The notes under the pieces are model-generated. The model made no database searches. It was given only the letters and a program-made list of their open reading frames with translations, and was not told where the DNA came from. Shown piece after piece: positions 1 to 64,000 of a stretch of 64,000 nucleotides of DNA. The position numbers were made by a program, and so were the translations under genes. Position 1 is the stretch's first letter. The number at the start of each line of letters is the position of its first letter. This stretch comes from an uncultured bacterium (GTDB lineage Bacteria > Babelota > Babeliae > Babelales > Babelaceae). The DNA is taken from assembly GCA_963819815.1 (NCBI GenBank), contig CAWFXL010000001.1, positions 1,248,001 to 1,312,000 of the forward strand. Direction: 5' to 3'.

Positions 1-606
1 TCACAGAGTGAGTTTTTAAGGTTTGTACTACAGTCTGGCACAGCAAGACGGAAGGGTACTCCAGACCCGGCTATCTGGCATTCGATGCCAGAGGTAAGGG
101 GATTCTTTTTAACCTCATTTTCAAGCCAGTCTTGGGAAGTGTAGATTGCACAAGAAGTAGGTGTTGCAATATCTTTACCAAAACTATCACAGTTTTTCTT
201 TTGTTCGGCAACATCACAGGTATCACCAGCTACGGCAAAGGTTTTGCCTTCGGCTTTTGTTTTACATAAGGTAATCGAGCTTGGCGTTCCGGGAAAGCGG
301 CGTCCAAATACGAATTCTTTTTTTAAGGTGCCTTGTAACTTCGCTAAGTTATTCGGATTTGCTAAGTCATATTGAGGTGTGCAAAAGGCAGGTTTTGCTG
401 GTCCATAAAAAGGATCATCTTTATATTGGTCACAGATGGCCTGTAATTTATTTTGGTCACAAGATGCGCCAAGGGCAAGGTAATCAGTTCTTTTTGCTCC
501 GGGCTTTGTCGTCTTGCAGGTTACAAGACCTGCAATTGTCCTCTGCCTGTGCTGCAGTTCCTGACATAAGAATGAATAGGCTGCTTAGCAGTGTGAGAAA
601 TTTCAT
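1..606 (-). CDS. Secreted Cys-rich repeat protein, frameshifted near 540, runs off the window edge (not in ORF track)
   Basis: ATG at 606 overlaps the upstream stop (ATGA) and gives signal peptide MKFLTLLSSLFILMSGTAAQAE; that frame stops at 484-486, but the +1 frame is open from 539 to 1 and encodes three Cys-patterned repeats. Confidence 0.7.
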
Positions 607-1253
607 GAGGTGACTCCTTCTTTTTGTGTTGTCGCTTTTGTACGCTCTAATAGTTCCTTCTGTACTTTCCCGTTAAGTACTTTTCCAGTGAATGTTGCAT
701 TATCTGAAAGGATAATTGTTCCTGATTGGCCAATAAACTGTATAGGGCCCGCTACTAACGTTTTTTTTCCTTTCAATACTACTTGTGGACCCTTGGGGAG
801 GTCTTTTTTCGTGCTGATAGTATAAGAAGCGGTAAATCCAGAATTAGTTTGTTGCACTTCTGATGCTGATGTAGCTATAGTAATGCCACCTGCAGAGCTG
901 TTTTCGAGTGTTACGAGGGTTGAATCATCCCCATCAATCGTAAGATCATCTTTAAAATCTGAGTCGCTAGCCTGTATATTGCCATACACTTCAACTGGAC
1001 CGTTAAACGAGGTATTGTTTGCCACAAGTGGTCCTCTGATCGTGGCTGTACCTATTTCGCTTCCTTTATACAGATAGGTTGGACCATAGACGTCTATAGT
1101 TGCGGCCGTAAGCCCAGTGCCCGTTAAAGGGCCCATAGTAGTAAGGGTATCAAAGACTTTATCAGTATATGAGGCAGGCCCCATAACCTTTTGAGATTCT
1201 ACAGCTCCTAAACTAGCTACAGCAAATACTATAAGACTTATGACTTTCTTCAT
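603..1253 (-). CDS. Secreted beta-repeat protein (bactofilin/beta-helix-like)
   Basis: Signal peptide; recurring hydrophobic-x-G-P units about every 16-17 aa (MGP, MGP, YGP, RGP, YGN). Confidence 0.6.
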   Translation of the reverse strand: MKKVISLIVFAVASLGAVESQKVMGPASYTDKVFDTLTTMGPLTGTGLTAATIDVYGPTYLYKGSEIGTATIRGPLVANNTSFNGPVEVYGNIQASDSDFKDDLTIDGDDSTLVTLENSSAGGITIATSASEVQQTNSGFTASYTISTKKDLPKGPQVVLKGKKTLVAGPIQFIGQSGTIILSDNATFTGKVLNGKVQKELLERTKATTQKEGVTS

Positions 1254-1443
1254 AGGGTTACTTTCTCTGTATTATTTGAATTATTCTATCTAGTACCAGA
1301 TTAAATAAATGCCATTCTATTTGTCAATGATTTTCCCGATTAATATAAAATTAAATTCTCTTCGGGGGGGCTGAGCTGAGACTAGTCATGAATTCTAGCA
1401 CTATATTCTATCTATGATTCGAGCAGAAAGGCTAATAAGTACC

Positions 1444-1472
1444 TTGACGGCACGGTCATTTTTTTGTAAACT
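1444..1472 (+). promoter_or_regulatory. sigma70-type promoter of the AAA/DUF4143 gene
   Basis: TTGACG-17 nt-TAAACT. Confidence 0.55.
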
Positions 1473-1558
1473 TTCAAATGGTATAGCTTTTTTGCAAGTC
1501 TATTTTCAAAAAAGCTATACCATTTGAAGATGGGCTTGCAGCCGGTATAGCTTTTTTG
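1473..1558. repeat. Perfect 22-bp inverted repeat plus a third 15-bp copy (GGTATAGCTTTTTTG)
   Basis: TTCAAATGGTATAGCTTTTTTG at 1473-1494, its reverse complement at 1507-1528, third box at 1544-1558. Confidence 0.9.
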
Positions 1559-1571
1559 AAGGCAGACTTAT

Positions 1572-2723
1572 ATGATAAAAAGAAAATTCTGGATAGACAA
1601 AATTGAAAAAGCCTGGAAGGTACGGTCAATCGTGTGGCTGGCAGGAGTTCGTCGTGTTGGTAAAACATCACTTTGTCAGACACTTGACGATATTATATAT
1701 TTCGATTGCGAGAGGCTTCAGGTGCGGGAGCAGATTGAGAGAGATTATGAGCTCTTCCTACGGGAACATAGTGGCCGGAGAGTTGTGCTTGACGAAGTTC
1801 ATAAGCTTCAAAATCCATCAGAAATATTAAAAGTCGCAGCAGATCATTATCCTGAAACAAAGATAATTGCTACTGGATCTTCTACCATAGAAGCTTCAAA
1901 AAAATTTAGTGATGCTCTAACGGGTAGGAAAGTTTTGGTTCATCTGACCCCTATGCTTCTCTCTGAGGGGGGGCTTTTTGGAAACACAAGTATGGCGCAT
2001 AGAATGCTTTACGGGGGTTTGCCCTTTTTTTTCCTCAGTGAACAGCTCCTTACTAGCGAGTATAAAGAATGGTTTAACTCTTTCTGGGCAAAGGATGTTC
2101 ACGAACTTTTTCAGATCGAGAAGAGAGCGTCATTCCTAAAATTCACTGAGCTGATGTTTGCACAAAGTGGGAGTATGTTCGTTGCATCAAAGTTTGCTGT
2201 TCCCTGTCAAATTAGCCATCCGACAGTATCGAACTATTTAGCGATAGCCAGGGAAACTCTTACTGCAGTGGTCGTGCGACCATATAGCACTCATGTGATA
2301 ACTGAAATTAGGTCTGCACCCAAAGTGTATAGTTTTGACACCGGATTTGCCTGCTATACGCGCGGTTGGACTTCCTTAAGAGAAAGTGACTACGGAGTTC
2401 TCTGGGAGCATCTCATACTTAATGAGTTAATTGGCTACTTTTCGCAAGAGGACATTCATTACTGGCGGGATAAAAGTGATCATGAAATAGACTTTATATT
2501 CATTAAAAATCGTAAAGAAGAGCCGGTTGCTATTGAGTGTAAGTGGAATTCGCGCTTTTTTAATCCTCTCAATATGAAGGCATTTCGTAAGCATTACCCA
2601 AAAGGTGAAAATTATCTTGTATCTGCTGACCTTACCTCATCGTATAAACGGGTTTTTGAGGGCATATCAGTCACTTTTGTTACCCCTGAAGATCTGATTA
2701 AAGAGCTTTCCAAGAGCGACTAG
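1572..2723 (+). CDS. AAA_14 ATPase with DUF4143 and C-terminal PD-(D/E)XK-like domain
   Basis: Walker A GVRRVGKT, Walker B VVLDEVH, TGSS, LTGR, GGLP, PKVYSFDTG, EIDF...IECK. Confidence 0.9.
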   Translation: MIKRKFWIDKIEKAWKVRSIVWLAGVRRVGKTSLCQTLDDIIYFDCERLQVREQIERDYELFLREHSGRRVVLDEVHKLQNPSEILKVAADHYPETKIIATGSSTIEASKKFSDALTGRKVLVHLTPMLLSEGGLFGNTSMAHRMLYGGLPFFFLSEQLLTSEYKEWFNSFWAKDVHELFQIEKRASFLKFTELMFAQSGSMFVASKFAVPCQISHPTVSNYLAIARETLTAVVVRPYSTHVITEIRSAPKVYSFDTGFACYTRGWTSLRESDYGVLWEHLILNELIGYFSQEDIHYWRDKSDHEIDFIFIKNRKEEPVAIECKWNSRFFNPLNMKAFRKHYPKGENYLVSADLTSSYKRVFEGISVTFVTPEDLIKELSKSD

Positions 2724-2814
2724 GCTTTTCTAAGCGTGGCTGCTACTATGTTGTTGGAGTTTATCATGATTTTAAGTATACTTTTTGAAGTGTTGATTAA
2801 CCATTAAGGATTGT

Positions 2815-3942
2815 ATGGCAGCTTCTTCCTTTATCCTTCCTCCCTTTAAAATTGAACGCTATTTTGCACGCTATGAATTTTCTGCTCCCTATTTATTGTG
2901 CTGCTCAGATTGTGAGCCACTTCTGCTGCCAGAGCTTTTAAGCTTGGCAAAACCTGATGATCGGTTAATGTGGGATGAGCAACGGTTAGGATATACTGAT
3001 TCGCAAGGTGAGCCCCTACTTCGCAATGAAATTGTTACTCTATATAGGACACTTATGCCAGATAACTGTCTGGTCGTAACTCCTGTTGAAGGAATATTTA
3101 TTGCTCTCAATGTGCTTCTTAAAAAAGGTGACCACTGTATAGTTACATTTCCCGGCTATCAATCATTATACGAGGTCGCACGATCCATAGGGTGTGATGT
3201 TTCCTATTGGGAACCGGTTGAAGATAAAGGGTGGTATTTTGATGTAGATCATCTTGCATCACTTATTACTCCACACACAAAAGCTCTTATTATTAATTTC
3301 CCCCATAATCCAACTGGGGCAACTATCACCAAAGAACAACTTGAGGCTATCGTCGCACTGGCGCGGGCTCACTCACTTACTATTTTCTCCGATGAGATGT
3401 ATCGCGGTCTAGAAAAAGATGATAACCAGACCCTTCCTTCGGTTGCTGATCTGTATGAGAATGGACTTATTTTAAGTGGCATGTCCAAGAGCTTTGGGTT
3501 GCCGGGATTGCGCATCGGATGGTTGGCCTCGCGCAATAAAGAGTTTCTTGAAGCATGTCTTATCTTCAAGGATTATATCACTATTTGTGCTAGTGGACCA
3601 AGTCAGATTCTCGCACTGATAGGTCTTAAGGCTCAGAAGAAGATTTTAGCCAGAAACCGAGACATCATAACCCATACGAGCGCTGCTTTTGCTGAATTTG
3701 TCTCACATCATAGCGACCGCTTTTCATGGCACCCGCCAAAGGCGGGATCTATTGCTTTTGTCAGATACCATGGTTCAGATGGGGTAACCGCATTGGCTAA
3801 AAAGCTTTTAGATGCCGAAGGGATTATGATACTTCCCTCAACAGTTTTTGATTATGGTGATGCGCATTGGCGTTTGGGGCTTGGAAGAAAGAATGTCCCC
3901 GAGATCTTGGATCGATTAGATCGATTTATGAGGAAGCTTTAG
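2815..3942 (+). CDS. PLP-dependent aminotransferase class I/II
   Basis: NFPHNPTG, DEMY and SKSFGLPGLRIGW motifs. Confidence 0.92.
   Translation: MAASSFILPPFKIERYFARYEFSAPYLLCCSDCEPLLLPELLSLAKPDDRLMWDEQRLGYTDSQGEPLLRNEIVTLYRTLMPDNCLVVTPVEGIFIALNVLLKKGDHCIVTFPGYQSLYEVARSIGCDVSYWEPVEDKGWYFDVDHLASLITPHTKALIINFPHNPTGATITKEQLEAIVALARAHSLTIFSDEMYRGLEKDDNQTLPSVADLYENGLILSGMSKSFGLPGLRIGWLASRNKEFLEACLIFKDYITICASGPSQILALIGLKAQKKILARNRDIITHTSAAFAEFVSHHSDRFSWHPPKAGSIAFVRYHGSDGVTALAKKLLDAEGIMILPSTVFDYGDAHWRLGLGRKNVPEILDRLDRFMRKL
3873..3942 (+). repeat. Direct repeat copy 1 (aminotransferase 3' end)
   Basis: 65/70 nt identical to 5305-5374 by manual alignment; weaker similarity continues about 70 nt past the stop. 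Confidence 0.9.
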
Positions 3943-4044
3943 AAGAGGCTATTCTTATAGTGCTTCTCTTTGCATATCGGTAGTGGCACATTAGTTCAGT
4001 ACTATCCAAAAATTAAGCCTGTACTTTCGTGGACAATTCATCTC

Positions 4045-5067
4045 TTACTCTTTCGCATCGAAGAAACGAACGAGGAGTTCTGCAAGTTTATTCGGTTCAT
4101 CTGAGAACCAAGCGTGACTTGCCCCTTCGAGTTCATATATAGGAATTCCCATCAATTCAATTCGATGCCAATCTTCTCCGGAAATTTTAATAGGATCTTT
4201 CGCGCCTTGCAAAACTACGAATTTGTCGCTGTAACGCGATGCCGTTTTTTCTTGATTCTCATAGTTTCCTAGTTGACTTTGATTATGTAAAGCTTCGAAC
4301 CCAAACTTGATCATAAAATACCGTGCTTCTGGATCTGTTCTCGTACCAGCCCTTCTAGTTAATTCAGAAGGAGCCAGACCGCCAAGACTGTGAAAAGTTT
4401 CAGCTTGTTGTTCAGTGAATGTTTCACGGAACGACAATAAGTCAAATACCGTCTTGCCTGCAGGAAAGGGATCAGTTGTAGGAAAGGTTTTCAAGGCAGC
4501 GAAACCTCGAGCTGCTTTCTCGAAGTCATTGATGGGTGTTCCGGTTAGTGTAACTTTTTTGATTGATGGCTCCTCAGCAACCATGTCAATTGCTACATGC
4601 CCTCCTAAGCTCCAGCCGCAGATTTCCAATTCTTTAGGATTTACTTTTACGACTTTTAAGAAATGGACGAGAGAATGGGCATATCCTGGAAAAGTGTAGT
4701 ATGATTTGTGAGCCCGGAAAATATCATTTTCATGGTCTTTGAAATAGTGACGTACATTTTCTGGAAAATTGCTACTTTTTCCATGTCCAGGTAGATCCAC
4801 AGCAAGTACACGAAAGTCTTCCAAGGCTGGATTCTTAATAATTTCGCCGAATGCTTCTTTAGAAGCTGAATTTCCATGGATAAGCAGGATGACTTTCTGT
4901 TTATCCGGATGAGCTTCTAAATAAGAAAGCTTCAAATCGTAGGACGAAACTCCCGGGACGTTTCCATCATCCAAATGAACAGTGTCAGTCTTTTCAATGA
5001 CACAGGCTGACGATGACGATGCTTTTGATAGTAATAGGAGTAACGCGAATGCTGACTTCTTGATCAT
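4045..5067 (-). CDS. Secreted alpha/beta hydrolase
   Basis: Signal peptide; LIHGNS, DLPGHGKS, GWSLGG nucleophile elbow, C-terminal Asp (GAKD) and His (ASHA). Confidence 0.9.
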   Translation of the reverse strand: MIKKSAFALLLLLSKASSSSACVIEKTDTVHLDDGNVPGVSSYDLKLSYLEAHPDKQKVILLIHGNSASKEAFGEIIKNPALEDFRVLAVDLPGHGKSSNFPENVRHYFKDHENDIFRAHKSYYTFPGYAHSLVHFLKVVKVNPKELEICGWSLGGHVAIDMVAEEPSIKKVTLTGTPINDFEKAARGFAALKTFPTTDPFPAGKTVFDLLSFRETFTEQQAETFHSLGGLAPSELTRRAGTRTDPEARYFMIKFGFEALHNQSQLGNYENQEKTASRYSDKFVVLQGAKDPIKISGEDWHRIELMGIPIYELEGASHAWFSDEPNKLAELLVRFFDAKE

Positions 5068-5304
5068 GTGAATTATCCTTCAATAGATTACATTATAATA
5101 ACATATTTTGCTGTGCCTTATAATGCCTTTGTGATATCGATACAAAGTAGCCTGAATGAGTCAGGGTTGTGACGAACTTTAGTGCTCATGAGGAACCCTG
5201 TGCTAAGATGATAGATTCATGACATTTACAAATTTCAATATCAATTGTAACAAAAGTTGACAGGGTCGTCAAACTTATTTTATAAATGAATAAACGATGT
5301 ATCT

Positions 5305-5374
5305 TTTGGGGCTTGGAAGAAAGAATATCCCTGAGATCCTGGATCGATTAGATCGATTTGTGAGGAAGCTTTAA
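5305..5374 (+). repeat. Direct repeat copy 2: orphan duplicate of the aminotransferase 3' end
   Basis: Encodes LGLGRKNIPEILDRLDRFVRKL* versus LGLGRKNVPEILDRLDRFMRKL* in the intact gene. Confidence 0.9.
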
Positions 5375-5460
5375 AAAAAGCTATACTTAGTAGTGCTTTT
5401 CATTGTACACGGTTAGTAGCATACTACTTCTGTACTATCAAAAACATTGAGGACACGTAT

Positions 5461-6027
5461 ATGAACTACTTATATCTTACTCTTTGCTTATTTTTTGCAG
5501 CAGGAACTGGGTGGTGTTCAGGATCGAAAAAAGACCTTTTTAAAGCTGGTACTGTGTATGACAAAGATGGGAGTACTATTTCTATTGCATGGCCAAATCC
5601 AAAAGAGATAGTTATAGATAAAAAGTTTGCGATACCCCAATTCAAAACAGAGTGTTGTTTGTTTGCAGCACTCATGTCAGCCTTCATGTCAGGATCTATA
5701 GCATTCATGACACTTCAGGGCAAAAGAATTTGGGGGGTAAAAGCTACCTATACCGAGCTCATTTCCCAGATAGGCGCAGTTATTGGCTTTGGATTAGCCA
5801 CAAGATGGCTTACCCATAAAGCATTCTCTTTGAATCGGGTTGAGAGAGAGGGTATTGAACCGGCAAGAAAATTTGCAGACGATCTCTATGGAAAAGTCTA
5901 CCACGAACTCTACTACGAAATATCACGTATAACATGTATTACATCAGAAGGTCGAAATTTTAGTACGTTTCCAGGATTACGTTTCCTTGCATTCCTTGCA
6001 GGCGTCAAAAGTGACGAAGCAAAATAG
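5461..6027 (+). CDS. Hypothetical exported/membrane protein
   Basis: GAGGA RBS, signal peptide, two hydrophobic segments. Confidence 0.7.
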   Translation: MNYLYLTLCLFFAAGTGWCSGSKKDLFKAGTVYDKDGSTISIAWPNPKEIVIDKKFAIPQFKTECCLFAALMSAFMSGSIAFMTLQGKRIWGVKATYTELISQIGAVIGFGLATRWLTHKAFSLNRVEREGIEPARKFADDLYGKVYHELYYEISRITCITSEGRNFSTFPGLRFLAFLAGVKSDEAK

Positions 6028-6062
6028 TTTCCCGAGGCAGCCCCTTTTGTTATTCGCGTAAT

Positions 6063-7388
6063 CTATTCGCTAAAAAGCGTAACAAGCTCGTAGACATGAC
6101 TGAACTTAAGCGTCGTGCAAGAGGTATCGACTTTCTGGTTCTGCGCAAGTATGAGGCGCTGTATACCAAATTTCTCTGCTTCAGCGGCATGGATGGTCAT
6201 CTGGTTGATCGGCTTTATTTGCCCGGTAAGGCTAACTTCCCCTAAGATAAGAGATTTTTCTGGTAATGGCTTTTGGAAATAACTGGAGAGTAATGCAAGA
6301 GCGATACCAAGATCGGCGCTTGCGCTTTTTATCTTAAAACTACCGCTAATTTTGAAGAAGATGTCATGAGTACCGAATTTTATATGCAGGTACTTCTCAA
6401 GAATAGCTGCGATAAGAACCACTTGGGTATGATCAATGCCTGAAACTACCCGTTGCGGAATGCCATACTTTGATTGTAAGACAAGTGCCTGTAATTCAAT
6501 AAGAAGGGGTCGTGAGCCTTCAATAAAGCTAATGAGCACCGATCCTGGATTGTGGGACAGCTCTTCAAGAAGATGCTCATTAATATTAGGCATCTCTTTC
6601 AAACCTTGCTCTTCCATCGAAAAGAAGCCCAGTTCGCAGACCGTTCCAAATCTATTTTTCACTGAGCGGAGCACCCGCATTTGCCAGCGATCTTCGCCTT
6701 GCAGATAAAAGACTGCATCTACCAAATGCTCCAAGGTCTTAGGGCCTGCCATAACCCCCTCCTTGGTGATATGGCCGCTCGCAATAATGGCTATTCTGTT
6801 CTCTTTTGCCATACGCATTAATTTAAAGGCAGCTTCCTTAAGTTGGCCAATACTTCCTGACAAAGCGGGACTGTCGGTGATGTAACAGTTTTGTATAGAG
6901 TCGATAATAACCACAGCAGGTTTTTCTTGGATGCAGGTGGCAAGGAGCGATTCTAAATTTGGATCATCAGAAAAGAGAAGTTTCTGAGCTTGTATATGAA
7001 GACGCTCTGCACGAGATTTTACTTGTTCAAGAGATTCTTCAGAAGAGAAATAGAAGACCTTGTATGTATTGGCTAATTGCTGAGCAATATGGAGGAGCAG
7101 CGTAGACTTGCCAATGCCAGGATCTCCGGTAAGAATACTGAAACTGCCAGGAACAATTCCGCCACCCGTTACCCGGTCCCACTCTTTTATACCGGTGAGC
7201 ATTCGCTTGGTTGGTTCGAGCGTAATTGTACTTAAGTCAGAGAGTGCAACAGGAATGGCTTGACCGACAGCCTTTGCCGGGATCAACTTAATGGTGTCGA
7301 ACCTTTGACAATCAGGACAGCAGCCAAGCCATTTTATAGTTTGGTATGAGCAATTGTTGCAAGAATAGATGGAGCTTTTTTTTGACAT
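6063..7388 (-). CDS. radA: DNA repair protein RadA/Sms
   Basis: N-terminal C4 zinc finger, GDPGIGKST, KNRFG, Lon-like C-terminus. Confidence 0.96.
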   Translation of the reverse strand: MSKKSSIYSCNNCSYQTIKWLGCCPDCQRFDTIKLIPAKAVGQAIPVALSDLSTITLEPTKRMLTGIKEWDRVTGGGIVPGSFSILTGDPGIGKSTLLLHIAQQLANTYKVFYFSSEESLEQVKSRAERLHIQAQKLLFSDDPNLESLLATCIQEKPAVVIIDSIQNCYITDSPALSGSIGQLKEAAFKLMRMAKENRIAIIASGHITKEGVMAGPKTLEHLVDAVFYLQGEDRWQMRVLRSVKNRFGTVCELGFFSMEEQGLKEMPNINEHLLEELSHNPGSVLISFIEGSRPLLIELQALVLQSKYGIPQRVVSGIDHTQVVLIAAILEKYLHIKFGTHDIFFKISGSFKIKSASADLGIALALLSSYFQKPLPEKSLILGEVSLTGQIKPINQMTIHAAEAEKFGIQRLILAQNQKVDTSCTTLKFSHVYELVTLFSE

Positions 7389-7394
7389 GACCCC

Positions 7395-8003
7395 TTACGC
7401 GATGCTCGTTATCATCGGTTTCCAGCCTACTTTATCAATAATAAAGCAGTCTCTGCAACGCGCTTGATATACATCTTGCGCTCCGATTAATACAATCGGG
7501 TCATCAAACTTAGCGGCGCGTCCATCGATAAGTCTCTGGCTATAGTGAGCATCATTGCCACAGGTCATACAGACTGCATACAATTTGGTGATGCGGTCGG
7601 CAATCGCTAGAAGTGGAGGAATAGGCCCAAAGGGTACCCCTCTAAAATCTAAATCGAGTCCAGCTGCAATAACCTTTTTTCCCTCTTCGACAAGATCAAG
7701 AATGGTGCGTACGATTTCAGGAGAGAAGAATTGTGCTTCATCGATTGCGATGATCTGCGTTTCTTCATTAATAAATTGTTTGATGTCCTCAGGATTATCT
7801 ATGGCGATCGCCTTAAGCTTGTCACCATTATGCGTGCTAATAAAATCTATTGACACGCGGTCATCAAATCGATGCTTGAAGACAGTAATTTTAAGATTAG
7901 CTAGCTCTGCACGCCGAATGCGTCGGATAAGTTCTTCTGATTTGCCAGAAAACATTGATCCAGAGATTACTTCTAATCTCCCTTTTATAGAGCGTTTTGT
8001 CAT
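7395..8003 (-). CDS. tdk: Thymidine kinase
   Basis: GSMFSGKS, IDEAQF, GLDLDFRG, Zn-site cysteines. Confidence 0.96.
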   Translation of the reverse strand: MTKRSIKGRLEVISGSMFSGKSEELIRRIRRAELANLKITVFKHRFDDRVSIDFISTHNGDKLKAIAIDNPEDIKQFINEETQIIAIDEAQFFSPEIVRTILDLVEEGKKVIAAGLDLDFRGVPFGPIPPLLAIADRITKLYAVCMTCGNDAHYSQRLIDGRAAKFDDPIVLIGAQDVYQARCRDCFIIDKVGWKPMITSIA

Positions 8004-8124
8004 GATGCATTCCCCCGTCCCCCTTCAGCCCTGTATTATTTCTTGTAGGATAGCATGAAACAGATGCTCTGAGAATAGGATTTTGCTAATTATGAATATT
8101 GTTTGCTGTGAAGATCTAGAATGG

Positions 8125-9078
8125 CTATTGGATGTAACCAGCTGCGATGAGGCGAGAAACGGCATCTTCTTGAATGAGAGCTTTCTGAAGGTACTCATAC
8201 TTCGTGGTAATATAGAGTTCACGTTCGTCGGTATACCAGAAAGCATTTTTCATATCCTGAAGAGCTGTTGAGGCAAGATCAAAGAATGAAGGTTCGAGCT
8301 CAGGTCCTGCAAGTGAAAGGAAATAGGCATAACGATGAAGAAGGATCCAATAAAGATCATCAAGCATCTCTCGATCAACAATCGCATGTTGTGCACAGAG
8401 ATCAAGGCGATGACCGATTGCTATCATACAGTGCCAGGTATCTTCTTGATTGTAGGGACTCCAAACGAGTAACTGTAATGCTTGTGATAAGAAATAATGC
8501 ATGACATGTTGCAGTTCCCGAACCGATATATCCTGTTTTTCAAAAGGATCTATGAGAGTATATAATTGAGCTGATAATTCCGTAAGGGCTTCATCAGGTT
8601 CACTCCGAAGCAAATCGAACCTATCTGCCAGGTAGGCACCAATAGTTCTTTTAAATGCTTCTATGATAGTGTTTCTATCTGCTTCTGCATCGGTATAAGG
8701 TGCCGCATAGGTTATAAGATCATCTAAAAAGCTGCAAAAAGCATATGAATTAATATAGCTAATGTCTTGGAGCTTAAGCGAGAATAGACCAACCCCTTTG
8801 CGGATGAAGCGGCGTGGGTGGGGATGCTTTGGCGCTAGGCTAATAATTTGGCTAACGTGAGCAAAGTTTAAAGCCAAAAAATCTTGTCCGTAATGAGGGT
8901 GATTGAAAATGTTCTTGAGAAAATAGCTGATGCTTTCTCGTGAATAGGTAAGAGGTCGTGAAAAATCTCCCTGCATGGTAATAGATGGATTAGCATAACT
9001 TTTTTTGCTATCTTCTGAGAGAATAGTAGAAAAATACAGTGTGCTTACTAAGGCGCATGTGATTAAGCTACGGTTCAT
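8125..9078 (-). CDS. Hypothetical exported helical protein
   Basis: Long ORF; ATG at 9078 follows GGAG and gives a signal peptide. Confidence 0.7.
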   Translation of the reverse strand: MNRSLITCALVSTLYFSTILSEDSKKSYANPSITMQGDFSRPLTYSRESISYFLKNIFNHPHYGQDFLALNFAHVSQIISLAPKHPHPRRFIRKGVGLFSLKLQDISYINSYAFCSFLDDLITYAAPYTDAEADRNTIIEAFKRTIGAYLADRFDLLRSEPDEALTELSAQLYTLIDPFEKQDISVRELQHVMHYFLSQALQLLVWSPYNQEDTWHCMIAIGHRLDLCAQHAIVDREMLDDLYWILLHRYAYFLSLAGPELEPSFFDLASTALQDMKNAFWYTDERELYITTKYEYLQKALIQEDAVSRLIAAGYIQ

Positions 9079-9214
9079 AAAATAAGCTCCAAAGATACTC
9101 AAAAAGCTGTGTATTCACTATACTGCTCGTTTATAGTACCATTAAGGGAACGACAGATCAAGCAGCAAATAATGGTCTTGGTGGTGAGCAATTTTGATCA
9201 ACTAAAAGGAAGAG

Positions 9215-10438
9215 ATGGCGATATACAATTATCAGGCGGTATCGCGCGAGGGGAAAAAAGTATCAGGGCAGATTGATGCTTCAACCACTCAAGGTGCGCG
9301 AGAGCTTTTGGTAAAACAGGGCTTATTTCCTACTCGTGTCATATTAGCAGCTGATGAGAGAGCTGAAGAGCCATGGTATCGTAAACTTTTTAGACGTGAA
9401 ATTAGTTTAAAAGACAAAATATTCTTTTCAAAACAACTTGCCGTTCTTTTGCGTTCGGGAATCCCTTTAGTACAAGCTCTTGAATTATTGGTGGAGCAAT
9501 CGACGGGTCCTCTTAATAGAGTTGTCATAACGTTACGTGATGGAATTAAAGAAGGTCGCTCATTAGCAGATGGGCTCGCGCGGTACCCTGCAACCTTTGA
9601 TTCGATTTATGTACAGCTTGTTCGAGCAGGTGAAGCAACGGGGAACTTAGAAACAATTTTAGATCGCTTGACCGAATTTCTTGAGCGCCGAGAAGAGCTC
9701 AGGAAAAAAGTTATTAGCGCATTGAGATATCCCCTATTTCAGTTGGGAGTCGTTGTACTCGTTGTATTGGTACTGCTGAGCTTTGTTGTGCCACAAATTG
9801 CCTCGGTATTTCAAGGTCAAAATATTGCCTTACCACTACCTACAAGGATTCTGATTGGTATGTCTAATTTTATTCTGAACCATTATATTATCTTAGGTCT
9901 GATTATTGGCACTTTGGTAGGATTATTTTTATTTTGGAAGTCGACACCAAATGGTGCCTATACGATTGACGTGTGGAAATTGAAACTGCCTTTAGTGGGC
10001 TATTTTTCTCGTACGAATGCTATCGTGCAGTTTACTCGCACGCTTGGGATGCTTGTTGAGGGAGGAGTTAATTTGGCTGAAGCTCTTAACATTGTCGTAA
10101 AAATAGTTGATAATAAGGTGCTCAGCAATGCACTTGAAAAGGCACGTGAGAATATTATCAAGCAAGGAAAGATCGCCCAGTATTTGAATGAGACGCGTTT
10201 GTTTCCACCTGTGGCGATACATCTTATTAATACAGGAGAGCAGAGTGGTGAACTTGGGCCTATGCTTAATACTGTAGCTCGGTATTATGAAGATGACTTA
10301 CGTGAGCGCTCTGATGCATTATCAGAGCTCCTTGGCCCTGCAATGCTTATAGTAATGTTTGTAGTAGTAGGATTTGTGATAGCATCGGTTATGTTACCGA
10401 TTCAGCAAATGCAAAGTGTGGCAGAAAATCTGCGCTAA
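9215..10438 (+). CDS. gspF: Type II secretion/T4P inner membrane platform protein GspF/PilC
   Basis: QLAVLLRSGIPL, AGEATGNL, YP, GEQSGEL; two T2SSF domains and three TM segments. Confidence 0.93.
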   Translation: MAIYNYQAVSREGKKVSGQIDASTTQGARELLVKQGLFPTRVILAADERAEEPWYRKLFRREISLKDKIFFSKQLAVLLRSGIPLVQALELLVEQSTGPLNRVVITLRDGIKEGRSLADGLARYPATFDSIYVQLVRAGEATGNLETILDRLTEFLERREELRKKVISALRYPLFQLGVVVLVVLVLLSFVVPQIASVFQGQNIALPLPTRILIGMSNFILNHYIILGLIIGTLVGLFLFWKSTPNGAYTIDVWKLKLPLVGYFSRTNAIVQFTRTLGMLVEGGVNLAEALNIVVKIVDNKVLSNALEKARENIIKQGKIAQYLNETRLFPPVAIHLINTGEQSGELGPMLNTVARYYEDDLRERSDALSELLGPAMLIVMFVVVGFVIASVMLPIQQMQSVAENLR

Positions 10439-10456
10439 TTAACGAAAGGAATTTGT

Positions 10457-10897
10457 ATGACTCATTCATCCTCTCCTATGAGAAAGCGAAAGCTCTCAAA
10501 TCGTTCAGGATTCACCATCATTGAGATTATGATTGTGTTTATGATCATAGGTATTATTGCAGCGGGTGCCTTCGGTGGTATGCGCTATTTGCAACGCGTA
10601 AAAGAATCTACCACCCGTACAAGACTTGCTGCGGTTGATACTATGATTGAACAGTACCATACTACGGTAGGAGCCTATCCTGCGGAACTCCAAGAGCTTG
10701 TAGATGGCCCTTCTCAGCCCCAATTGCAAAAACGTTGGGGTGAACCAATTGCAACACAAGATGAGCTCAAGGATGCTTGGCAGCAAGAATTTGTATATGC
10801 AGCGGCGCCAAAAGGATCGAGACCTCCTTATGAGTTATACTCAATAGGTTCAAAAGGCGATGCTCATATTTACTCGCCTCGTTCTCAGGAAGCTTAG
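10457..10897 (+). CDS. gspG: Major pseudopilin GspG-like
   Basis: Prepilin site G|FTIIE; YP, DAWQQEFVY, YELYSIG. Confidence 0.85.
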   Translation: MTHSSSPMRKRKLSNRSGFTIIEIMIVFMIIGIIAAGAFGGMRYLQRVKESTTRTRLAAVDTMIEQYHTTVGAYPAELQELVDGPSQPQLQKRWGEPIATQDELKDAWQQEFVYAAAPKGSRPPYELYSIGSKGDAHIYSPRSQEA

Positions 10898-10904
10898 AGC
10901 TCCT

Positions 10905-11375
10905 ATGCAGCGCAGTGGGTTTACGATTATAGAGATCATGGTTGTTATTATCCTTATCGGGATAATAACAACCATTGGCTTACCTCGGTTTTTGCATTCC
11001 CGTGTTCCGATTGCGCAAAGTTTTATGCATCAAGTTAATCTCCTGGTGACCGACGCCGTTGCTTACGCTCAAAAAGAGGGAGAGCCATGCCGTATTTTTT
11101 TTAATCTGGGTGCACAAGAAGTAGAACTTCAAACAGCTCAGGGCAAGCGAGTAGGGGGTTCCCTTGAGATACCTTCTGTGCTCCAAGTTACCGATGTAGT
11201 TATTAATGGGGAAAGTCAATTCCAAGCCGGTAGTGGTAAAACATTTTATTTCTTAGTCAATCCAGAGGGAATGAGTCAGGAAGTACACCTTACTCTTGAA
11301 GAAAAAAAAGGTTCAACGACGAGGTCCTATACGTTTTATTTGAACCCTTTTTTGACGAGCTTTAGAGTGGCTTGA
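10905..11375 (+). CDS. Minor pseudopilin GspH-like
   Basis: G|FTIIE prepilin site; position after gspG; start moved to ATG 10905. Confidence 0.8.
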   Translation: MQRSGFTIIEIMVVIILIGIITTIGLPRFLHSRVPIAQSFMHQVNLLVTDAVAYAQKEGEPCRIFFNLGAQEVELQTAQGKRVGGSLEIPSVLQVTDVVINGESQFQAGSGKTFYFLVNPEGMSQEVHLTLEEKKGSTTRSYTFYLNPFLTSFRVA

Positions 11376-11476
11376 GTACGGTTGTCTTATTGTTGTCTGC
11401 AGCTATCGACGGTTGACGTTATACTGCGATGGGATAAGCTATTGTAATCTCCTGTTTGTTGTATGAAAGAGTTGCT

Positions 11477-11875
11477 ATGAAATCAGCAAAATCCGGTTTA
11501 AGTTTTGTAGAGGTCATTATTGCAGTACTTATGTTGGGTATTGCAACAACGTCACTCGTTGGTTTGCAGGGAGTGCTTATACGCGGAGTGTTTTCTGCAC
11601 ATGCACTTATTGATCGCCTCGGTTTTATACGGAGTTATTTTGTTGAAATTGATAGAGATCGTCTTTTCGCAACAGCAACTTCTCCTCAAAAAGTGATCGA
11701 TGATCCTTCTTTAGTCATGAACTATTCTCAAAAAAAACCGGTTTCAAAAGCATTAGCATCTCAGACCCATTTGATTGTTGAGCATATAGAGGCTCAGTGG
11801 CCAACACCGTTTGGTACACGCAAAGATTCATTTGCGCGAGTCTCATTTAGGCCTCAAAAAGAGAAGAAACCATGA
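11477..11875 (+). CDS. Minor pseudopilin GspI-like
   Basis: G|LSFVE prepilin site; gene order. Confidence 0.75.
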   Translation: MKSAKSGLSFVEVIIAVLMLGIATTSLVGLQGVLIRGVFSAHALIDRLGFIRSYFVEIDRDRLFATATSPQKVIDDPSLVMNYSQKKPVSKALASQTHLIVEHIEAQWPTPFGTRKDSFARVSFRPQKEKKP

Positions 11876-12795
11876 GAAAAGGGTTTACGGTTATAGAGGT
11901 AGTTCTCGCACTGTTTTTTGCGTCACTTATCTCATTAAGTCTCTTTCAACTTCTTAATCAAGTGCGCCGAGGAGTAAAAAGAATCGTGAATGTTATTGAA
12001 GTAGATGCGCCTCTCATGAGCTTTTATAATCAGGTGGAAAAAGATGTGACAGGAATGTTTGCTCCTTTTAGCTCGATTGAAGTCTACTCACAAAAAGATA
12101 AAGCCGCATCGAAGGAAAAAGATCGTAAAAAAGTACCTTTTGTTCCACAAAAAGATGAAGCGGGACGTACCTCAAAACCTATTGAGCATGTTTTTGAGCT
12201 TGATGTTGCGACTCAAACTTTTTTCTGGTCCTTTATTACAACCGGGGGTATTCAAGTACTTGATGCGAGTGGCAATGTCACTCCCGTGCCCTTTGTACGG
12301 CGCGTTGCCTATGTATTAGAGCAGGATCCAGACAGACAAGGACAGTTCAGGCTACTATACCGTTTTAGCGGTACCCAACTAGAACTCTCTGCTTTTAAAG
12401 ATTCAAATTTTAAGCCCACCTATGAACTGATCTCAGGCATTAAATCTTTCAATATAGAGCTGAGCCTACTCGAAGTTGCTGAAAAAGAGGCTAAAAAATC
12501 TGAGCCTTCCAAAGGTAAAGAACAGGAAGATGAAGGGAAAAAAGCTGGTCAGACTGTTGTTGCTTCACACACAATTACGGTTAAAGAGTGGCGACGTGAT
12601 GAGATTTGGAGTAAATATAAGACGCTTATTCCTGCCTATGTTAAATTATCAGGCGTGCGCGCTGATCTTACGGGGATAGAGTATCCTTTTGTTATCGTAA
12701 ATAAAGTATATGCGTATAGTCCTTATGTAGAAAAAGAAAAGTCGCTCTTTGAAGCGCTTGAAGATATTGCGAAAAATATATGGAAGAAAAAGTAA
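11872..12795 (+). CDS. Minor pseudopilin GspJ-like
   Basis: G|FTVIE prepilin site; ATGA overlap with previous gene. Confidence 0.8.
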   Translation: MRKGFTVIEVVLALFFASLISLSLFQLLNQVRRGVKRIVNVIEVDAPLMSFYNQVEKDVTGMFAPFSSIEVYSQKDKAASKEKDRKKVPFVPQKDEAGRTSKPIEHVFELDVATQTFFWSFITTGGIQVLDASGNVTPVPFVRRVAYVLEQDPDRQGQFRLLYRFSGTQLELSAFKDSNFKPTYELISGIKSFNIELSLLEVAEKEAKKSEPSKGKEQEDEGKKAGQTVVASHTITVKEWRRDEIWSKYKTLIPAYVKLSGVRADLTGIEYPFVIVNKVYAYSPYVEKEKSLFEALEDIAKNIWKKK

Positions 12796-13898
12796 CTCAT
12801 TCAGCCAGACCGGGCTATATTATTCTTTTAACGCTCATGGTTATAGCAGCGATTGTCGCACTTTTAACAACGGTGGTGCAACAGTCATTTAGCTATCAAC
12901 GCCAAGCGCGCATCTCAATTGAGAAGGCTCGTGCTCGTATGCTTGCATTAAGCTCGCTTGAAATTGCGATGAGCCAACTTTCTACGGTAGTGATTGAGGA
13001 TGAAGCTCAAAAGAAAGAGCCTAAGAAAGAGCAAAAGTCTGAAAAAAATGAGACCAAGGACGTACTCGAGCCGGTGCAAAAGTGGCTCTTAAAAGTTCTT
13101 CCGTCTATTAATCATTGGCAGACAGTCACTCTTGAGGAAGAAGGGCTTGAGGGTACCGTACAATTATACCTTGCATGCGAGGATGGTAAGTTTAATTTAG
13201 CTGCATTTAAGCAGCAAAGTATGCCTGAAAAAGAGGCTCCTAAGGAACCTCAGGAAGATGAGGAACCGAAGAATGAGCAGAAAAAGAAACCTGAGAAGAG
13301 CAAAGAAAAAGGGGCATTAGAGGCCCTTGATGAACTCTTTAAGAAGGTTGGCGACGTAAGCATGTATGAAGCCTTTAAAAGATTTATGACCGATTATAAT
13401 AGGTTACCTGAAGATCCTACAGAGCTTCTACGTATTTCGTATTTTGCTCAATTAAAAGATCGACTATTTACGCCACTTAAACAAGATCAGCGGGGATTAT
13501 ATATCATGGATCTTTTTACTTTTAGGCCACAAGCTACTGAAAAAGTAAATCCTTGGTTGCTTACTGCCTCAGCTAAAACGTTACTCGGGATTCAGGAAAA
13601 AAAAGGTGCTACAGACAATGCAGAATTGGTAAAAAAGATTAAGCCTGAGATGAATTGGGAGACTGATTGGGATGAGATTTTAGGACCACGGTATGGTAAG
13701 AATTTTGCTGCTTTTGATCCTGCAATTCAAAAGGTCTTTGCTTCTGCATTTGAAGCAACGGCATTTTCTGTGGTATCTTATTGCACGGTAGGTACAGTTA
13801 CACAACGCCTTTATGCAGTACTTGAGGTAACACAGCCGAATAAGGAACTCTCGCCAAAGAGTGTGATATTTAAAGTAACAAAACTCTATTGGTTGTGA
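12780..13898 (+). CDS. Minor pseudopilin GspK-like
   Basis: G|YIILL without Glu5 (typical of GspK), EDGKFNL, KVNP. Confidence 0.78.
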   Translation: MEEKVTHSARPGYIILLTLMVIAAIVALLTTVVQQSFSYQRQARISIEKARARMLALSSLEIAMSQLSTVVIEDEAQKKEPKKEQKSEKNETKDVLEPVQKWLLKVLPSINHWQTVTLEEEGLEGTVQLYLACEDGKFNLAAFKQQSMPEKEAPKEPQEDEEPKNEQKKKPEKSKEKGALEALDELFKKVGDVSMYEAFKRFMTDYNRLPEDPTELLRISYFAQLKDRLFTPLKQDQRGLYIMDLFTFRPQATEKVNPWLLTASAKTLLGIQEKKGATDNAELVKKIKPEMNWETDWDEILGPRYGKNFAAFDPAIQKVFASAFEATAFSVVSYCTVGTVTQRLYAVLEVTQPNKELSPKSVIFKVTKLYWL

Positions 13899-13914
13899 AC
13901 AAAGGAAGGCCCAC

Positions 13915-15264
13915 GTGTATTTTAAAACAGAAACCTTAGTTGGTGCATTTATACTTCTTGCGCTGAGCCTGTTTATGTATATGAGTTTTCAATTGGGCAG
14001 TGTGCGCCTTAATTTAGCACGATATGCAACCTATACGGTTGCCTTTAAGGATGTTGCTTCCTTACTCCCTAAAGCCGATATCAAAATTTCAGGTGTCAAA
14101 GTTGGGTGGGTTGAGTCGGTATATCTTGATCCTGAGGATATGCGGGTAAAAGTTATCGTTAAGGTATTAAAAGACTATAAGCTCTATAGGGATGCTACTG
14201 CTATTATTCGGCAAGAAGGTCTTCTTGGTGTCAAATATCTTGAAATGATGCCGGGTACCGCTGAAGCTGGACGAATTCCCGCAGGTGGTATGTTGCAGTA
14301 CCAAGAACACCCTACGGGCGGCATGGACGAGCTCTTTACCAGTGTTACGGCGTTAGCAAAACAGATTGAACGACTTGGTACCTCATTGGAGGAATCTACG
14401 CATGAAGCTCGAGAGCTTCTGCAAGAGATTCGATCTCGTCTTTCATTAATCGATACCGTATTTACTGATATAGGTAAAGCGAGTGATGTCTTTCAAGAGA
14501 CAGCTGAGATAGTTAAGCAAGCGAGTAAGCAAGTGGCTGAACTTTTAGATATTGGAGAAGTCTCGAAAAAGGATGCGAGTACTTTGGTTAAGAAACTTAC
14601 CCAAGGGCAAGGGAGCCTCACGAAACTGCTTGCCGATGACCAACTCTATACTGATATTAAATGTACTTCAGATTATGCACGAAACTGCATCGAACGTGTA
14701 AGAAACATAGGGGTAGGAATTGATAGTCACCTCGAAATATTGCCCCATGCCTATCGTGAGCATGAGGGGAGAAAGACCGATGTTAAATGGTATGGTGAAG
14801 GATACGTTGCCTCTTGTTCTGGGGTATTTGGTAAGTTAGGATTAACGTATTCAAGTAGGGGGTATGCCAAATATGATGGAATTGCTTTCTTCGATGATCA
14901 GGTACTGATCCATGGCCATCGCAATGGGATTCGGTTAAATCTACAAGTTGGTAAATATTGGCATCCCTATGGCGCGGTGCGTGCGGGAATTTTTGAGGGG
15001 ACTGCAGGTCTGGGAGCTGATTGGTGGATTTGGTATGATCGTGTTAAGTGGCTCACCACGTTTGAGATATTCGATTTTAGAGGCTATAACCGATTTGACC
15101 AGGATCGGCGACCACATCTTAAATGGCTCAATAGGGTATTCTTTTCAGATAATCTGTATCTGACCTTTGGTGCAGATGATTTTATAAGTCGCTGCAATAA
15201 GAGCGGCTTTATTGGCTTTGGTGCTTATTTCACCGTGCCAGATCTTTTTAGAAGTTGTGCGTAA
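13915..15264 (+). CDS. MlaD/MCE family protein with coiled coil and beta-rich C-terminus
   Basis: ETLVGAF TM helix, ISGVKVGWV, GLLGVKYLE, GSLTKLL. Confidence 0.88.
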   Translation: MYFKTETLVGAFILLALSLFMYMSFQLGSVRLNLARYATYTVAFKDVASLLPKADIKISGVKVGWVESVYLDPEDMRVKVIVKVLKDYKLYRDATAIIRQEGLLGVKYLEMMPGTAEAGRIPAGGMLQYQEHPTGGMDELFTSVTALAKQIERLGTSLEESTHEARELLQEIRSRLSLIDTVFTDIGKASDVFQETAEIVKQASKQVAELLDIGEVSKKDASTLVKKLTQGQGSLTKLLADDQLYTDIKCTSDYARNCIERVRNIGVGIDSHLEILPHAYREHEGRKTDVKWYGEGYVASCSGVFGKLGLTYSSRGYAKYDGIAFFDDQVLIHGHRNGIRLNLQVGKYWHPYGAVRAGIFEGTAGLGADWWIWYDRVKWLTTFEIFDFRGYNRFDQDRRPHLKWLNRVFFSDNLYLTFGADDFISRCNKSGFIGFGAYFTVPDLFRSCA

Positions 15265-15420
15265 CGAGCTCCATGAACTAGATAAAAATGTATCCTCAGG
15301 ATCCTCATGGTTGGCGTTTTGCTCACTAACAATTTTTTTGTGCACTACCCTTGAACTAGGTTAATCTGACATGCTATGCTATACTACCAGTTGAAGATGC
15401 AGCTGTTTTGAAGGGGCAGT

Positions 15421-15696
15421 ATGATGTTTTTTTCTTTGTTTTCATATTTCATTATTTCTTGTCTGTTCTTATTGGGACTAATATTTGTAGATGGCTATGT
15501 GCAAGGGCCTGTCCAAATTGCACTTCGTTTAGGCATCCATATCGTATCGGTTGCTCTTTTTTTTGCTTTCTTATGGTACTTAACAACATACCTTATTCGT
15601 CCCTGCGAAATGACTCAGACTCTTGCTGGGGCAATTTCCCTTTTTGTACTCTTGGGAAGCGGGCTCTTTTATTATATCGGGCGCAAAAATATTTAA
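15421..15696 (+). CDS. Small membrane protein (3 TM)
   Basis: AGGGG RBS-like site, three hydrophobic segments, stop just before the nitroreductase RBS. Confidence 0.6.
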   Translation: MMFFSLFSYFIISCLFLLGLIFVDGYVQGPVQIALRLGIHIVSVALFFAFLWYLTTYLIRPCEMTQTLAGAISLFVLLGSGLFYYIGRKNI

Positions 15697-15712
15697 GCAC
15701 AAGGAGGCAATT

Positions 15713-16294
15713 GTGCAAGAACGTAAAGCAGCATATCCCATTCTTGAACTTCTTAAAGATCGATGGTCGCCTAGGGCAATGGCTGGAGAGTCTTTGACTC
15801 ACAAAGAACTGTATACTCTTTTTGAAGCAGCTCGCTGGGCTCCTTCATCATTTAACAATCAGCCATGGAGCTTTGTTTACGCAGATCGTGACTCTGAGGA
15901 TTGGAATACATTTTTAGATCTACTAACTCCTCAAAATCGTAGATGGGCAGATAAGGCTGGCGTGCTTATAGTAGTTCTGTCTCGCAGTTTGTTTTTTTAT
16001 GATGACAGACCTTCTCGTACTCATAGCTTTGATACGGGAGCTGCATTAGAGAATTTGGCACTTCAGGGCTATTCAATGGGTTTTGTAGTGCATGGAATGG
16101 AAGGGTTTGATTATGAACGGGCACACCAAACACTAAAGGCTCCAAAAGAATACACCGTTGAAGCGATCTTCGCTGTTGGTAAGCGAGGCCCTCTTTCGGT
16201 ATTGCCTGAGGAACTTCAGGCGCGCGAGAAGCCATCTGATCGTAAGCCTATAGAGCAGTTTGTATTCAAAGGGATATTTGGAAAGTCGAACTAG
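15713..16294 (+). CDS. Nitroreductase family protein
   Basis: RWSPRA, AARWAPSSFNNQPW, FDTGAA; GTG start after AAGGAGG. Confidence 0.93.
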   Translation: MQERKAAYPILELLKDRWSPRAMAGESLTHKELYTLFEAARWAPSSFNNQPWSFVYADRDSEDWNTFLDLLTPQNRRWADKAGVLIVVLSRSLFFYDDRPSRTHSFDTGAALENLALQGYSMGFVVHGMEGFDYERAHQTLKAPKEYTVEAIFAVGKRGPLSVLPEELQAREKPSDRKPIEQFVFKGIFGKSN

Positions 16295-16382
16295 CTTTTT
16301 GAATGCATGAGAGGGGGGGACCCATTGCTTTTGAAAAAGGAATGAGGTAAGGTGAGACTAGCTAACGAACATGGGGTGAATC

Positions 16383-16991
16383 ATGAAAATAAGATACATT
16401 ATACTCATTGGACTTCTGTCGTCACGTATATATGCAATAGAAGATAAGATGATCGATTCATTAAAACGAATAGATACAGACAGAGTTAGGAAATTGCTCA
16501 TTCCAGGTTTTTTTACCGGGCCTGAAGAGAAAGAGCGCTATTTGCAAGTTGCTAAGGAGATGACCAATAGAACCCACCAAGAGCTACAGTCGCTTAGTGG
16601 ATGGGATATTATTCGTTTAGGTAAAGGTTTAAGTCAGCTTGCATTAGGTGGTGCTGCCGCTGCTGCAGCCTATTTCTATTATAAGCGGCAGTGGGACATT
16701 TCATTGTGGAGTATAGAGCCAGATAAGACGCGCAAAATTAAGGCACAAGACCTTACTGATGTGCACCATCGGTATGGTGTATATGCTGTTTTGGGATGTA
16801 TGTCTTGGTATATGCTTAGCGAGGCTATGGGACAGTTCTCTGCGATCATTGATAAGAAGGATCGTCTTGATAATCATAGATGTGCTCTTCAAAATGAAGC
16901 AGTTATTCAACGTATTCCAGTAATCGATCAGACTCCTTGTGATCAACGACCTTCTGATCATATGATCGGTGGGCGGCGAGGCGGGGGCTAG
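16383..16991 (+). CDS. Hypothetical exported/membrane protein
   Basis: Signal peptide and two hydrophobic segments. Confidence 0.7.
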   Translation: MKIRYIILIGLLSSRIYAIEDKMIDSLKRIDTDRVRKLLIPGFFTGPEEKERYLQVAKEMTNRTHQELQSLSGWDIIRLGKGLSQLALGGAAAAAAYFYYKRQWDISLWSIEPDKTRKIKAQDLTDVHHRYGVYAVLGCMSWYMLSEAMGQFSAIIDKKDRLDNHRCALQNEAVIQRIPVIDQTPCDQRPSDHMIGGRRGGG

Positions 16992-16998
16992 GTGATGC

Positions 16999-18876
16999 AT
17001 GGGATGGGAGAGTTTTAAGAAATTTAATGAAGCCTATTATCCCCTGAAAATTCTGTACGCTCTAGTCGTCCTTGCGCTCTGGTTTGCTCCACATGTTTTT
17101 GTACTTCCCTCCTATTGGGTATATATTCCCGTCTCTCTGCTCTTTATTCCTGTTCTCTATGAAGCTCTTGAAGGGCTTGCACATAAGCAGATCAGCTCTG
17201 AACTTTTTATCAGTATTGCCACTATTATTGCTCTCCTAGGAGGAGAAAGATCGGCAATATTCGTGGTACTTATGATTATGGCTGCTGCACATTATTTTGA
17301 TGCGCTTATAAAGCAGCGTACTGAAGATGCCTTAAGTTCATTAATAGAATTAATGCCGAGCGAGGTTCTTATTAAGCAAGACTCTCAGGACGTTTTAGTT
17401 CCCCTCAGTTACGTTAAGCCCGGAATGAAAGTTATTATTAAGACGGGAGGCAGGATCCCCATAGATGGGACCATTATTGAAGGTGAAGCAAGTATACAAG
17501 AAGCGGTTCTTACCGGTGAATATCTACCACTACAAAAGGTTCCTGGAGACCTCGTTTTTGCAGGAACGTATGTTGAAGCGGGGAGTGTAGTGGTCCAAGT
17601 AGAGCGTATTGGTGAAGAGACCCTTTTTGGCAAGATTCGTGCTCTGATTGATCAAGCTGGTAAAAATAAAGCTCAGATTGTGAGCCTTGCAGATCGTATC
17701 ACTCGCATCTTTACCCCAGTGTTTTTATTGTTTATTGCAGTAGTTTGGTTCCTGACCGGTAATACCCGTATGGTTATTACGTTACTTATTTTTGGATCTC
17801 CTTTAGAGCTCACGTTAGTGACACCGCTAACTATGTTGGCTGCTATTGTTGCCGCTTTCAAGCGAGGGATTTTAGTTAAAAGTGGTGCAGCTCTTGAATC
17901 CCTTGCAAGCATGGACACGCTTATTTTTGATAAGACCGGAACGCTTACTATGGGATCTCCTGAGGTCGTTTCTTTAACGAGTTTGGATTCTGCCTATGGA
18001 AAAAACGAAATACTTCTCTTGGCTGCTATCGCAGAAAAGAAATCGGGGCATGTTCTTGCAAAAGCTATTATGCATGAGGCAGAGAAAGCACATCTTGAAG
18101 TACCAGATCCAGAAAAATATGTTTCACTGACCGGTCATGGAATTACCATAGTATATCAAGGGAAGACTTACTTTGTGGGGAATCGCCATTTTATCGAGGC
18201 TTCGGAACATGCAAATATACGAATCCCTCCAGGATGCTCTCCTGAGCAGAAGCTAACAACTTTTTATGTGGCTACAGAGGAAAAGGTTCTGGGTGAGATT
18301 TGCCTTGCTGATAGGATTAGACCTGATGCTCGTCAGACCATAGACGCACTCAAGGAGCGTGGTATGAGTTCATTAATTCTCTTAAGTGGTGATAAGCAAT
18401 CAGTTGCCCAAAATGTTGCCTATCAGTTGGGCATTGCCCAGTCATACGGCGAGGTGATGCCTGATGAAAAGCTTGCTTTGCTTAAAAAACTCCAAGCAAA
18501 AGGCTATCAGGTAACTATGGTAGGAGATGGCATTAATGATGCTCCTGCTTTAAAGGCAGCCCATGTAGGTATTGCTATTGGGAGTATGGGAATGGAGCCC
18601 GCAATTCAAGCGGCAGATATTGTGCTCATGTCTGATAAGCTTGATCAGATAGTATTCCTATACGATTTGTCGCGTGAAGCGATGAGAACGATTAAGCAGA
18701 ATCTTCTCTTAGGTTTCGCTTTGACTCATACGGTAGGTATAGTACTCGCATTACTCTCCTTTATTAGTCCCATTCAGGCAGCTCTGTTTCATGCAGTTCC
18801 TGATCTCCTTATTCTCCTTCGAGGGGTACGGCTCATTCATTTTCAAGAGAAACGACCAAAAGATAGAACTAAATAG
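16999..18876 (+). CDS. Heavy-metal-type P1B ATPase with atypical metal-site motif
   Basis: LTGE, DKTGTLT, SGD, GDGINDAPAL; SPL in place of CPC; no N-terminal metal-binding domain. Confidence 0.92.
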   Translation: MGWESFKKFNEAYYPLKILYALVVLALWFAPHVFVLPSYWVYIPVSLLFIPVLYEALEGLAHKQISSELFISIATIIALLGGERSAIFVVLMIMAAAHYFDALIKQRTEDALSSLIELMPSEVLIKQDSQDVLVPLSYVKPGMKVIIKTGGRIPIDGTIIEGEASIQEAVLTGEYLPLQKVPGDLVFAGTYVEAGSVVVQVERIGEETLFGKIRALIDQAGKNKAQIVSLADRITRIFTPVFLLFIAVVWFLTGNTRMVITLLIFGSPLELTLVTPLTMLAAIVAAFKRGILVKSGAALESLASMDTLIFDKTGTLTMGSPEVVSLTSLDSAYGKNEILLLAAIAEKKSGHVLAKAIMHEAEKAHLEVPDPEKYVSLTGHGITIVYQGKTYFVGNRHFIEASEHANIRIPPGCSPEQKLTTFYVATEEKVLGEICLADRIRPDARQTIDALKERGMSSLILLSGDKQSVAQNVAYQLGIAQSYGEVMPDEKLALLKKLQAKGYQVTMVGDGINDAPALKAAHVGIAIGSMGMEPAIQAADIVLMSDKLDQIVFLYDLSREAMRTIKQNLLLGFALTHTVGIVLALLSFISPIQAALFHAVPDLLILLRGVRLIHFQEKRPKDRTK

Positions 18877-19146
18877 TGGTCCGACTAGATGTTGGTCTGA
18901 TCGGCACAGCTAGGTCATTTTCTACAATGCTCTAGTGAAAACCCCTTGCTAAAATCCAGAACATTCTATTTTTTGTGGTGCATCTGATTTGCTCTTTTAT
19001 TCAATATAAATCGAGAGATTATTGTGAACTGGGCTTCAAATAAAGCTTGGTGGGCAATCATCCGGCAAGCTCATCGAGAGAGTTCTCCGGTAACAAGAGA
19101 ACTTCAGTTAGGATCTTTGCTGCTTATGAGCCTCATCAATGCTGAG

Positions 19147-20130
19147 TTACGAAGGAGCTTCACATCTTTGAAGGGCTCGTTTTGTCTTATAATATGAAGA
19201 GCGAGGAATGTACTTCCCTTTAAGTTCTCTGTCATGTATAAACTCTGGAGGAAGGCCGCAAGGGGGGATATTGATCGTATATAAATTACGACAGGTCTCA
19301 TAGCCCCCATGAAGTGCTCTTTCATATATCATCTGTACAAGGCACGGAATATTCTTAATGAATCGAGAAAGCATGATGCCAAGATGCCCAGGGCTTTGGC
19401 GATCTTGGAGTACACGAGTTTGCATAATATTAGGGGCTGGATCAAAAGTTCTCGCTGACAAAAACGGTATCTTGGTGTCTGCAGGTGAGTACGCATAAGA
19501 TTCCCAATAGAGGCCTTGAGGATCTCCGATCTGAAGGAAATCTGAAGTTGAGTAGAAGGTGTATACCTCTTTGAAAATCGGTGCATGTATTAAATGTTTG
19601 GTAACAATCTGTACCGGCGGTGCCAGCATAATTAACCTATCAACCTTGAATGAACTATTTTGGTCTTGTTCTGCAAGGGATGCTAAATAGAGAGCAACGC
19701 TGCAGCCATGGCTGTGAGCCATAATAGTAAGGTGCCCCTTATGGTTTTTAATAACGTTATAAAGCCGCTCGGCCGCGTGTGTTCTTGAAGGGAAGTTGAG
19801 CCTTCCATGCCATCCATAAAAATAGAAGGTATCCAATGCAAATTCTTCGGGACACGCTATTGCGAGGGTATGCGCGATACGTGAGAGTACCGAGCTAACA
19901 TTAATTGTCGATGCCTGTACGACACCATACGGGTAATCAAGTTTATGTACTAATTTCGATATGATAGATTCTTTTGTTCCATGAATAAAAATTGTAGCCC
20001 GACCATCGGGAACTGGCCCTGCAAGAAATACCTTTCGTTGGTATAGTTTGCGTTTATTGTAGTAGTTGCTTTGCTTGCAACTAGGAATCAATAACGTGAT
20101 GATGCAAACAGTAAGAAGACGGGCATACAT
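19147..20130 (-). CDS. Exported alpha/beta hydrolase-fold protein (possible lipoprotein)
   Basis: FIHGT, AHSHG elbow, LAPPVQ; lipobox-like LIPSC. Confidence 0.75.
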   Translation of the reverse strand: MYARLLTVCIITLLIPSCKQSNYYNKRKLYQRKVFLAGPVPDGRATIFIHGTKESIISKLVHKLDYPYGVVQASTINVSSVLSRIAHTLAIACPEEFALDTFYFYGWHGRLNFPSRTHAAERLYNVIKNHKGHLTIMAHSHGCSVALYLASLAEQDQNSSFKVDRLIMLAPPVQIVTKHLIHAPIFKEVYTFYSTSDFLQIGDPQGLYWESYAYSPADTKIPFLSARTFDPAPNIMQTRVLQDRQSPGHLGIMLSRFIKNIPCLVQMIYERALHGGYETCRNLYTINIPPCGLPPEFIHDRELKGKYIPRSSYYKTKRALQRCEAPS

Positions 20131-20139
20131 GGTGTAAGG

Positions 20140-21093
20140 CTACTGCTTTCGTCGTTGCTTAGTACTCGGTTTGTGAGCTTTCATAATACGCCTTTCCTGT
20201 TTTTTTTCAATCAGATGAGGTAAGTGTCCTTGAAAGGGCACCTCAATGATAACGTGCTCACTGTTCCGAGCTTGAGGCGTATCGAGCAGTTTAAGAATAT
20301 GCGGTAACTGTCCAAAAAATGGTGGCAATATAAAATCTCTATGGCTTGGATTACGTTCTCCGAAGGTAATCTGTGCTTGGGTAAGGCGCGGCCCTGGCGC
20401 GTAGGCGCGCTTTGAAAAAAGTGGTAGCTTCTCCTTTCCCTTTCTCATTTCCTTGTTTATCCCTTGAGGATCTGCAACCTGTATGACATCTGCGATAGAA
20501 TAGCAGGAATATACTCTCTTAAAGTTGGGTGCATGCACGAGATGAGTGGTAGCTTCTTGGACCGGCGGTGCAAGGAGGATGAGCCGTTCTAGGGTAAGGG
20601 GTGAGACATTGCCAAGAGCATCTTTTTGTTCCGCACATTCAGCAAGATGCAAGGCAACATTGCATCCATGACTATGTGCAATAAGAGTGCAGGGACCTTT
20701 ATGATCCTTCAGGAGATTAAAAAGCTCTTGAGCGGCCTTTTTTCGTGCTGACAGGGTAAGCTCTCCGGACCAGTAAAACTTATAGTAACTTTCAAGGGGA
20801 AATTCGTTGGGAGCAGAGTTGTACAGTGCTCTTCCGAGCCGTTGTCGCGTAGTTAATCTTCGGGGATTTGCTGAATAGTGGTACAAACCGCGCCGCTTTT
20901 CATGGTGGCCCAAGAGGCGTGAGACGCCAGGGAAAACAGTTCCATGTATAAAGATTGTTATGCTGCCCTCTTTGAGTTGTGTACAGGGAGTATGGCAGGT
21001 ATCTAGAGGGGTTGTTTGCTTAGGGGCGCAATTGATCTTATGAGAGAGAGAAAAAAGGGTCGCATAGATAAAGATTCTGAATAGTTTTTGCAT
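20140..21093 (-). CDS. Exported alpha/beta hydrolase-fold protein, paralog of 19147-20130
   Basis: Signal peptide, FIHGT, AHSHG, LAPPVQ, DPQG. Confidence 0.75.
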   Translation of the reverse strand: MQKLFRIFIYATLFSLSHKINCAPKQTTPLDTCHTPCTQLKEGSITIFIHGTVFPGVSRLLGHHEKRRGLYHYSANPRRLTTRQRLGRALYNSAPNEFPLESYYKFYWSGELTLSARKKAAQELFNLLKDHKGPCTLIAHSHGCNVALHLAECAEQKDALGNVSPLTLERLILLAPPVQEATTHLVHAPNFKRVYSCYSIADVIQVADPQGINKEMRKGKEKLPLFSKRAYAPGPRLTQAQITFGERNPSHRDFILPPFFGQLPHILKLLDTPQARNSEHVIIEVPFQGHLPHLIEKKQERRIMKAHKPSTKQRRKQ

Positions 21094-21223
21094 GATAGTA
21101 TAAAGTATTAATTTGTGTTTATAGAGCTATTACCTAGATTAGTTTAAGCTAGAACACAAGAAAGCTCAAATCCCCGAGCATAGATCATCACGTATTGTTC
21201 TGTTATGAAAAGGAACTATTTCT

Positions 21224-21922
21224 ATGGAAAATGACGACACTACTTCTAGACAGTCAACAAAGGAGAGGCTCTTACAAGAGTATAAGCAACTAATAACTCC
21301 TGAGAGACGCGTTTTACTAGAATCGCGTATACAAGAGAGGACCCGCTATATTACGGTGGTGCTTGAAGATCTGTATCAAGCACATAATTTGAGCGCAATA
21401 GTTCGCACGTGTGATTGTTTTGGTATCCAGGATGTCCATATTATTGAAGAAAGACATCAATTTAGTCTTTCTAAAGGCATCGTAAAAGGGGCGGAGCAAT
21501 GGCTTTCTCTTAAGCGCTATAGAGTGCGACAATCTCAGGATATCGGTGAGAATTTTGCACAGCTGCGCAACAATGGCTATACGATTGTTGCAACAACTCC
21601 CCACAAGAATGATACCCTCATTAGTGAATTGCCTCTTGATAAAAAAGTAGCGTTGGTTTTTGGTACTGAACGAGAAGGACTTAGCGCCTATGCCCTTGAG
21701 CATGCAGATGCCTTTGTAAAAGTCCCACTTTATGGGTTTACTGAGAGTTTTAATGTTTCAGTGTGTGCTGGCATTGTCCTGTACGAGCTTACTCGAAGGC
21801 TGCGGCAGTCGGAAATCGACTGGCATCTAAGCGATGAAGAACGTATCGATGTGCAGCTCCAATGGTTGATACGGACGACTCCATTTGGAGATATCCTTAA
21901 GAAAAAGCTTGAGTTGCTTTAA
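21224..21922 (+). CDS. TrmH/SpoU family RNA 2'-O-methyltransferase
   Basis: HNLSAIVRTCD, VFGTEREGLS, PLYGFTESFNVSV. Confidence 0.93.
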   Translation: MENDDTTSRQSTKERLLQEYKQLITPERRVLLESRIQERTRYITVVLEDLYQAHNLSAIVRTCDCFGIQDVHIIEERHQFSLSKGIVKGAEQWLSLKRYRVRQSQDIGENFAQLRNNGYTIVATTPHKNDTLISELPLDKKVALVFGTEREGLSAYALEHADAFVKVPLYGFTESFNVSVCAGIVLYELTRRLRQSEIDWHLSDEERIDVQLQWLIRTTPFGDILKKKLELL

Positions 21923-22026
21923 CGGCCAAACCTTGGAGGATTGTTTTTCTAGGGCACTTTCTACAAAGACCGGTCTCAATTCTAAGCACTCAGCTCATCT
22001 ATGGAATATTTTTATAGATTATATGT

Positions 22027-22200
22027 ATGAGAAAACACGTTCAGGAGTGCGTTGGCCAATTTGTACCTCTTTTTTTGAAACCTATTCTGAAGTAAGGGTG
22101 GCAAAGAGTTTAAGAAAGGCGCTTGGATTAACTACCAAAAGAGTAGGGTCCAGTCTATAAAGCAGAAACTGTAGCCATTGTAAGTTGCATATTCTACCCT
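22027..22200 (+). pseudogene. Decayed copy of mobile mystery protein A
   Basis: MRKHVQECVGQFVPLFLKPILK*GWQRV / RKALGLTT----KRVGSS aligns with MRNQVQDTIDQFGSLALQPVPKVGWLRIVRKALGLTTLQLAKRVGSS of 23934-24410; has a stop, a frameshift and deletions. Confidence 0.8.
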
Positions 22201-22260
22201 TTTTTGATGAAGGAGTGGTTAATATGACTTTGTCCATATCCTATGCATTTTCTAATTCTT

Positions 22261-23496
22261 CTATTTCTTTGACAATTCGAGCTCTTTATTTTTCTTTGCT
22301 TCGCGCCGCAATTCTTTCATTTTTTCATTTTCTCTCTCGAGACGTTGAATTTCTTTTCGCAACTTCATTTTTTTAATTTCTGGTGCGAGATCAAGAACTG
22401 TTTCTAATTCTTCTCGAGAAAGGGGTAGTTTAGCCAGATCATTCACTTTATCATTCACCTTCATCGACATAAAATTGATCGTACCATCATCATCAGACAA
22501 TTCTGCTTGGATTTGCTGCATAAATTTAACTATTGCTCGTACGTGCCAATGTCCAGCGTAAAAAACTCCTAGCTTAGCAGAACGCGGAGTCATAAAAGCA
22601 TTCAGGCTATCGATTATCCAGGGCAAATTAACTATCGCATAGTACTGTTCGGAAAAAGCGTCAATTGTATGAGCAAAACTTCTGGTGACCATATCAATTA
22701 TTTTTTTCTGTTCAGCTGCAGGTAAGGTTGAAAAACTTTCTACCAAACCGGGATACTGACTGCGAGCATAGTTGTAAATAATTTTCAGGATTGATGTATT
22801 ATTAAGAGGATTGCCAGAAGCATAACGGTTAAAAAACTCTGTAAGAGCTTTTTTTGCAATCAATGCGCTTTCTATTTTTTCATTCAGTATCTTCTTAGCT
22901 GCTTGGTATAATGTATCAGGCAGTTCTCGTGAAGCTCTTTCAAGAAATCTCGCGTATCGATCAAGTATGGTTTGATTGTCTTTTTCAAACGAAGAAAGCA
23001 GATCTCTTTTATAAAGAAATTCCCCATTGCTTTCTAACGATCTACGTACCGAATCTTGCAAGAGGCTTTTTAAAAAAATATCCCACACGTAACTGTTGCG
23101 AGGATCGCTCGTTTCAAAATGTATCGCACCCTTAAGACCTTCTTCTTCTTTGAGATTATCCATAAGAATACGTAACTTTGTGATTACCTTTGTAGCTTCC
23201 TGCCGTTCTTTTAGAGTGTCTTCATCTAGCCTATGATAGAATGCTTGAGTCTCGGCTACAGTTTCGAGGTTTAAAAGAGCCCTACCCGGTTGTTGGGCGA
23301 CCACTTTTAGAAAGGAGCGTAGAGTATCGTACTGATCTAAATCATTGATTGTACGTTCATGACGATCGCCAAGGAGTATAAGCGTTCCAAGGCCATCAAT
23401 CTTAATCCTGTATCCTGAAATAATAGCTGCATTTAGCTGGTGTAGGGGAAGGACCACTATAATGAATCTAAATATAAGTCTGGTGAAGGTTATCAT
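22261..23496 (-). CDS. Secreted protein, possible TIKI/EreA/ChaN-like fold, with basic coiled-coil tail
   Basis: Signal peptide; LLGDRH...LNLE...DPR...FYAGHWH; Lys/Glu-rich C-terminus. Confidence 0.6.
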   Translation of the reverse strand: MITFTRLIFRFIIVVLPLHQLNAAIISGYRIKIDGLGTLILLGDRHERTINDLDQYDTLRSFLKVVAQQPGRALLNLETVAETQAFYHRLDEDTLKERQEATKVITKLRILMDNLKEEEGLKGAIHFETSDPRNSYVWDIFLKSLLQDSVRRSLESNGEFLYKRDLLSSFEKDNQTILDRYARFLERASRELPDTLYQAAKKILNEKIESALIAKKALTEFFNRYASGNPLNNTSILKIIYNYARSQYPGLVESFSTLPAAEQKKIIDMVTRSFAHTIDAFSEQYYAIVNLPWIIDSLNAFMTPRSAKLGVFYAGHWHVRAIVKFMQQIQAELSDDDGTINFMSMKVNDKVNDLAKLPLSREELETVLDLAPEIKKMKLRKEIQRLERENEKMKELRREAKKNKELELSKK

Positions 23497-23806
23497 AACT
23501 AGTATTTCCTTTCAAAATCCCATTAGTGCCTGCTATTGCTATAGTCTGGGTTAAGTTTTCAGAGCCAATTATATTTTCTTATTATACAAACTCTAAACTG
23601 TCTTCTTTTAACAAAGAAAGAGGATGGTAGATCTAGAGTGTCACACATGGTATTAAAAGTCAAATATTTATCAATCAACATTTTCAAATAGTGCAACTTG
23701 TGGACGCATGCTTTTCGTTTTGCTGGAGTGAAGGAATTGCGCAGATTACATGGGAACTTCAAGGGCTGTACGAACGACTCCCGTTAAGAAAAGCTTGATG
23801 TAAATT

Positions 23807-23931
23807 TATAACCTATAGGTTATATTTGTGAACTATTTTATAACTTATGGGTTATAAATATTGACATTTTGCTGCAATAAATATAACTTATAGGTTATAT
23901 TTATGAACCATTTTATAACTTATAGGTTGTT
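23807..23931. promoter_or_regulatory. Four 18-bp palindromic operator-like boxes around a TTGACA hexamer
   Basis: TATAACYTATRGGTTATA-like boxes start at 23807, 23839, 23882 and 23914; TTGACA at 23861-23866. Confidence 0.85.
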
Positions 23932-23933
23932 TT

Positions 23934-24410
23934 ATGAAAAAGTCTTTTAAAAAATTAATGCGTAATCAAGTTCAGGATACCATTGATCAATTTGGGTCAC
24001 TTGCTTTACAGCCTGTTCCAAAGGTAGGCTGGCTACGTATTGTGAGAAAGGCTCTAGGTTTAACTACGCTGCAACTGGCGAAGAGGGTAGGGTCAAGCCA
24101 AGCAAATATCACAAAGGCAGAAAAAAATGAATCGGAAGGTAGTATTAGTTTAAAGACGCTAGCACGTATTGCCGAGGCTATGAATTGTAAGTTTGTATAT
24201 TGCATTGTGCCTATTAAGCCTATAGAAACTATATTAGAAGAGCGGGCAAAGCGCATTGCTAAAAAACGTATTCAAGTTATAAATCATTCGATGAGCCTGG
24301 AATTGCAAGGTCTTACACCTGAGCAGTTGAAAGCTCAAGAGGAAAATCTGGTGGACGAGTTGCTTGCGGGGAATCTTAAAAAACTATGGGAAGATGATTA
24401 TGAGGTTTAA
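23934..24410 (+). CDS. Mobile mystery protein A (XRE-family HTH)
   Basis: GWLRIVRKALGLT, HTH, AEAMNCKFVY, HSMSLELQ, KKLWE; paired with a Fic gene. Confidence 0.9.
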   Translation: MKKSFKKLMRNQVQDTIDQFGSLALQPVPKVGWLRIVRKALGLTTLQLAKRVGSSQANITKAEKNESEGSISLKTLARIAEAMNCKFVYCIVPIKPIETILEERAKRIAKKRIQVINHSMSLELQGLTPEQLKAQEENLVDELLAGNLKKLWEDDYEV

Positions 24411-24897
24411 GAATTACAACGGAGCAACTCCACTTGATCCTGTTGAGTTACATGAGCTCATTCCAGAGCACCTTGTTACGCAAGAGGAGCTAAATGCCTG
24501 GGAAGAAAAAAATATTCTAAAGGCGAGGCAATGGGCTGGAAGATTTCGAATATCAGAAAGGAATCTTGGTATAAATTGGCACGCAATTGCCGCTGAAGTA
24601 AAAAAGCTCTGTGATGACACACATTTTCAGCTAGCCCACGCTACTTTTAATGATGATGAGGTAGCTGTAAGGTTTCACCACCGGTTAGTTTGGATTCATC
24701 CATTTCCCAATGGTAACGGTCGGCATGCGCGTTTAATGGCAGACCTGCTTATTGTGCAGCTCGGACATCTACCATTTAGCTGGGGATTGTATCAGAAACT
24801 GTCAAGTCCTACTCCAATTAGAAAGCATTATATTGAGGCATTGCAGTTAGCTGATCGAGGTGACTTTTCGAAAATACTTGCTTTTGCCCGATCTTAG
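24400..24897 (+). CDS. Mobile mystery protein B (Fic domain), apparently with an internal deletion
   Basis: GATPLDP, ELNAWEEKNI, intact Fic motif HPFPNGNGRHAR, FARS* end. Confidence 0.88.
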   Translation: MRFKNYNGATPLDPVELHELIPEHLVTQEELNAWEEKNILKARQWAGRFRISERNLGINWHAIAAEVKKLCDDTHFQLAHATFNDDEVAVRFHHRLVWIHPFPNGNGRHARLMADLLIVQLGHLPFSWGLYQKLSSPTPIRKHYIEALQLADRGDFSKILAFARS

Positions 24898-24925
24898 CAA
24901 TAACTTCAGCTGCTGGTACAAATTT

Positions 24926-24967
24926 CCATATGGGGATTCAATTAAGAAAAAGCTTGAATTGCTTTAG
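24926..24967 (+). repeat. Orphan duplicate of the trmH-family gene 3' end
   Basis: PYGDSIKKKLELL* versus PFGDILKKKLELL*; 34/42 nt identical; its stop overlaps the ybeY stop. Confidence 0.85.
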
Positions 24968-25428
24968 CGTTGCAATCTTCCGGGCAGCTTTTTCAAAATA
25001 GAATCTTCTCGGGCTTGCATAACAGCGTATTGTTCATCGGTTTCATGGTCATAGCCAAGTAAGTGACAAATCCCATGAATAGTAAGAATCATCAGACGAT
25101 GTTCATAGGTAACTCCCAAGTTCTTTGCTGAATGCACGATATATTCTGGGGAAAGGATAAGATCGCCGAGATTTTTTTCATCCTCGTGAGTAGTCGCTAT
25201 TTTCGTGCCGGGGGTGGTGTGTGGGTGATAGGCGAATGATAATATATCAGTAGGACCTTTTTTATATCGGTACGTTTCATTATACCGTTGTATTGTTCTA
25301 TTCGTGGTTATGAGAATTCCAATGTCAAAATCTTGATAGGTAAGTATCGTGAGTATCTCTGTGATAAGCTCAGTAAGCCACTGTTCATCAAGAGGAACTT
25401 TTCGTTGGCGATTGATAAGTGTAATCAT
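24964..25428 (-). CDS. ybeY: rRNA maturation RNase YbeY
   Basis: PTDILSF, LGDLILS, HGICHLLGYDH. Confidence 0.95.
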   Translation of the reverse strand: MITLINRQRKVPLDEQWLTELITEILTILTYQDFDIGILITTNRTIQRYNETYRYKKGPTDILSFAYHPHTTPGTKIATTHEDEKNLGDLILSPEYIVHSAKNLGVTYEHRLMILTIHGICHLLGYDHETDEQYAVMQAREDSILKKLPGRLQR

Positions 25429-27882
25429 ATGCTCAAGGTAGCTTTCCAGGTACCATTCTCTTCTGAAAGCTGAGGTGCTAGAGTATCAGGTACAAACGTT
25501 ATGCTCGCAGCTTTGCTAATACCTTTAATAAGGGCACCATTCTTTTGTAGCTGCTGTCGTAATGCAGCATCTTGGCATCCGATTGTAAGCGTCGTTAAAT
25601 CTGTTTTTAAGGACAGCTGCTGTTCAGATTTGAGCTTTCTAACCATCGCTATAACGTCAATAATATGACCCATGATCTGAGCTGACTCAGGATAGTCAAA
25701 TGCTTTCTGATACGCAGCAAACTTGGTCATATGAAGAGAAGGGCTTGCAACTTCTTTTTGGTAGAGCTCTCCGTAGAGTGCTTCGGTAACATGCGGTACG
25801 AAAGGAGCATAAAGCTGCAAGATACGTAATCCTATATGAGAGAGTGTCCAACGGGTTGCTTGCACTTCCTCTTGGGGATAGGTATCAGGATTGAGTAGTT
25901 GATCCTTACTAATTTCTACGAAGTTATCACAAAAATCATGCCAGAAAAACTGTTCAATAGTTGCAAGTGCTAAGCTAAATTCATATTCCTCAAAGTACTG
26001 CTCATACTTTCTTTGGCAGGTACTCATACTGTTGAGTAACCATTCATTCGAGACACCAAGACTTTTGGGTGCTGGAGCCTTCAGAGAAACGCCTTGGATA
26101 TGAGGTTCAATAAATCTAAAAGCATTCCAGAGCTTAACGAGGAGTTTGAGTCCGATCTTTATCTGATTTTCTGAAAATGAGATATCATGGCCAAGCCCGC
26201 CTGATGCAGTCCAATAGCGTAGAGCATCTGCAGGATAGTGCTTTAAGAGCTGTTCGGGAGTTAAGGGGGTATTCCCTTGTGATTTTGAGATTTTCTCTTT
26301 TTGCGGAGATAGTACATGTCCTGATATAACAATAGTTTTCCAGGGGATCGACTCATTGTGAAGCCATGATTTAACGATAGTATCGAATGCCCAGGTTCGA
26401 ATAATATCATGAGCTTGTGGGCGCATAGTCATGGGAATAAAGCTTTGTGCCGATTCTTCAAAGATGCTGGGCGTTAAAGGCATACGCAAGCTTGCACAAA
26501 TGTAGGGTGTTAGGCTTGACGTATTCCAAGTATCCATAACATCTGTATCGGGCGCAAATGAGGTTCCTCCACACGAACAGGTACCCTGGAATGGAATTTC
26601 CTGGGGATCTATGGGCAGTTGGTCTTCTTGTGCAAGGACTACTTCTTTACACTGGGTACAATGCCATACGGGAAATGCTATCCCATAAAATCTTTGGCGC
26701 GAGAGGCACCAATCCCAGCTGATGTTTTCTACCCAATTTACGTATCGTGCTTTCATGAATGATGGGTACCACTCAACTTTTTCTCCTACCTGAATAAATG
26801 TTTCTTTGTGGGGCAATAGGGCGAGAAACCATTGTGGTAATACCAGATATTCGATCTCTTTTTTGCAGCGTTCATGAACATTGACCGTTTGCTTATGTGG
26901 CTGTTGTCTTCTAAGTGAGCCTTCTTTTTCAAGAAGTTCAAGAATAGCAGCTCGTGCTGCGGGAACGCGCATTCCTTCAAGAGGACCAGCTGCAGCACTA
27001 AGTTTACCATCAAGGCCGATGATCGGCTTATATTTAAAGTGATGTGTCTTAAACCAGATCACATCAGTCTTATCACCAAAAGTTGAGCACATTACGAGCC
27101 CCGTTCCCTTTTCAGGATTTACCAAAGGGTCAGCTATAAGGGGAACTTCGAACTTATAGTAAGGAACCGTCGCCTTCCTTCCTGCAAGATGCTGAAAGCG
27201 TGGATCGTCTGGATGATATAAAACGGCAGTTACGCGCAGCAAGTAATTCGGGTCTCGTCGTAGCAATGATAAGCTCATCACCATCTGCCGTGAAAACAAG
27301 GTCATTGAATGTTGTCTCTTTTTCAAGATCATCCAGTTCTGCTTGTGCAACCGTCGTGCGACAGGTGGTGCAATAGAGTGCCGGCTCATCCTTTCGATAG
27401 ATATGGCCTTTTTTGTAGAGCTTGATAAATGAAAGCTGTGAAATATAGCGCGACCGCTCATCAATTGTTGAGTAGCATGCTTTCCAGTCTACTGAGAGTC
27501 CGATGGAGCGCCATAAGGTTTCAAACTGTTTTTCTACCTCGGTTGTTTCCTTAAGACATAAAGCAATAAACTCTGAGCGCTTCAAGGAATATGCTTGTAC
27601 ATCAAGTTTTTTTTCAACGTATTTCTCGGTGGGAAGACCATTGTCGTCAAAACCAAAAGGATAGAAAACGCTATTGCCCTTCATCCGAGCATACCGTGCG
27701 ATTATATCGGTCTGTGTATAGGAAAACAGATGTCCAATATGTAAAGAACCAGAGACTGTAGGTGGGGGAGTATCGATCGAATATAAAGGCCCTGGATTAT
27801 TTTCAGTACTATATACCTTATGGGCTTCCCATAACTTTTGTGCTTCGGGTTCTGCTTTCAAATGATCGTAATTTTTTTCCAT
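25425..27882 (-). CDS. valS: Valine--tRNA ligase (archaeal/type 2), split by a one-base frameshift near 27235
   Basis: DTPPPTVSGSLHIGH, ATTRPELL, DWCLSRQR, MRPQAHDII, KISKS; span 2458 nt = 3n+1. Confidence 0.93.
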
Positions 27883-28052
27883 AGTATCTCAGATAGGGTA
27901 GGCGTTTTCGTATTCTTACTAAGGATATCGTACTGGGAGAATTTGACTAGCCATTCCAATTTCATTGCACAATTTGACAATAAAATTAGCAATGTTACAT
28001 TTATAAAAGTATTATGCGAAATAATAACCGTACCTAACAGAAAGATCGGACC

Positions 28053-28646
28053 ATGAATGCTAAACTATGTGCCTTGCTTTTAACTGTAGCAGCTGTTTCT
28101 TCGACATATTCGATGAATGACGTAAAGGCAATACCTGTTCCACCAACAAGCACCCATCCAAGCGAAAAATCAAATTTTATACTTGAGGATGAAGTAAAAA
28201 AGTTATTCTACCAACCTGCGGCCCTGCGAGAGTTGGCCGAGCCAAATAAGAGAGAGCTCTATAGAGCATGTCTGCAGCAAATTATTGAGAACCCTCAAAT
28301 GGTACATCAAGATATGCCCGACGCAATCAAGAAATTTCCTCTTTATGTGGCCATTCTTCACCTAGCTCAAGAACACGTATCCTGGGCTATGATCAGGGCT
28401 TTTGGCCTTGAAAGAGAGAAGAATGCTTTGGTACAAAAAGAAGCGGATCGTAATGTAGAGCGCAGTGTTGTATCGGAGCTAGAAAATGCTTACCAGGCCA
28501 AGTTCGACAAAAAATTGGCGGACTTTCCTAAAGATGCAGAGAATGAGCTCATTATTAGAGCTAGCACTGAAGCTGCTAAGGTGATGCTCAACTTTCTTGT
28601 GTCTATGCCACCGCTGACTTTATTTACAATTCGTGGATCTCATTGA
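28053..28646 (+). CDS. Secreted hypothetical protein, tandem paralog A
   Basis: Signal peptide ending STYS|M; about 76% identical to paralog B by manual count. Confidence 0.85.
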   Translation: MNAKLCALLLTVAAVSSTYSMNDVKAIPVPPTSTHPSEKSNFILEDEVKKLFYQPAALRELAEPNKRELYRACLQQIIENPQMVHQDMPDAIKKFPLYVAILHLAQEHVSWAMIRAFGLEREKNALVQKEADRNVERSVVSELENAYQAKFDKKLADFPKDAENELIIRASTEAAKVMLNFLVSMPPLTLFTIRGSH

Positions 28647-28822
28647 TGGGTTAACGGGGAAACGATTTTTCGAAAGTTTGACTATCATGGGTTTGATTAG
28701 ATCTTTGCTTTGCCCTTTCCAATCCCATTGTACAATTTGACAATAAAGTTACTAGTGATACATCTATAGAAGTATTATGTGAATAATAATGGCTTTTACC
28801 TCAATACCGGAAAGAACGGTCT

Positions 28823-29416
28823 ATGAATACTAACATATGCGCATTGTTTTTAAGTATAGCAGTTGCTTCTTCGACATACTCGATGAATGACTTGAAAACG
28901 ATGCCTGTTCCACCAACGAGCACTCATCCAGCTGAACAATCCAATTTTACACTGGAGAACGAAGTAAGACAATTATTCTGCCAACATGCGGCGCTTGAAG
29001 AGTTGGCGAAGCCAAAGATGAGAGAGCTTTATAAAGCATGTCTGCAGCAAATTATCGAGAACCCTGCAATGGTTCATCAAGATATGCCCGACGCAATCAA
29101 GAAGTTTCCTCTTTATGTCGCCATTCTTCGCCTAGCTCAAGAACATGTAAGCTGGGCTATGATCAGGGCTTTTGGTCTTGAAAGAGAGAAGAATGAGTTG
29201 AGGCAAAAAGAAGCGGATCCTAGTGTAGAACGCAGTGTTGTAAGGGAACTAGAAAATGCTTACCAGGCCAAGTTCTCACAAAAATTGGAAGAGTTTCCTG
29301 AAGATGCAAAGAGTGAACTCGCTATTAGAGCTAGTACTGAAGCTGCGAAGAAGATGCTCGACTTTCTTGTGTCTATGCCTCCTCTAACGTTGGTACGAGT
29401 TCCTAGCTCTAACTAA
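28823..29416 (+). CDS. Secreted hypothetical protein, tandem paralog B
   Basis: Same length (197 aa); upstream TTGACA-containing region also duplicated. Confidence 0.85.
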   Translation: MNTNICALFLSIAVASSTYSMNDLKTMPVPPTSTHPAEQSNFTLENEVRQLFCQHAALEELAKPKMRELYKACLQQIIENPAMVHQDMPDAIKKFPLYVAILRLAQEHVSWAMIRAFGLEREKNELRQKEADPSVERSVVRELENAYQAKFSQKLEEFPEDAKSELAIRASTEAAKKMLDFLVSMPPLTLVRVPSSN

Positions 29417-29687
29417 TGTAGAATTGCAGAGACATTTTAGAGTTTTGATCTAACTTATTTGATAAAGAAGAACAGAGAGGGGGTCCACCAAACCTCCTCT
29501 TTGATCTACTCTATAACGGAGTGATACAAAGGGCCGGCCCCCCTAGTCTGTATCTTGCTGTGTATAAGGTGATAAGAGCCTTTTTTAGACAATTTCTTGA
29601 CGATATAGTTGGTACTGTGCAGGCCTTATCTTGCCAAAATTTACTCTGAAAAATCAGCATGTGGCGCACTATTTGACTGTGATTTTT

Positions 29688-31217
29688 TCAGCATGGTTGC
29701 CCGGAGAAAAATTCAGTATACCCTGGATCTTGGTCACTCGGGATACGTATACTTGCGATAACTTGTGCTCTATCAGATAGTCCAGGCTCTGGAGTTCCCG
29801 ACCGTTTAAGTGAAACTAAAGGCGAATCTGAGGTAAGCTGAGAGCTTCTTTGGATTTTCCCAAGACTCATATGGGGCGGTTCTTCAGATGGATAGGTTCT
29901 TTTTGTTCCTTTAGGAAGGATAGCAATTACCGAATTATAGACCTCATCTATGAAACTATCATAGCCAGCTGGCTCTTCATACACAACAGTGACATATTTG
30001 CCGAAGATTTTAAGCTTATCCCATCTAAAAGGATGATCTTGAGAAAGGCTTGCTAATTTCGCCGTAACCATATCCAGACCGTTATGCTCAATCGCTTTTA
30101 AAGCAGTGCAAGCTTTCTGTTCATAACTTCGCTGATCACCACTTCCAAGAGGTATAGATACATAGGCAAGCGAAATATGCATATCCTTTTGGTCAACTAC
30201 CGAATCTAATGTTTCAGGTATCGATTGTGATATGGTATTCTGCAGAAGGGTATCGGCTAAGGCGCGTTGGGCTGCTCGATATGATGCTTTAGGCACGAGC
30301 TTAAGCACTACATGACCATAGACTATTCCGCCCTGATCCTTCAGAAACTGTATAATTTTTGGATGATCCTTCTTTTGTACCTTAGCTTGAATAGCTGAGG
30401 CTAGTGGTGTTATCATTTTTCGATCAGTTTTATTAATATCTGCTCCATTTCTTACGAGTAAATCAACCATCTCATAAAAACCGTCGCGCGCTGCAAATGA
30501 TAAAGGGGTGTTGCCATGAACATCAGCCTTATCGACATCGCAGCCTTTCTTGATGAGTAGTCTCATTAGGTAAGGGTAATCTGTACGTACTGCTTTGAGT
30601 AAGAGGCTGCTTCCAAACGTATCAAGTGCTCCAATCAACTCAGGGTGAGCAGCAAGAAGGGTTGCCACTGAACCAACATCTTGCCCCTCAATTGCTTTTA
30701 TAATGTTATTATACGGGGTCTTAAGCTGACCAAGATCTTTATACTCGATGAAGCGTATTTGCTGCGCACTGCTTGAGCTGCTCGTTGCTGATTGAGCCAC
30801 AGGAGCTTTTACTGGTGCTTGCCCTAACAGGAGGTTCACCATCTCCTCATTATTGCTACCTAACGCAAGAGACAAGGGTGTTTCATCCTTACTATTTTCC
30901 TGATCCGGATCTGCACCAAGCCCGATTAAAGTTTGAGCAACTTTTCTAATGTTCTTACTGACTGCATAGTGAAGAAGCGTATTATTACCAGAATCCATAA
31001 GACGAATCAGCTGTTTATGTGCAGCCAAGATCGGCTCTACAGCACTATTCTTCTGCGCAGGCGTAAGAGAGGCGTCATTCAATATTTCTCTAATCTTATT
31101 AAAACTATCTTTTGTAGGCCTTTGCGCAGACGACCAGGCTTGCATCGCCAGACTTTGCCCCACAAAGCTCCCCGTTGCTAAAACTGTAACAAGCAGGACC
31201 TTCAATTTCCATTTCAT
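29688..31217 (-). CDS. Secreted ankyrin-repeat protein with C-terminal 2H phosphoesterase-like domain
   Basis: Signal peptide; ankyrins (NTLLHYAV, TPLSLAL, GNTPLSFAA, TPLASAI); HISL and HMSL motifs about 100 aa apart. Confidence 0.85.
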   Translation of the reverse strand: MKWKLKVLLVTVLATGSFVGQSLAMQAWSSAQRPTKDSFNKIREILNDASLTPAQKNSAVEPILAAHKQLIRLMDSGNNTLLHYAVSKNIRKVAQTLIGLGADPDQENSKDETPLSLALGSNNEEMVNLLLGQAPVKAPVAQSATSSSSSAQQIRFIEYKDLGQLKTPYNNIIKAIEGQDVGSVATLLAAHPELIGALDTFGSSLLLKAVRTDYPYLMRLLIKKGCDVDKADVHGNTPLSFAARDGFYEMVDLLVRNGADINKTDRKMITPLASAIQAKVQKKDHPKIIQFLKDQGGIVYGHVVLKLVPKASYRAAQRALADTLLQNTISQSIPETLDSVVDQKDMHISLAYVSIPLGSGDQRSYEQKACTALKAIEHNGLDMVTAKLASLSQDHPFRWDKLKIFGKYVTVVYEEPAGYDSFIDEVYNSVIAILPKGTKRTYPSEEPPHMSLGKIQRSSQLTSDSPLVSLKRSGTPEPGLSDRAQVIASIRIPSDQDPGYTEFFSGQPC

Positions 31218-31668
31218 ACAACAACTCCTCTATATTTAATTATGTCAGCCATTATAATTATTATATAAAAATATGTTTCTATTTGTCAATGGATGCGGTG
31301 AGTTTCAGCCCCTCAGCTACATGCTTGTTGGGCGAAAAAGCAATTTAGGGGGAAGAGCTTGCGGGATTAGGGATGCATGAGCTTCTATTCACCTGCGTGA
31401 GATCCGGCATGAGGAATCTTCCCTCACTAAATCCTTGTTTTTAGGCTACCCGCTGCTCCTTGTGGTGTCTCTCCTGCAGGGAATTCCAGAGACAACACTT
31501 ACATCGTAACCGGTTACCGTTCAAACTCGTCGGAGTGACTAGATGCTTCTTTCTGCTACTGTGCAAGGAAGGAATTTCCTTTTCTAAGAAGTATGCTATA
31601 CTTTCCTCATAGACGAGCCAGATGCAGTTTTCTATGTTTTGCATCGTAGGATGTAACTGAATATCTTC

Positions 31669-32970
31669 ATGAAAAAAACTCTGTACACCTTCCTTTTTTT
31701 CGGTCTGATGATTGTTTCGCTTGATGGGCGCCATCCTTTTCGTCGTGACGCACGGACTACGTCAGGTCAAATTGAGGGACATGTGAAGCGTCCTGGAGAA
31801 CGAAAAGGGTACGCACGTCCACTAAATTCTCAAAAAAAGAATATCCTTATATTCTCATGTGCGGGTGGTGGTGGCCATATGTCGGTGGCCAATGGTTTAT
31901 GTACGTACTTAAAAGAGCATGATATAACCGTTTTAGATACTATGAGAACTATCTATGCACCAGTAGATACTCTTGGCACTATGACATTTGGTAAAGTTGA
32001 TGGTGAAGATCTCTATAATTTCTTTATTAGATGTGGATGGACGAATCTTATCGGGCAGTATTCACAAGGTGGTAAGAAGTATCTCACGTGGCGCCATGGA
32101 GCTCTGGTAAAATTAACGATGGATTTTTTTAGGGATGCAAAGCCGGATTTGATTATCTCGGTGATGCCTTTTGTAAATGGAGCTCTTTTAGAAGCTTGCG
32201 AAAAACTCGATATTCCCTTTCTAGTTCTCACCAACGATCTTGATACGACTAATTATTTGACCGGAGTTCATCCACCCTATTTTAAAAAGTTCCGCTATAC
32301 GCTTGCATTTGATGATCCAGGTCTCTGGGGGAAAATTTCCGAGGCTCAGATACCCAAAGAGCGGGTTATTATCACCGGCTTTCCCCTGCGTCCTGAATTT
32401 TATACCCCCAAAAACATCGCAGCATTGAAGGATAAGTTCGAGATACCGTCTAAAAAGCCAGTGGTCATGGTTTTTATGGGAGGTGCAGGCTCCCAATCAA
32501 GTTATCGCTATGTCAGACAACTTGCACGACTCGGTATGCCTATGCATATCATTGTATGTTTAGGTCGAAATGAACGACTGAAACGAAATATTAATAAGAT
32601 CTTCCTCCCCGAAGGAATTACGATATCAGTTTTTGGGTATACCAACCAAATTGCTGATCTAATGGCCATATCTGATGTATTAATCACGAAACCCGGTCCC
32701 AATTCGGTGTGTGAAGCGTTGATGTTACGAGTTCCCATGATTCTTGATAAGACTCAAGGGACGATCTTTTGGGAACAGCTCAATATTGATTTTATGGTTA
32801 AACATGGGTTTGCGGAACCTTTAGATGATTATGATTGTCTCAAGGACATACTTCCCAAATACTTTAAGGATAGTGAGTATACCGACACTATAAAAAAAAG
32901 GATGGCGGCTTTTTCATGCGAAAGATATGATCAGACTATCGTAAGGGTTGTGAAAAATATGCTTTCATAG
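31669..32970 (+). CDS. MGDG synthase/UgtP-like GT28 glycosyltransferase
   Basis: GGGGH, TGFPLRPEF, MGGAG, LMAISDVLITKPG, EQLN. Confidence 0.88.
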   Translation: MKKTLYTFLFFGLMIVSLDGRHPFRRDARTTSGQIEGHVKRPGERKGYARPLNSQKKNILIFSCAGGGGHMSVANGLCTYLKEHDITVLDTMRTIYAPVDTLGTMTFGKVDGEDLYNFFIRCGWTNLIGQYSQGGKKYLTWRHGALVKLTMDFFRDAKPDLIISVMPFVNGALLEACEKLDIPFLVLTNDLDTTNYLTGVHPPYFKKFRYTLAFDDPGLWGKISEAQIPKERVIITGFPLRPEFYTPKNIAALKDKFEIPSKKPVVMVFMGGAGSQSSYRYVRQLARLGMPMHIIVCLGRNERLKRNINKIFLPEGITISVFGYTNQIADLMAISDVLITKPGPNSVCEALMLRVPMILDKTQGTIFWEQLNIDFMVKHGFAEPLDDYDCLKDILPKYFKDSEYTDTIKKRMAAFSCERYDQTIVRVVKNMLS

Positions 32971-33000
32971 TATACTGGTAGTATAAAAGAAAGGAATTTT

Positions 33001-34071
33001 ATGAAAAAAAGTTACACCATTGCCCTTGTTTCCCTCTTCTTGTTACCCATTGGCCTTTGTGCTGAGCCCCGAGTTCTTTTGCTTGATTTGGGGGGTCTAT
33101 TTTATAAATTTTCAGCATTTTCCTATACCCAAGAACTTGGCCTTGGGAACATAATCTCCTATGCAATACGTGATTTTAAGAATCCAAAAGGATTAGAAAA
33201 AATTATTTTTGGGATGCTTCAATCAATCCCTGAAGATGAAATTCGTCAACATTCTGATGATTTTGACCAGACTGTCTGGTATAAAAAATTACTGGCAAAG
33301 GGATCGGCTGAAAAAATAGAAGCCCCACATATAACTCCTACAAGAAGCACATCTGGAAAAGAGCTTCCGTACCTAATTAGTGCGTATCAAGCAGGCCATA
33401 TCTCGGATAAGGCCGCCATGGCTCTCGCCTATAAAAAGCTTGAAGAGCTCAAGGCACAGGGATATGGTCAGGGACACTTCTTGGCGAGTGATCGCGAGGC
33501 ATATCTTGTGGCGGAAGCGATTCGACTCATATTTACTCCAGAGGTTAATGCTGCAATGAATAGTGAGCTTACAGATGGCGTTAAACTTCTTCAGGAGTTA
33601 GCTTCGCAAAATAATGAAGATGGGACCAAGAAGTTTGTTTTGGCTGCCCTTTCAAATGCGGATAAGCGGGCTGCGCGTATTCTCGAAGTGCGCTTTAAAA
33701 AGAGTGTTTTTAGCAAGTTCCAGCATCTTTTTTATTCGGGCGATTTAGGCACCATTAAGCCAAATGATGAGGCATACATGCTTACATTTGAAGAGCTTAA
33801 TAAGTTGCCAGAGTTCAGGGAGCATCCCTTAACCCTTGATGATATCGTATTTATGGACGATCAACCTGAAAATATTATTGCTGCAAAGCGCGTTGGTATT
33901 CAGAATGCAATTCTCTATAAAAACGCTGAACAAGCGCGAGAAGAACTCGTAAAGCTTGGAGTACTAGCTCCAAAAGTTGAGATTCCGAGCTCTATTACCC
34001 TTACAAATTCTTTGGTCGCAGGAGGCGTAGTCCTTAGCGGAGCATATCTTGCGTACCAGTACTGTAGTTAG
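33001..34071 (+). CDS. Exported HAD-family hydrolase with C-terminal membrane anchor
   Basis: Signal peptide; LLDLGG, LSN, KP, FMDD..ENI..AKRVGI; C-terminal TM. Confidence 0.8.
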   Translation: MKKSYTIALVSLFLLPIGLCAEPRVLLLDLGGLFYKFSAFSYTQELGLGNIISYAIRDFKNPKGLEKIIFGMLQSIPEDEIRQHSDDFDQTVWYKKLLAKGSAEKIEAPHITPTRSTSGKELPYLISAYQAGHISDKAAMALAYKKLEELKAQGYGQGHFLASDREAYLVAEAIRLIFTPEVNAAMNSELTDGVKLLQELASQNNEDGTKKFVLAALSNADKRAARILEVRFKKSVFSKFQHLFYSGDLGTIKPNDEAYMLTFEELNKLPEFREHPLTLDDIVFMDDQPENIIAAKRVGIQNAILYKNAEQAREELVKLGVLAPKVEIPSSITLTNSLVAGGVVLSGAYLAYQYCS

Positions 34072-34187
34072 TTAAGCTTCCCTGATTTCTAAGGACTAAG
34101 TCATACTCTTTTCTTTTTGTGAGAGGGGAAAGATAATCTGTTTTTGCTTATGTACTGAGCAAACACATTACTTATCCACCCATGAAC

Positions 34188-35501
34188 TCATACTTCGGTT
34201 AGCTGTAACGCAATGTTTTTTATACGGTCTTTGATGGTCTGATGAATGTGTTCATCCGAAGGGTTCCTAAGGATGATATCTATCGAATCAATAGCATCGT
34301 AGGTCTGCTCTTCAGTTATATTCCTTGCTGCACAGGCAAGAGTACCGAGTCGAATGCCGCTTGTAATGAGCGGCTTTTGAGGGTCAAAGGGTATCGCACT
34401 TCGACTGACTAAAATACCGACTTTTTCTAAGAGTGCTTCGGCTGCTCGTCCTGTGGTATCAAGGTTAGTAAGATCGATAACAAATAGATGGCAATCTGTG
34501 CCTCCAGATACGATACGATATCCACGCTTTTCAAATGCTCGAGTCATGAACTTAGCAAGAGCAATACTTTTCTTCATATACTCAACAAAATCTGCTCTTG
34601 AGGCAAGATGGAAAGCGACTCCTTTAGCCGCAATATTATTCATTGAGGGCCCGCCCTGGGTGCCCGGAAAAACAGCCCTATCGACCCGTTCTTGGTGTAT
34701 TTTTTTGCATAAAATGAAACCTCCACGTGGTCCACGAAGTGTTTTGTGGGTAGTTCCTGTGACAAAGTCTGCGTAAGGAAAAGGGCTTGGAAATATTTCT
34801 GCTGCAATGAGTCCTGCGGTATGAGCAATGTCTACAAGAAGGTACGCATTCACCGATTGAGCTATTTTTTGAAACTTCTCAAGGTCTATGAGGCGACTAT
34901 AGGAAGAGCCGCCGGTAATGATGAGTTTTGGTTTGTGAAATTGGGCAAGGTTATTAAGAGCTTCGTAATCGATATACTCGGTTTTAGGATCCACGGTGTA
35001 CGCGATGCTTTTGTAGAACATGCCAGAAAAGCTTACCGGGTGTCCATGAGTTAAATGGCCTCCACAGGATAAGCTCAATCCCATGAGGATATCTCCAGGT
35101 TCTAGTACTGATGAAAGCACTGCCATATTTGCTTGAGAACCTGAATGAGGCTGAACATTTGCATGTTCTCCGCGGAAAAGGGCCTTGCAGCGCTCTACAG
35201 TTAGAGTCTCTACTTCGTCGCTTGCCGAGCATCCTGGGTAGTACCTTTTACCAGGGTACCCTTCAGCGTAGACATTGGTTAATACAGACCCAAGGACTTC
35301 ACGAACTGCATCATAAGCATAATTCTCTGACGCAATGAAGTTTAGGGATTCTCGTTGGGCCTGCACTTCTTCGAAGATATATGATGAGATTTGTGGATCA
35401 AGGGTGTGCAATAAGTTTTTATAATCTTTGCCATCTTTGTTAAGAAAAGGATGGTTATCTAAGAAGTGCAACGTATCATCAGTCATAGAATACCTTTTCA
35501 T
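34188..35501 (-). CDS. glyA: Serine hydroxymethyltransferase
   Basis: IASEN, YAEGYPGKRYY, GGHLTHG, TTHKTLRGPRGG. Confidence 0.97.
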   Translation of the reverse strand: MKRYSMTDDTLHFLDNHPFLNKDGKDYKNLLHTLDPQISSYIFEEVQAQRESLNFIASENYAYDAVREVLGSVLTNVYAEGYPGKRYYPGCSASDEVETLTVERCKALFRGEHANVQPHSGSQANMAVLSSVLEPGDILMGLSLSCGGHLTHGHPVSFSGMFYKSIAYTVDPKTEYIDYEALNNLAQFHKPKLIITGGSSYSRLIDLEKFQKIAQSVNAYLLVDIAHTAGLIAAEIFPSPFPYADFVTGTTHKTLRGPRGGFILCKKIHQERVDRAVFPGTQGGPSMNNIAAKGVAFHLASRADFVEYMKKSIALAKFMTRAFEKRGYRIVSGGTDCHLFVIDLTNLDTTGRAAEALLEKVGILVSRSAIPFDPQKPLITSGIRLGTLACAARNITEEQTYDAIDSIDIILRNPSDEHIHQTIKDRIKNIALQLTEV

Positions 35502-35859
35502 ACCAAGATGCGATTATTTTATTCCAGACTAGGATATTTTGATGCGAAGGAGCTGTCAAGTGAGTAAAAAACCAGTGAGGACAGGCGATTGGCCAAAAAG
35601 GTCAATTGGAGGCGTTCTTGCGCCTTCTAAGCTATGAATGAGCCTTCTATGAAGCCCTTTCTAATCGATAGGCTCATTTTTTGTTTTTTCTTTAAAATGA
35701 AGAACAGATCCTGTTGGGAGCCAAGAAAGCCGCAGGGAGAGAATTGTATAAGAAATGCTAGGCGAGGATAATAACTCTCATACTGGAGATTGATTCTTTT
35801 TTTATATTGATTATACTGAAAAAAAGTTTGAAAATCTTACTTTTAACAAAGGAACGGCC

Positions 35860-36432
35860 GTGGTATTAGCTGGAGATTTGCGTAAGGGAACTAAGATACT
35901 CTTTAGAGGTGAGCCGTATTCGGTTACTGAATATCAGCACGTAAAGCCTGGTAAGGGTGGTGCCTTTATGCGTACCAAAATGAAAAACCTTATCTCTGGC
36001 AATATACATGAAGAAACCTTTCGTTCCGAGGAAAAACTAGAATCTCCCGACTTAGAATTTAAAGATATGCTCTACCTCTATGAGCAGGACGGGCTTTACG
36101 AGTTTCTCGATCAAGAATCGTATGAACAGATAGCATTTAGCAAGGACCAGATAAGTGAGGTCCTTGATTATCTTAAAGAGCAAACAGCCTATAGTGTACT
36201 TTATTTTAATGAGAAACCGATTACGGTGACCCCTCCATTGTTTATGGAACTTGCGGTGAAAGAGACTCCGCCTGGAGTGCGCGGTGATACGGCACAAGGT
36301 GGTGCTACGAAACCTGCAACCTTAGAAACAGGTCTGGTGATACAGGTGCCTCTATTTGTGAATGAAGGTAATATCATTAAAATAGATACCCGCGAGGGTA
36401 AATATATAGAACGGGTCGATGCTAAAAAATAA
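35860..36432 (+). CDS. efp: Elongation factor P
   Basis: HVKPGKGGA, PGVRGDT, KPATLETG. Confidence 0.97.
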   Translation: MVLAGDLRKGTKILFRGEPYSVTEYQHVKPGKGGAFMRTKMKNLISGNIHEETFRSEEKLESPDLEFKDMLYLYEQDGLYEFLDQESYEQIAFSKDQISEVLDYLKEQTAYSVLYFNEKPITVTPPLFMELAVKETPPGVRGDTAQGGATKPATLETGLVIQVPLFVNEGNIIKIDTREGKYIERVDAKK

Positions 36433-36434
36433 TC

Positions 36435-36959
36435 ATGTGCATGAATAGCGATATGCGCGACGAGAGTGGTAGCGAGCAGATGCCAGAGTTTAGCGAGAGT
36501 TATTCAGATCTTCTTTGTTCAGACCTTACCGTCACAGAGCAGCGTTCTTTAATTTTCCAAGTGCTCTATGCAGTTGATGCCTTTGATTATGAAGTTTCCC
36601 TAGAGTCTATAGTTGATAATCTTTCTCGAGGGTTTGGTGTTATTATACCCCAGGATAGTATTGTTTTTAAAACAGCCCTGGCAGTCTCTTCAGACCGTGC
36701 GGTCCTTGATGTGCAGATTACGCCTCTCATAGAAAATTGGCGATTTGACCGACTTGGCATAGCAACAAAGCTTATTCTTCGCTTTGCCGTCTGGGAATTG
36801 CAGCATTCAAGCACTGACGCAGCCGTGATTATAAATGAAGCCGTCGAGCTCGCTAAATGTTTTGCAGAAAAAGATGCCTATAAGTTCATTAATGGAATCC
36901 TTGATGAATTTCTTAAAAGCCGCGGCATTGAAAAAGATTCTCTCTTGACCAAACAATAG
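36435..36959 (+). CDS. nusB: Transcription antitermination factor NusB
   Basis: WRFDRL, INEAVELAK, FINGILD. Confidence 0.93.
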   Translation: MCMNSDMRDESGSEQMPEFSESYSDLLCSDLTVTEQRSLIFQVLYAVDAFDYEVSLESIVDNLSRGFGVIIPQDSIVFKTALAVSSDRAVLDVQITPLIENWRFDRLGIATKLILRFAVWELQHSSTDAAVIINEAVELAKCFAEKDAYKFINGILDEFLKSRGIEKDSLLTKQ

Positions 36960-37013
36960 CTGATTTTTCCATGCCTAATTAAGTGCAAGAACGCTTGAAT
37001 TATGAAGAGAAGA

Positions 37014-37046
37014 CAAATGGGGATAGATAGTATCTATCCCCATTTG
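37014..37046. terminator. Hairpin between convergent nusB and ndk
   Basis: CAAATGGGGATAGATA-G-TATCTATCCCCATTTG perfect inverted repeat. Confidence 0.8.
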
Positions 37047-37049
37047 AGA

Positions 37050-37457
37050 TTACATATTTGGAAAGAAGAAAGGAACTTCAACTCGCGCAGTTTCAGGAGC
37101 ATCAGAACCATGGGTTGTATTGCTTCCTATGGAGATGCCAAACATTTTACGGATGGTTCCTATGGCGGCCGCTGTAGGGTTTGTTGCTCCCATGAGATCG
37201 CGCCAGTCTTTAATAGCATTCTCTTTTTCAAGCACCATAACGATAACCGGTCCTTTGGTCATGCTTTCAACAAGCTCACCGTAGAAGGGTCTCTCTTTAT
37301 GTACAGCATAGAACTTTTCAGCCTCAGTTTTTGAGAGGTGAACTTTTTTCATGCCGGCGATTGAGAACTTATTCAATTCTATAATCGAAATAATCATACC
37401 GCTTTGTCCAAGCGCTACGGCATCCGGTTTAATAATGGCAAGCGTTCTTTCAACCAT
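37050..37457 (-). CDS. ndk: Nucleoside-diphosphate kinase
   Basis: ERTLAIIKPDA, GATNP, GTIR, HGSD. Confidence 0.97.
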   Translation of the reverse strand: MVERTLAIIKPDAVALGQSGMIISIIELNKFSIAGMKKVHLSKTEAEKFYAVHKERPFYGELVESMTKGPVIVMVLEKENAIKDWRDLMGATNPTAAAIGTIRKMFGISIGSNTTHGSDAPETARVEVPFFFPNM

Positions 37458-37483
37458 GAAAGGCTCCTTTGTTATTCAGCACG

Positions 37484-39313
37484 TTATTCATCATCTGAAG
37501 AGCCTTCTTTTGACTCATCTTGTTTTCGTGCAGCATGCTTCTCAAGCTCAAGCTGAAGCTGTGATTTTTGCTTAGGAGCAGCTGGAGCTGCAGCCGTTTC
37601 AGGCTTCTTGCGAGCAATAGTAGGAGCTTTTTCTTTTTTACTCTTTTCTTTAGCAGCTGCTGAAGCAGCAACTTCTTCATCGCTACGCAGACTCAAGCCA
37701 AGCTTATGCTCTTCAGGACTTACTTTGATGACTTTAAAGGTTCTGGATTCTCCAATTTTAAGGATGTCCTCTACCTTCTCTGCATCTCCGCCAAGTTCAG
37801 AAACGTGCACAAGTCCTTCTATGCCAGAAGGAAGTTTTACGAAAGCACCAAAGTTAGTTATTTTACTCACTTCGCCCTCGACAGAAGAACCTACAGGGTA
37901 TTTCTCCACAATGTCTTCCCAAGGATTTGGAGTGAGTTGCTTGATGCCCAAGGAGATCTTCTTACTCTCTTTATTGATGCCGGTAATTACCGCTTCTACA
38001 AGATCACCTTTTTTATAGCGATCTGCAGGATGTTCAATATGCTCAGTCCATGAGAAGTCTGAGATATGCACAAGGCCATCAATCCCTGGAGCTAATTGAA
38101 TAAAGATACCAAACTCAGTTACGTTGCTTACTTTGCCCGTAATCTTCTGTCCGACTTCATATTTTTCGCTGATGGCATCCCAAGGATTTTGTTCAAGCTG
38201 TTTCACGCTTAAGGACATGCGACGATTTTCTTTATCAAGTGACACAATAAGTGCTTCTACTTTGTCACCAACCTTGTAGTATTTATGAAGATCGGTAATA
38301 CGATCAATCCATGATACTTCTGAGATATGGATAAGTCCTTCAACCCCAGGTACTACTTCAACAAAAAGCCCATAATCGGTGATACTTGATATAGTACCTT
38401 TAACTTTTGAGCCTATTTTGATTGACTCATCAATAGCTTCCCATGGATTTTCAGCAAGTTGCTTCATGCCCAATGAGATCTTTTCATGCTCTTTATCAAA
38501 CGAAAGAATCTTAACGGTTACCTTATCGCCAATTTTAACGAGCTCACTAGGGTGTCCGATGCGTCCCCAGGTCATATCGGTAATGTGAAGAAGTCCGTCA
38601 ACGCCTCCAATGTCGATAAATACCCCGTATTTGGTGATATTTTTAACCGTTCCTTGAACGACTGAACCAACATCAAGTGTTTCAAGTACTTTTTTGCGAC
38701 TTTCAGTACGCTCTTCATTCAAATATTTACGACGGGAAATGATCACATTGCCCCGTTTTTGATTAACTTTGATAATATGGGCAACAATGTTTTGGCCAAC
38801 GAACTGATCAAAATCAGCAACACGTTGGGTATCGACTTGTGATCCCGGTAAGAATGCAGGGATACCAATATCAACACTTAAGCCACCCTTAACTTTATGG
38901 GTAACCATACCTTCAACAGGCTTATTTTCATTGTAGAGCTTCATGATAGAGCTCCACGCTTTGAGCGCTTTCGCTTTCTCATAGGAGAGCATGACAGTGC
39001 CTACATGGTTCTCAAGCTCATCGAGCATAACTTCTAGGGTCGAACCGGGCTTTAATGCTTTGAGCTCATGTTGGGTAAATTCATACCCAGGGATAAGGCC
39101 ATCTGATTTGTAGCCGATATTTATAAGAACCCCATCAGAGTCAACCTTCAGGACGGTTCCTGAGATGATTGCTCCTTGGCGGAATGAATCTGCTATGCCT
39201 TCATAGAGGGAAGCAAGGTCTTTTTTTTGTGCCTCATTGAGGGTAAATCCAGTATCCTCAAGAGGTTGTTCTACGGTGCGAAATTGCGACGAGCGCAACA
39301 TCTCTTTTGCCAT
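37484..39313 (-). CDS. rpsA: 30S ribosomal protein S1
   Basis: Six S1 repeats (AFLPGSQ, DGLLHITD, EGLIHISE, DGLVHISD, EGLVHVSE). Confidence 0.97.
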   Translation of the reverse strand: MAKEMLRSSQFRTVEQPLEDTGFTLNEAQKKDLASLYEGIADSFRQGAIISGTVLKVDSDGVLINIGYKSDGLIPGYEFTQHELKALKPGSTLEVMLDELENHVGTVMLSYEKAKALKAWSSIMKLYNENKPVEGMVTHKVKGGLSVDIGIPAFLPGSQVDTQRVADFDQFVGQNIVAHIIKVNQKRGNVIISRRKYLNEERTESRKKVLETLDVGSVVQGTVKNITKYGVFIDIGGVDGLLHITDMTWGRIGHPSELVKIGDKVTVKILSFDKEHEKISLGMKQLAENPWEAIDESIKIGSKVKGTISSITDYGLFVEVVPGVEGLIHISEVSWIDRITDLHKYYKVGDKVEALIVSLDKENRRMSLSVKQLEQNPWDAISEKYEVGQKITGKVSNVTEFGIFIQLAPGIDGLVHISDFSWTEHIEHPADRYKKGDLVEAVITGINKESKKISLGIKQLTPNPWEDIVEKYPVGSSVEGEVSKITNFGAFVKLPSGIEGLVHVSELGGDAEKVEDILKIGESRTFKVIKVSPEEHKLGLSLRSDEEVAASAAAKEKSKKEKAPTIARKKPETAAAPAAPKQKSQLQLELEKHAARKQDESKEGSSDDE

Positions 39314-39557
39314 GTATATATGCTCCTAGAGTATAGTTACCGATGAGAACCATAGGTAAGGTTGTAGGGTTTAACTGATACAATACTAGATCACTATACT
39401 ACGATTCTGCCTTTTTATCAATATGGGCCCACAAGTGGGCAAAAAAAGACTGCCATGGGCTATGGAAAATATCTATCTGCAAAGCTTTAGGTGCACACGG
39501 TTGGGTTAAGTTAGGATGGAACCGACCTTTTCTAAATCAAAGATACAAGAACACTCT

Positions 39558-40413
39558 TCAACAGTTGTCAGTCTCTTCGATCTCATCTGGTTCAACCTTC
39601 ATACCTAACTTTTGAGCGAGCCCCTTGTTGGATGGGAAACAGATAAAAAACTTGTTAGAAACTTCATTAAAGTAAGTTACTTCATATTCACTAAAGAATT
39701 GGGGACATCTCTCTAAGAAAAAATTGATAAATACAAGATCCCTCAGTATCCAGTTTCTAAGTTCCAACAAACTGCTGCTCGTTTTTCTTGCAGGTTGAGC
39801 GAATGAACATTCAATGTGTTGTAAAAGATTATCACTATAAGCTAAAATGCCACCCAAAGGGTTTTTAGCACTATTTGTTTTCCAAAGAGGCCGGTATGCG
39901 CCTACGGGATACCTTTGACTTTTGAGCGTAAGCTGTCTTGCAAGAACTCGTATCATTTCTGGGTCGGCATCTTTTAACCTGTCTAGATTGTCGTGAGCAA
40001 AGTACGGATGATCAAGCGTAAACCAGGAAGGAAAGTCCCACCGGTTTCTTACATTTGCTACAAAATCAGCAGTAAGTTTGATCCTATCATATTCTTTTTT
40101 TTCTACATCACTTAAACGTTTTCTATTTAAACTCAATAGATCGTGCGAAGCGGCTTCTAAATGCGCTGGCAACACCCTCATTGTCTATGGGATGTTGAAG
40201 AAGTGACATCACTACTTCCCTTACATCGGCCAGTCTCACAGTTACTGGCAGTTGTTTTCTCTTTTCCATCCAAGTACTATGATCAATTGCACTTTCAAGG
40301 TAACCCGGGGGTGTAACTGCCGTTTCTTCTTTGACCATTGTCATAGCCGATTCAGAGCCAAAGATATTTGAGTTAACAAGTAATAAAGCGGATAGAACTA
40401 AGTGCTGTTTCAT
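39558..40413 (-). pseudogene. FGSE-family secreted protein, frameshifted near 40176 (or sequencing error)
   Basis: MKQHLVLSALLLVNSNIFGSESA start; removing one G in GAGGGTG joins ...HPIDNE to VLPAHLEAASHDL, matching HILDAALEDL of the paralogs; 856 nt = 3n+1. Confidence 0.75.
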
Positions 40414-40493
40414 ACCTAACCTTCTTTTGTTCAAAGATTTTCGATCAAGTATAATTTTTCTAAAGGGTTCTGCAACAGGACGTGGTCTAAAAC

Positions 40494-41021
40494 TCACGTC
40501 AATCCCGTATAAATTAAGCAGACAACTGCCACACCTAGAAATAGAGTGCATGTTTGATAATCATCAATGATAGAGTATCTTGGTTGTAATGCTCTAATTA
40601 AATCAGTCTTTAGATTATTGCTTATTGGAAGTGGGCGTCCTCTATTTATTTTCGCCACAAGGGCAATTCTTATCAGTGTTGAGACATCCTCTACGCCCTT
40701 GGAACTTAACTCAGATTGATTGTGAAGCCATAAATCTGCAAGGTCTTCACATGCAGCATCAATAATATGATCTTTTGGTGCATCGTTGCTATTAAGAAGT
40801 GAAAGAAATAGAATCCTTGCATGAGTCAATCGGATATCTGCCGAGATTGTTTGTCTCATTTCCAACCAAGCTTGAGGAGTCTCTTTATTATAATTTGCAT
40901 AACTTGCGACTCTAGCAGGGGAGACTGGTTCAACGGTCTGATGTGCTGTGGTAGTGTGTTCAGATCCAAAAATACTCGAGCTCCCAAGGAGCACTACCGT
41001 TAGAATGAGATGTTTTTTCAT
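40494..41021 (-). CDS. FGSE-family secreted protein with C-terminal TM
   Basis: MKKHLILTVVLLGSSSIFGSE, ASYANYNKET; ATGA overlap with upstream paralog. Confidence 0.85.
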   Translation of the reverse strand: MKKHLILTVVLLGSSSIFGSEHTTTAHQTVEPVSPARVASYANYNKETPQAWLEMRQTISADIRLTHARILFLSLLNSNDAPKDHIIDAACEDLADLWLHNQSELSSKGVEDVSTLIRIALVAKINRGRPLPISNNLKTDLIRALQPRYSIIDDYQTCTLFLGVAVVCLIYTGLT

Positions 41022-41626
41022 AATAGATGAAGATGAAAGCCTGTCATGTACCCAAGCAAGCCGAGAGCTACCAGAATTGAAAAGGCGGTGCAGCAATTGT
41101 CTGCTTTGATTTCACGTTTATGCTCTGCTTTAGCGACAGTAGGGGTTCCGGTTTGTAGTAACATTCTACTTAGTTCAGCTTTTTGATTGTCCGCTAGAGG
41201 AGCTCCCCCTGCCTTTAATTTAAAAGCAACCATTGTTAACATTCCAAATTCCTTAAATTCCTTGTCCCCGAATTGTTCGTCCTTGAATGCCTCGTCATTT
41301 GAGTATTCATTAGTCACTAATAGACGATATACACCTATAAGGTCTTCAAGAGCAGCATCAAGAATATGATTGGGCACACTGTTGCTATGAAGAAGAGAAG
41401 TGAGGAGAGCTGCTTTTGCTTCAGCCATTCGTGTAACCACTAGGACCGCTTCTCTCTTTTTCAACCAAGTTTGAAGAGTATCTTTGCTATAATTTGCATA
41501 ATTTGCGGTTCTAGCAAAAGTGGCTGGCACAACAAGGTTGCGCGTTTTAGGTTTAGTAGCCGACTCAGATCCGAAAGCATATGGGCTTCCTAGGAGCACT
41601 ATTGCTAGAATAAGACGTTTTTTCAT
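41018..41626 (-). CDS. FGSE-family secreted protein with C-terminal TM
   Basis: FGSESAT, ANYANYSKDT, HILDAALEDL. Confidence 0.85.
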   Translation of the reverse strand: MKKRLILAIVLLGSPYAFGSESATKPKTRNLVVPATFARTANYANYSKDTLQTWLKKREAVLVVTRMAEAKAALLTSLLHSNSVPNHILDAALEDLIGVYRLLVTNEYSNDEAFKDEQFGDKEFKEFGMLTMVAFKLKAGGAPLADNQKAELSRMLLQTGTPTVAKAEHKREIKADNCCTAFSILVALGLLGYMTGFHLHLL

Positions 41627-41816
41627 GGATAATCCTCAATTCAAAATGATTTCTTTGGGGCTGCATGGAACAAAATGCCTGTTTTTGCTTGTGCAGCTTT
41701 CGATCAAGTATAATTATTCTAAAAAGTACTGCAATGGGCACCTTTTAGTCAGATGCCCGTTGGTATTAGTCGAACGTTTAGTGTTCTGATCAAGAGTAAT
41801 TGTTCTCAAGAGTGCT

Positions 41817-41850
41817 TCAATTGGCACACCTCAAGAAGTGTGCCAATTGA
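41817..41850 (-). terminator. Hairpin downstream of 41867-42511
   Basis: TCAATTGGCACAC...GTGTGCCAATTGA 13-bp stem. Confidence 0.7.
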
Positions 41851-41866
41851 GTTAGCTAAAGATGTT

Positions 41867-42511
41867 CTAGTACTGGCGTAAGAGCGTATCTTGAAACTTA
41901 TAATAAATGAATTGCCATAGTATAGCGCTTGCCAAAGCTACATACAATCCATGCCCGATCTCATGATACATCAGATCGTATTCGCTGAGGTTATGTGTTG
42001 CCATCCAAATTGCAAAGCTGGCAACATAGACGCCAATGGTCGTTTCTCGCAGTGTTAACTTTCTATTAGACAACTGGGACTGTAATAATGAATTTACCTG
42101 AGCCTTTTGATCCTCCGTTAGAGGAAGCCCTGCCTGTGCTATCCTAGCGACTTCCGTTAGCCTGCTAAATTCTCTTACTTCCGCGTCATTTAGCTTAGAG
42201 TTATCAGTGATTCCGAGATGATATAAACCCGTAAGGTCTTCAATTAGTGCATCAAGAACATGCTTTGGTGCATTATTGCTTCGAAGAAAAGAAGTGATTA
42301 GAATCTTTGCCTCAGCCAATCGAATAGCTACAGGTACTGTATCTCTCGTTTCCAACCAAGCTTGTCGAGTCTCTTTGCTGTAATTTGCATAACTTGCGAT
42401 TCTATTGTCAGCTACTTGTTCAACGTTTTGACGTGCTGCAGTGGCCGATTCCGCTCCGAAAATACTTGAGCTCCCAAGGAGCGCTGTAGCTATAATAAGA
42501 TGCTTCTTCAT
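41867..42511 (-). CDS. FGSE-family secreted protein with two C-terminal TM segments
   Basis: FGAESAT, ASYANYSKETRQAWLETR; start moved to ATG 42511. Confidence 0.85.
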   Translation of the reverse strand: MKKHLIIATALLGSSSIFGAESATAARQNVEQVADNRIASYANYSKETRQAWLETRDTVPVAIRLAEAKILITSFLRSNNAPKHVLDALIEDLTGLYHLGITDNSKLNDAEVREFSRLTEVARIAQAGLPLTEDQKAQVNSLLQSQLSNRKLTLRETTIGVYVASFAIWMATHNLSEYDLMYHEIGHGLYVALASAILWQFIYYKFQDTLLRQY

Positions 42512-42557
42512 AATAATCCTTAATGTAGAATGATTTCTTTTTGAACTTAATATAGCA

Positions 42558-42586
42558 AGTATAATAATTCTAACTGAAAGTGTCAA
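42558..42586 (-). promoter_or_regulatory. sigma70-type promoter
   Basis: TTGACA-17 nt-TATACT on the minus strand. Confidence 0.8.
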
Positions 42587-42730
42587 ATTCTCATTTATGA
42601 CAGCCTGGCGATCGTTTTTTGTCTGTGTTTGATCGGTGTTTTCATTAAAAATAAACCCTGTCTTCTTGACTAAAAAATTCAGGAAACCTTTGAAAGAGGA
42701 AGGTAATGATTACAGAGTCACTAAGCACCG

Positions 42731-42761
42731 CAATGGGTACCTGATTAAAAGGTACCCATTG
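42731..42761 (-). terminator. Hairpin downstream of 42767-43336
   Basis: CAATGGGTACCT...AGGTACCCATTG 12-bp stem. Confidence 0.7.
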
Positions 42762-42766
42762 TGATG

Positions 42767-43336
42767 TCAGCTTAACCTAATAGTTATAGGTGATACCAAT
42801 GCTGCAAAACTCAAGAGTCCAAAGATGGCCAAAGGCAGCACCACCAAAGGAACCATAGTTTGCATCAAACTAAGGCAACCATTTCTATTAGACGACCCGA
42901 GTTGTAATATTCTATTTGCCTCAGTCTCTTGATCATCCGTTAGAGGAAGCCCTGCCCGTACGCTCCTAGCAACTCTCGTTAGCCTGTTGAATTCCATTGC
43001 GTCCTCCTCGTCATTGAGCTTGGAGTTGTCGGTGATTGAGAGTTGATATAAACCTGTAAGATCTTCAAGTACAGCATCAAGAAGATGGTTTGGCGCAACA
43101 TCGCTGCGAAGAAGAGAGGCGAGTAAAATATTTGCCTCAGCCAATCGAATAGCTACAGGTACTGTATCTCTCGTTTCCAACCAAGCTTGTCGAGTCTCTT
43201 TGCTGTAATTTGCATAACTTGCGAATCTGGCGGCAGGGACTTGTTTAACCGTTTGACGTCTCTTAGTAGCCGATTCCGAGCCGAAAATACTTGAGCTCCC
43301 TAGGAGCACCGTAGCTATAATAAGATGTTTCTTCAT
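42767..43336 (-). CDS. FGSE-family secreted protein with hydrophobic C-terminus
   Basis: FGSESAT, ASYANYSKETRQAWLETR; start moved to ATG 43336. Confidence 0.85.
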   Translation of the reverse strand: MKKHLIIATVLLGSSSIFGSESATKRRQTVKQVPAARFASYANYSKETRQAWLETRDTVPVAIRLAEANILLASLLRSDVAPNHLLDAVLEDLTGLYQLSITDNSKLNDEEDAMEFNRLTRVARSVRAGLPLTDDQETEANRILQLGSSNRNGCLSLMQTMVPLVVLPLAIFGLLSFAALVSPITIRLS

Positions 43337-43383
43337 AACTAATCCTTCATGTAGAATGTTTTCTTTTTGAACTAACCATTGCA

Positions 43384-43412
43384 AGCATAATAATACTATC
43401 TGAAAGTGTCAA
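43384..43412 (-). promoter_or_regulatory. sigma70-type promoter
   Basis: TTGACA-17 nt-TATGCT on the minus strand. Confidence 0.75.
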
Positions 43413-43974
43413 AATCTTTATTTGCGACAGTCATTCAATCGTCTGTTGCCTGCATTTGATCGGTGTTTTTATTAAAGGCAAGCCCCCTTCGTCTTGGCTA
43501 GAAAATTCAGGAAATCTTTGAAAGAAGAAATTAATAATTACTGTAGACCTCTCCAAATCCCGCCAATTTTCATAAGTAAACCTTCCCAGTTTTCAATTGA
43601 TTTCTATATATTTCCAAATATAGCCAAGTATAATAATTCTATCTGAGGTGGCCAATTTTTTTTAATAATTACCACAGGCTTGACCTGGTGGTTGCATGTG
43701 GCTTATGTATCCATCTGATCGGAATTTGCATGAAAATGAGGAGGTGGGCTTTTCGTAGTTTTTCCTTGACGACAGGTCATTCGTAACCAGCAGTTCTTAA
43801 ATCTTAGTATACTTTTTTGTAATTTTCTGTATCCTGAAAATGTGTATAGTCTCTCAGGCATTCTCAGTTCACTTTGCGATACATCGATCAAAAAGAACAT
43901 TCTGGGGGATTTCCCACGTATAATGCTCCGTGATACTCGTATTGTGAAATATAAATGAGCTTGTCCTCTTTACT

Positions 43975-45630
43975 ATGGATGTTATGCCGAATACTTTTAA
44001 AGAATTACCCTTAGCTGCTCCTATTCAGCAAATATTAGATGATCTAGGATTTACCGAACCAACAGATATACAGAAAAAAGCGCTTCCGGTGCTCATGGAG
44101 TCTAAAAAGATAGATTTCCATGGTCAAGCGCAGACGGGGACCGGGAAAACGCTTGCCTTTGGCCTTCCTTTGCTTCATCGTATTGATGTGGCCAAGAAGG
44201 TTCCCCAGGCACTTATTGTGGCTCCTACTCGTGAGCTTGCCGTCCAAATAAAGGAAAGTATTGCCCCTTTTGCACGAGCTATGGATATTCGTCTTGAAGC
44301 CATTTACGGTGGTGTTTCTATGGAAGCACAAACGCAAGCATTACGACGAGGATGCCATATTGTCGTAGGGACTCCTGGACGTCTAAATGACCATCTGAGA
44401 CGAGGAATCCTTAAAATCAGCACCGTACGTACGCTGGTCCTCGATGAAGCAGATATTATGCTTGATATGGGGTTTAAAGAGGAAGTAGATGAAATTTTAA
44501 GCTACGCTCCTTCTGATCGTGAGATATGGCTGTTTTCAGCTACTATTAAATCCGGTATCGCAACGATTATGAAGACTCACATGCGAGATCCTATTACGGT
44601 CAAAGTGGGTAAAAAGCAAGCAACAGTTCCCTTAACAAAGCAATACTTTTGCATGGTGCCAAGTAGGACCCGATTACAGGTACTGAGCAGGTTTATAGAA
44701 TGCGCGACAGACTTCTATGGCTTTATTTTCTGCCAAACAAAGATTCTTACAAGTGAAGTTGCAGAAAAGCTTATTAAACTTGGATACAATGTAGGCGCCT
44801 TACATGGAGATATGAGCCAGTTACAACGTAATCTGGTTATCAAAAAGTTTAAGAATAAAGAGATTACCATTCTTGTTGCAACCGACGTTGCAGCCCGTGG
44901 AATCGATGTTGCAAATCTTACGCACGTGATAAACTATTCCTTGCCTGAAGATCATGAAAGCTATATTCATAGAGTAGGGCGAACGGGACGTGCCGGAAAA
45001 GATGGTATCGCTATTACGTTGCTCTCAAAGACTGAGCTTCGTTCAATTCAACATATTCAACAAAAGTTTCAGATATCAATAGAACCTCTTGATGTGCCTG
45101 ATCGGGAAACCATTGTTAAAGCGCGACTTGAAGAAACTTCAAGATATCTTGCAAAAATCAGTGAGCACGTTTCTCCTGAAACGATGAGCAGCTCGGACCA
45201 TCAACTTGAGAAGTTGGTCAGTGAACTTTCTCCTGATGAGCAACGTGTAGTACTTGTAAGAGTTCTCCATGATAAATTCCTTAGTTCACTCGGTAATGAT
45301 GATGTGAACTTTACCCCCTCAAGTAAAGTATCTATGCCTGATGATCTTCAAGAGCTCTTTATGAATGTGGGTACAGACGATGGAGTAACTCGTGATCAGA
45401 TACTTTCGTGTCTTACCGGAACTGGATTAGTTCAGGCAGATCAGATCATGAAAATACGTGTCATTAATCGACGCACCTTTGTTCAGCTACCGGCTTCATG
45501 TATGAGACCGCTTATCAATGCCTTACGTGATGTTGTTCTTGGAGGTAGAAGAGTTCGTGCAAGTGTTATTGAAGAAGAACAAAGTCATATGCGTCCGCGA
45601 AGACGTCATCCAGGTAAGCGAAATTATTGA
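43975..45630 (+). CDS. DEAD-box RNA helicase (DeaD/CsdA-like, DbpA-type C-terminal domain)
   Basis: Q motif, AQTGTGKT, PTRELA, DEAD, SAT, HRVGRTGRAG. Confidence 0.95.
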   Translation: MDVMPNTFKELPLAAPIQQILDDLGFTEPTDIQKKALPVLMESKKIDFHGQAQTGTGKTLAFGLPLLHRIDVAKKVPQALIVAPTRELAVQIKESIAPFARAMDIRLEAIYGGVSMEAQTQALRRGCHIVVGTPGRLNDHLRRGILKISTVRTLVLDEADIMLDMGFKEEVDEILSYAPSDREIWLFSATIKSGIATIMKTHMRDPITVKVGKKQATVPLTKQYFCMVPSRTRLQVLSRFIECATDFYGFIFCQTKILTSEVAEKLIKLGYNVGALHGDMSQLQRNLVIKKFKNKEITILVATDVAARGIDVANLTHVINYSLPEDHESYIHRVGRTGRAGKDGIAITLLSKTELRSIQHIQQKFQISIEPLDVPDRETIVKARLEETSRYLAKISEHVSPETMSSSDHQLEKLVSELSPDEQRVVLVRVLHDKFLSSLGNDDVNFTPSSKVSMPDDLQELFMNVGTDDGVTRDQILSCLTGTGLVQADQIMKIRVINRRTFVQLPASCMRPLINALRDVVLGGRRVRASVIEEEQSHMRPRRRHPGKRNY

Positions 45631-45644
45631 GTGAGTGGAGCAGT

Positions 45645-46421
45645 ATGATCACGACATATCTTGAATGTCTGGGACTCGCTTTAGGTCTTATGGGATGTGC
45701 CTTCTTGGTTTCTTTGCTTACTCGTACAAATACCGTGGTCGATATATTTTGGGGCCTTGGGTTTATTGCCATCACCTGGTATTCACTGATCGCTAACGGT
45801 TTATATCTTCCTCGACATTTTCTCGTAACAGTACTCGTTACTCTGTGGGGACTTCGTTTGTCAGGCTATATACTCTACAGAAACTGGGGTAAAGGTGAAG
45901 ATCCTCGCTATACTGCACTTGCAAAACAGTGGGGTCCTTGGGTGTATCTACAGAGTTTTTTGCGGATATTTATGCTCCAGGGAATACTCCTATGGCTTAT
46001 CTCATTCTCGATTATTGCCATTATGACCAATTCAACCGCGGGATCATTTAGTTTTCGTGATTTTGTTGCGGTTTTATTATGGTGTATCGGTTTTGCTTGT
46101 GAAGTTATTGGTGATTGGCAACTGCAGCGATTCCTCAGGGATCCACTTCATAAGGACCACATTATGGATAGAGGTATATGGCGTCTTACGCGCCATCCTA
46201 ACTATTTTGGGGAGCTTGTTATGTGGTGGTCGATGTGGTTACTTGCTTTGCCCGTAGGATATGCAGCACTTACGATTATAAGTCCTCTTACTATAACGGC
46301 TATCATTCTTTTCTTTTCACTGCCGATTACCGAGAAGCAGCTGGCAACAAATCCCGAGTATGAAGCATACAAAAAACGAACGAATGCTCTGCTTCCATGG
46401 ACGCCAAAGAGATTACTCTAA
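45645..46421 (+). CDS. DUF1295 / steroid 5-alpha-reductase-like membrane protein
   Basis: VDIFWG, LWGLRL, GEDPRY, GDWQL, RHPNYFGE. Confidence 0.9.
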   Translation: MITTYLECLGLALGLMGCAFLVSLLTRTNTVVDIFWGLGFIAITWYSLIANGLYLPRHFLVTVLVTLWGLRLSGYILYRNWGKGEDPRYTALAKQWGPWVYLQSFLRIFMLQGILLWLISFSIIAIMTNSTAGSFSFRDFVAVLLWCIGFACEVIGDWQLQRFLRDPLHKDHIMDRGIWRLTRHPNYFGELVMWWSMWLLALPVGYAALTIISPLTITAIILFFSLPITEKQLATNPEYEAYKKRTNALLPWTPKRLL

Positions 46422-46436
46422 GCGATCTCCAATAAA

Positions 46437-47060
46437 CTACCGCTGTTTAAGAACCTTCAAGACGTGCTGGCTCCAGTCTTCCATGAGTGGGTAAAAAGTT
46501 TCACACTCTTTGAGTGAATACAAGAAACCACTTTTCAATTCTGACCGTATTGAGATATTTTCTGAAGTACCTTCTATAAGAAGCACTAGTCCTAAATGAA
46601 CTTTGCCTACAGCGTTGCAATCATCATTTAAGATTCCTAGTGGTTTGACAGTATAGGTGCCTTCATAGTTCACTTCCTCATTAAATTCTCGTTGAGCCCA
46701 GCCCATAATATCGGTAGCGGAGAGATCTTCTTTGCGTACATGCCCGCCAATGCCGAGGGAGTACTTGTTTTTAAGGCGCTGTTCGGATGCATGAGCTTGG
46801 CGCTGCATGAGGAAATACCTGCCCCCATGAGTGAAGACTAGATAGGGAATAATCTGCTTGTAGGTAAGATCGGTCTCCATAAGGGAGCGAGGATGAAATT
46901 CTTGGTGTTGCGTAATCACTTGAAGAAGGTCATCAAAAGATGAAGCAGTAAGTCCGTGCCAGGCAGGTCGATTTTCAAAGAGTTTGTCTCGTTTTACGAC
47001 GAGAATAAGCTCATCAGGGGTTGCAAAAGGTGTTGTTGGTTGTTGCGATTGTTGTTGCAT
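46437..47060 (-). CDS. NUDIX-like phosphoesterase
   Basis: YKQIIPY, EQRL...SLGIGGH, REFNEE, NAVGKVHLG. Confidence 0.85.
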   Translation of the reverse strand: MQQQSQQPTTPFATPDELILVVKRDKLFENRPAWHGLTASSFDDLLQVITQHQEFHPRSLMETDLTYKQIIPYLVFTHGGRYFLMQRQAHASEQRLKNKYSLGIGGHVRKEDLSATDIMGWAQREFNEEVNYEGTYTVKPLGILNDDCNAVGKVHLGLVLLIEGTSENISIRSELKSGFLYSLKECETFYPLMEDWSQHVLKVLKQR

Positions 47061-47275
47061 AAGAAACTCCTTGAGAAAACTGAGATGCTTTTTAGCATAG
47101 CTTGATCTTCAAGAAAAGATAGGATTTCCATGCTGCAGCGAGTGTGCCCATTAAACTTATACCATTCGTATCCAGTAAGCGAGTCGGAAAGATTTCCTTT
47201 TTTGTATCGGAACTTGCCTCACTAAGAATGCTTCTTTAAAGATATGTCGTACCAATGCTTATCGCTTTGTTACTG

Positions 47276-47935
47276 TTAGGGAAATTCCTTAATACCTAGC
47301 GTTTGCCAATCATGGTCAAAAAGTGCCATGCCCTTAGTTGTGAGCGGATGATCAAGCATTTTTTGAAATATGTTAACCGGTATGGTCGCGCAGTGAGCGC
47401 CTGCTAGAGCCACTTCATGAATATGTAAGGTGGATCGCAGTGAGGCTGCGAGTATCTGTGTTTCATAAGAATAAGTATCTACTATCTGCCTCAAATCATG
47501 AATCAGTTCAATACCATCAGAATCGATATCTTCTAACCTTCCGATAAAAGGGGAGATATATTTTACCTGCAACTTTGCCATGCATAAGCCCTGTACTGCA
47601 GAGAAAAGAAGAGTAATATTTAACGGTACTCCTTCATGTACAAGTTTGTTAATGAGTGGGAGATACTCAGGAGAGCACGGAACTTTTACCACAATATTAG
47701 GTGCTAACGCTGCAATTTCATGAGCTTGGGTATAGATAGCGTGTGGATCCTTTTCTGTAATTTCGACACTGACATCGCACGGAGAGAGTAGGGAGGCAAT
47801 TTTTTTGATGAGTTCACTAATATTACCCCCTTCTTTACTTAGATGGGTAGGATTTGTGGTGACGCCATCAAGGAGGCCCGTCTCTTTTGCCTCTGCCAGA
47901 GCCTTATAGTTTGCAGTATCTAGGAAAAACTTCAT
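47276..47935 (-). CDS. Transaldolase / fructose-6-phosphate aldolase family
   Basis: FFLDTAN, GVTTNP, VVKVP, SPFIGRL, LAASLR, HPLT. Confidence 0.93.
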   Translation of the reverse strand: MKFFLDTANYKALAEAKETGLLDGVTTNPTHLSKEGGNISELIKKIASLLSPCDVSVEITEKDPHAIYTQAHEIAALAPNIVVKVPCSPEYLPLINKLVHEGVPLNITLLFSAVQGLCMAKLQVKYISPFIGRLEDIDSDGIELIHDLRQIVDTYSYETQILAASLRSTLHIHEVALAGAHCATIPVNIFQKMLDHPLTTKGMALFDHDWQTLGIKEFP

Positions 47936-48032
47936 GGTGCATCTCTTGGTATTTGTGTACCTTTACGCTACCACAAAGACTTTTGAGCATGCAACAGTTT
48001 GGCTACTTTTCTGTAGCTTTACCGCCAGAGAT

Positions 48033-50477
48033 TTATTTTTTCAGCATAAAGTTAATCGTTCTATCGGGTACAAATATGATACGATCAATCTCTGCAGTCT
48101 CAAGCCATTTTGCGATCGCATGTCGAGCTTCATGCTCAATATCATTTTGACTTGATCCTTTTGGTACGCTGATCGTTGCACGATGTTTCGCATTAACTTG
48201 TACAGAAATATTTGTGGTAGTAGTGGCAGTGATCTTTGGATCATGGCTTGGCCATGCGCACTCTTCAATTTTCTTGCCAAGAAGTACCTCTAAAAGTTCA
48301 CTTGCCATGTGCGGTGCCATCGAAGAAAGAAGTGTTGCAATGATCTCAATGCTCTTTCTGCTAAACTTCATCTGCTTATCAGTTGCATCATGGGAGAATT
48401 CCATAAATGCAGATATTGCCGTATTCGGTTTATACCGATCAACGCGCTCTTGGAAATCTTTAATAAGCAGGTGAACTCGTTGAGTTGTGTTAATATCTTC
48501 TTGTTGCTTGTCTGAAAGAACAACGCCTTCGGTGGTAAGGTAGTTCCACAACCTATTTAAGAAGCGCTTAATACCCTCAAGTCCAGTGTCTTGCCATTCA
48601 CAATCAAGCTCAGGAGGTCCCATGAAAAGGATATAGAGGCGAAGAACATCAGAACCGTATTGTTGTACGATCTCATCGGGATTAACTACATTGCCCTTAG
48701 ATTTAGACATTTTTTCAACATGCCCGGAGAGCTCTGAATATCTGTTAACCATGCCCTGGTTAAAAAGGTGAGTAAAGGGCTCATCAAAGGGAAGGAAGCC
48801 AAGGTCATAGAGTACTTTGACATAAAAGCGTGCATATAATAAGTGCAAAATCGCATGCTCTACACCGCCAACATACAGGTCTACGGGTAACCAATACTCC
48901 ATATCTTTCTCATCAAAAGGCTTTGATGAAAGATCTGGATGTGGGTACCTTAAAAAATACCAGCAGGATCCCGCCCACTGAGGCATCGTATTAGTTTCTC
49001 GTTTTGCAGAGCCTTTACATTGAGGGCAGGTAACGTTGACCCACTCTTTAATTGCGGCAAGTGGAGATTCACCAGTTCCTGTCGGTTTATAGTTTTCCAC
49101 ATAGGGAAGCTCAACGGGAAGATCAGCCTCAGGTACCGGTACGATACCACAGCATATGCAATGAATAAGTGGTATAGGTTCGCCCCAATAGCGCTGGCGA
49201 GAGAATATCCAATCTCGTAATTTATAAGCAGTTGTACGCGATCCAAGATTGTTTTGCTCTAAATACTCGATCACTGCCTGTTTAGCTTGGGTGTGAAGCT
49301 CAAGACCACTAAATGTACCACTATGTATAAGTGTTCCATCACCCTCATAGGCTTCTTTAGAAATGCCTTCCTTAGGCATCGAGGGAGAGGTCACTACTTG
49401 TACGATCGGAATATCATAGAGCTTCGCAAACTCAAAGTCACGGGCATCATGTCCCGGTACACCCATCACCATTCCCGTACCATACTCCTTAAGAACGTAG
49501 TTAGCAAGAAAGAGGGGAATCGGTTTGTTAGTAAGAGGATTGATAGCATAGGTACCCGCAAAGAATCCAGTTTTTTGTGCCATATTTGCAAGGCGGTCGG
49601 TACCGGTCATTGAGATAAACTGTTCCTGATACTCAGTTGCTAACTTCAAACGGTCGGGAGTAACAAGCCTCAGGGCAAGATCATGGTCAGGAGCAATCAC
49701 AAGAAACGTTACCCCACATATGGTACCTGGCGTAGTCGTATAGATCGGAAGCTCTACGATGTCATCACCGACCTGTGCTTTAAATAGAATTTGAGCACCT
49801 TCACTTTTACCGATCCAGTTTTTTTGCATGAGCTTTACTTTTTCAGGCCAATCAAGACGATCAAGGCCTTCAAGTAACTTTTCTGCATAGTCGGTGATCT
49901 TAAGTACCCATTGTCGAACATTGCGTTGCTCAATTTTTGAGCCGCACCGATCACAGGTTCCATCTACCACCTCTTCATTTGCAAGACCGGTAAGACAAGA
50001 AGTACACCAGTTAATAGGCATGACCGCTTCATACGCTAATCCGGCCTTAAACATTTGAAGGAATATCCATTGTGTCCATTTATAATAGGAAGGATCGGTC
50101 GTATTGAGTTCTTTAGACCAGTCATAGATAGCAGCAACTTCTTTAAGCTGCTCTTTAAAGTGAGCAATATTTTCAGCGGTGCTTACTGCTGGATTGAGTC
50201 CTTTTTTAATCGCATCATTTTCAGCAGGCAATCCAAATGCATCCCACCCCATAGGATGAAGTACATTATAGCCTTGAAGCCATTTAATACGAGCATATAC
50301 ATCTGAGAGCACATAGCCTCGCCAATGGCCTACGTGCAACCCTGATCCTGAAGGATAGGGGAACATATCAAGACAATAATATTTTTTGCCCGAGCCAGCT
50401 TGTTTGCTTTGTGCTATCGGGTGAGTAGCCCAGATTTTTTGCCACTTTTTTTCTATATCTTGTACTTTGTACTGCAT
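48033..50477 (-). CDS. leuS: Leucine--tRNA ligase
   Basis: [41 protein letters not shown]. Confidence 0.97.
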
Positions 50478-50493
50478 ATGTATTCCTAGTGCA

Positions 50494-51219
50494 TTACGTA
50501 ATATCATAACTGATACGTACGTGCCCGCTTTTGTTTCTCAGTTTCACAATGGTTAGTGTACCAATATCTGTAGTTTTTGCATGCGTACCTCCGCAGGGGA
50601 TGGGATAGTACCCTTCTATGATCATCGCTCGTGCCTGTTGGCCCTGAGCTACAGTTTCAGGAACATATCCAGCTAAGCTCTTGAGTTCTTCGTAGCCCAT
50701 CATTTTGATGGTCACCGGAAGTCTTTGTTGTACGAGTCGGTTTACTTCGTCTTGAAGGTGCTTTTGCAGTGTTGCACGCTCTTCTTCGCTAAGAGTTCCT
50801 GCGTACTCACAGTAGGCTCCTTCTTGAAAGTGGTAACCACGAGTCGCTGGAAAGCCAAAACCACAGTTTCGTAGAGCGATATCGATGATATGGCCTGCCG
50901 TATGATTCCTGCTATTGAATTCGCGACGTACCTTATCGAGTGCTAGTAATACTTGGTCATGAGGTGCACAGGTTCCCGAGATCGATCCGCTATGGGATAC
51001 GATGCCATCGGCGAATCTTACCTCTTTCACGCTGATTATTCCGCTTGGCCCGGTGATGGTACCTTGATCATACGGTTGGCCGCCCCCTTGAGGATAAAAA
51101 ATCGTCGAATCAAGGATAACAGAGCAGCTCCCATCTGGCTGGGCAATAACGTCAAGGACGGTTGCTGTATCCTGAAGAAGCTCCCCGTGATCTAAATAGC
51201 GTAAGATGGTTGGTTTCAT
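50494..51219 (-). CDS. alaX: AlaX-like trans-editing protein (AlaRS editing domain)
   Basis: [21 protein letters not shown]. Confidence 0.88.
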
Positions 51220-51231
51220 CGTTCTTCCTTC

Positions 51232-51657
51232 TTACCGATATAATGATAGTCGCTTGGTTAAAGGGTCGATCATCTCTTTTTTTCCAAAGAGTGCAACTGC
51301 ATAATACACATGTTCTGTAGTGGCTTTAGTGCGCTCAAGTTGTTCGGCATAGGTTCCACCGGTCATTGTTTCTATAAAGTCAGCATGCAAAAGGCCGTGC
51401 TCCTTGGCTGCTGATACTAACTTAGTTAAGTCGCCTTGAGAGCCGCGAAGCACGATTAAAGATAGCCCGGAGATGGATGGAAGCACAGTGTTGTTGGCAT
51501 CAATAAAGGGAATAAAGCTCATAAACTTCTTCTGTTCTTCAGTTGCTTGGGCTGCGATGCTTAAGGCAACATGGGAAGCTGCGTTAAGTGCAACTCCAAT
51601 ATCAATTGTTTTATTAATAGCTATGACAAATTTATAGTCACTATATACGTTAACCAT
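51232..51657 (-). CDS. DUF2000 family protein (Pth2-like fold)
   Basis: GVALNAASH, DFIETM, ALFGKKEMIDPLTKRLSLY. Confidence 0.75.
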   Translation of the reverse strand: MVNVYSDYKFVIAINKTIDIGVALNAASHVALSIAAQATEEQKKFMSFIPFIDANNTVLPSISGLSLIVLRGSQGDLTKLVSAAKEHGLLHADFIETMTGGTYAEQLERTKATTEHVYYAVALFGKKEMIDPLTKRLSLYR

Positions 51658-51728
51658 GAATAACCCCTTAGGAAGGTGTTGAGATCTGTGTTATAAACAA
51701 AAAAATGAGGGTGAATACGTAGAAATAG

Positions 51729-51812
51729 TTAGGCCGGGTGGCCCAGGAGGAGGAACAGAACTGAATGGTGAGTGGTAAGACTTTGATATCCTACGCTAGT
51801 ATTAATGTTCAT
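51729..51812 (-). promoter_or_regulatory. Candidate Leu-rich leader peptide (27 aa)
   Basis: MNINTSVGYQSLTTHHSVLFLLLGHPA*, upstream of DUF2000-alaX-leuS. Confidence 0.45.
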
Positions 51813-51956
51813 ATAAGAAAGGATATCAGATTTTGCTTTGCAAAACAAGTGCAGAAATAACATGATATGTTTGCATGGTGAGAGAATCTCTGTTAACGGC
51901 TTCTGGGAGTTTGTTCATGATAGATGGTTAGGTGATTATATCGATCATGTTTGTAG

Positions 51957-52814
51957 TTAGTCGAAATCAGTTGGTGGGTATTCACCAACTACGAGCCATT
52001 CAAGCATGCCTCGGCTGTGAAGTAAGGCAGTATAAGCTTTCTCAACAAGGATCAAGACCCGCATAGCATACTTTTTATTACTATCACCTTCTATGTTTTC
52101 TGGATCCCATTGGGTTAAAAGATCTATATACGCTCTTTGAATGTCTGCTTGCGTATACTGTTTATCAAGTCCTAATATATACCTGAAGACGTCTTCGGCC
52201 GTTGTGGCGCTCTGAAAGGTACGAGCAGGAACAAGTACTTTACGTATCTGATCATCAGTAAGTCTTAAAAGCTCGTCTACTAGTAAGCTATTCTGCAAAT
52301 TCCAGTAGCGTAGTCGACCAAAAGCGGCGAGCGGATTGCCTGATGTCATTATTGCGTTATATGCCTTAACAGTTTTTTCAGGGAGCTTGTTTGAAAACTC
52401 AAATATTAGTTCACTGGGCCCAAGTAACCTTTGCCTTGCAGAGATCGTGATAACTAATGGATCTGTATCGGACTGCTTTACCTCTTCCCATTTACTGCGA
52501 AGCATTTCAGGGAGTAATTCTCCGTTTTTGACGCTATATCCCATGATTTGTCCATAGCCAGAAAAAGTAATGGCACTTCCTAGTAGGAATATATCTTTAG
52601 AACCTATGTATGCAATATCCCCAGGGCTAATAATGCGGGATATTTCCCCAGATCGATGAGCATGATACGTAACCTTTAGGGGTATGCTGACATAGGTACC
52701 AATTAAATCGTTATGAATTATTACTTGAGATTTTGGATGCTCCTCCATCCCATGTAATGAGAACAAGCTTCCTGTAATAAACATGGTATGAAGAGAGATT
52801 CGTAGAAAGCCCAT
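51957..52814 (-). CDS. Secreted protein with one degenerate J-domain
   Basis: Signal peptide ending SLHG|ME; YILGL...DIQRAY...QWDPEN...VEKAYTAL. Confidence 0.8.
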   Translation of the reverse strand: MGFLRISLHTMFITGSLFSLHGMEEHPKSQVIIHNDLIGTYVSIPLKVTYHAHRSGEISRIISPGDIAYIGSKDIFLLGSAITFSGYGQIMGYSVKNGELLPEMLRSKWEEVKQSDTDPLVITISARQRLLGPSELIFEFSNKLPEKTVKAYNAIMTSGNPLAAFGRLRYWNLQNSLLVDELLRLTDDQIRKVLVPARTFQSATTAEDVFRYILGLDKQYTQADIQRAYIDLLTQWDPENIEGDSNKKYAMRVLILVEKAYTALLHSRGMLEWLVVGEYPPTDFD

Positions 52815-52989
52815 ACGTGCTCCAAAGTCATTTTTTTATAAATTATTCTATATGTAATAATGATAAAAAACTTTATGAATAAAAGTCAAGGGTTGACGGG
52901 CTCTTTACTCTCAGATTGAAATGTTCCGCATAGACAATTTGAGGTATCTCATACGAGGGACTTAGTACCTCGATAAGAGCGAGCTTTGA

Positions 52990-54150
52990 TTACTGTGTCA
53001 GCGCTTTGCTTCTTCTAGCTTGCAGTAATATGGTATGGGCTTTTTCAATAAGAGCGAAGACCCTTTTTGCATACTTTTTATTACTAGCGCCTTCTATATT
53101 TTTTGGATCCCATTGGGTTGCAAGTTTGGCATAAGCCTTTTCAACGTCAGGTGCCTTATAATCTTCATTAAGCCCTAAAATATACATGAAGGCATGCTCA
53201 GCCGTTAGAGCATGCGCGGAGCTACTTGCAGGAATAAGCTCAATAGGTAACTGATCCTCTGATATTTCTAACAGCTTATCAGCATCTAAGGTTTTCATGA
53301 TTGCTACGACCTCTGAGTCTCGGTAACGAGCAAAGGCTTCCAGCGGGCTGAGGGCCTGCATTAAAGCAGTATAAGCTTTTTCAACGAGGGCCAAGACCCT
53401 TTCGGCGAACTTTTTATGGGTATCGTCAATGGTGTTTTTTGGATCCCACTGAACTAAGAGTTCGATATAAGCTCTTTGAATATCTTCTTGGGTATAGTTT
53501 TTATCAAGCCCCAACATATACCTGAATACATCTCCAGCAGTTGTAGCATTCTGTATTCTACTAGCAGGCACAAGTTCTTTGTGTATCTGATCATCGGGAA
53601 GGTTTAAGAGTTGATCTACTTGTAAGATATTTTCTAACCTCCAGTAGCGTAACCGTCCAAAAGCTTCCAGGGGATTGCCCGATGCCATTATACTGTCGTA
53701 TTTCTTAGTAATAGCTTCAGGAAGTTTGTTTGAAAAATCCAACGTTAATTCACTGGGCCCCGTTAATGATTGCTTTGCAGAGAGGGTTATCACAAAGGGA
53801 TCTGTGTCAGAGTGCTTTACAATATCCCATTTACTGCGAAACATATGAGGGAATAATCCTGTATCTTTGATGCTGTGTCCCACGATTTGTCCATAGCCTG
53901 AAAAGGCAATTGTGCTTCCTGGTAAGAATATGTCGCTCATACCTATATATGCAACTTCCTCAGGGCTAACGATGCGAGAAATTTTCTTATTCGGAAGCTC
54001 ATAATAGGTAACCTTCAGAGGTACGCTGTAATATTTACCGATTAGGGCATTATTAACGATCACTTGGAATTTAGGTAGATCCATCGCTTTTAGGGAAAAC
54101 AAACTGCCTGCTATACATATCGTATGAAGAGAAATTCTTAAAAGGTCCAT
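52990..54150 (-). CDS. Secreted protein with two degenerate J-domains, paralog of 51957-52814
   Basis: Signal peptide ending SLKA|MD; two QWDPKN J-like units. Confidence 0.8.
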   Translation of the reverse strand: MDLLRISLHTICIAGSLFSLKAMDLPKFQVIVNNALIGKYYSVPLKVTYYELPNKKISRIVSPEEVAYIGMSDIFLPGSTIAFSGYGQIVGHSIKDTGLFPHMFRSKWDIVKHSDTDPFVITLSAKQSLTGPSELTLDFSNKLPEAITKKYDSIMASGNPLEAFGRLRYWRLENILQVDQLLNLPDDQIHKELVPASRIQNATTAGDVFRYMLGLDKNYTQEDIQRAYIELLVQWDPKNTIDDTHKKFAERVLALVEKAYTALMQALSPLEAFARYRDSEVVAIMKTLDADKLLEISEDQLPIELIPASSSAHALTAEHAFMYILGLNEDYKAPDVEKAYAKLATQWDPKNIEGASNKKYAKRVFALIEKAHTILLQARRSKALTQ

Positions 54151-54434
54151 AATAACTCCCAGGTTATTTTTTATACTTAATTTTTACTATGTGTATGTAA
54201 TATTAAAAAATAAATCATATAATTGTCAAGGGTTGGGGGGGTACATTCCAGCTTTAAAAGCAAGACTCAGATGTGTTTGAGCACCAATCATGCCATGTGT
54301 CGCTCTATTTGTGAGTCTATGAGAACAAGAAAGGAAGGACCTCTAAGAATAGCCAAAAGTTGATATTCGTCCTAATGTCGATACAATAAACAGAAAAAGA
54401 ATCTACGAGATATCAGTAATGGGGAGAAAATATT

Positions 54435-55925
54435 ATGATACTAGTACGCATACTTGGGCTGTGTGGTCTTGCATTTAATATGTGTGCTATGAACCTACAA
54501 CTTGAGAAGGCAGTTATTCTTCCTCAAGAGCAACAAAAAGAATTACATCGCCAGCTGATGCAAGCTTCAAAAGTGGGAAATGCCTCTCTTATACGAGAGC
54601 TCCTTAACCAGGGAGCGCCATTACTAAAAAAAGATAAGGTGACGTATGTGCACGATGAGCGAGAGGCTGTCGATCTATTCTTTACCTATACAGCATTTGA
54701 TTGGGCTGCAGTATATGGGCATACTGAATGTATGGATGTTTTGCTTGATAGACTTGAAGATGCTACCCCACCGGCCTCGCGACAGGTAAACTATAATCAC
54801 CTCAAATCTTTAAAAGAGAAACGCACAGCTATAGTACCCCTTTTTCAAAGAGATCAAAGAAGTCTGGCTGCACTACGTACGTGTATCTCAAATATTCGGC
54901 GCTATATGAGTACCATCACAGTGCACGGATTTGCTGACCCTGAATGGTATGTGCTTGAACGGATAGTAAGTAGACTCGAGCAGCAGCTTTCACTTAATCT
55001 TGTACTCAGCTCTTGTTTGGCTAGCGACGATTCTTTACGTCAGGTATTACTGTCTGCGGGGGCAGAACAGGTTACGGATTCACCCCCAAGTGATTGTAGA
55101 ATACAGGAACATCTTGATAGGCTCGTGTCTTTTGCCGTCCTAGAAGGAAATCCAGAGCTTTTGCCGGCGCTTATTCGCAAAAAAGCGAACGTTAATGCTG
55201 AGACTGGCTGCGGAAACTTAACCCCATTGCAGGTTGCAGCGATGAGGGAAGAGATGTATATGGCAAGATTATTGCTTGATGCTGGAGCATCTGTTAACTA
55301 TGTAAGTACTACTAACGACTGTACTCCCCTTCAGCTTGCTTGTCTCTATAGATCATTTCGTACAGCGCTACTGCTTCTTGAGTCTGGTGCTCAAATGTGG
55401 GAAACGGAAGATCATATGGCACCCGCACTTCGTAATGCCATCGACTTTCCCTCCTATCTTAAGGTGGTGTTGCTAGCAAGTATACAAAGATATGCCCCCA
55501 CAAGAGAAGACGCCAAAAGGGCTCTTCAAAATATTGCAGAGGTTCTCTTATTTTCTAGTGCACTGGAAACTCCAAAGTTACAAACAATTGGACAGGAACA
55601 GGAGCAGCTCTTAATGAAAGAGAACATGAGAGATCTTGCAGTAATCTTTCTCTATCACTTTCATCGCAATGATCTTCTTGCCTTGTGGAGAGAAATTATA
55701 GAGGTAAAATCGCACATTTTGTGCGATGAAATGCTTATAGCACAACTGAATCAGTACATAGGGGCTCTTTTGAAGAGTGATGAAATCAAAAAGTTTGCCT
55801 GCCTCAGTCTTTTAAAACGGCTTGCTCAAGAGGGCGATCACTTATACGTGACTAACCAATTGGCAATTGAAGAGGGTTCTGTTCCATTCTTATATATATA
55901 TCAATGCTTGACCAAAAATAGCTAA
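54435..55925 (+). CDS. Secreted ankyrin-repeat protein
   Basis: Signal peptide ending NMCA|MN; TAFDWAAVYGH, TPLQVAA, TPLQLAC. Confidence 0.88.
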   Translation: MILVRILGLCGLAFNMCAMNLQLEKAVILPQEQQKELHRQLMQASKVGNASLIRELLNQGAPLLKKDKVTYVHDEREAVDLFFTYTAFDWAAVYGHTECMDVLLDRLEDATPPASRQVNYNHLKSLKEKRTAIVPLFQRDQRSLAALRTCISNIRRYMSTITVHGFADPEWYVLERIVSRLEQQLSLNLVLSSCLASDDSLRQVLLSAGAEQVTDSPPSDCRIQEHLDRLVSFAVLEGNPELLPALIRKKANVNAETGCGNLTPLQVAAMREEMYMARLLLDAGASVNYVSTTNDCTPLQLACLYRSFRTALLLLESGAQMWETEDHMAPALRNAIDFPSYLKVVLLASIQRYAPTREDAKRALQNIAEVLLFSSALETPKLQTIGQEQEQLLMKENMRDLAVIFLYHFHRNDLLALWREIIEVKSHILCDEMLIAQLNQYIGALLKSDEIKKFACLSLLKRLAQEGDHLYVTNQLAIEEGSVPFLYIYQCLTKNS

Positions 55926-56141
55926 GGCCACCTAACTCGATCAGTATACTTTAGCCAACCACTCTCAGAAATGCCATTTGAGACATATTTGAGGAGCAAG
56001 AACTGTGTTGTCCAATAAATATGCCAATATTTCGGCTCACTTCTAACCAATGAGAATTTTTTCAAAAAAATAAAACCATTGACTTTTCCGATCAATACAT
56101 GTTACTTTGCAAGTAATAAGGGGATTTCGAAAGGACAATCT

Positions 56142-57797
56142 ATGGTCACATTTAAGGATCTTCCCTTAACTAAAGAACTGCTCGATATATTAGAGAAGCA
56201 GGGCTTTACTATTCCTACAGAAATTCAAGCGAAAGCTATTCCTCTTCTCTTATCAACAAAAAAGATAGATTTTCATGGCCAAGCACAGACAGGAACAGGG
56301 AAAACTTTAGCTTTTGGAATACCCTTATGTGAGAAAATTGATCGAAATAAAAAAAATACACAGGCATTGATTATAGCGCCAACGCGAGAACTTGCAGTAC
56401 AGATTTATGAAAGCCTTGAAAAGATAGCCTCTCATCTTGGTATATCTATGGCAGTCATTTATGGTGGGGTCTCAATTGACGATCAGATGAGAAATCTTAA
56501 GCGGGGAGCCCAAATAGTAGTAGGAACTCCTGGCCGGATTAATGACCATATGCGCAGAAAGACCCTTGATCTGAGCAAGATAGAAACACTTATTTTAGAT
56601 GAAGCAGACATTATGCTTGATATGGGGTTTAAGGAAGAAATTGATGAAATTATGAGGCACCTTCCTCAAGATAGACAAATATGGCTCTTCTCAGCGACAG
56701 TTAAACCCGGCATTGCGCAAATCATGAAAAGACACATGAAAGATACGGTATCGGTACGGGTGAGTCCATCAGCTGTAGCAGCATCACAGACTAAACAATA
56801 TTATTGCATCGTGCCATCGCGTGCACGAGTTCATGCCATAACACGATTTATACAGTCGGTAGGGGACTTTTATGGATTTATTTTTTGTCAGACGAAGATT
56901 CTTGCGAGTGAAGTTGCTGATGAGCTTACAAAAAGTGGGTACAATGTTGCTGCATTGCATGGAGATTTGAGTCAGCAGCAAAGGAATCGTGTGATAAAAA
57001 AATTTAGAAAAGGTGAAACGACTATTCTTGTAGCGACCGATGTTGCAGCACGTGGTATCGATATTCCTGATATTACTCATGTAATTAATTATTCGATGCC
57101 TGAAGACCTTGAAAGCTATGTACACCGAGTAGGACGCACCGGACGGGCTGGCAAAGAAGGTATTGCCATTACTTTTATCAACAGAGCTGAGCAACGAATT
57201 GTTAAGCAAGTTGAGAAACGCTTTGGTGCAATTATTGAACCGATAGATGTTCCTTCTGCTGAAGATGTTATTCAAAAACATCTTCAGGAAATACCGGCGT
57301 ACTTTGAAAAAGATGAAAAGATATCTGAAAAGGCTGCCCTTGAAAAGCTCATAGAGCCTTTATCGGTAGAAAAGCTTAAGCAGGTGACGGTGCGATTATT
57401 ATATGATAGATTTCTTTCAAAGCTTGATCTTGAAGAGATACCGTACACTCATGTGGAGGAGCCTGATCATGAGCAATTTCAGGAGATCTTTATAAATAGA
57501 GGCAGCGAGGATGGGATAACATCTGAAGATATACGTACGTTTGTTCTGCAAGTTCCAACGGTAAAGCCTGATCAGATTCAAAAAATTCGTGTGATAAAAA
57601 AGCGCAGCTTTGTACGACTTTCCTCAGATTGTAGCCCTGACCTAGTAAGTGCATTGCGTGGAAAAAAATTACATGGACAACCGGTCATCGTGAATGTAAC
57701 CTGTATGGTAAGCGATCGTAGTCAAGAATGGCGGACGCGAGAACGTGACCAACGCCGGGGCGGTGGTCGCCGTCAGAGAAGAAGGCCCCCAAAATAA
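56142..57797 (+). CDS. DEAD-box RNA helicase, paralog of 43975-45630
   Basis: All helicase motifs; ATG after AAGGA; Arg-rich tail. Confidence 0.95.
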   Translation: MVTFKDLPLTKELLDILEKQGFTIPTEIQAKAIPLLLSTKKIDFHGQAQTGTGKTLAFGIPLCEKIDRNKKNTQALIIAPTRELAVQIYESLEKIASHLGISMAVIYGGVSIDDQMRNLKRGAQIVVGTPGRINDHMRRKTLDLSKIETLILDEADIMLDMGFKEEIDEIMRHLPQDRQIWLFSATVKPGIAQIMKRHMKDTVSVRVSPSAVAASQTKQYYCIVPSRARVHAITRFIQSVGDFYGFIFCQTKILASEVADELTKSGYNVAALHGDLSQQQRNRVIKKFRKGETTILVATDVAARGIDIPDITHVINYSMPEDLESYVHRVGRTGRAGKEGIAITFINRAEQRIVKQVEKRFGAIIEPIDVPSAEDVIQKHLQEIPAYFEKDEKISEKAALEKLIEPLSVEKLKQVTVRLLYDRFLSKLDLEEIPYTHVEEPDHEQFQEIFINRGSEDGITSEDIRTFVLQVPTVKPDQIQKIRVIKKRSFVRLSSDCSPDLVSALRGKKLHGQPVIVNVTCMVSDRSQEWRTRERDQRRGGGRRQRRRPPK

Positions 57798-57799
57798 GG

Positions 57800-58312
57800 A
57801 TGGCTATGCTTAAAAAACTACTTATTGTTATGTGTCTATTTGTACCTACTATCTCTGCTGATTGGATAGATGATCTGAGTCTTTTTGTTGATACAGGAAC
57901 TCTTGATCAGTTGAAAGCTGAAAATGTGGTGCAAACCTATATTGACACTGATGAGCGTGAAATACAGCGAATTGAAAAAAAGGCTGCAGCAAATGATGAA
58001 GAAGGCTTTTGGGCAACTCTGCGAGGAGGCACGTTTCAGCTTCAATGGGCAGCGGCAAAAGCAAGTTTGCGGTATCATAAGAAGGTGCTTATCTTTATAA
58101 AAGGTCTTCCTAAAAATGAGCGCGATCGTACGAATCTAATTGAAAACTTACATACTCTTAAAAAGCTTGAAGAAGAGCTTGCTGAGTTAAAGAAAGACTA
58201 TAAGAAAGCTTCGGGAATGGGCGAATCATTGAAAGTTGCCGGTTTCATCGGTGCTAAAGAAGTTCAGATTAAAGCTCGAAAAGCATTTATTAAAGGTTCA
58301 TTCATTATTTGA
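57800..58312 (+). CDS. Exported coiled-coil hypothetical protein
   Basis: Signal peptide; two similar helical repeats. Confidence 0.75.
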   Translation: MAMLKKLLIVMCLFVPTISADWIDDLSLFVDTGTLDQLKAENVVQTYIDTDEREIQRIEKKAAANDEEGFWATLRGGTFQLQWAAAKASLRYHKKVLIFIKGLPKNERDRTNLIENLHTLKKLEEELAELKKDYKKASGMGESLKVAGFIGAKEVQIKARKAFIKGSFII

Positions 58313-58362
58313 TCGGGTCTAATTTAACGGTAATGGCCCTTTATCCTATTTTCTTATAAATA

Positions 58363-58393
58363 AGAGAGTAAGCCTACTATTGGCTTACTCTCT
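58363..58393. terminator. Hairpin between convergent genes
   Basis: AGAGAGTAAGCC...GGCTTACTCTCT 12-bp stem. Confidence 0.75.
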
Positions 58394-58401
58394 CATCTAG
58401 G

Positions 58402-59184
58402 TTAAATATAATCAAGTTGGTTTCTCAGGCGCTTAAGGCCATGCCAGGTACACAGAATGGTGAACAAAAACAGCATTACTACGCATACCCAATAGTTTAA
58501 TGAGCCTTCTAGTCCGAGTACTGCAGCACGCGCTCCTTCCATAACATAAATCATGGGATTAATGAGGCTTACATAGGCAAGCATAGGACTAAACAGATAT
58601 AACACCTTCCATGAATACTGGAATCCACCTAGGAACCAAAGTGGATATACAAAACGCATCCAGACACTACCAATTTGCTCCATACCTTTTACACGGCTTG
58701 TTACCCAGAGGGTGAATGCTGCATAAAATACATTAGAGAGCATGAGAATGAGCAAAAACTTTCCATAACTGAGCTTGGAAAGATCGAGGGAATTCCATGC
58801 AAGGAGCTTACTTATGGGTAGGACCAGGATGCCCATTGTGGCTGTATTAATCGTGTAATAAACCATCTTCTCGATAAATACAAGATAGGAAGGCATTGGT
58901 AAGGTAAGGTAGTACGAGGTGATATCACCGCCCTCAAAATCACTTATGAGGTTAGTAACGCTTGCATAGAGCTCAAAGAGCCCAGCGCTTACCACAAGAC
59001 TTGCCACCAAAAATCCGGTATAGTCTGCAGCCAAACCAAATGCAGGCATAAGGTAGGTGGTGACAAGTACCATGGTGACTATCCAGATAAATAGATCAAT
59101 CAGTTTATCCCAAATTGTTTGGGTAAAGATCTCAAGATCGGTTCTTAAGAGTTTCCACATCAGTGGTAAATAGGGACGTATCAT
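58402..59184 (-). CDS. ABC-2 type transporter permease
   Basis: Six TM segments, NPMIYVMEGARAA. Confidence 0.9.
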   Translation of the reverse strand: MIRPYLPLMWKLLRTDLEIFTQTIWDKLIDLFIWIVTMVLVTTYLMPAFGLAADYTGFLVASLVVSAGLFELYASVTNLISDFEGGDITSYYLTLPMPSYLVFIEKMVYYTINTATMGILVLPISKLLAWNSLDLSKLSYGKFLLILMLSNVFYAAFTLWVTSRVKGMEQIGSVWMRFVYPLWFLGGFQYSWKVLYLFSPMLAYVSLINPMIYVMEGARAAVLGLEGSLNYWVCVVMLFLFTILCTWHGLKRLRNQLDYI

Positions 59185-59924
59185 AGAGGGTCCTTTTTTT
59201 CACGTGTTAATTCTAGAAACACATCTTCTAAGCGGCCTTTTTCAAAAGATCGCATAAGGTTTGAAGGGGTATCAATAAGCTTTACCTCTCCCGCATGCAG
59301 TACTACTACTCTATCAGAGAGTCGTTCTGCTTCTTCAAGGTAATGCGTAGTAAGCAAGATGCTTACACCTTCAGCCTTAATCTGTTCTATGTAATGCCAT
59401 AGTTGATTGCGAATATCAGGATCAAGGGCAACTGTTGGCTCATCGAGAATGATCAGCTTTGGAGAATGTATGAGGGTGCGAGCAAGCATAAAACGCTGCT
59501 TCCAACCACCTGATAATTCATCCGATTTTGCATCGAGGTATTCATTAATACCAAGTTGCTGATTAAGCTCAACAAGGCGTTTCTCAATCTGCTCCCGAGA
59601 CATGCCATAATATTCACCCGCATATTCCAGATTCTTTCGCACGGTTAATAGCGGATTCAAATTAGGCTTTTGTGGACAGTATCCTATAATCTGCCGGTAA
59701 GCAGGTAGGTTCCCATAAATTGAGCGTTCTTGATACAGCATATCGCCTTTGCTCGGCGGATGAAGTGTGGCGACAATCGTTGAGAGCGTTGTTTTTCCAG
59801 CACCATTTACGCCAAGCAAACTGACGAGCTCGCCAGCATAGAGGTCAAAAGAGACACCTTTGAGAGCTTCTTTTGAGCCAAACTTTTTTCGTATGTCACA
59901 GATTCTTATTAATGGGGTACTCAT
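59181..59924 (-). CDS. ABC transporter ATP-binding protein (drug-export type)
   Basis: GVNGAGKTT, LSGGWKQR, ILDEPT, TTHYLEEAE. Confidence 0.93.
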   Translation of the reverse strand: MSTPLIRICDIRKKFGSKEALKGVSFDLYAGELVSLLGVNGAGKTTLSTIVATLHPPSKGDMLYQERSIYGNLPAYRQIIGYCPQKPNLNPLLTVRKNLEYAGEYYGMSREQIEKRLVELNQQLGINEYLDAKSDELSGGWKQRFMLARTLIHSPKLIILDEPTVALDPDIRNQLWHYIEQIKAEGVSILLTTHYLEEAERLSDRVVVLHAGEVKLIDTPSNLMRSFEKGRLEDVFLELTREKKDPL

Positions 59925-60056
59925 GGGTACACATCCTTTTCTTGCCAACAAGATGGCGATTTTAGAGTAGGTAAAGATAACAAAAAGGGAGTGGGGGAAG
60001 TCTGAGAAAAGCGATGCAGAAGTGGAAAATAATCTGAAGAGAGAATTGAGCCAATA

Positions 60057-60110
60057 CTACAAAGCTTTAGACGGCTTCGGTACGATTAACATAACATTCA
60101 TCATTATCAT
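60057..60110 (-). promoter_or_regulatory. Candidate leader peptide (17 aa) of the ABC exporter operon
   Basis: AAGGAG RBS, then MIMMNVMLIVPKPSKAL*, followed by a C/T-rich tract. Confidence 0.6.
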
Positions 60111-60414
60111 GGCTCTAACTCCTTTAAAAGAGAGTAATACTTACTAGTTTAATTATAGCTTGCTTTAGGTATGAGGTCAAGGTAAAAATGCTCACTGGCT
60201 GATGCTGCTTCCTAGCGGGCATATAGAATAACTTTATGCCGGGGTTGGTCTATGAACAATGTATGTCGTTAAGCGTGTTTAGTGCAGTGGCTCTAGCAAG
60301 TGCTGAATAAGCCCCCAGAAGCATTGTAAGCCAGTACTAGAGGACCATGTGTTTGCATCATCTTCAATTTGCTGGTATAATTATTAAATGAAAATAATTA
60401 CTGGAGAAAGTTCT

Positions 60415-64000: not shown

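Follow-up and report, generated by a model that had tools for sequence, protein, structure and literature searches.

Gene content of the trmH-ybeY interval

The interval lies between the convergent genes trmH and ybeY in a window of 64,000 nucleotides, the window being the whole stretch of DNA analysed. The following features are found there:

21224..21922, plus strand: trmH-family (SpoU) RNA 2'-O-methyltransferase gene, the target gene (Pfam SpoU_methylase, 7.2e-33)
21857..21949, plus strand: C1, repeat copy 1 with the working trmH tail (DNA alignments)
22000..22164, plus strand: mobile mystery protein A pseudogene (A'), about codons 1-57 (DNA alignment, tblastn)
22261..23496, minus strand: 411-aa cargo gene, signal-peptide-like N-terminus (rare family, predicted fold)
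23568..23597, minus strand: promoter-like site upstream of the 411-aa gene, TTTAGA-18-TATAAT, 10/12 (consensus match only)
23757..23798, plus strand: C2, probable 3'-end remnant, degenerate trmH tail (DNA alignment)
23807..23931, no strand: four 18-bp palindromic boxes TATAACYTATRGGTTATA around a TTGACA hexamer (by eye, about 23863)
23934..24410, plus strand: mobile mystery protein A, Xre-type helix-turn-helix, full length (TIGR02612; HTH_3, 7.5e-10)
24394..24897, plus strand: mobile mystery protein B, Fic domain, in-frame 28-residue internal deletion (TIGR02613, alignment)
24925..24994, plus strand: C3, repeat copy 3, displaced trmH tail followed by the working ybeY 3' end
24964..25428, minus strand: ybeY, the convergent neighbour (TIGR00043, 125.6 bits, cutoff 45)

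The best NCBIfam match of the trmH-family gene is TrmH, with 110.8 bits under a cutoff of 227. The protein ends with PFGDILKKKLELL before the stop codon, and this C-terminal tail is conserved in 18 relatives. The 1-kb windows over 22001-24000 have a GC content of 0.365 and 0.356, the neighbouring windows 0.40-0.46.

Copies of the trmH tail

Beside ybeY, the final 42 nt of trmH are found again as C3, which reads PYGDSIKKKLELL and a stop (24926-24967). The stop TAG at 24965-24967 overlaps the convergent ybeY stop by 2 nt, just as the original prediction had placed it. C1 and C3 are identical at 34 of 42 DNA positions without gaps. Their local alignment score of 53 was reached by none of 200 dinucleotide shuffles of the query, searched across the whole window on both strands (26.3±2.1, maximum 36). 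The left edge of the similarity is sharp (21880/24925). Beyond the stop, the two copies stay in register over another 27 nt, which in C3 belong to the 3' end of ybeY (15/27 match; P about 8e-4 against random window positions), and C1 holds about 27 nt that resemble the end of ybeY. In this part of C1 the ybeY stop is lost, and only 3 of its 14 codons agree with YbeY. Overall, identity is 71% over 70 nt, and the longest exact match is 16 nt. The 16-nt block, TTAAGAAAAAGCTTGA, occupies 21897-21912 in C1 and is exact in C3; C2 has the same block minus one A. Downstream of this core, the C1 version continues as GTTGCTTTAA and the C3 version as ATTGCTTTAG. The 8 differences between the C3 and C1 tails in 42 nt include three that are silent or stop-to-stop and no frameshifts; the frame and the stop are kept. 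C3 also lies inside a hairpin at 24932-25008 (z -1.98), and 6 of 200 shuffles fold equally well or better.

The degenerate remnant predicted near 23770-23798 was located at 23757-23798, with moderate significance. In its alignment to 21857-21912, C2 shows three gaps (1, 12 and 1 nt) and 37 matches in 42 aligned positions. Its score of 35.5 was reached by 2 of 150 shuffles window-wide and by none of 1000 within the interval on the plus strand. The similarity stops at the exact 3' edge of the shared block, where the operator boxes begin. A protein profile of the relatives' C-termini did not detect C2 among 3895 peptides searched; the same profile gave C3 only E=2, yet C3 was the best non-self match of the 3895. 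Judging from the alignment, C2 is probably real, though it is the weakest element of the structure. The pattern of the three copies, with the C2 similarity ending at the 3' edge of the shared block, fits a crossover core.

Mobile mystery genes A and B

The full-length A protein matches TIGR02612 with 150.4 bits (cutoff 122.6), residues 6-154 corresponding to positions 2-150 of the 150 in the profile. The TATAACYTATRGGTTATA palindromes give 8 strand-wise matches against 0.24 expected, and none of 100 shuffles reach this count. They stand only to the left of A/B and are presumed to be the operators of the A/B operon; A may bind to them. S/TxxxE(G/N) is an inhibitory motif, and it was not found in A by eye. 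The decayed A gene, the operator boxes and the intact A gene of the original prediction are all present. The pseudogene A' shares 115 of 178 alignment columns with A (23933-24104), with a score of 46.5 against 12.7±1.9 in shuffles. A tblastn alignment (E 1e-5) reveals a frameshift, a stop within the frame and a gap of 4 codons. Upstream of A' (22000-22164) there are no operator boxes. A' and A each open their segment in the same orientation, at distances of 88 and 135 nt, respectively, from the block.

B was described as intact as well, but it lacks 28 consecutive residues that are kept in 10 of 10 aligned homologues, a block including nearly invariant W, I, F, H, M, F, T and W columns. The product has 165-167 aa, the homologues about 192-195 aa. 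The match of B to TIGR02613 amounts to 175.1 bits in two stretches (cutoff 124.4), HPFPNGNGRHAR is kept, and PADLOC assigns PDC-S04 (9.8e-18). The start of B (24394 or 24400) overlaps the end of A (24410). With small overlapping genes, the DNA-binding partner leading and palindromes upstream, the pair has the layout of an Xre-Fic type II toxin-antitoxin-like module. Fic/Doc-Xre adjacency is listed among such pairs with 22 occurrences (PMC2701414). The arrangement in Xre-Fic/Doc modules, including those of TIGR02612/TIGR02613, is the same, whereas B here is without the 28 conserved residues. A (an Xre-type repressor) and B (a Fic-domain protein) probably constitute a toxin-antitoxin-like module that would serve addiction or defence.

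The predicted A-B complex scored 0.44, which the tool rates as weak support, the best of three controls scoring 0.00. Of 157 solved complexes 116 attain the mark, as do 2 of 215 mismatched pairs, but scores of 0.60 or less come from only 18 of the 157 and from both mismatched pairs that passed. Across the runs at least 54% of contacts agree, and partner pLDDT is at least 84. In the literature searched, no experiment on the mobile mystery protein A/B family was found.

The 411-aa cargo gene

The 411-aa protein had no Pfam, NCBIfam, PADLOC or PHROG match at the thresholds used. When it was scanned together with 6 relatives at E up to 1, only scattered matches of E 0.008 or worse appeared. Its relatives number 7 among 1.84 billion representatives. 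The structural model (pLDDT 81.2, pTM 0.78) gave fold matches at E<=0.001 to 15 BFVD entries and to none in the PDB; the predicted fold resembles uncharacterised giant-virus proteins. The gene has a GC content of 0.382 (z -2.16). A secreted protein gene had been proposed at this position. The gene is there; secretion is suggested by the hydrophobic N-terminus with ...LNA/A and the low pLDDT (<50) of residues 1-22.

A parallel junction duplication

The original prediction drew a parallel to an event at 3873-5444, and a junction duplication is indeed present:

3873-4053 and 5305-5485, no strand: duplicated junction segment of about 180 nt

The duplicate runs from the 3' end of an aminotransferase gene across the spacer to about nucleotide 25 of the next gene. 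The two copies are identical in 148 of 188 columns, with a longest exact match of 22 nt. Between them lies a single minus-strand alpha/beta-hydrolase gene (4045-5067), and the A/B module is absent. The displaced aminotransferase tail (5305-5374) has 5 differences in 69 nt, three of them silent or stop-to-stop. The preservation of frame and stop together with silent changes in the displaced tails suggests, on 13 differences only, that the copy diverged while in use elsewhere.

Recombinases, plasmids and relatives

No ORF scanned in the 64-kb window matched an integrase, excisionase, relaxase, transposase or recombinase family; radA is present. The locus does not look like a transposon or insertion sequence either: no transposase family was matched, the palindromes stand only left of A/B, and the duplications measure 42-180 nt. 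Neither a tRNA gene nor another classic att target was found nearby.

Homologues of A occur in 258 plasmid records and in no phage record. In Rickettsia and Megaera plasmids the A/B pair is situated between traG and the coupling-protein gene, and in the Megaera plasmid RelE/ParE and MazF modules lie beside it. The plasmid records and the location within the conjugation region, seen at 2 of the 3 plasmid loci examined, point to A/B as cargo of conjugative elements. Direct repeats flanking A/B were absent at all three of these loci. The proposal that the present locus traces how A/B itself moves finds no support, given these missing repeats, the conjugation-region setting and a parallel event that lacks A/B.

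The genome scan returned 80 loci, all distant (44-54% TrmH identity), with ybeY in the flanks at none of them. For closer relatives, 18 contigs appear to be common to 119 other TrmH and 119 other YbeY matches, which suggests that trmH and ybeY are linked there. The two tight trmH/ybeY cases (1497 and 1722 nt) do not rise above what the controls give by chance. A related, still-complete element carrying the trmH att site was not found in these searches. The host is apparently intracellular and has a small genome with ankyrin and MYND-finger proteins.

Comparison with known integrated elements

In E. coli K-12, the element e14 occupies the 3' part of the housekeeping protein gene icd; the working icd runs into the element, and a C-terminal fragment pseudogene (icdC) with conservative differences remains at the far end (PMC13626634). 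By analogy, trmH with C1 corresponds to the working gene, and C3, a co-oriented 3' fragment of the target gene at the distal end beside ybeY, to the displaced fragment. However, e14 is a cryptic prophage of about 15 kb that has its own site-specific recombination system and excises after SOS induction. The segments described here measure 1.1-1.8 kb, with no recombinase gene matched in the interval or the window and no phage gene found, and A is without a match in the phage collection.

A likeness is also offered by the integrase-less CIMEs (cis-mobilizable elements) of Streptococcus, described as elements of 1.2-13 kb that occur in tandem, with fda, rpsI and rpmG as the housekeeping genes whose 3' ends they occupy (PMC7563491). 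According to that account, they keep att repeats and cargo genes but have lost recombination and transfer genes, with two or three elements per array (PMC7563491). Here, too, the 3' end of a conserved gene is followed by two units, delimited by C1, C2 and C3, and no recombinase family was matched. The Streptococcus CIMEs lie beside a live ICE or IME with a matching integrase, whereas none is seen in this 64-kb window. The host here is unrelated and apparently intracellular, and any ICE or IME ancestry of the islands is hypothetical. Since att-flanked relics without an integrase are a described class, the epithet "integrase-free" holds for the present state of the locus and says nothing about its mode of arrival.

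Origin of the interval

The locus is a real but fairly ordinary case of scars left by integration into a gene end, with two small immobile pieces of foreign DNA behind trmH. The reading preferred here, with a probability of roughly one half, is that two related addiction-module islets stand in tandem at the 16-nt core of the trmH tail, have lost their recombinase and are decaying. Two small related islands would have entered successively and in one orientation, both using a single short site within the final trmH codons and each bearing an A/B module next to its attachment site. At least one of them would have supplied its own version of the trmH tail, leaving the gene whole after insertion, while the native tail was displaced and left beside ybeY. 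The recombinase would have been a site-specific integrase, encoded on a larger original element or acting in trans; after its loss, the islands would have been stuck and begun to decay. The upstream remnant would then consist of the first third of A and the cargo gene with its signal-like N-terminus, and the downstream one of the operators, A, and B minus 28 residues. We infer both the integrase-mediated entry and the assignment of sequence to the elements, and since the islands have only about 1.8 and 1.1 kb with no recombinase family matched, the recombinase is wholly a postulate of this reading.

Repeated insertion into the trmH end, as originally proposed, agrees with three co-oriented tail copies and two segments that each start with a mobile mystery A gene; the common orientation and the A gene at the start of both segments are expected of related elements using one att site. 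The layout is tandem and not nested. Whether a second element entered the left or the right copy, the final order would be the same, so the order of events is not readable from the structure, and the designation of the last copy as the ancestral end does not follow. Under integration, the last copy would be ancestral only from the crossover rightwards. Further points in favour of the preferred reading are the plasmid occurrence of A/B and a composition of the interval that is AT-richer than the DNA around it. The unmatched recombinase families, the missing tRNA or other classic att target, the moderate significance of C2, the ybeY-like part of C1 without a stop and the failure to find a related complete element with this att site count against it.

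The repeats also span both neighbouring gene ends (trmH and ybeY tails here; aminotransferase tail, spacer and next gene start, about 180 nt, in the parallel event). This exceeds the need for repairing one gene and would fit homologous recombination as well. It is conceivable, though clearly less probable than integrase-mediated entry, that a circle with the cargo and a trmH/ybeY junction copy from a related strain was inserted in Campbell fashion by host homologous recombination without any integrase. The junction would be duplicated around the insert, and the same repeats could later excise the circle. Such a generic host mechanism would cover both events in the window, the second being without A/B, and it agrees with the unmatched recombinase families, the presence of radA and the resemblance of the displaced tails to once-functional alleles from a relative. 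Unless the copies diverged only afterwards, however, the substrate would be a poor one: exact matches do not exceed 16 nt at trmH-ybeY (identity 71% over 70 nt) and 22 nt at the parallel locus (148 of 188 columns identical). Furthermore, the C2 similarity stops abruptly at the shared block instead of fading, and the origin of the first junction-plus-cargo circle is left unexplained.

A somewhat less probable course is a single insertion followed by unequal crossing-over between its two flanking repeats that duplicated the tail-A-B unit, the upstream unit then decaying and gaining the 411-aa gene. Direct repeats promote unequal exchange, both units share orientation and layout, and several tandem paralogue arrays in the window indicate that duplication is common in this genome. 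Nevertheless, A' and A differ at 46 of 161 aligned positions, C2 and C1 at 5 of 42, and this far greater divergence of the A genes argues for two acquisitions and not one recent duplication. The absence of operator boxes upstream of A', the unequal core spacing and the lack of a second-B remnant anywhere in the window at E<=1 also speak against it. Least probable by far is chance similarity of lysine-rich, A-rich gene ends in ordinary lineage-specific DNA. AAGCTT by itself is frequent, occurring 47 times in the window, the runner-up among DNA matches to the trmH tail elsewhere in the window scores no better than chance (26, reached by 123 of 200 shuffles), and the protein profile was nearly blind to the copies. 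Against this stand the C1-C3 score beyond all shuffles, the position of C3 exactly at the ybeY stop and the in-register match past it. In a scan of 61 genes for downstream 3'-end matches only 4 score 51 or more, and no other exceeds 31; of the four, two belong to the trmH/ybeY pair, one to the parallel event and one to a tandem paralogue. For C1 and C3, chance is close to refuted.

Implications

For annotation, two ORFs, one of 35 codons (24860-24967) and one of 91 codons (21885-22160), should be treated as scars and not as genes, and B is to be flagged as deleted. The questions of more interest are the genome-wide frequency and recombinase independence of junction duplications and the role of the giant-virus-like 411-aa protein. 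A general recombinase-free process, in which small circles made of a cargo gene and a junction copy integrate and excise through host homologous recombination, seems unlikely. If it did operate, it would do so genome-wide, the two scars in 64 kb being what is visible of it, and through it an apparently intracellular lineage would pass signal-bearing protein genes and addiction modules between relatives without an integrase. If the integration reading is right, the trmH tail joins the 3' ends of protein genes used as attachment sites, and the locus exemplifies how integrated elements erode: the att scars persist, but of the genes only those for a repressor, a crippled toxin and one cargo protein are left.

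Repeats of the trmH 3' end at the trmH–ybeY junction

The genes trmH and ybeY are convergent and lie 3,041 nt apart, and three co-oriented repeats of the trmH 3' end (copies 1 to 3) are spread over this junction. The first is the tail of trmH itself; the framing genes and the middle copy are as follows.

21224-21922, + strand: trmH (SpoU_methylase, 7.2e-33), C-terminus ...TTPFGDILKKKLELL and stop
23757-23798, trmH orientation: copy 2, a degenerate trmH tail aligned to 21857-21912
24964-25428, - strand: ybeY, convergent (TIGR00043, 125.6 bits)

Copy 3 ends in ...FPYGDSIKKKLELL and stop, runs in trmH orientation and abuts the ybeY stop, with which its TAG (24965-24967) overlaps by 2 nt. Copies 1 and 3 are identical at 34 of 42 nt in a gapless codon alignment. 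When the trmH tail was aligned locally with both strands of the whole window, copy 3 scored 53; dinucleotide-shuffled queries (n=200) gave 26.3±2.1 with a maximum of 36, none of them reaching 53, and the second-best place in the window scored 26, which is the chance level. The similarity of copies 1 and 3 has an abrupt left boundary (21880 and 24925) and continues in register for about 27 nt beyond the stop, into the final ybeY codons (15/27; P about 8e-4). The duplicated unit is thus the two-gene junction and not the trmH tail alone. The tail is kept across 18 aligned relatives at 55-80% identity. Identification of the native tail through the closest relative fails, since copies 1 and 3 each agree with its TrmH tail at 10 of 13 residues, counted by eye.

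Copy 2 is the least secure element of the array. Five of its 42 aligned positions are mismatched, and the alignment contains gaps of 1, 12 and 1 nt. Over the whole window, 2 of 150 shuffles equalled its score; over the interval only, none of 1000 did. It went undetected in six-frame translation by a protein profile of the relatives' TrmH C-termini, a profile too short to be informative. The left end of copy 2 lies 23 nt further upstream in trmH than that of copy 3; its right end is exactly the 3' edge of the block TTAAGAAAAAGCTTGA (the core), which is the longest exact run common to copies 1 and 3 and is present in copy 2 minus one A. On the far side of ybeY, valS (25425-27882, - strand) is split into overlapping ORFs of 242 and 679 aa that match the valine-tRNA ligase profile at 6-223 and 218-790. 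The frame changes near 27235-27250, outside any homopolymer run, and either this essential gene is truly frameshifted or the assembly is wrong here; in the latter case, single-base differences elsewhere, such as the A missing from copy 2, call for caution.

A long, imperfect hairpin at the native trmH/ybeY junction (24932-25008; -21.2 kcal/mol, z -1.98, a fold equalled or bettered by 6 of 200 shuffles) may serve as a two-way terminator, and the upstream repeat copy is without it. A hairpin or terminator as the insertion target was rejected, the folds of copy 1 (z -0.90) and copy 2 (z -0.05) being unremarkable; no terminator-like sites were found at the repeats.

Content of the two segments

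The copies enclose two segments, both of which involve the gene for mobile mystery protein A (TIGR02612, Xre-type); its partner B (TIGR02613) carries a Fic domain.

About 21950-23756: segment 1, an A pseudogene followed by a 411-codon gene
22000-22164: the A pseudogene, matching about the first 57 codons of A
22261-23496, - strand: the 411-codon gene, with a promoter-like site upstream
23799 to about 24924: segment 2, holding only four palindromes, A and B

In segment 2, the four 18-bp palindromes (TATAACYTATRGGTTATA boxes) give eight strand-wise matches against 0.24 expected, a number reached by none of 100 shuffles. The A gene is full length (150.4 bits), and its end is overlapped by the start of B (175.1 bits). 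The Fic loop HPFPNGNGRHAR is retained in B. The protein is, however, without 28 consecutive residues that are present in all ten aligned homologues, including the two closest (72% by BLAST), and eight nearly invariant columns are among those lost. The deletion keeps the reading frame and has a tryptophan codon on either side. Judged from this loss, the Fic protein is probably crippled, with its partner and operators preserved. The original prediction had described B as intact, which does not hold; the rest of what it observed is real.

A matches Xre-type repressors and, weakly, HipB-type antitoxins, and B matches Fic AMP-transferases and the candidate phage-defence family PDC-S04 (9.8e-18). 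Fic/Doc genes adjoining Xre genes are among the toxin-antitoxin-like gene pairs listed in PMC2701414. The prediction of an A-B complex scored 0.44 (best of three controls, 0.00), rated by the tool as weak support and lying in the range of 0.60 or under, where only 18 of the 157 solved complexes fall together with both passing mismatches; the mark was reached by 116 of those 157 and by 2 of 215 mismatched pairs. The runs agreed on at least 54% of contacts, with a partner pLDDT of at least 84. The literature searched held no experiment on the mobile mystery protein family.

The A pseudogene of segment 1 is identical to A in 115 of 178 columns (score 46.5; shuffles 12.7±1.9) and is broken by an in-frame stop, a frameshift and a four-codon gap. 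The DNA upstream of the pseudogene is free of operator boxes, and segment 1 holds no trace of a B gene. The 411-aa product of the neighbouring gene has a hydrophobic N-terminus ending in ...LNA/A, a putative signal peptide. At the thresholds used, no Pfam, NCBIfam, PADLOC or PHROG family was matched; relaxing the Pfam scan to E up to 1, with six relatives included, brought scattered matches only, at E 0.008 or worse. The family is very rare, with only seven relatives in 1.84 billion representatives. The model built from those seven rows is confident (pLDDT 81.2, pTM 0.78). At E<=0.001 it matches no PDB fold; in BFVD, the same cutoff gives 15 fold matches to predicted, uncharacterised giant-virus proteins, whose TM-scores are low (0.22-0.44). 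Independently, a language-model search led to giant-virus clusters, about a fifth of whose members carry DUF5847 (score 0.91). A TraB/Tiki-like fold or hydrolase is a lead only, drawn from the LLGDxH and YAGxSH motifs, seen by eye to be conserved in the family (GDxH and AGxSH), and from the name 'TraB family protein' borne by one of the 15 BFVD matches. The GC content of the gene is the second lowest among 55 genes compared (z -2.16).

A second junction duplication and other features of the window

Each of 61 genes was compared with the DNA downstream of it in search of a repeat of its 3' end. Scores of 51 or above came from four of them: trmH and ybeY (the same repeat from both sides), a tandem paralogue and an aminotransferase gene (2815-3942). 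The next best score was 31. The aminotransferase gene borders a parallel event.

3873-4053 and 5305-5485: the two copies of a duplicated junction, each about 180 nt (identity in 148 of 188 columns)
4045-5067, - strand: the one gene flanked by these copies, for an alpha/beta-hydrolase

The duplicated segment consists of the last 70 nt of the aminotransferase gene, the spacer and roughly the first 25 nt of the next gene; no A/B module is present. The displaced tail keeps frame and stop and differs from the working tail at 5 of 69 nt (two silent changes, one stop-to-stop and two conservative, V/I and M/V). A recombination core common to both events was rejected: they share only AAGCTT, which has 47 sites in the window, and cross-align with a score of 14.

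Just upstream of trmH stand two tandem paralogues (19147-21093, - strand) with signal-like N-termini and weak alpha/beta-hydrolase matches (Tle3 phospholipase at 1e-05, DUF900, Ser_hydrolase). Further tandem paralogue arrays, with 62-87% nucleotide identity, occur at 39558-43541, 27951-29416 and 51957-54150; most of their genes have no family match, and the pair at 52-54 kb has DnaJ domains. Eukaryote-like or defence-like domains, at 29688-31217, 54435-55925, 60388-61596 and 61972-63915, belong to two proteins with ankyrin repeats, a third with a MYND zinc finger at its C-terminus and a fourth, of 647 aa, with a SocA/Panacea antitoxin-like domain. They fit an intracellular lifestyle.

The junction in relatives

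A search of genome contigs with the TrmH alignment gave 80 loci among the matches listed, with 44-54% identity and mostly labelled Bacteroidota. None of these distant loci has ybeY, A, B or the 411-aa gene in a flank of up to 7 kb, a result that says little about the clade of the window, whose own genome and 75-80% relatives are missing from the set. Linkage of trmH and ybeY was therefore approached through matching sizes of the contigs carrying TrmH and YbeY matches (best 119 others each). Eighteen sizes were common to both, including 3506, 4542, 5026, 7762 and 8542 nt and those of the four closest relatives. As a control, B matches shared one size with TrmH and three with YbeY; the latter three are all about 1-1.3 kb, one being too short for both genes. 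Size matches among contigs of 1-2 kb thus arise by chance, and two 'empty sites' of 1497 and 1722 nt, possibly coincidences by these controls, were withdrawn as evidence. From the shared contigs of 3506, 4542, 5026, 7762 and 8542 nt and larger, we regard trmH and ybeY as linked, a few kb apart at most, throughout the clade. The 4205-nt trmH-ybeY arrangement of the window would not fit on the 3506-nt contig. The contigs of the four closest relatives are absent from the best 120 B matches, which suggests that these relatives may be without this B gene. A YbeY match (P0294) and a B match (P0206) from the same source are each listed with a contig of 1093 nt, which would have just enough room for both genes; the agreement may be a coincidence, or B may stand beside ybeY a second time, in a distant relative.

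Mobile mystery genes on plasmids

A was matched on 258 plasmid records (Agrobacterium, Rhizobium, Vibrio, Coxiella, Rickettsia, Megaera and others) and had no match in the phage collection. On the Rickettsia asiatica and Megaera plasmids, traG and the coupling-protein gene of the conjugation region enclose the A/B pair, which on the Megaera plasmid stands beside RelE/ParE and MazF modules. None of the three loci examined, out of the 258 records with a match, has convincing direct repeats around A/B. Given this setting and the missing repeats, A/B looks like cargo of larger transferable elements, and the original prediction overreached in treating the pair as the mover.

Origin of the array

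The observed structure would result from two successive orientation-specific integrations at a single site in the trmH tail. In terms of left arm, core and right arm, copy 1 would be trmH, core and island 1 arm; copy 2 would be island 1 arm, core and island 2 arm; and copy 3 would be island 2 arm, core and the native remainder. That the array consists of relics of such site-specific tandem integration is given a probability of about 0.5. In its favour, the similarity of copy 2 is lost exactly at the core, each island opens with an A gene, 88 nt from the core in one and 135 nt in the other, divergence between the two A copies far exceeds that between the tail copies, and the displaced tails keep frame and stop. 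Against it, no recombinase family of any kind was matched in any ORF scanned in the 64 kb, and there is no tRNA gene; the integrase is thus something we infer and do not see. The duplicated segments cover the ends of both neighbouring genes, as would suit a circle integrated by homologous recombination of the host, but with exact matches of only 16 and 22 nt and the abrupt stop of copy 2 this course is improbable. Slightly less probable again is a single insertion followed by unequal crossing-over that duplicated one island, since the two A copies have diverged and one segment lacks the operators. Repeats arising by chance are excluded for the outer copies and, for the array as a whole, very improbable.

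The original prediction read the interval as a nested, integrase-free insertion hotspot with the last copy as the ancestral end. The idea of insertions that duplicated the gene tail at a reused site holds in outline; nesting and ancestry go too far. Whether the second island entered the left copy or the right one, the resulting arrangement is identical, so the order of events is irrecoverable; of the last copy, only what lies to the right of the crossover would be ancestral. To call the mechanism integrase-free was likewise an overreach. Elements of comparable form are the CIMEs described in PMC7563491, which are without integrase and are arrayed in tandem at the 3' ends of fda, rpsI and rpmG. 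The trmH-ybeY array is a further example of this already known type of scar, and what is worth following is the frequency of junction duplications in this genome and the identity of the giant-virus-like protein.
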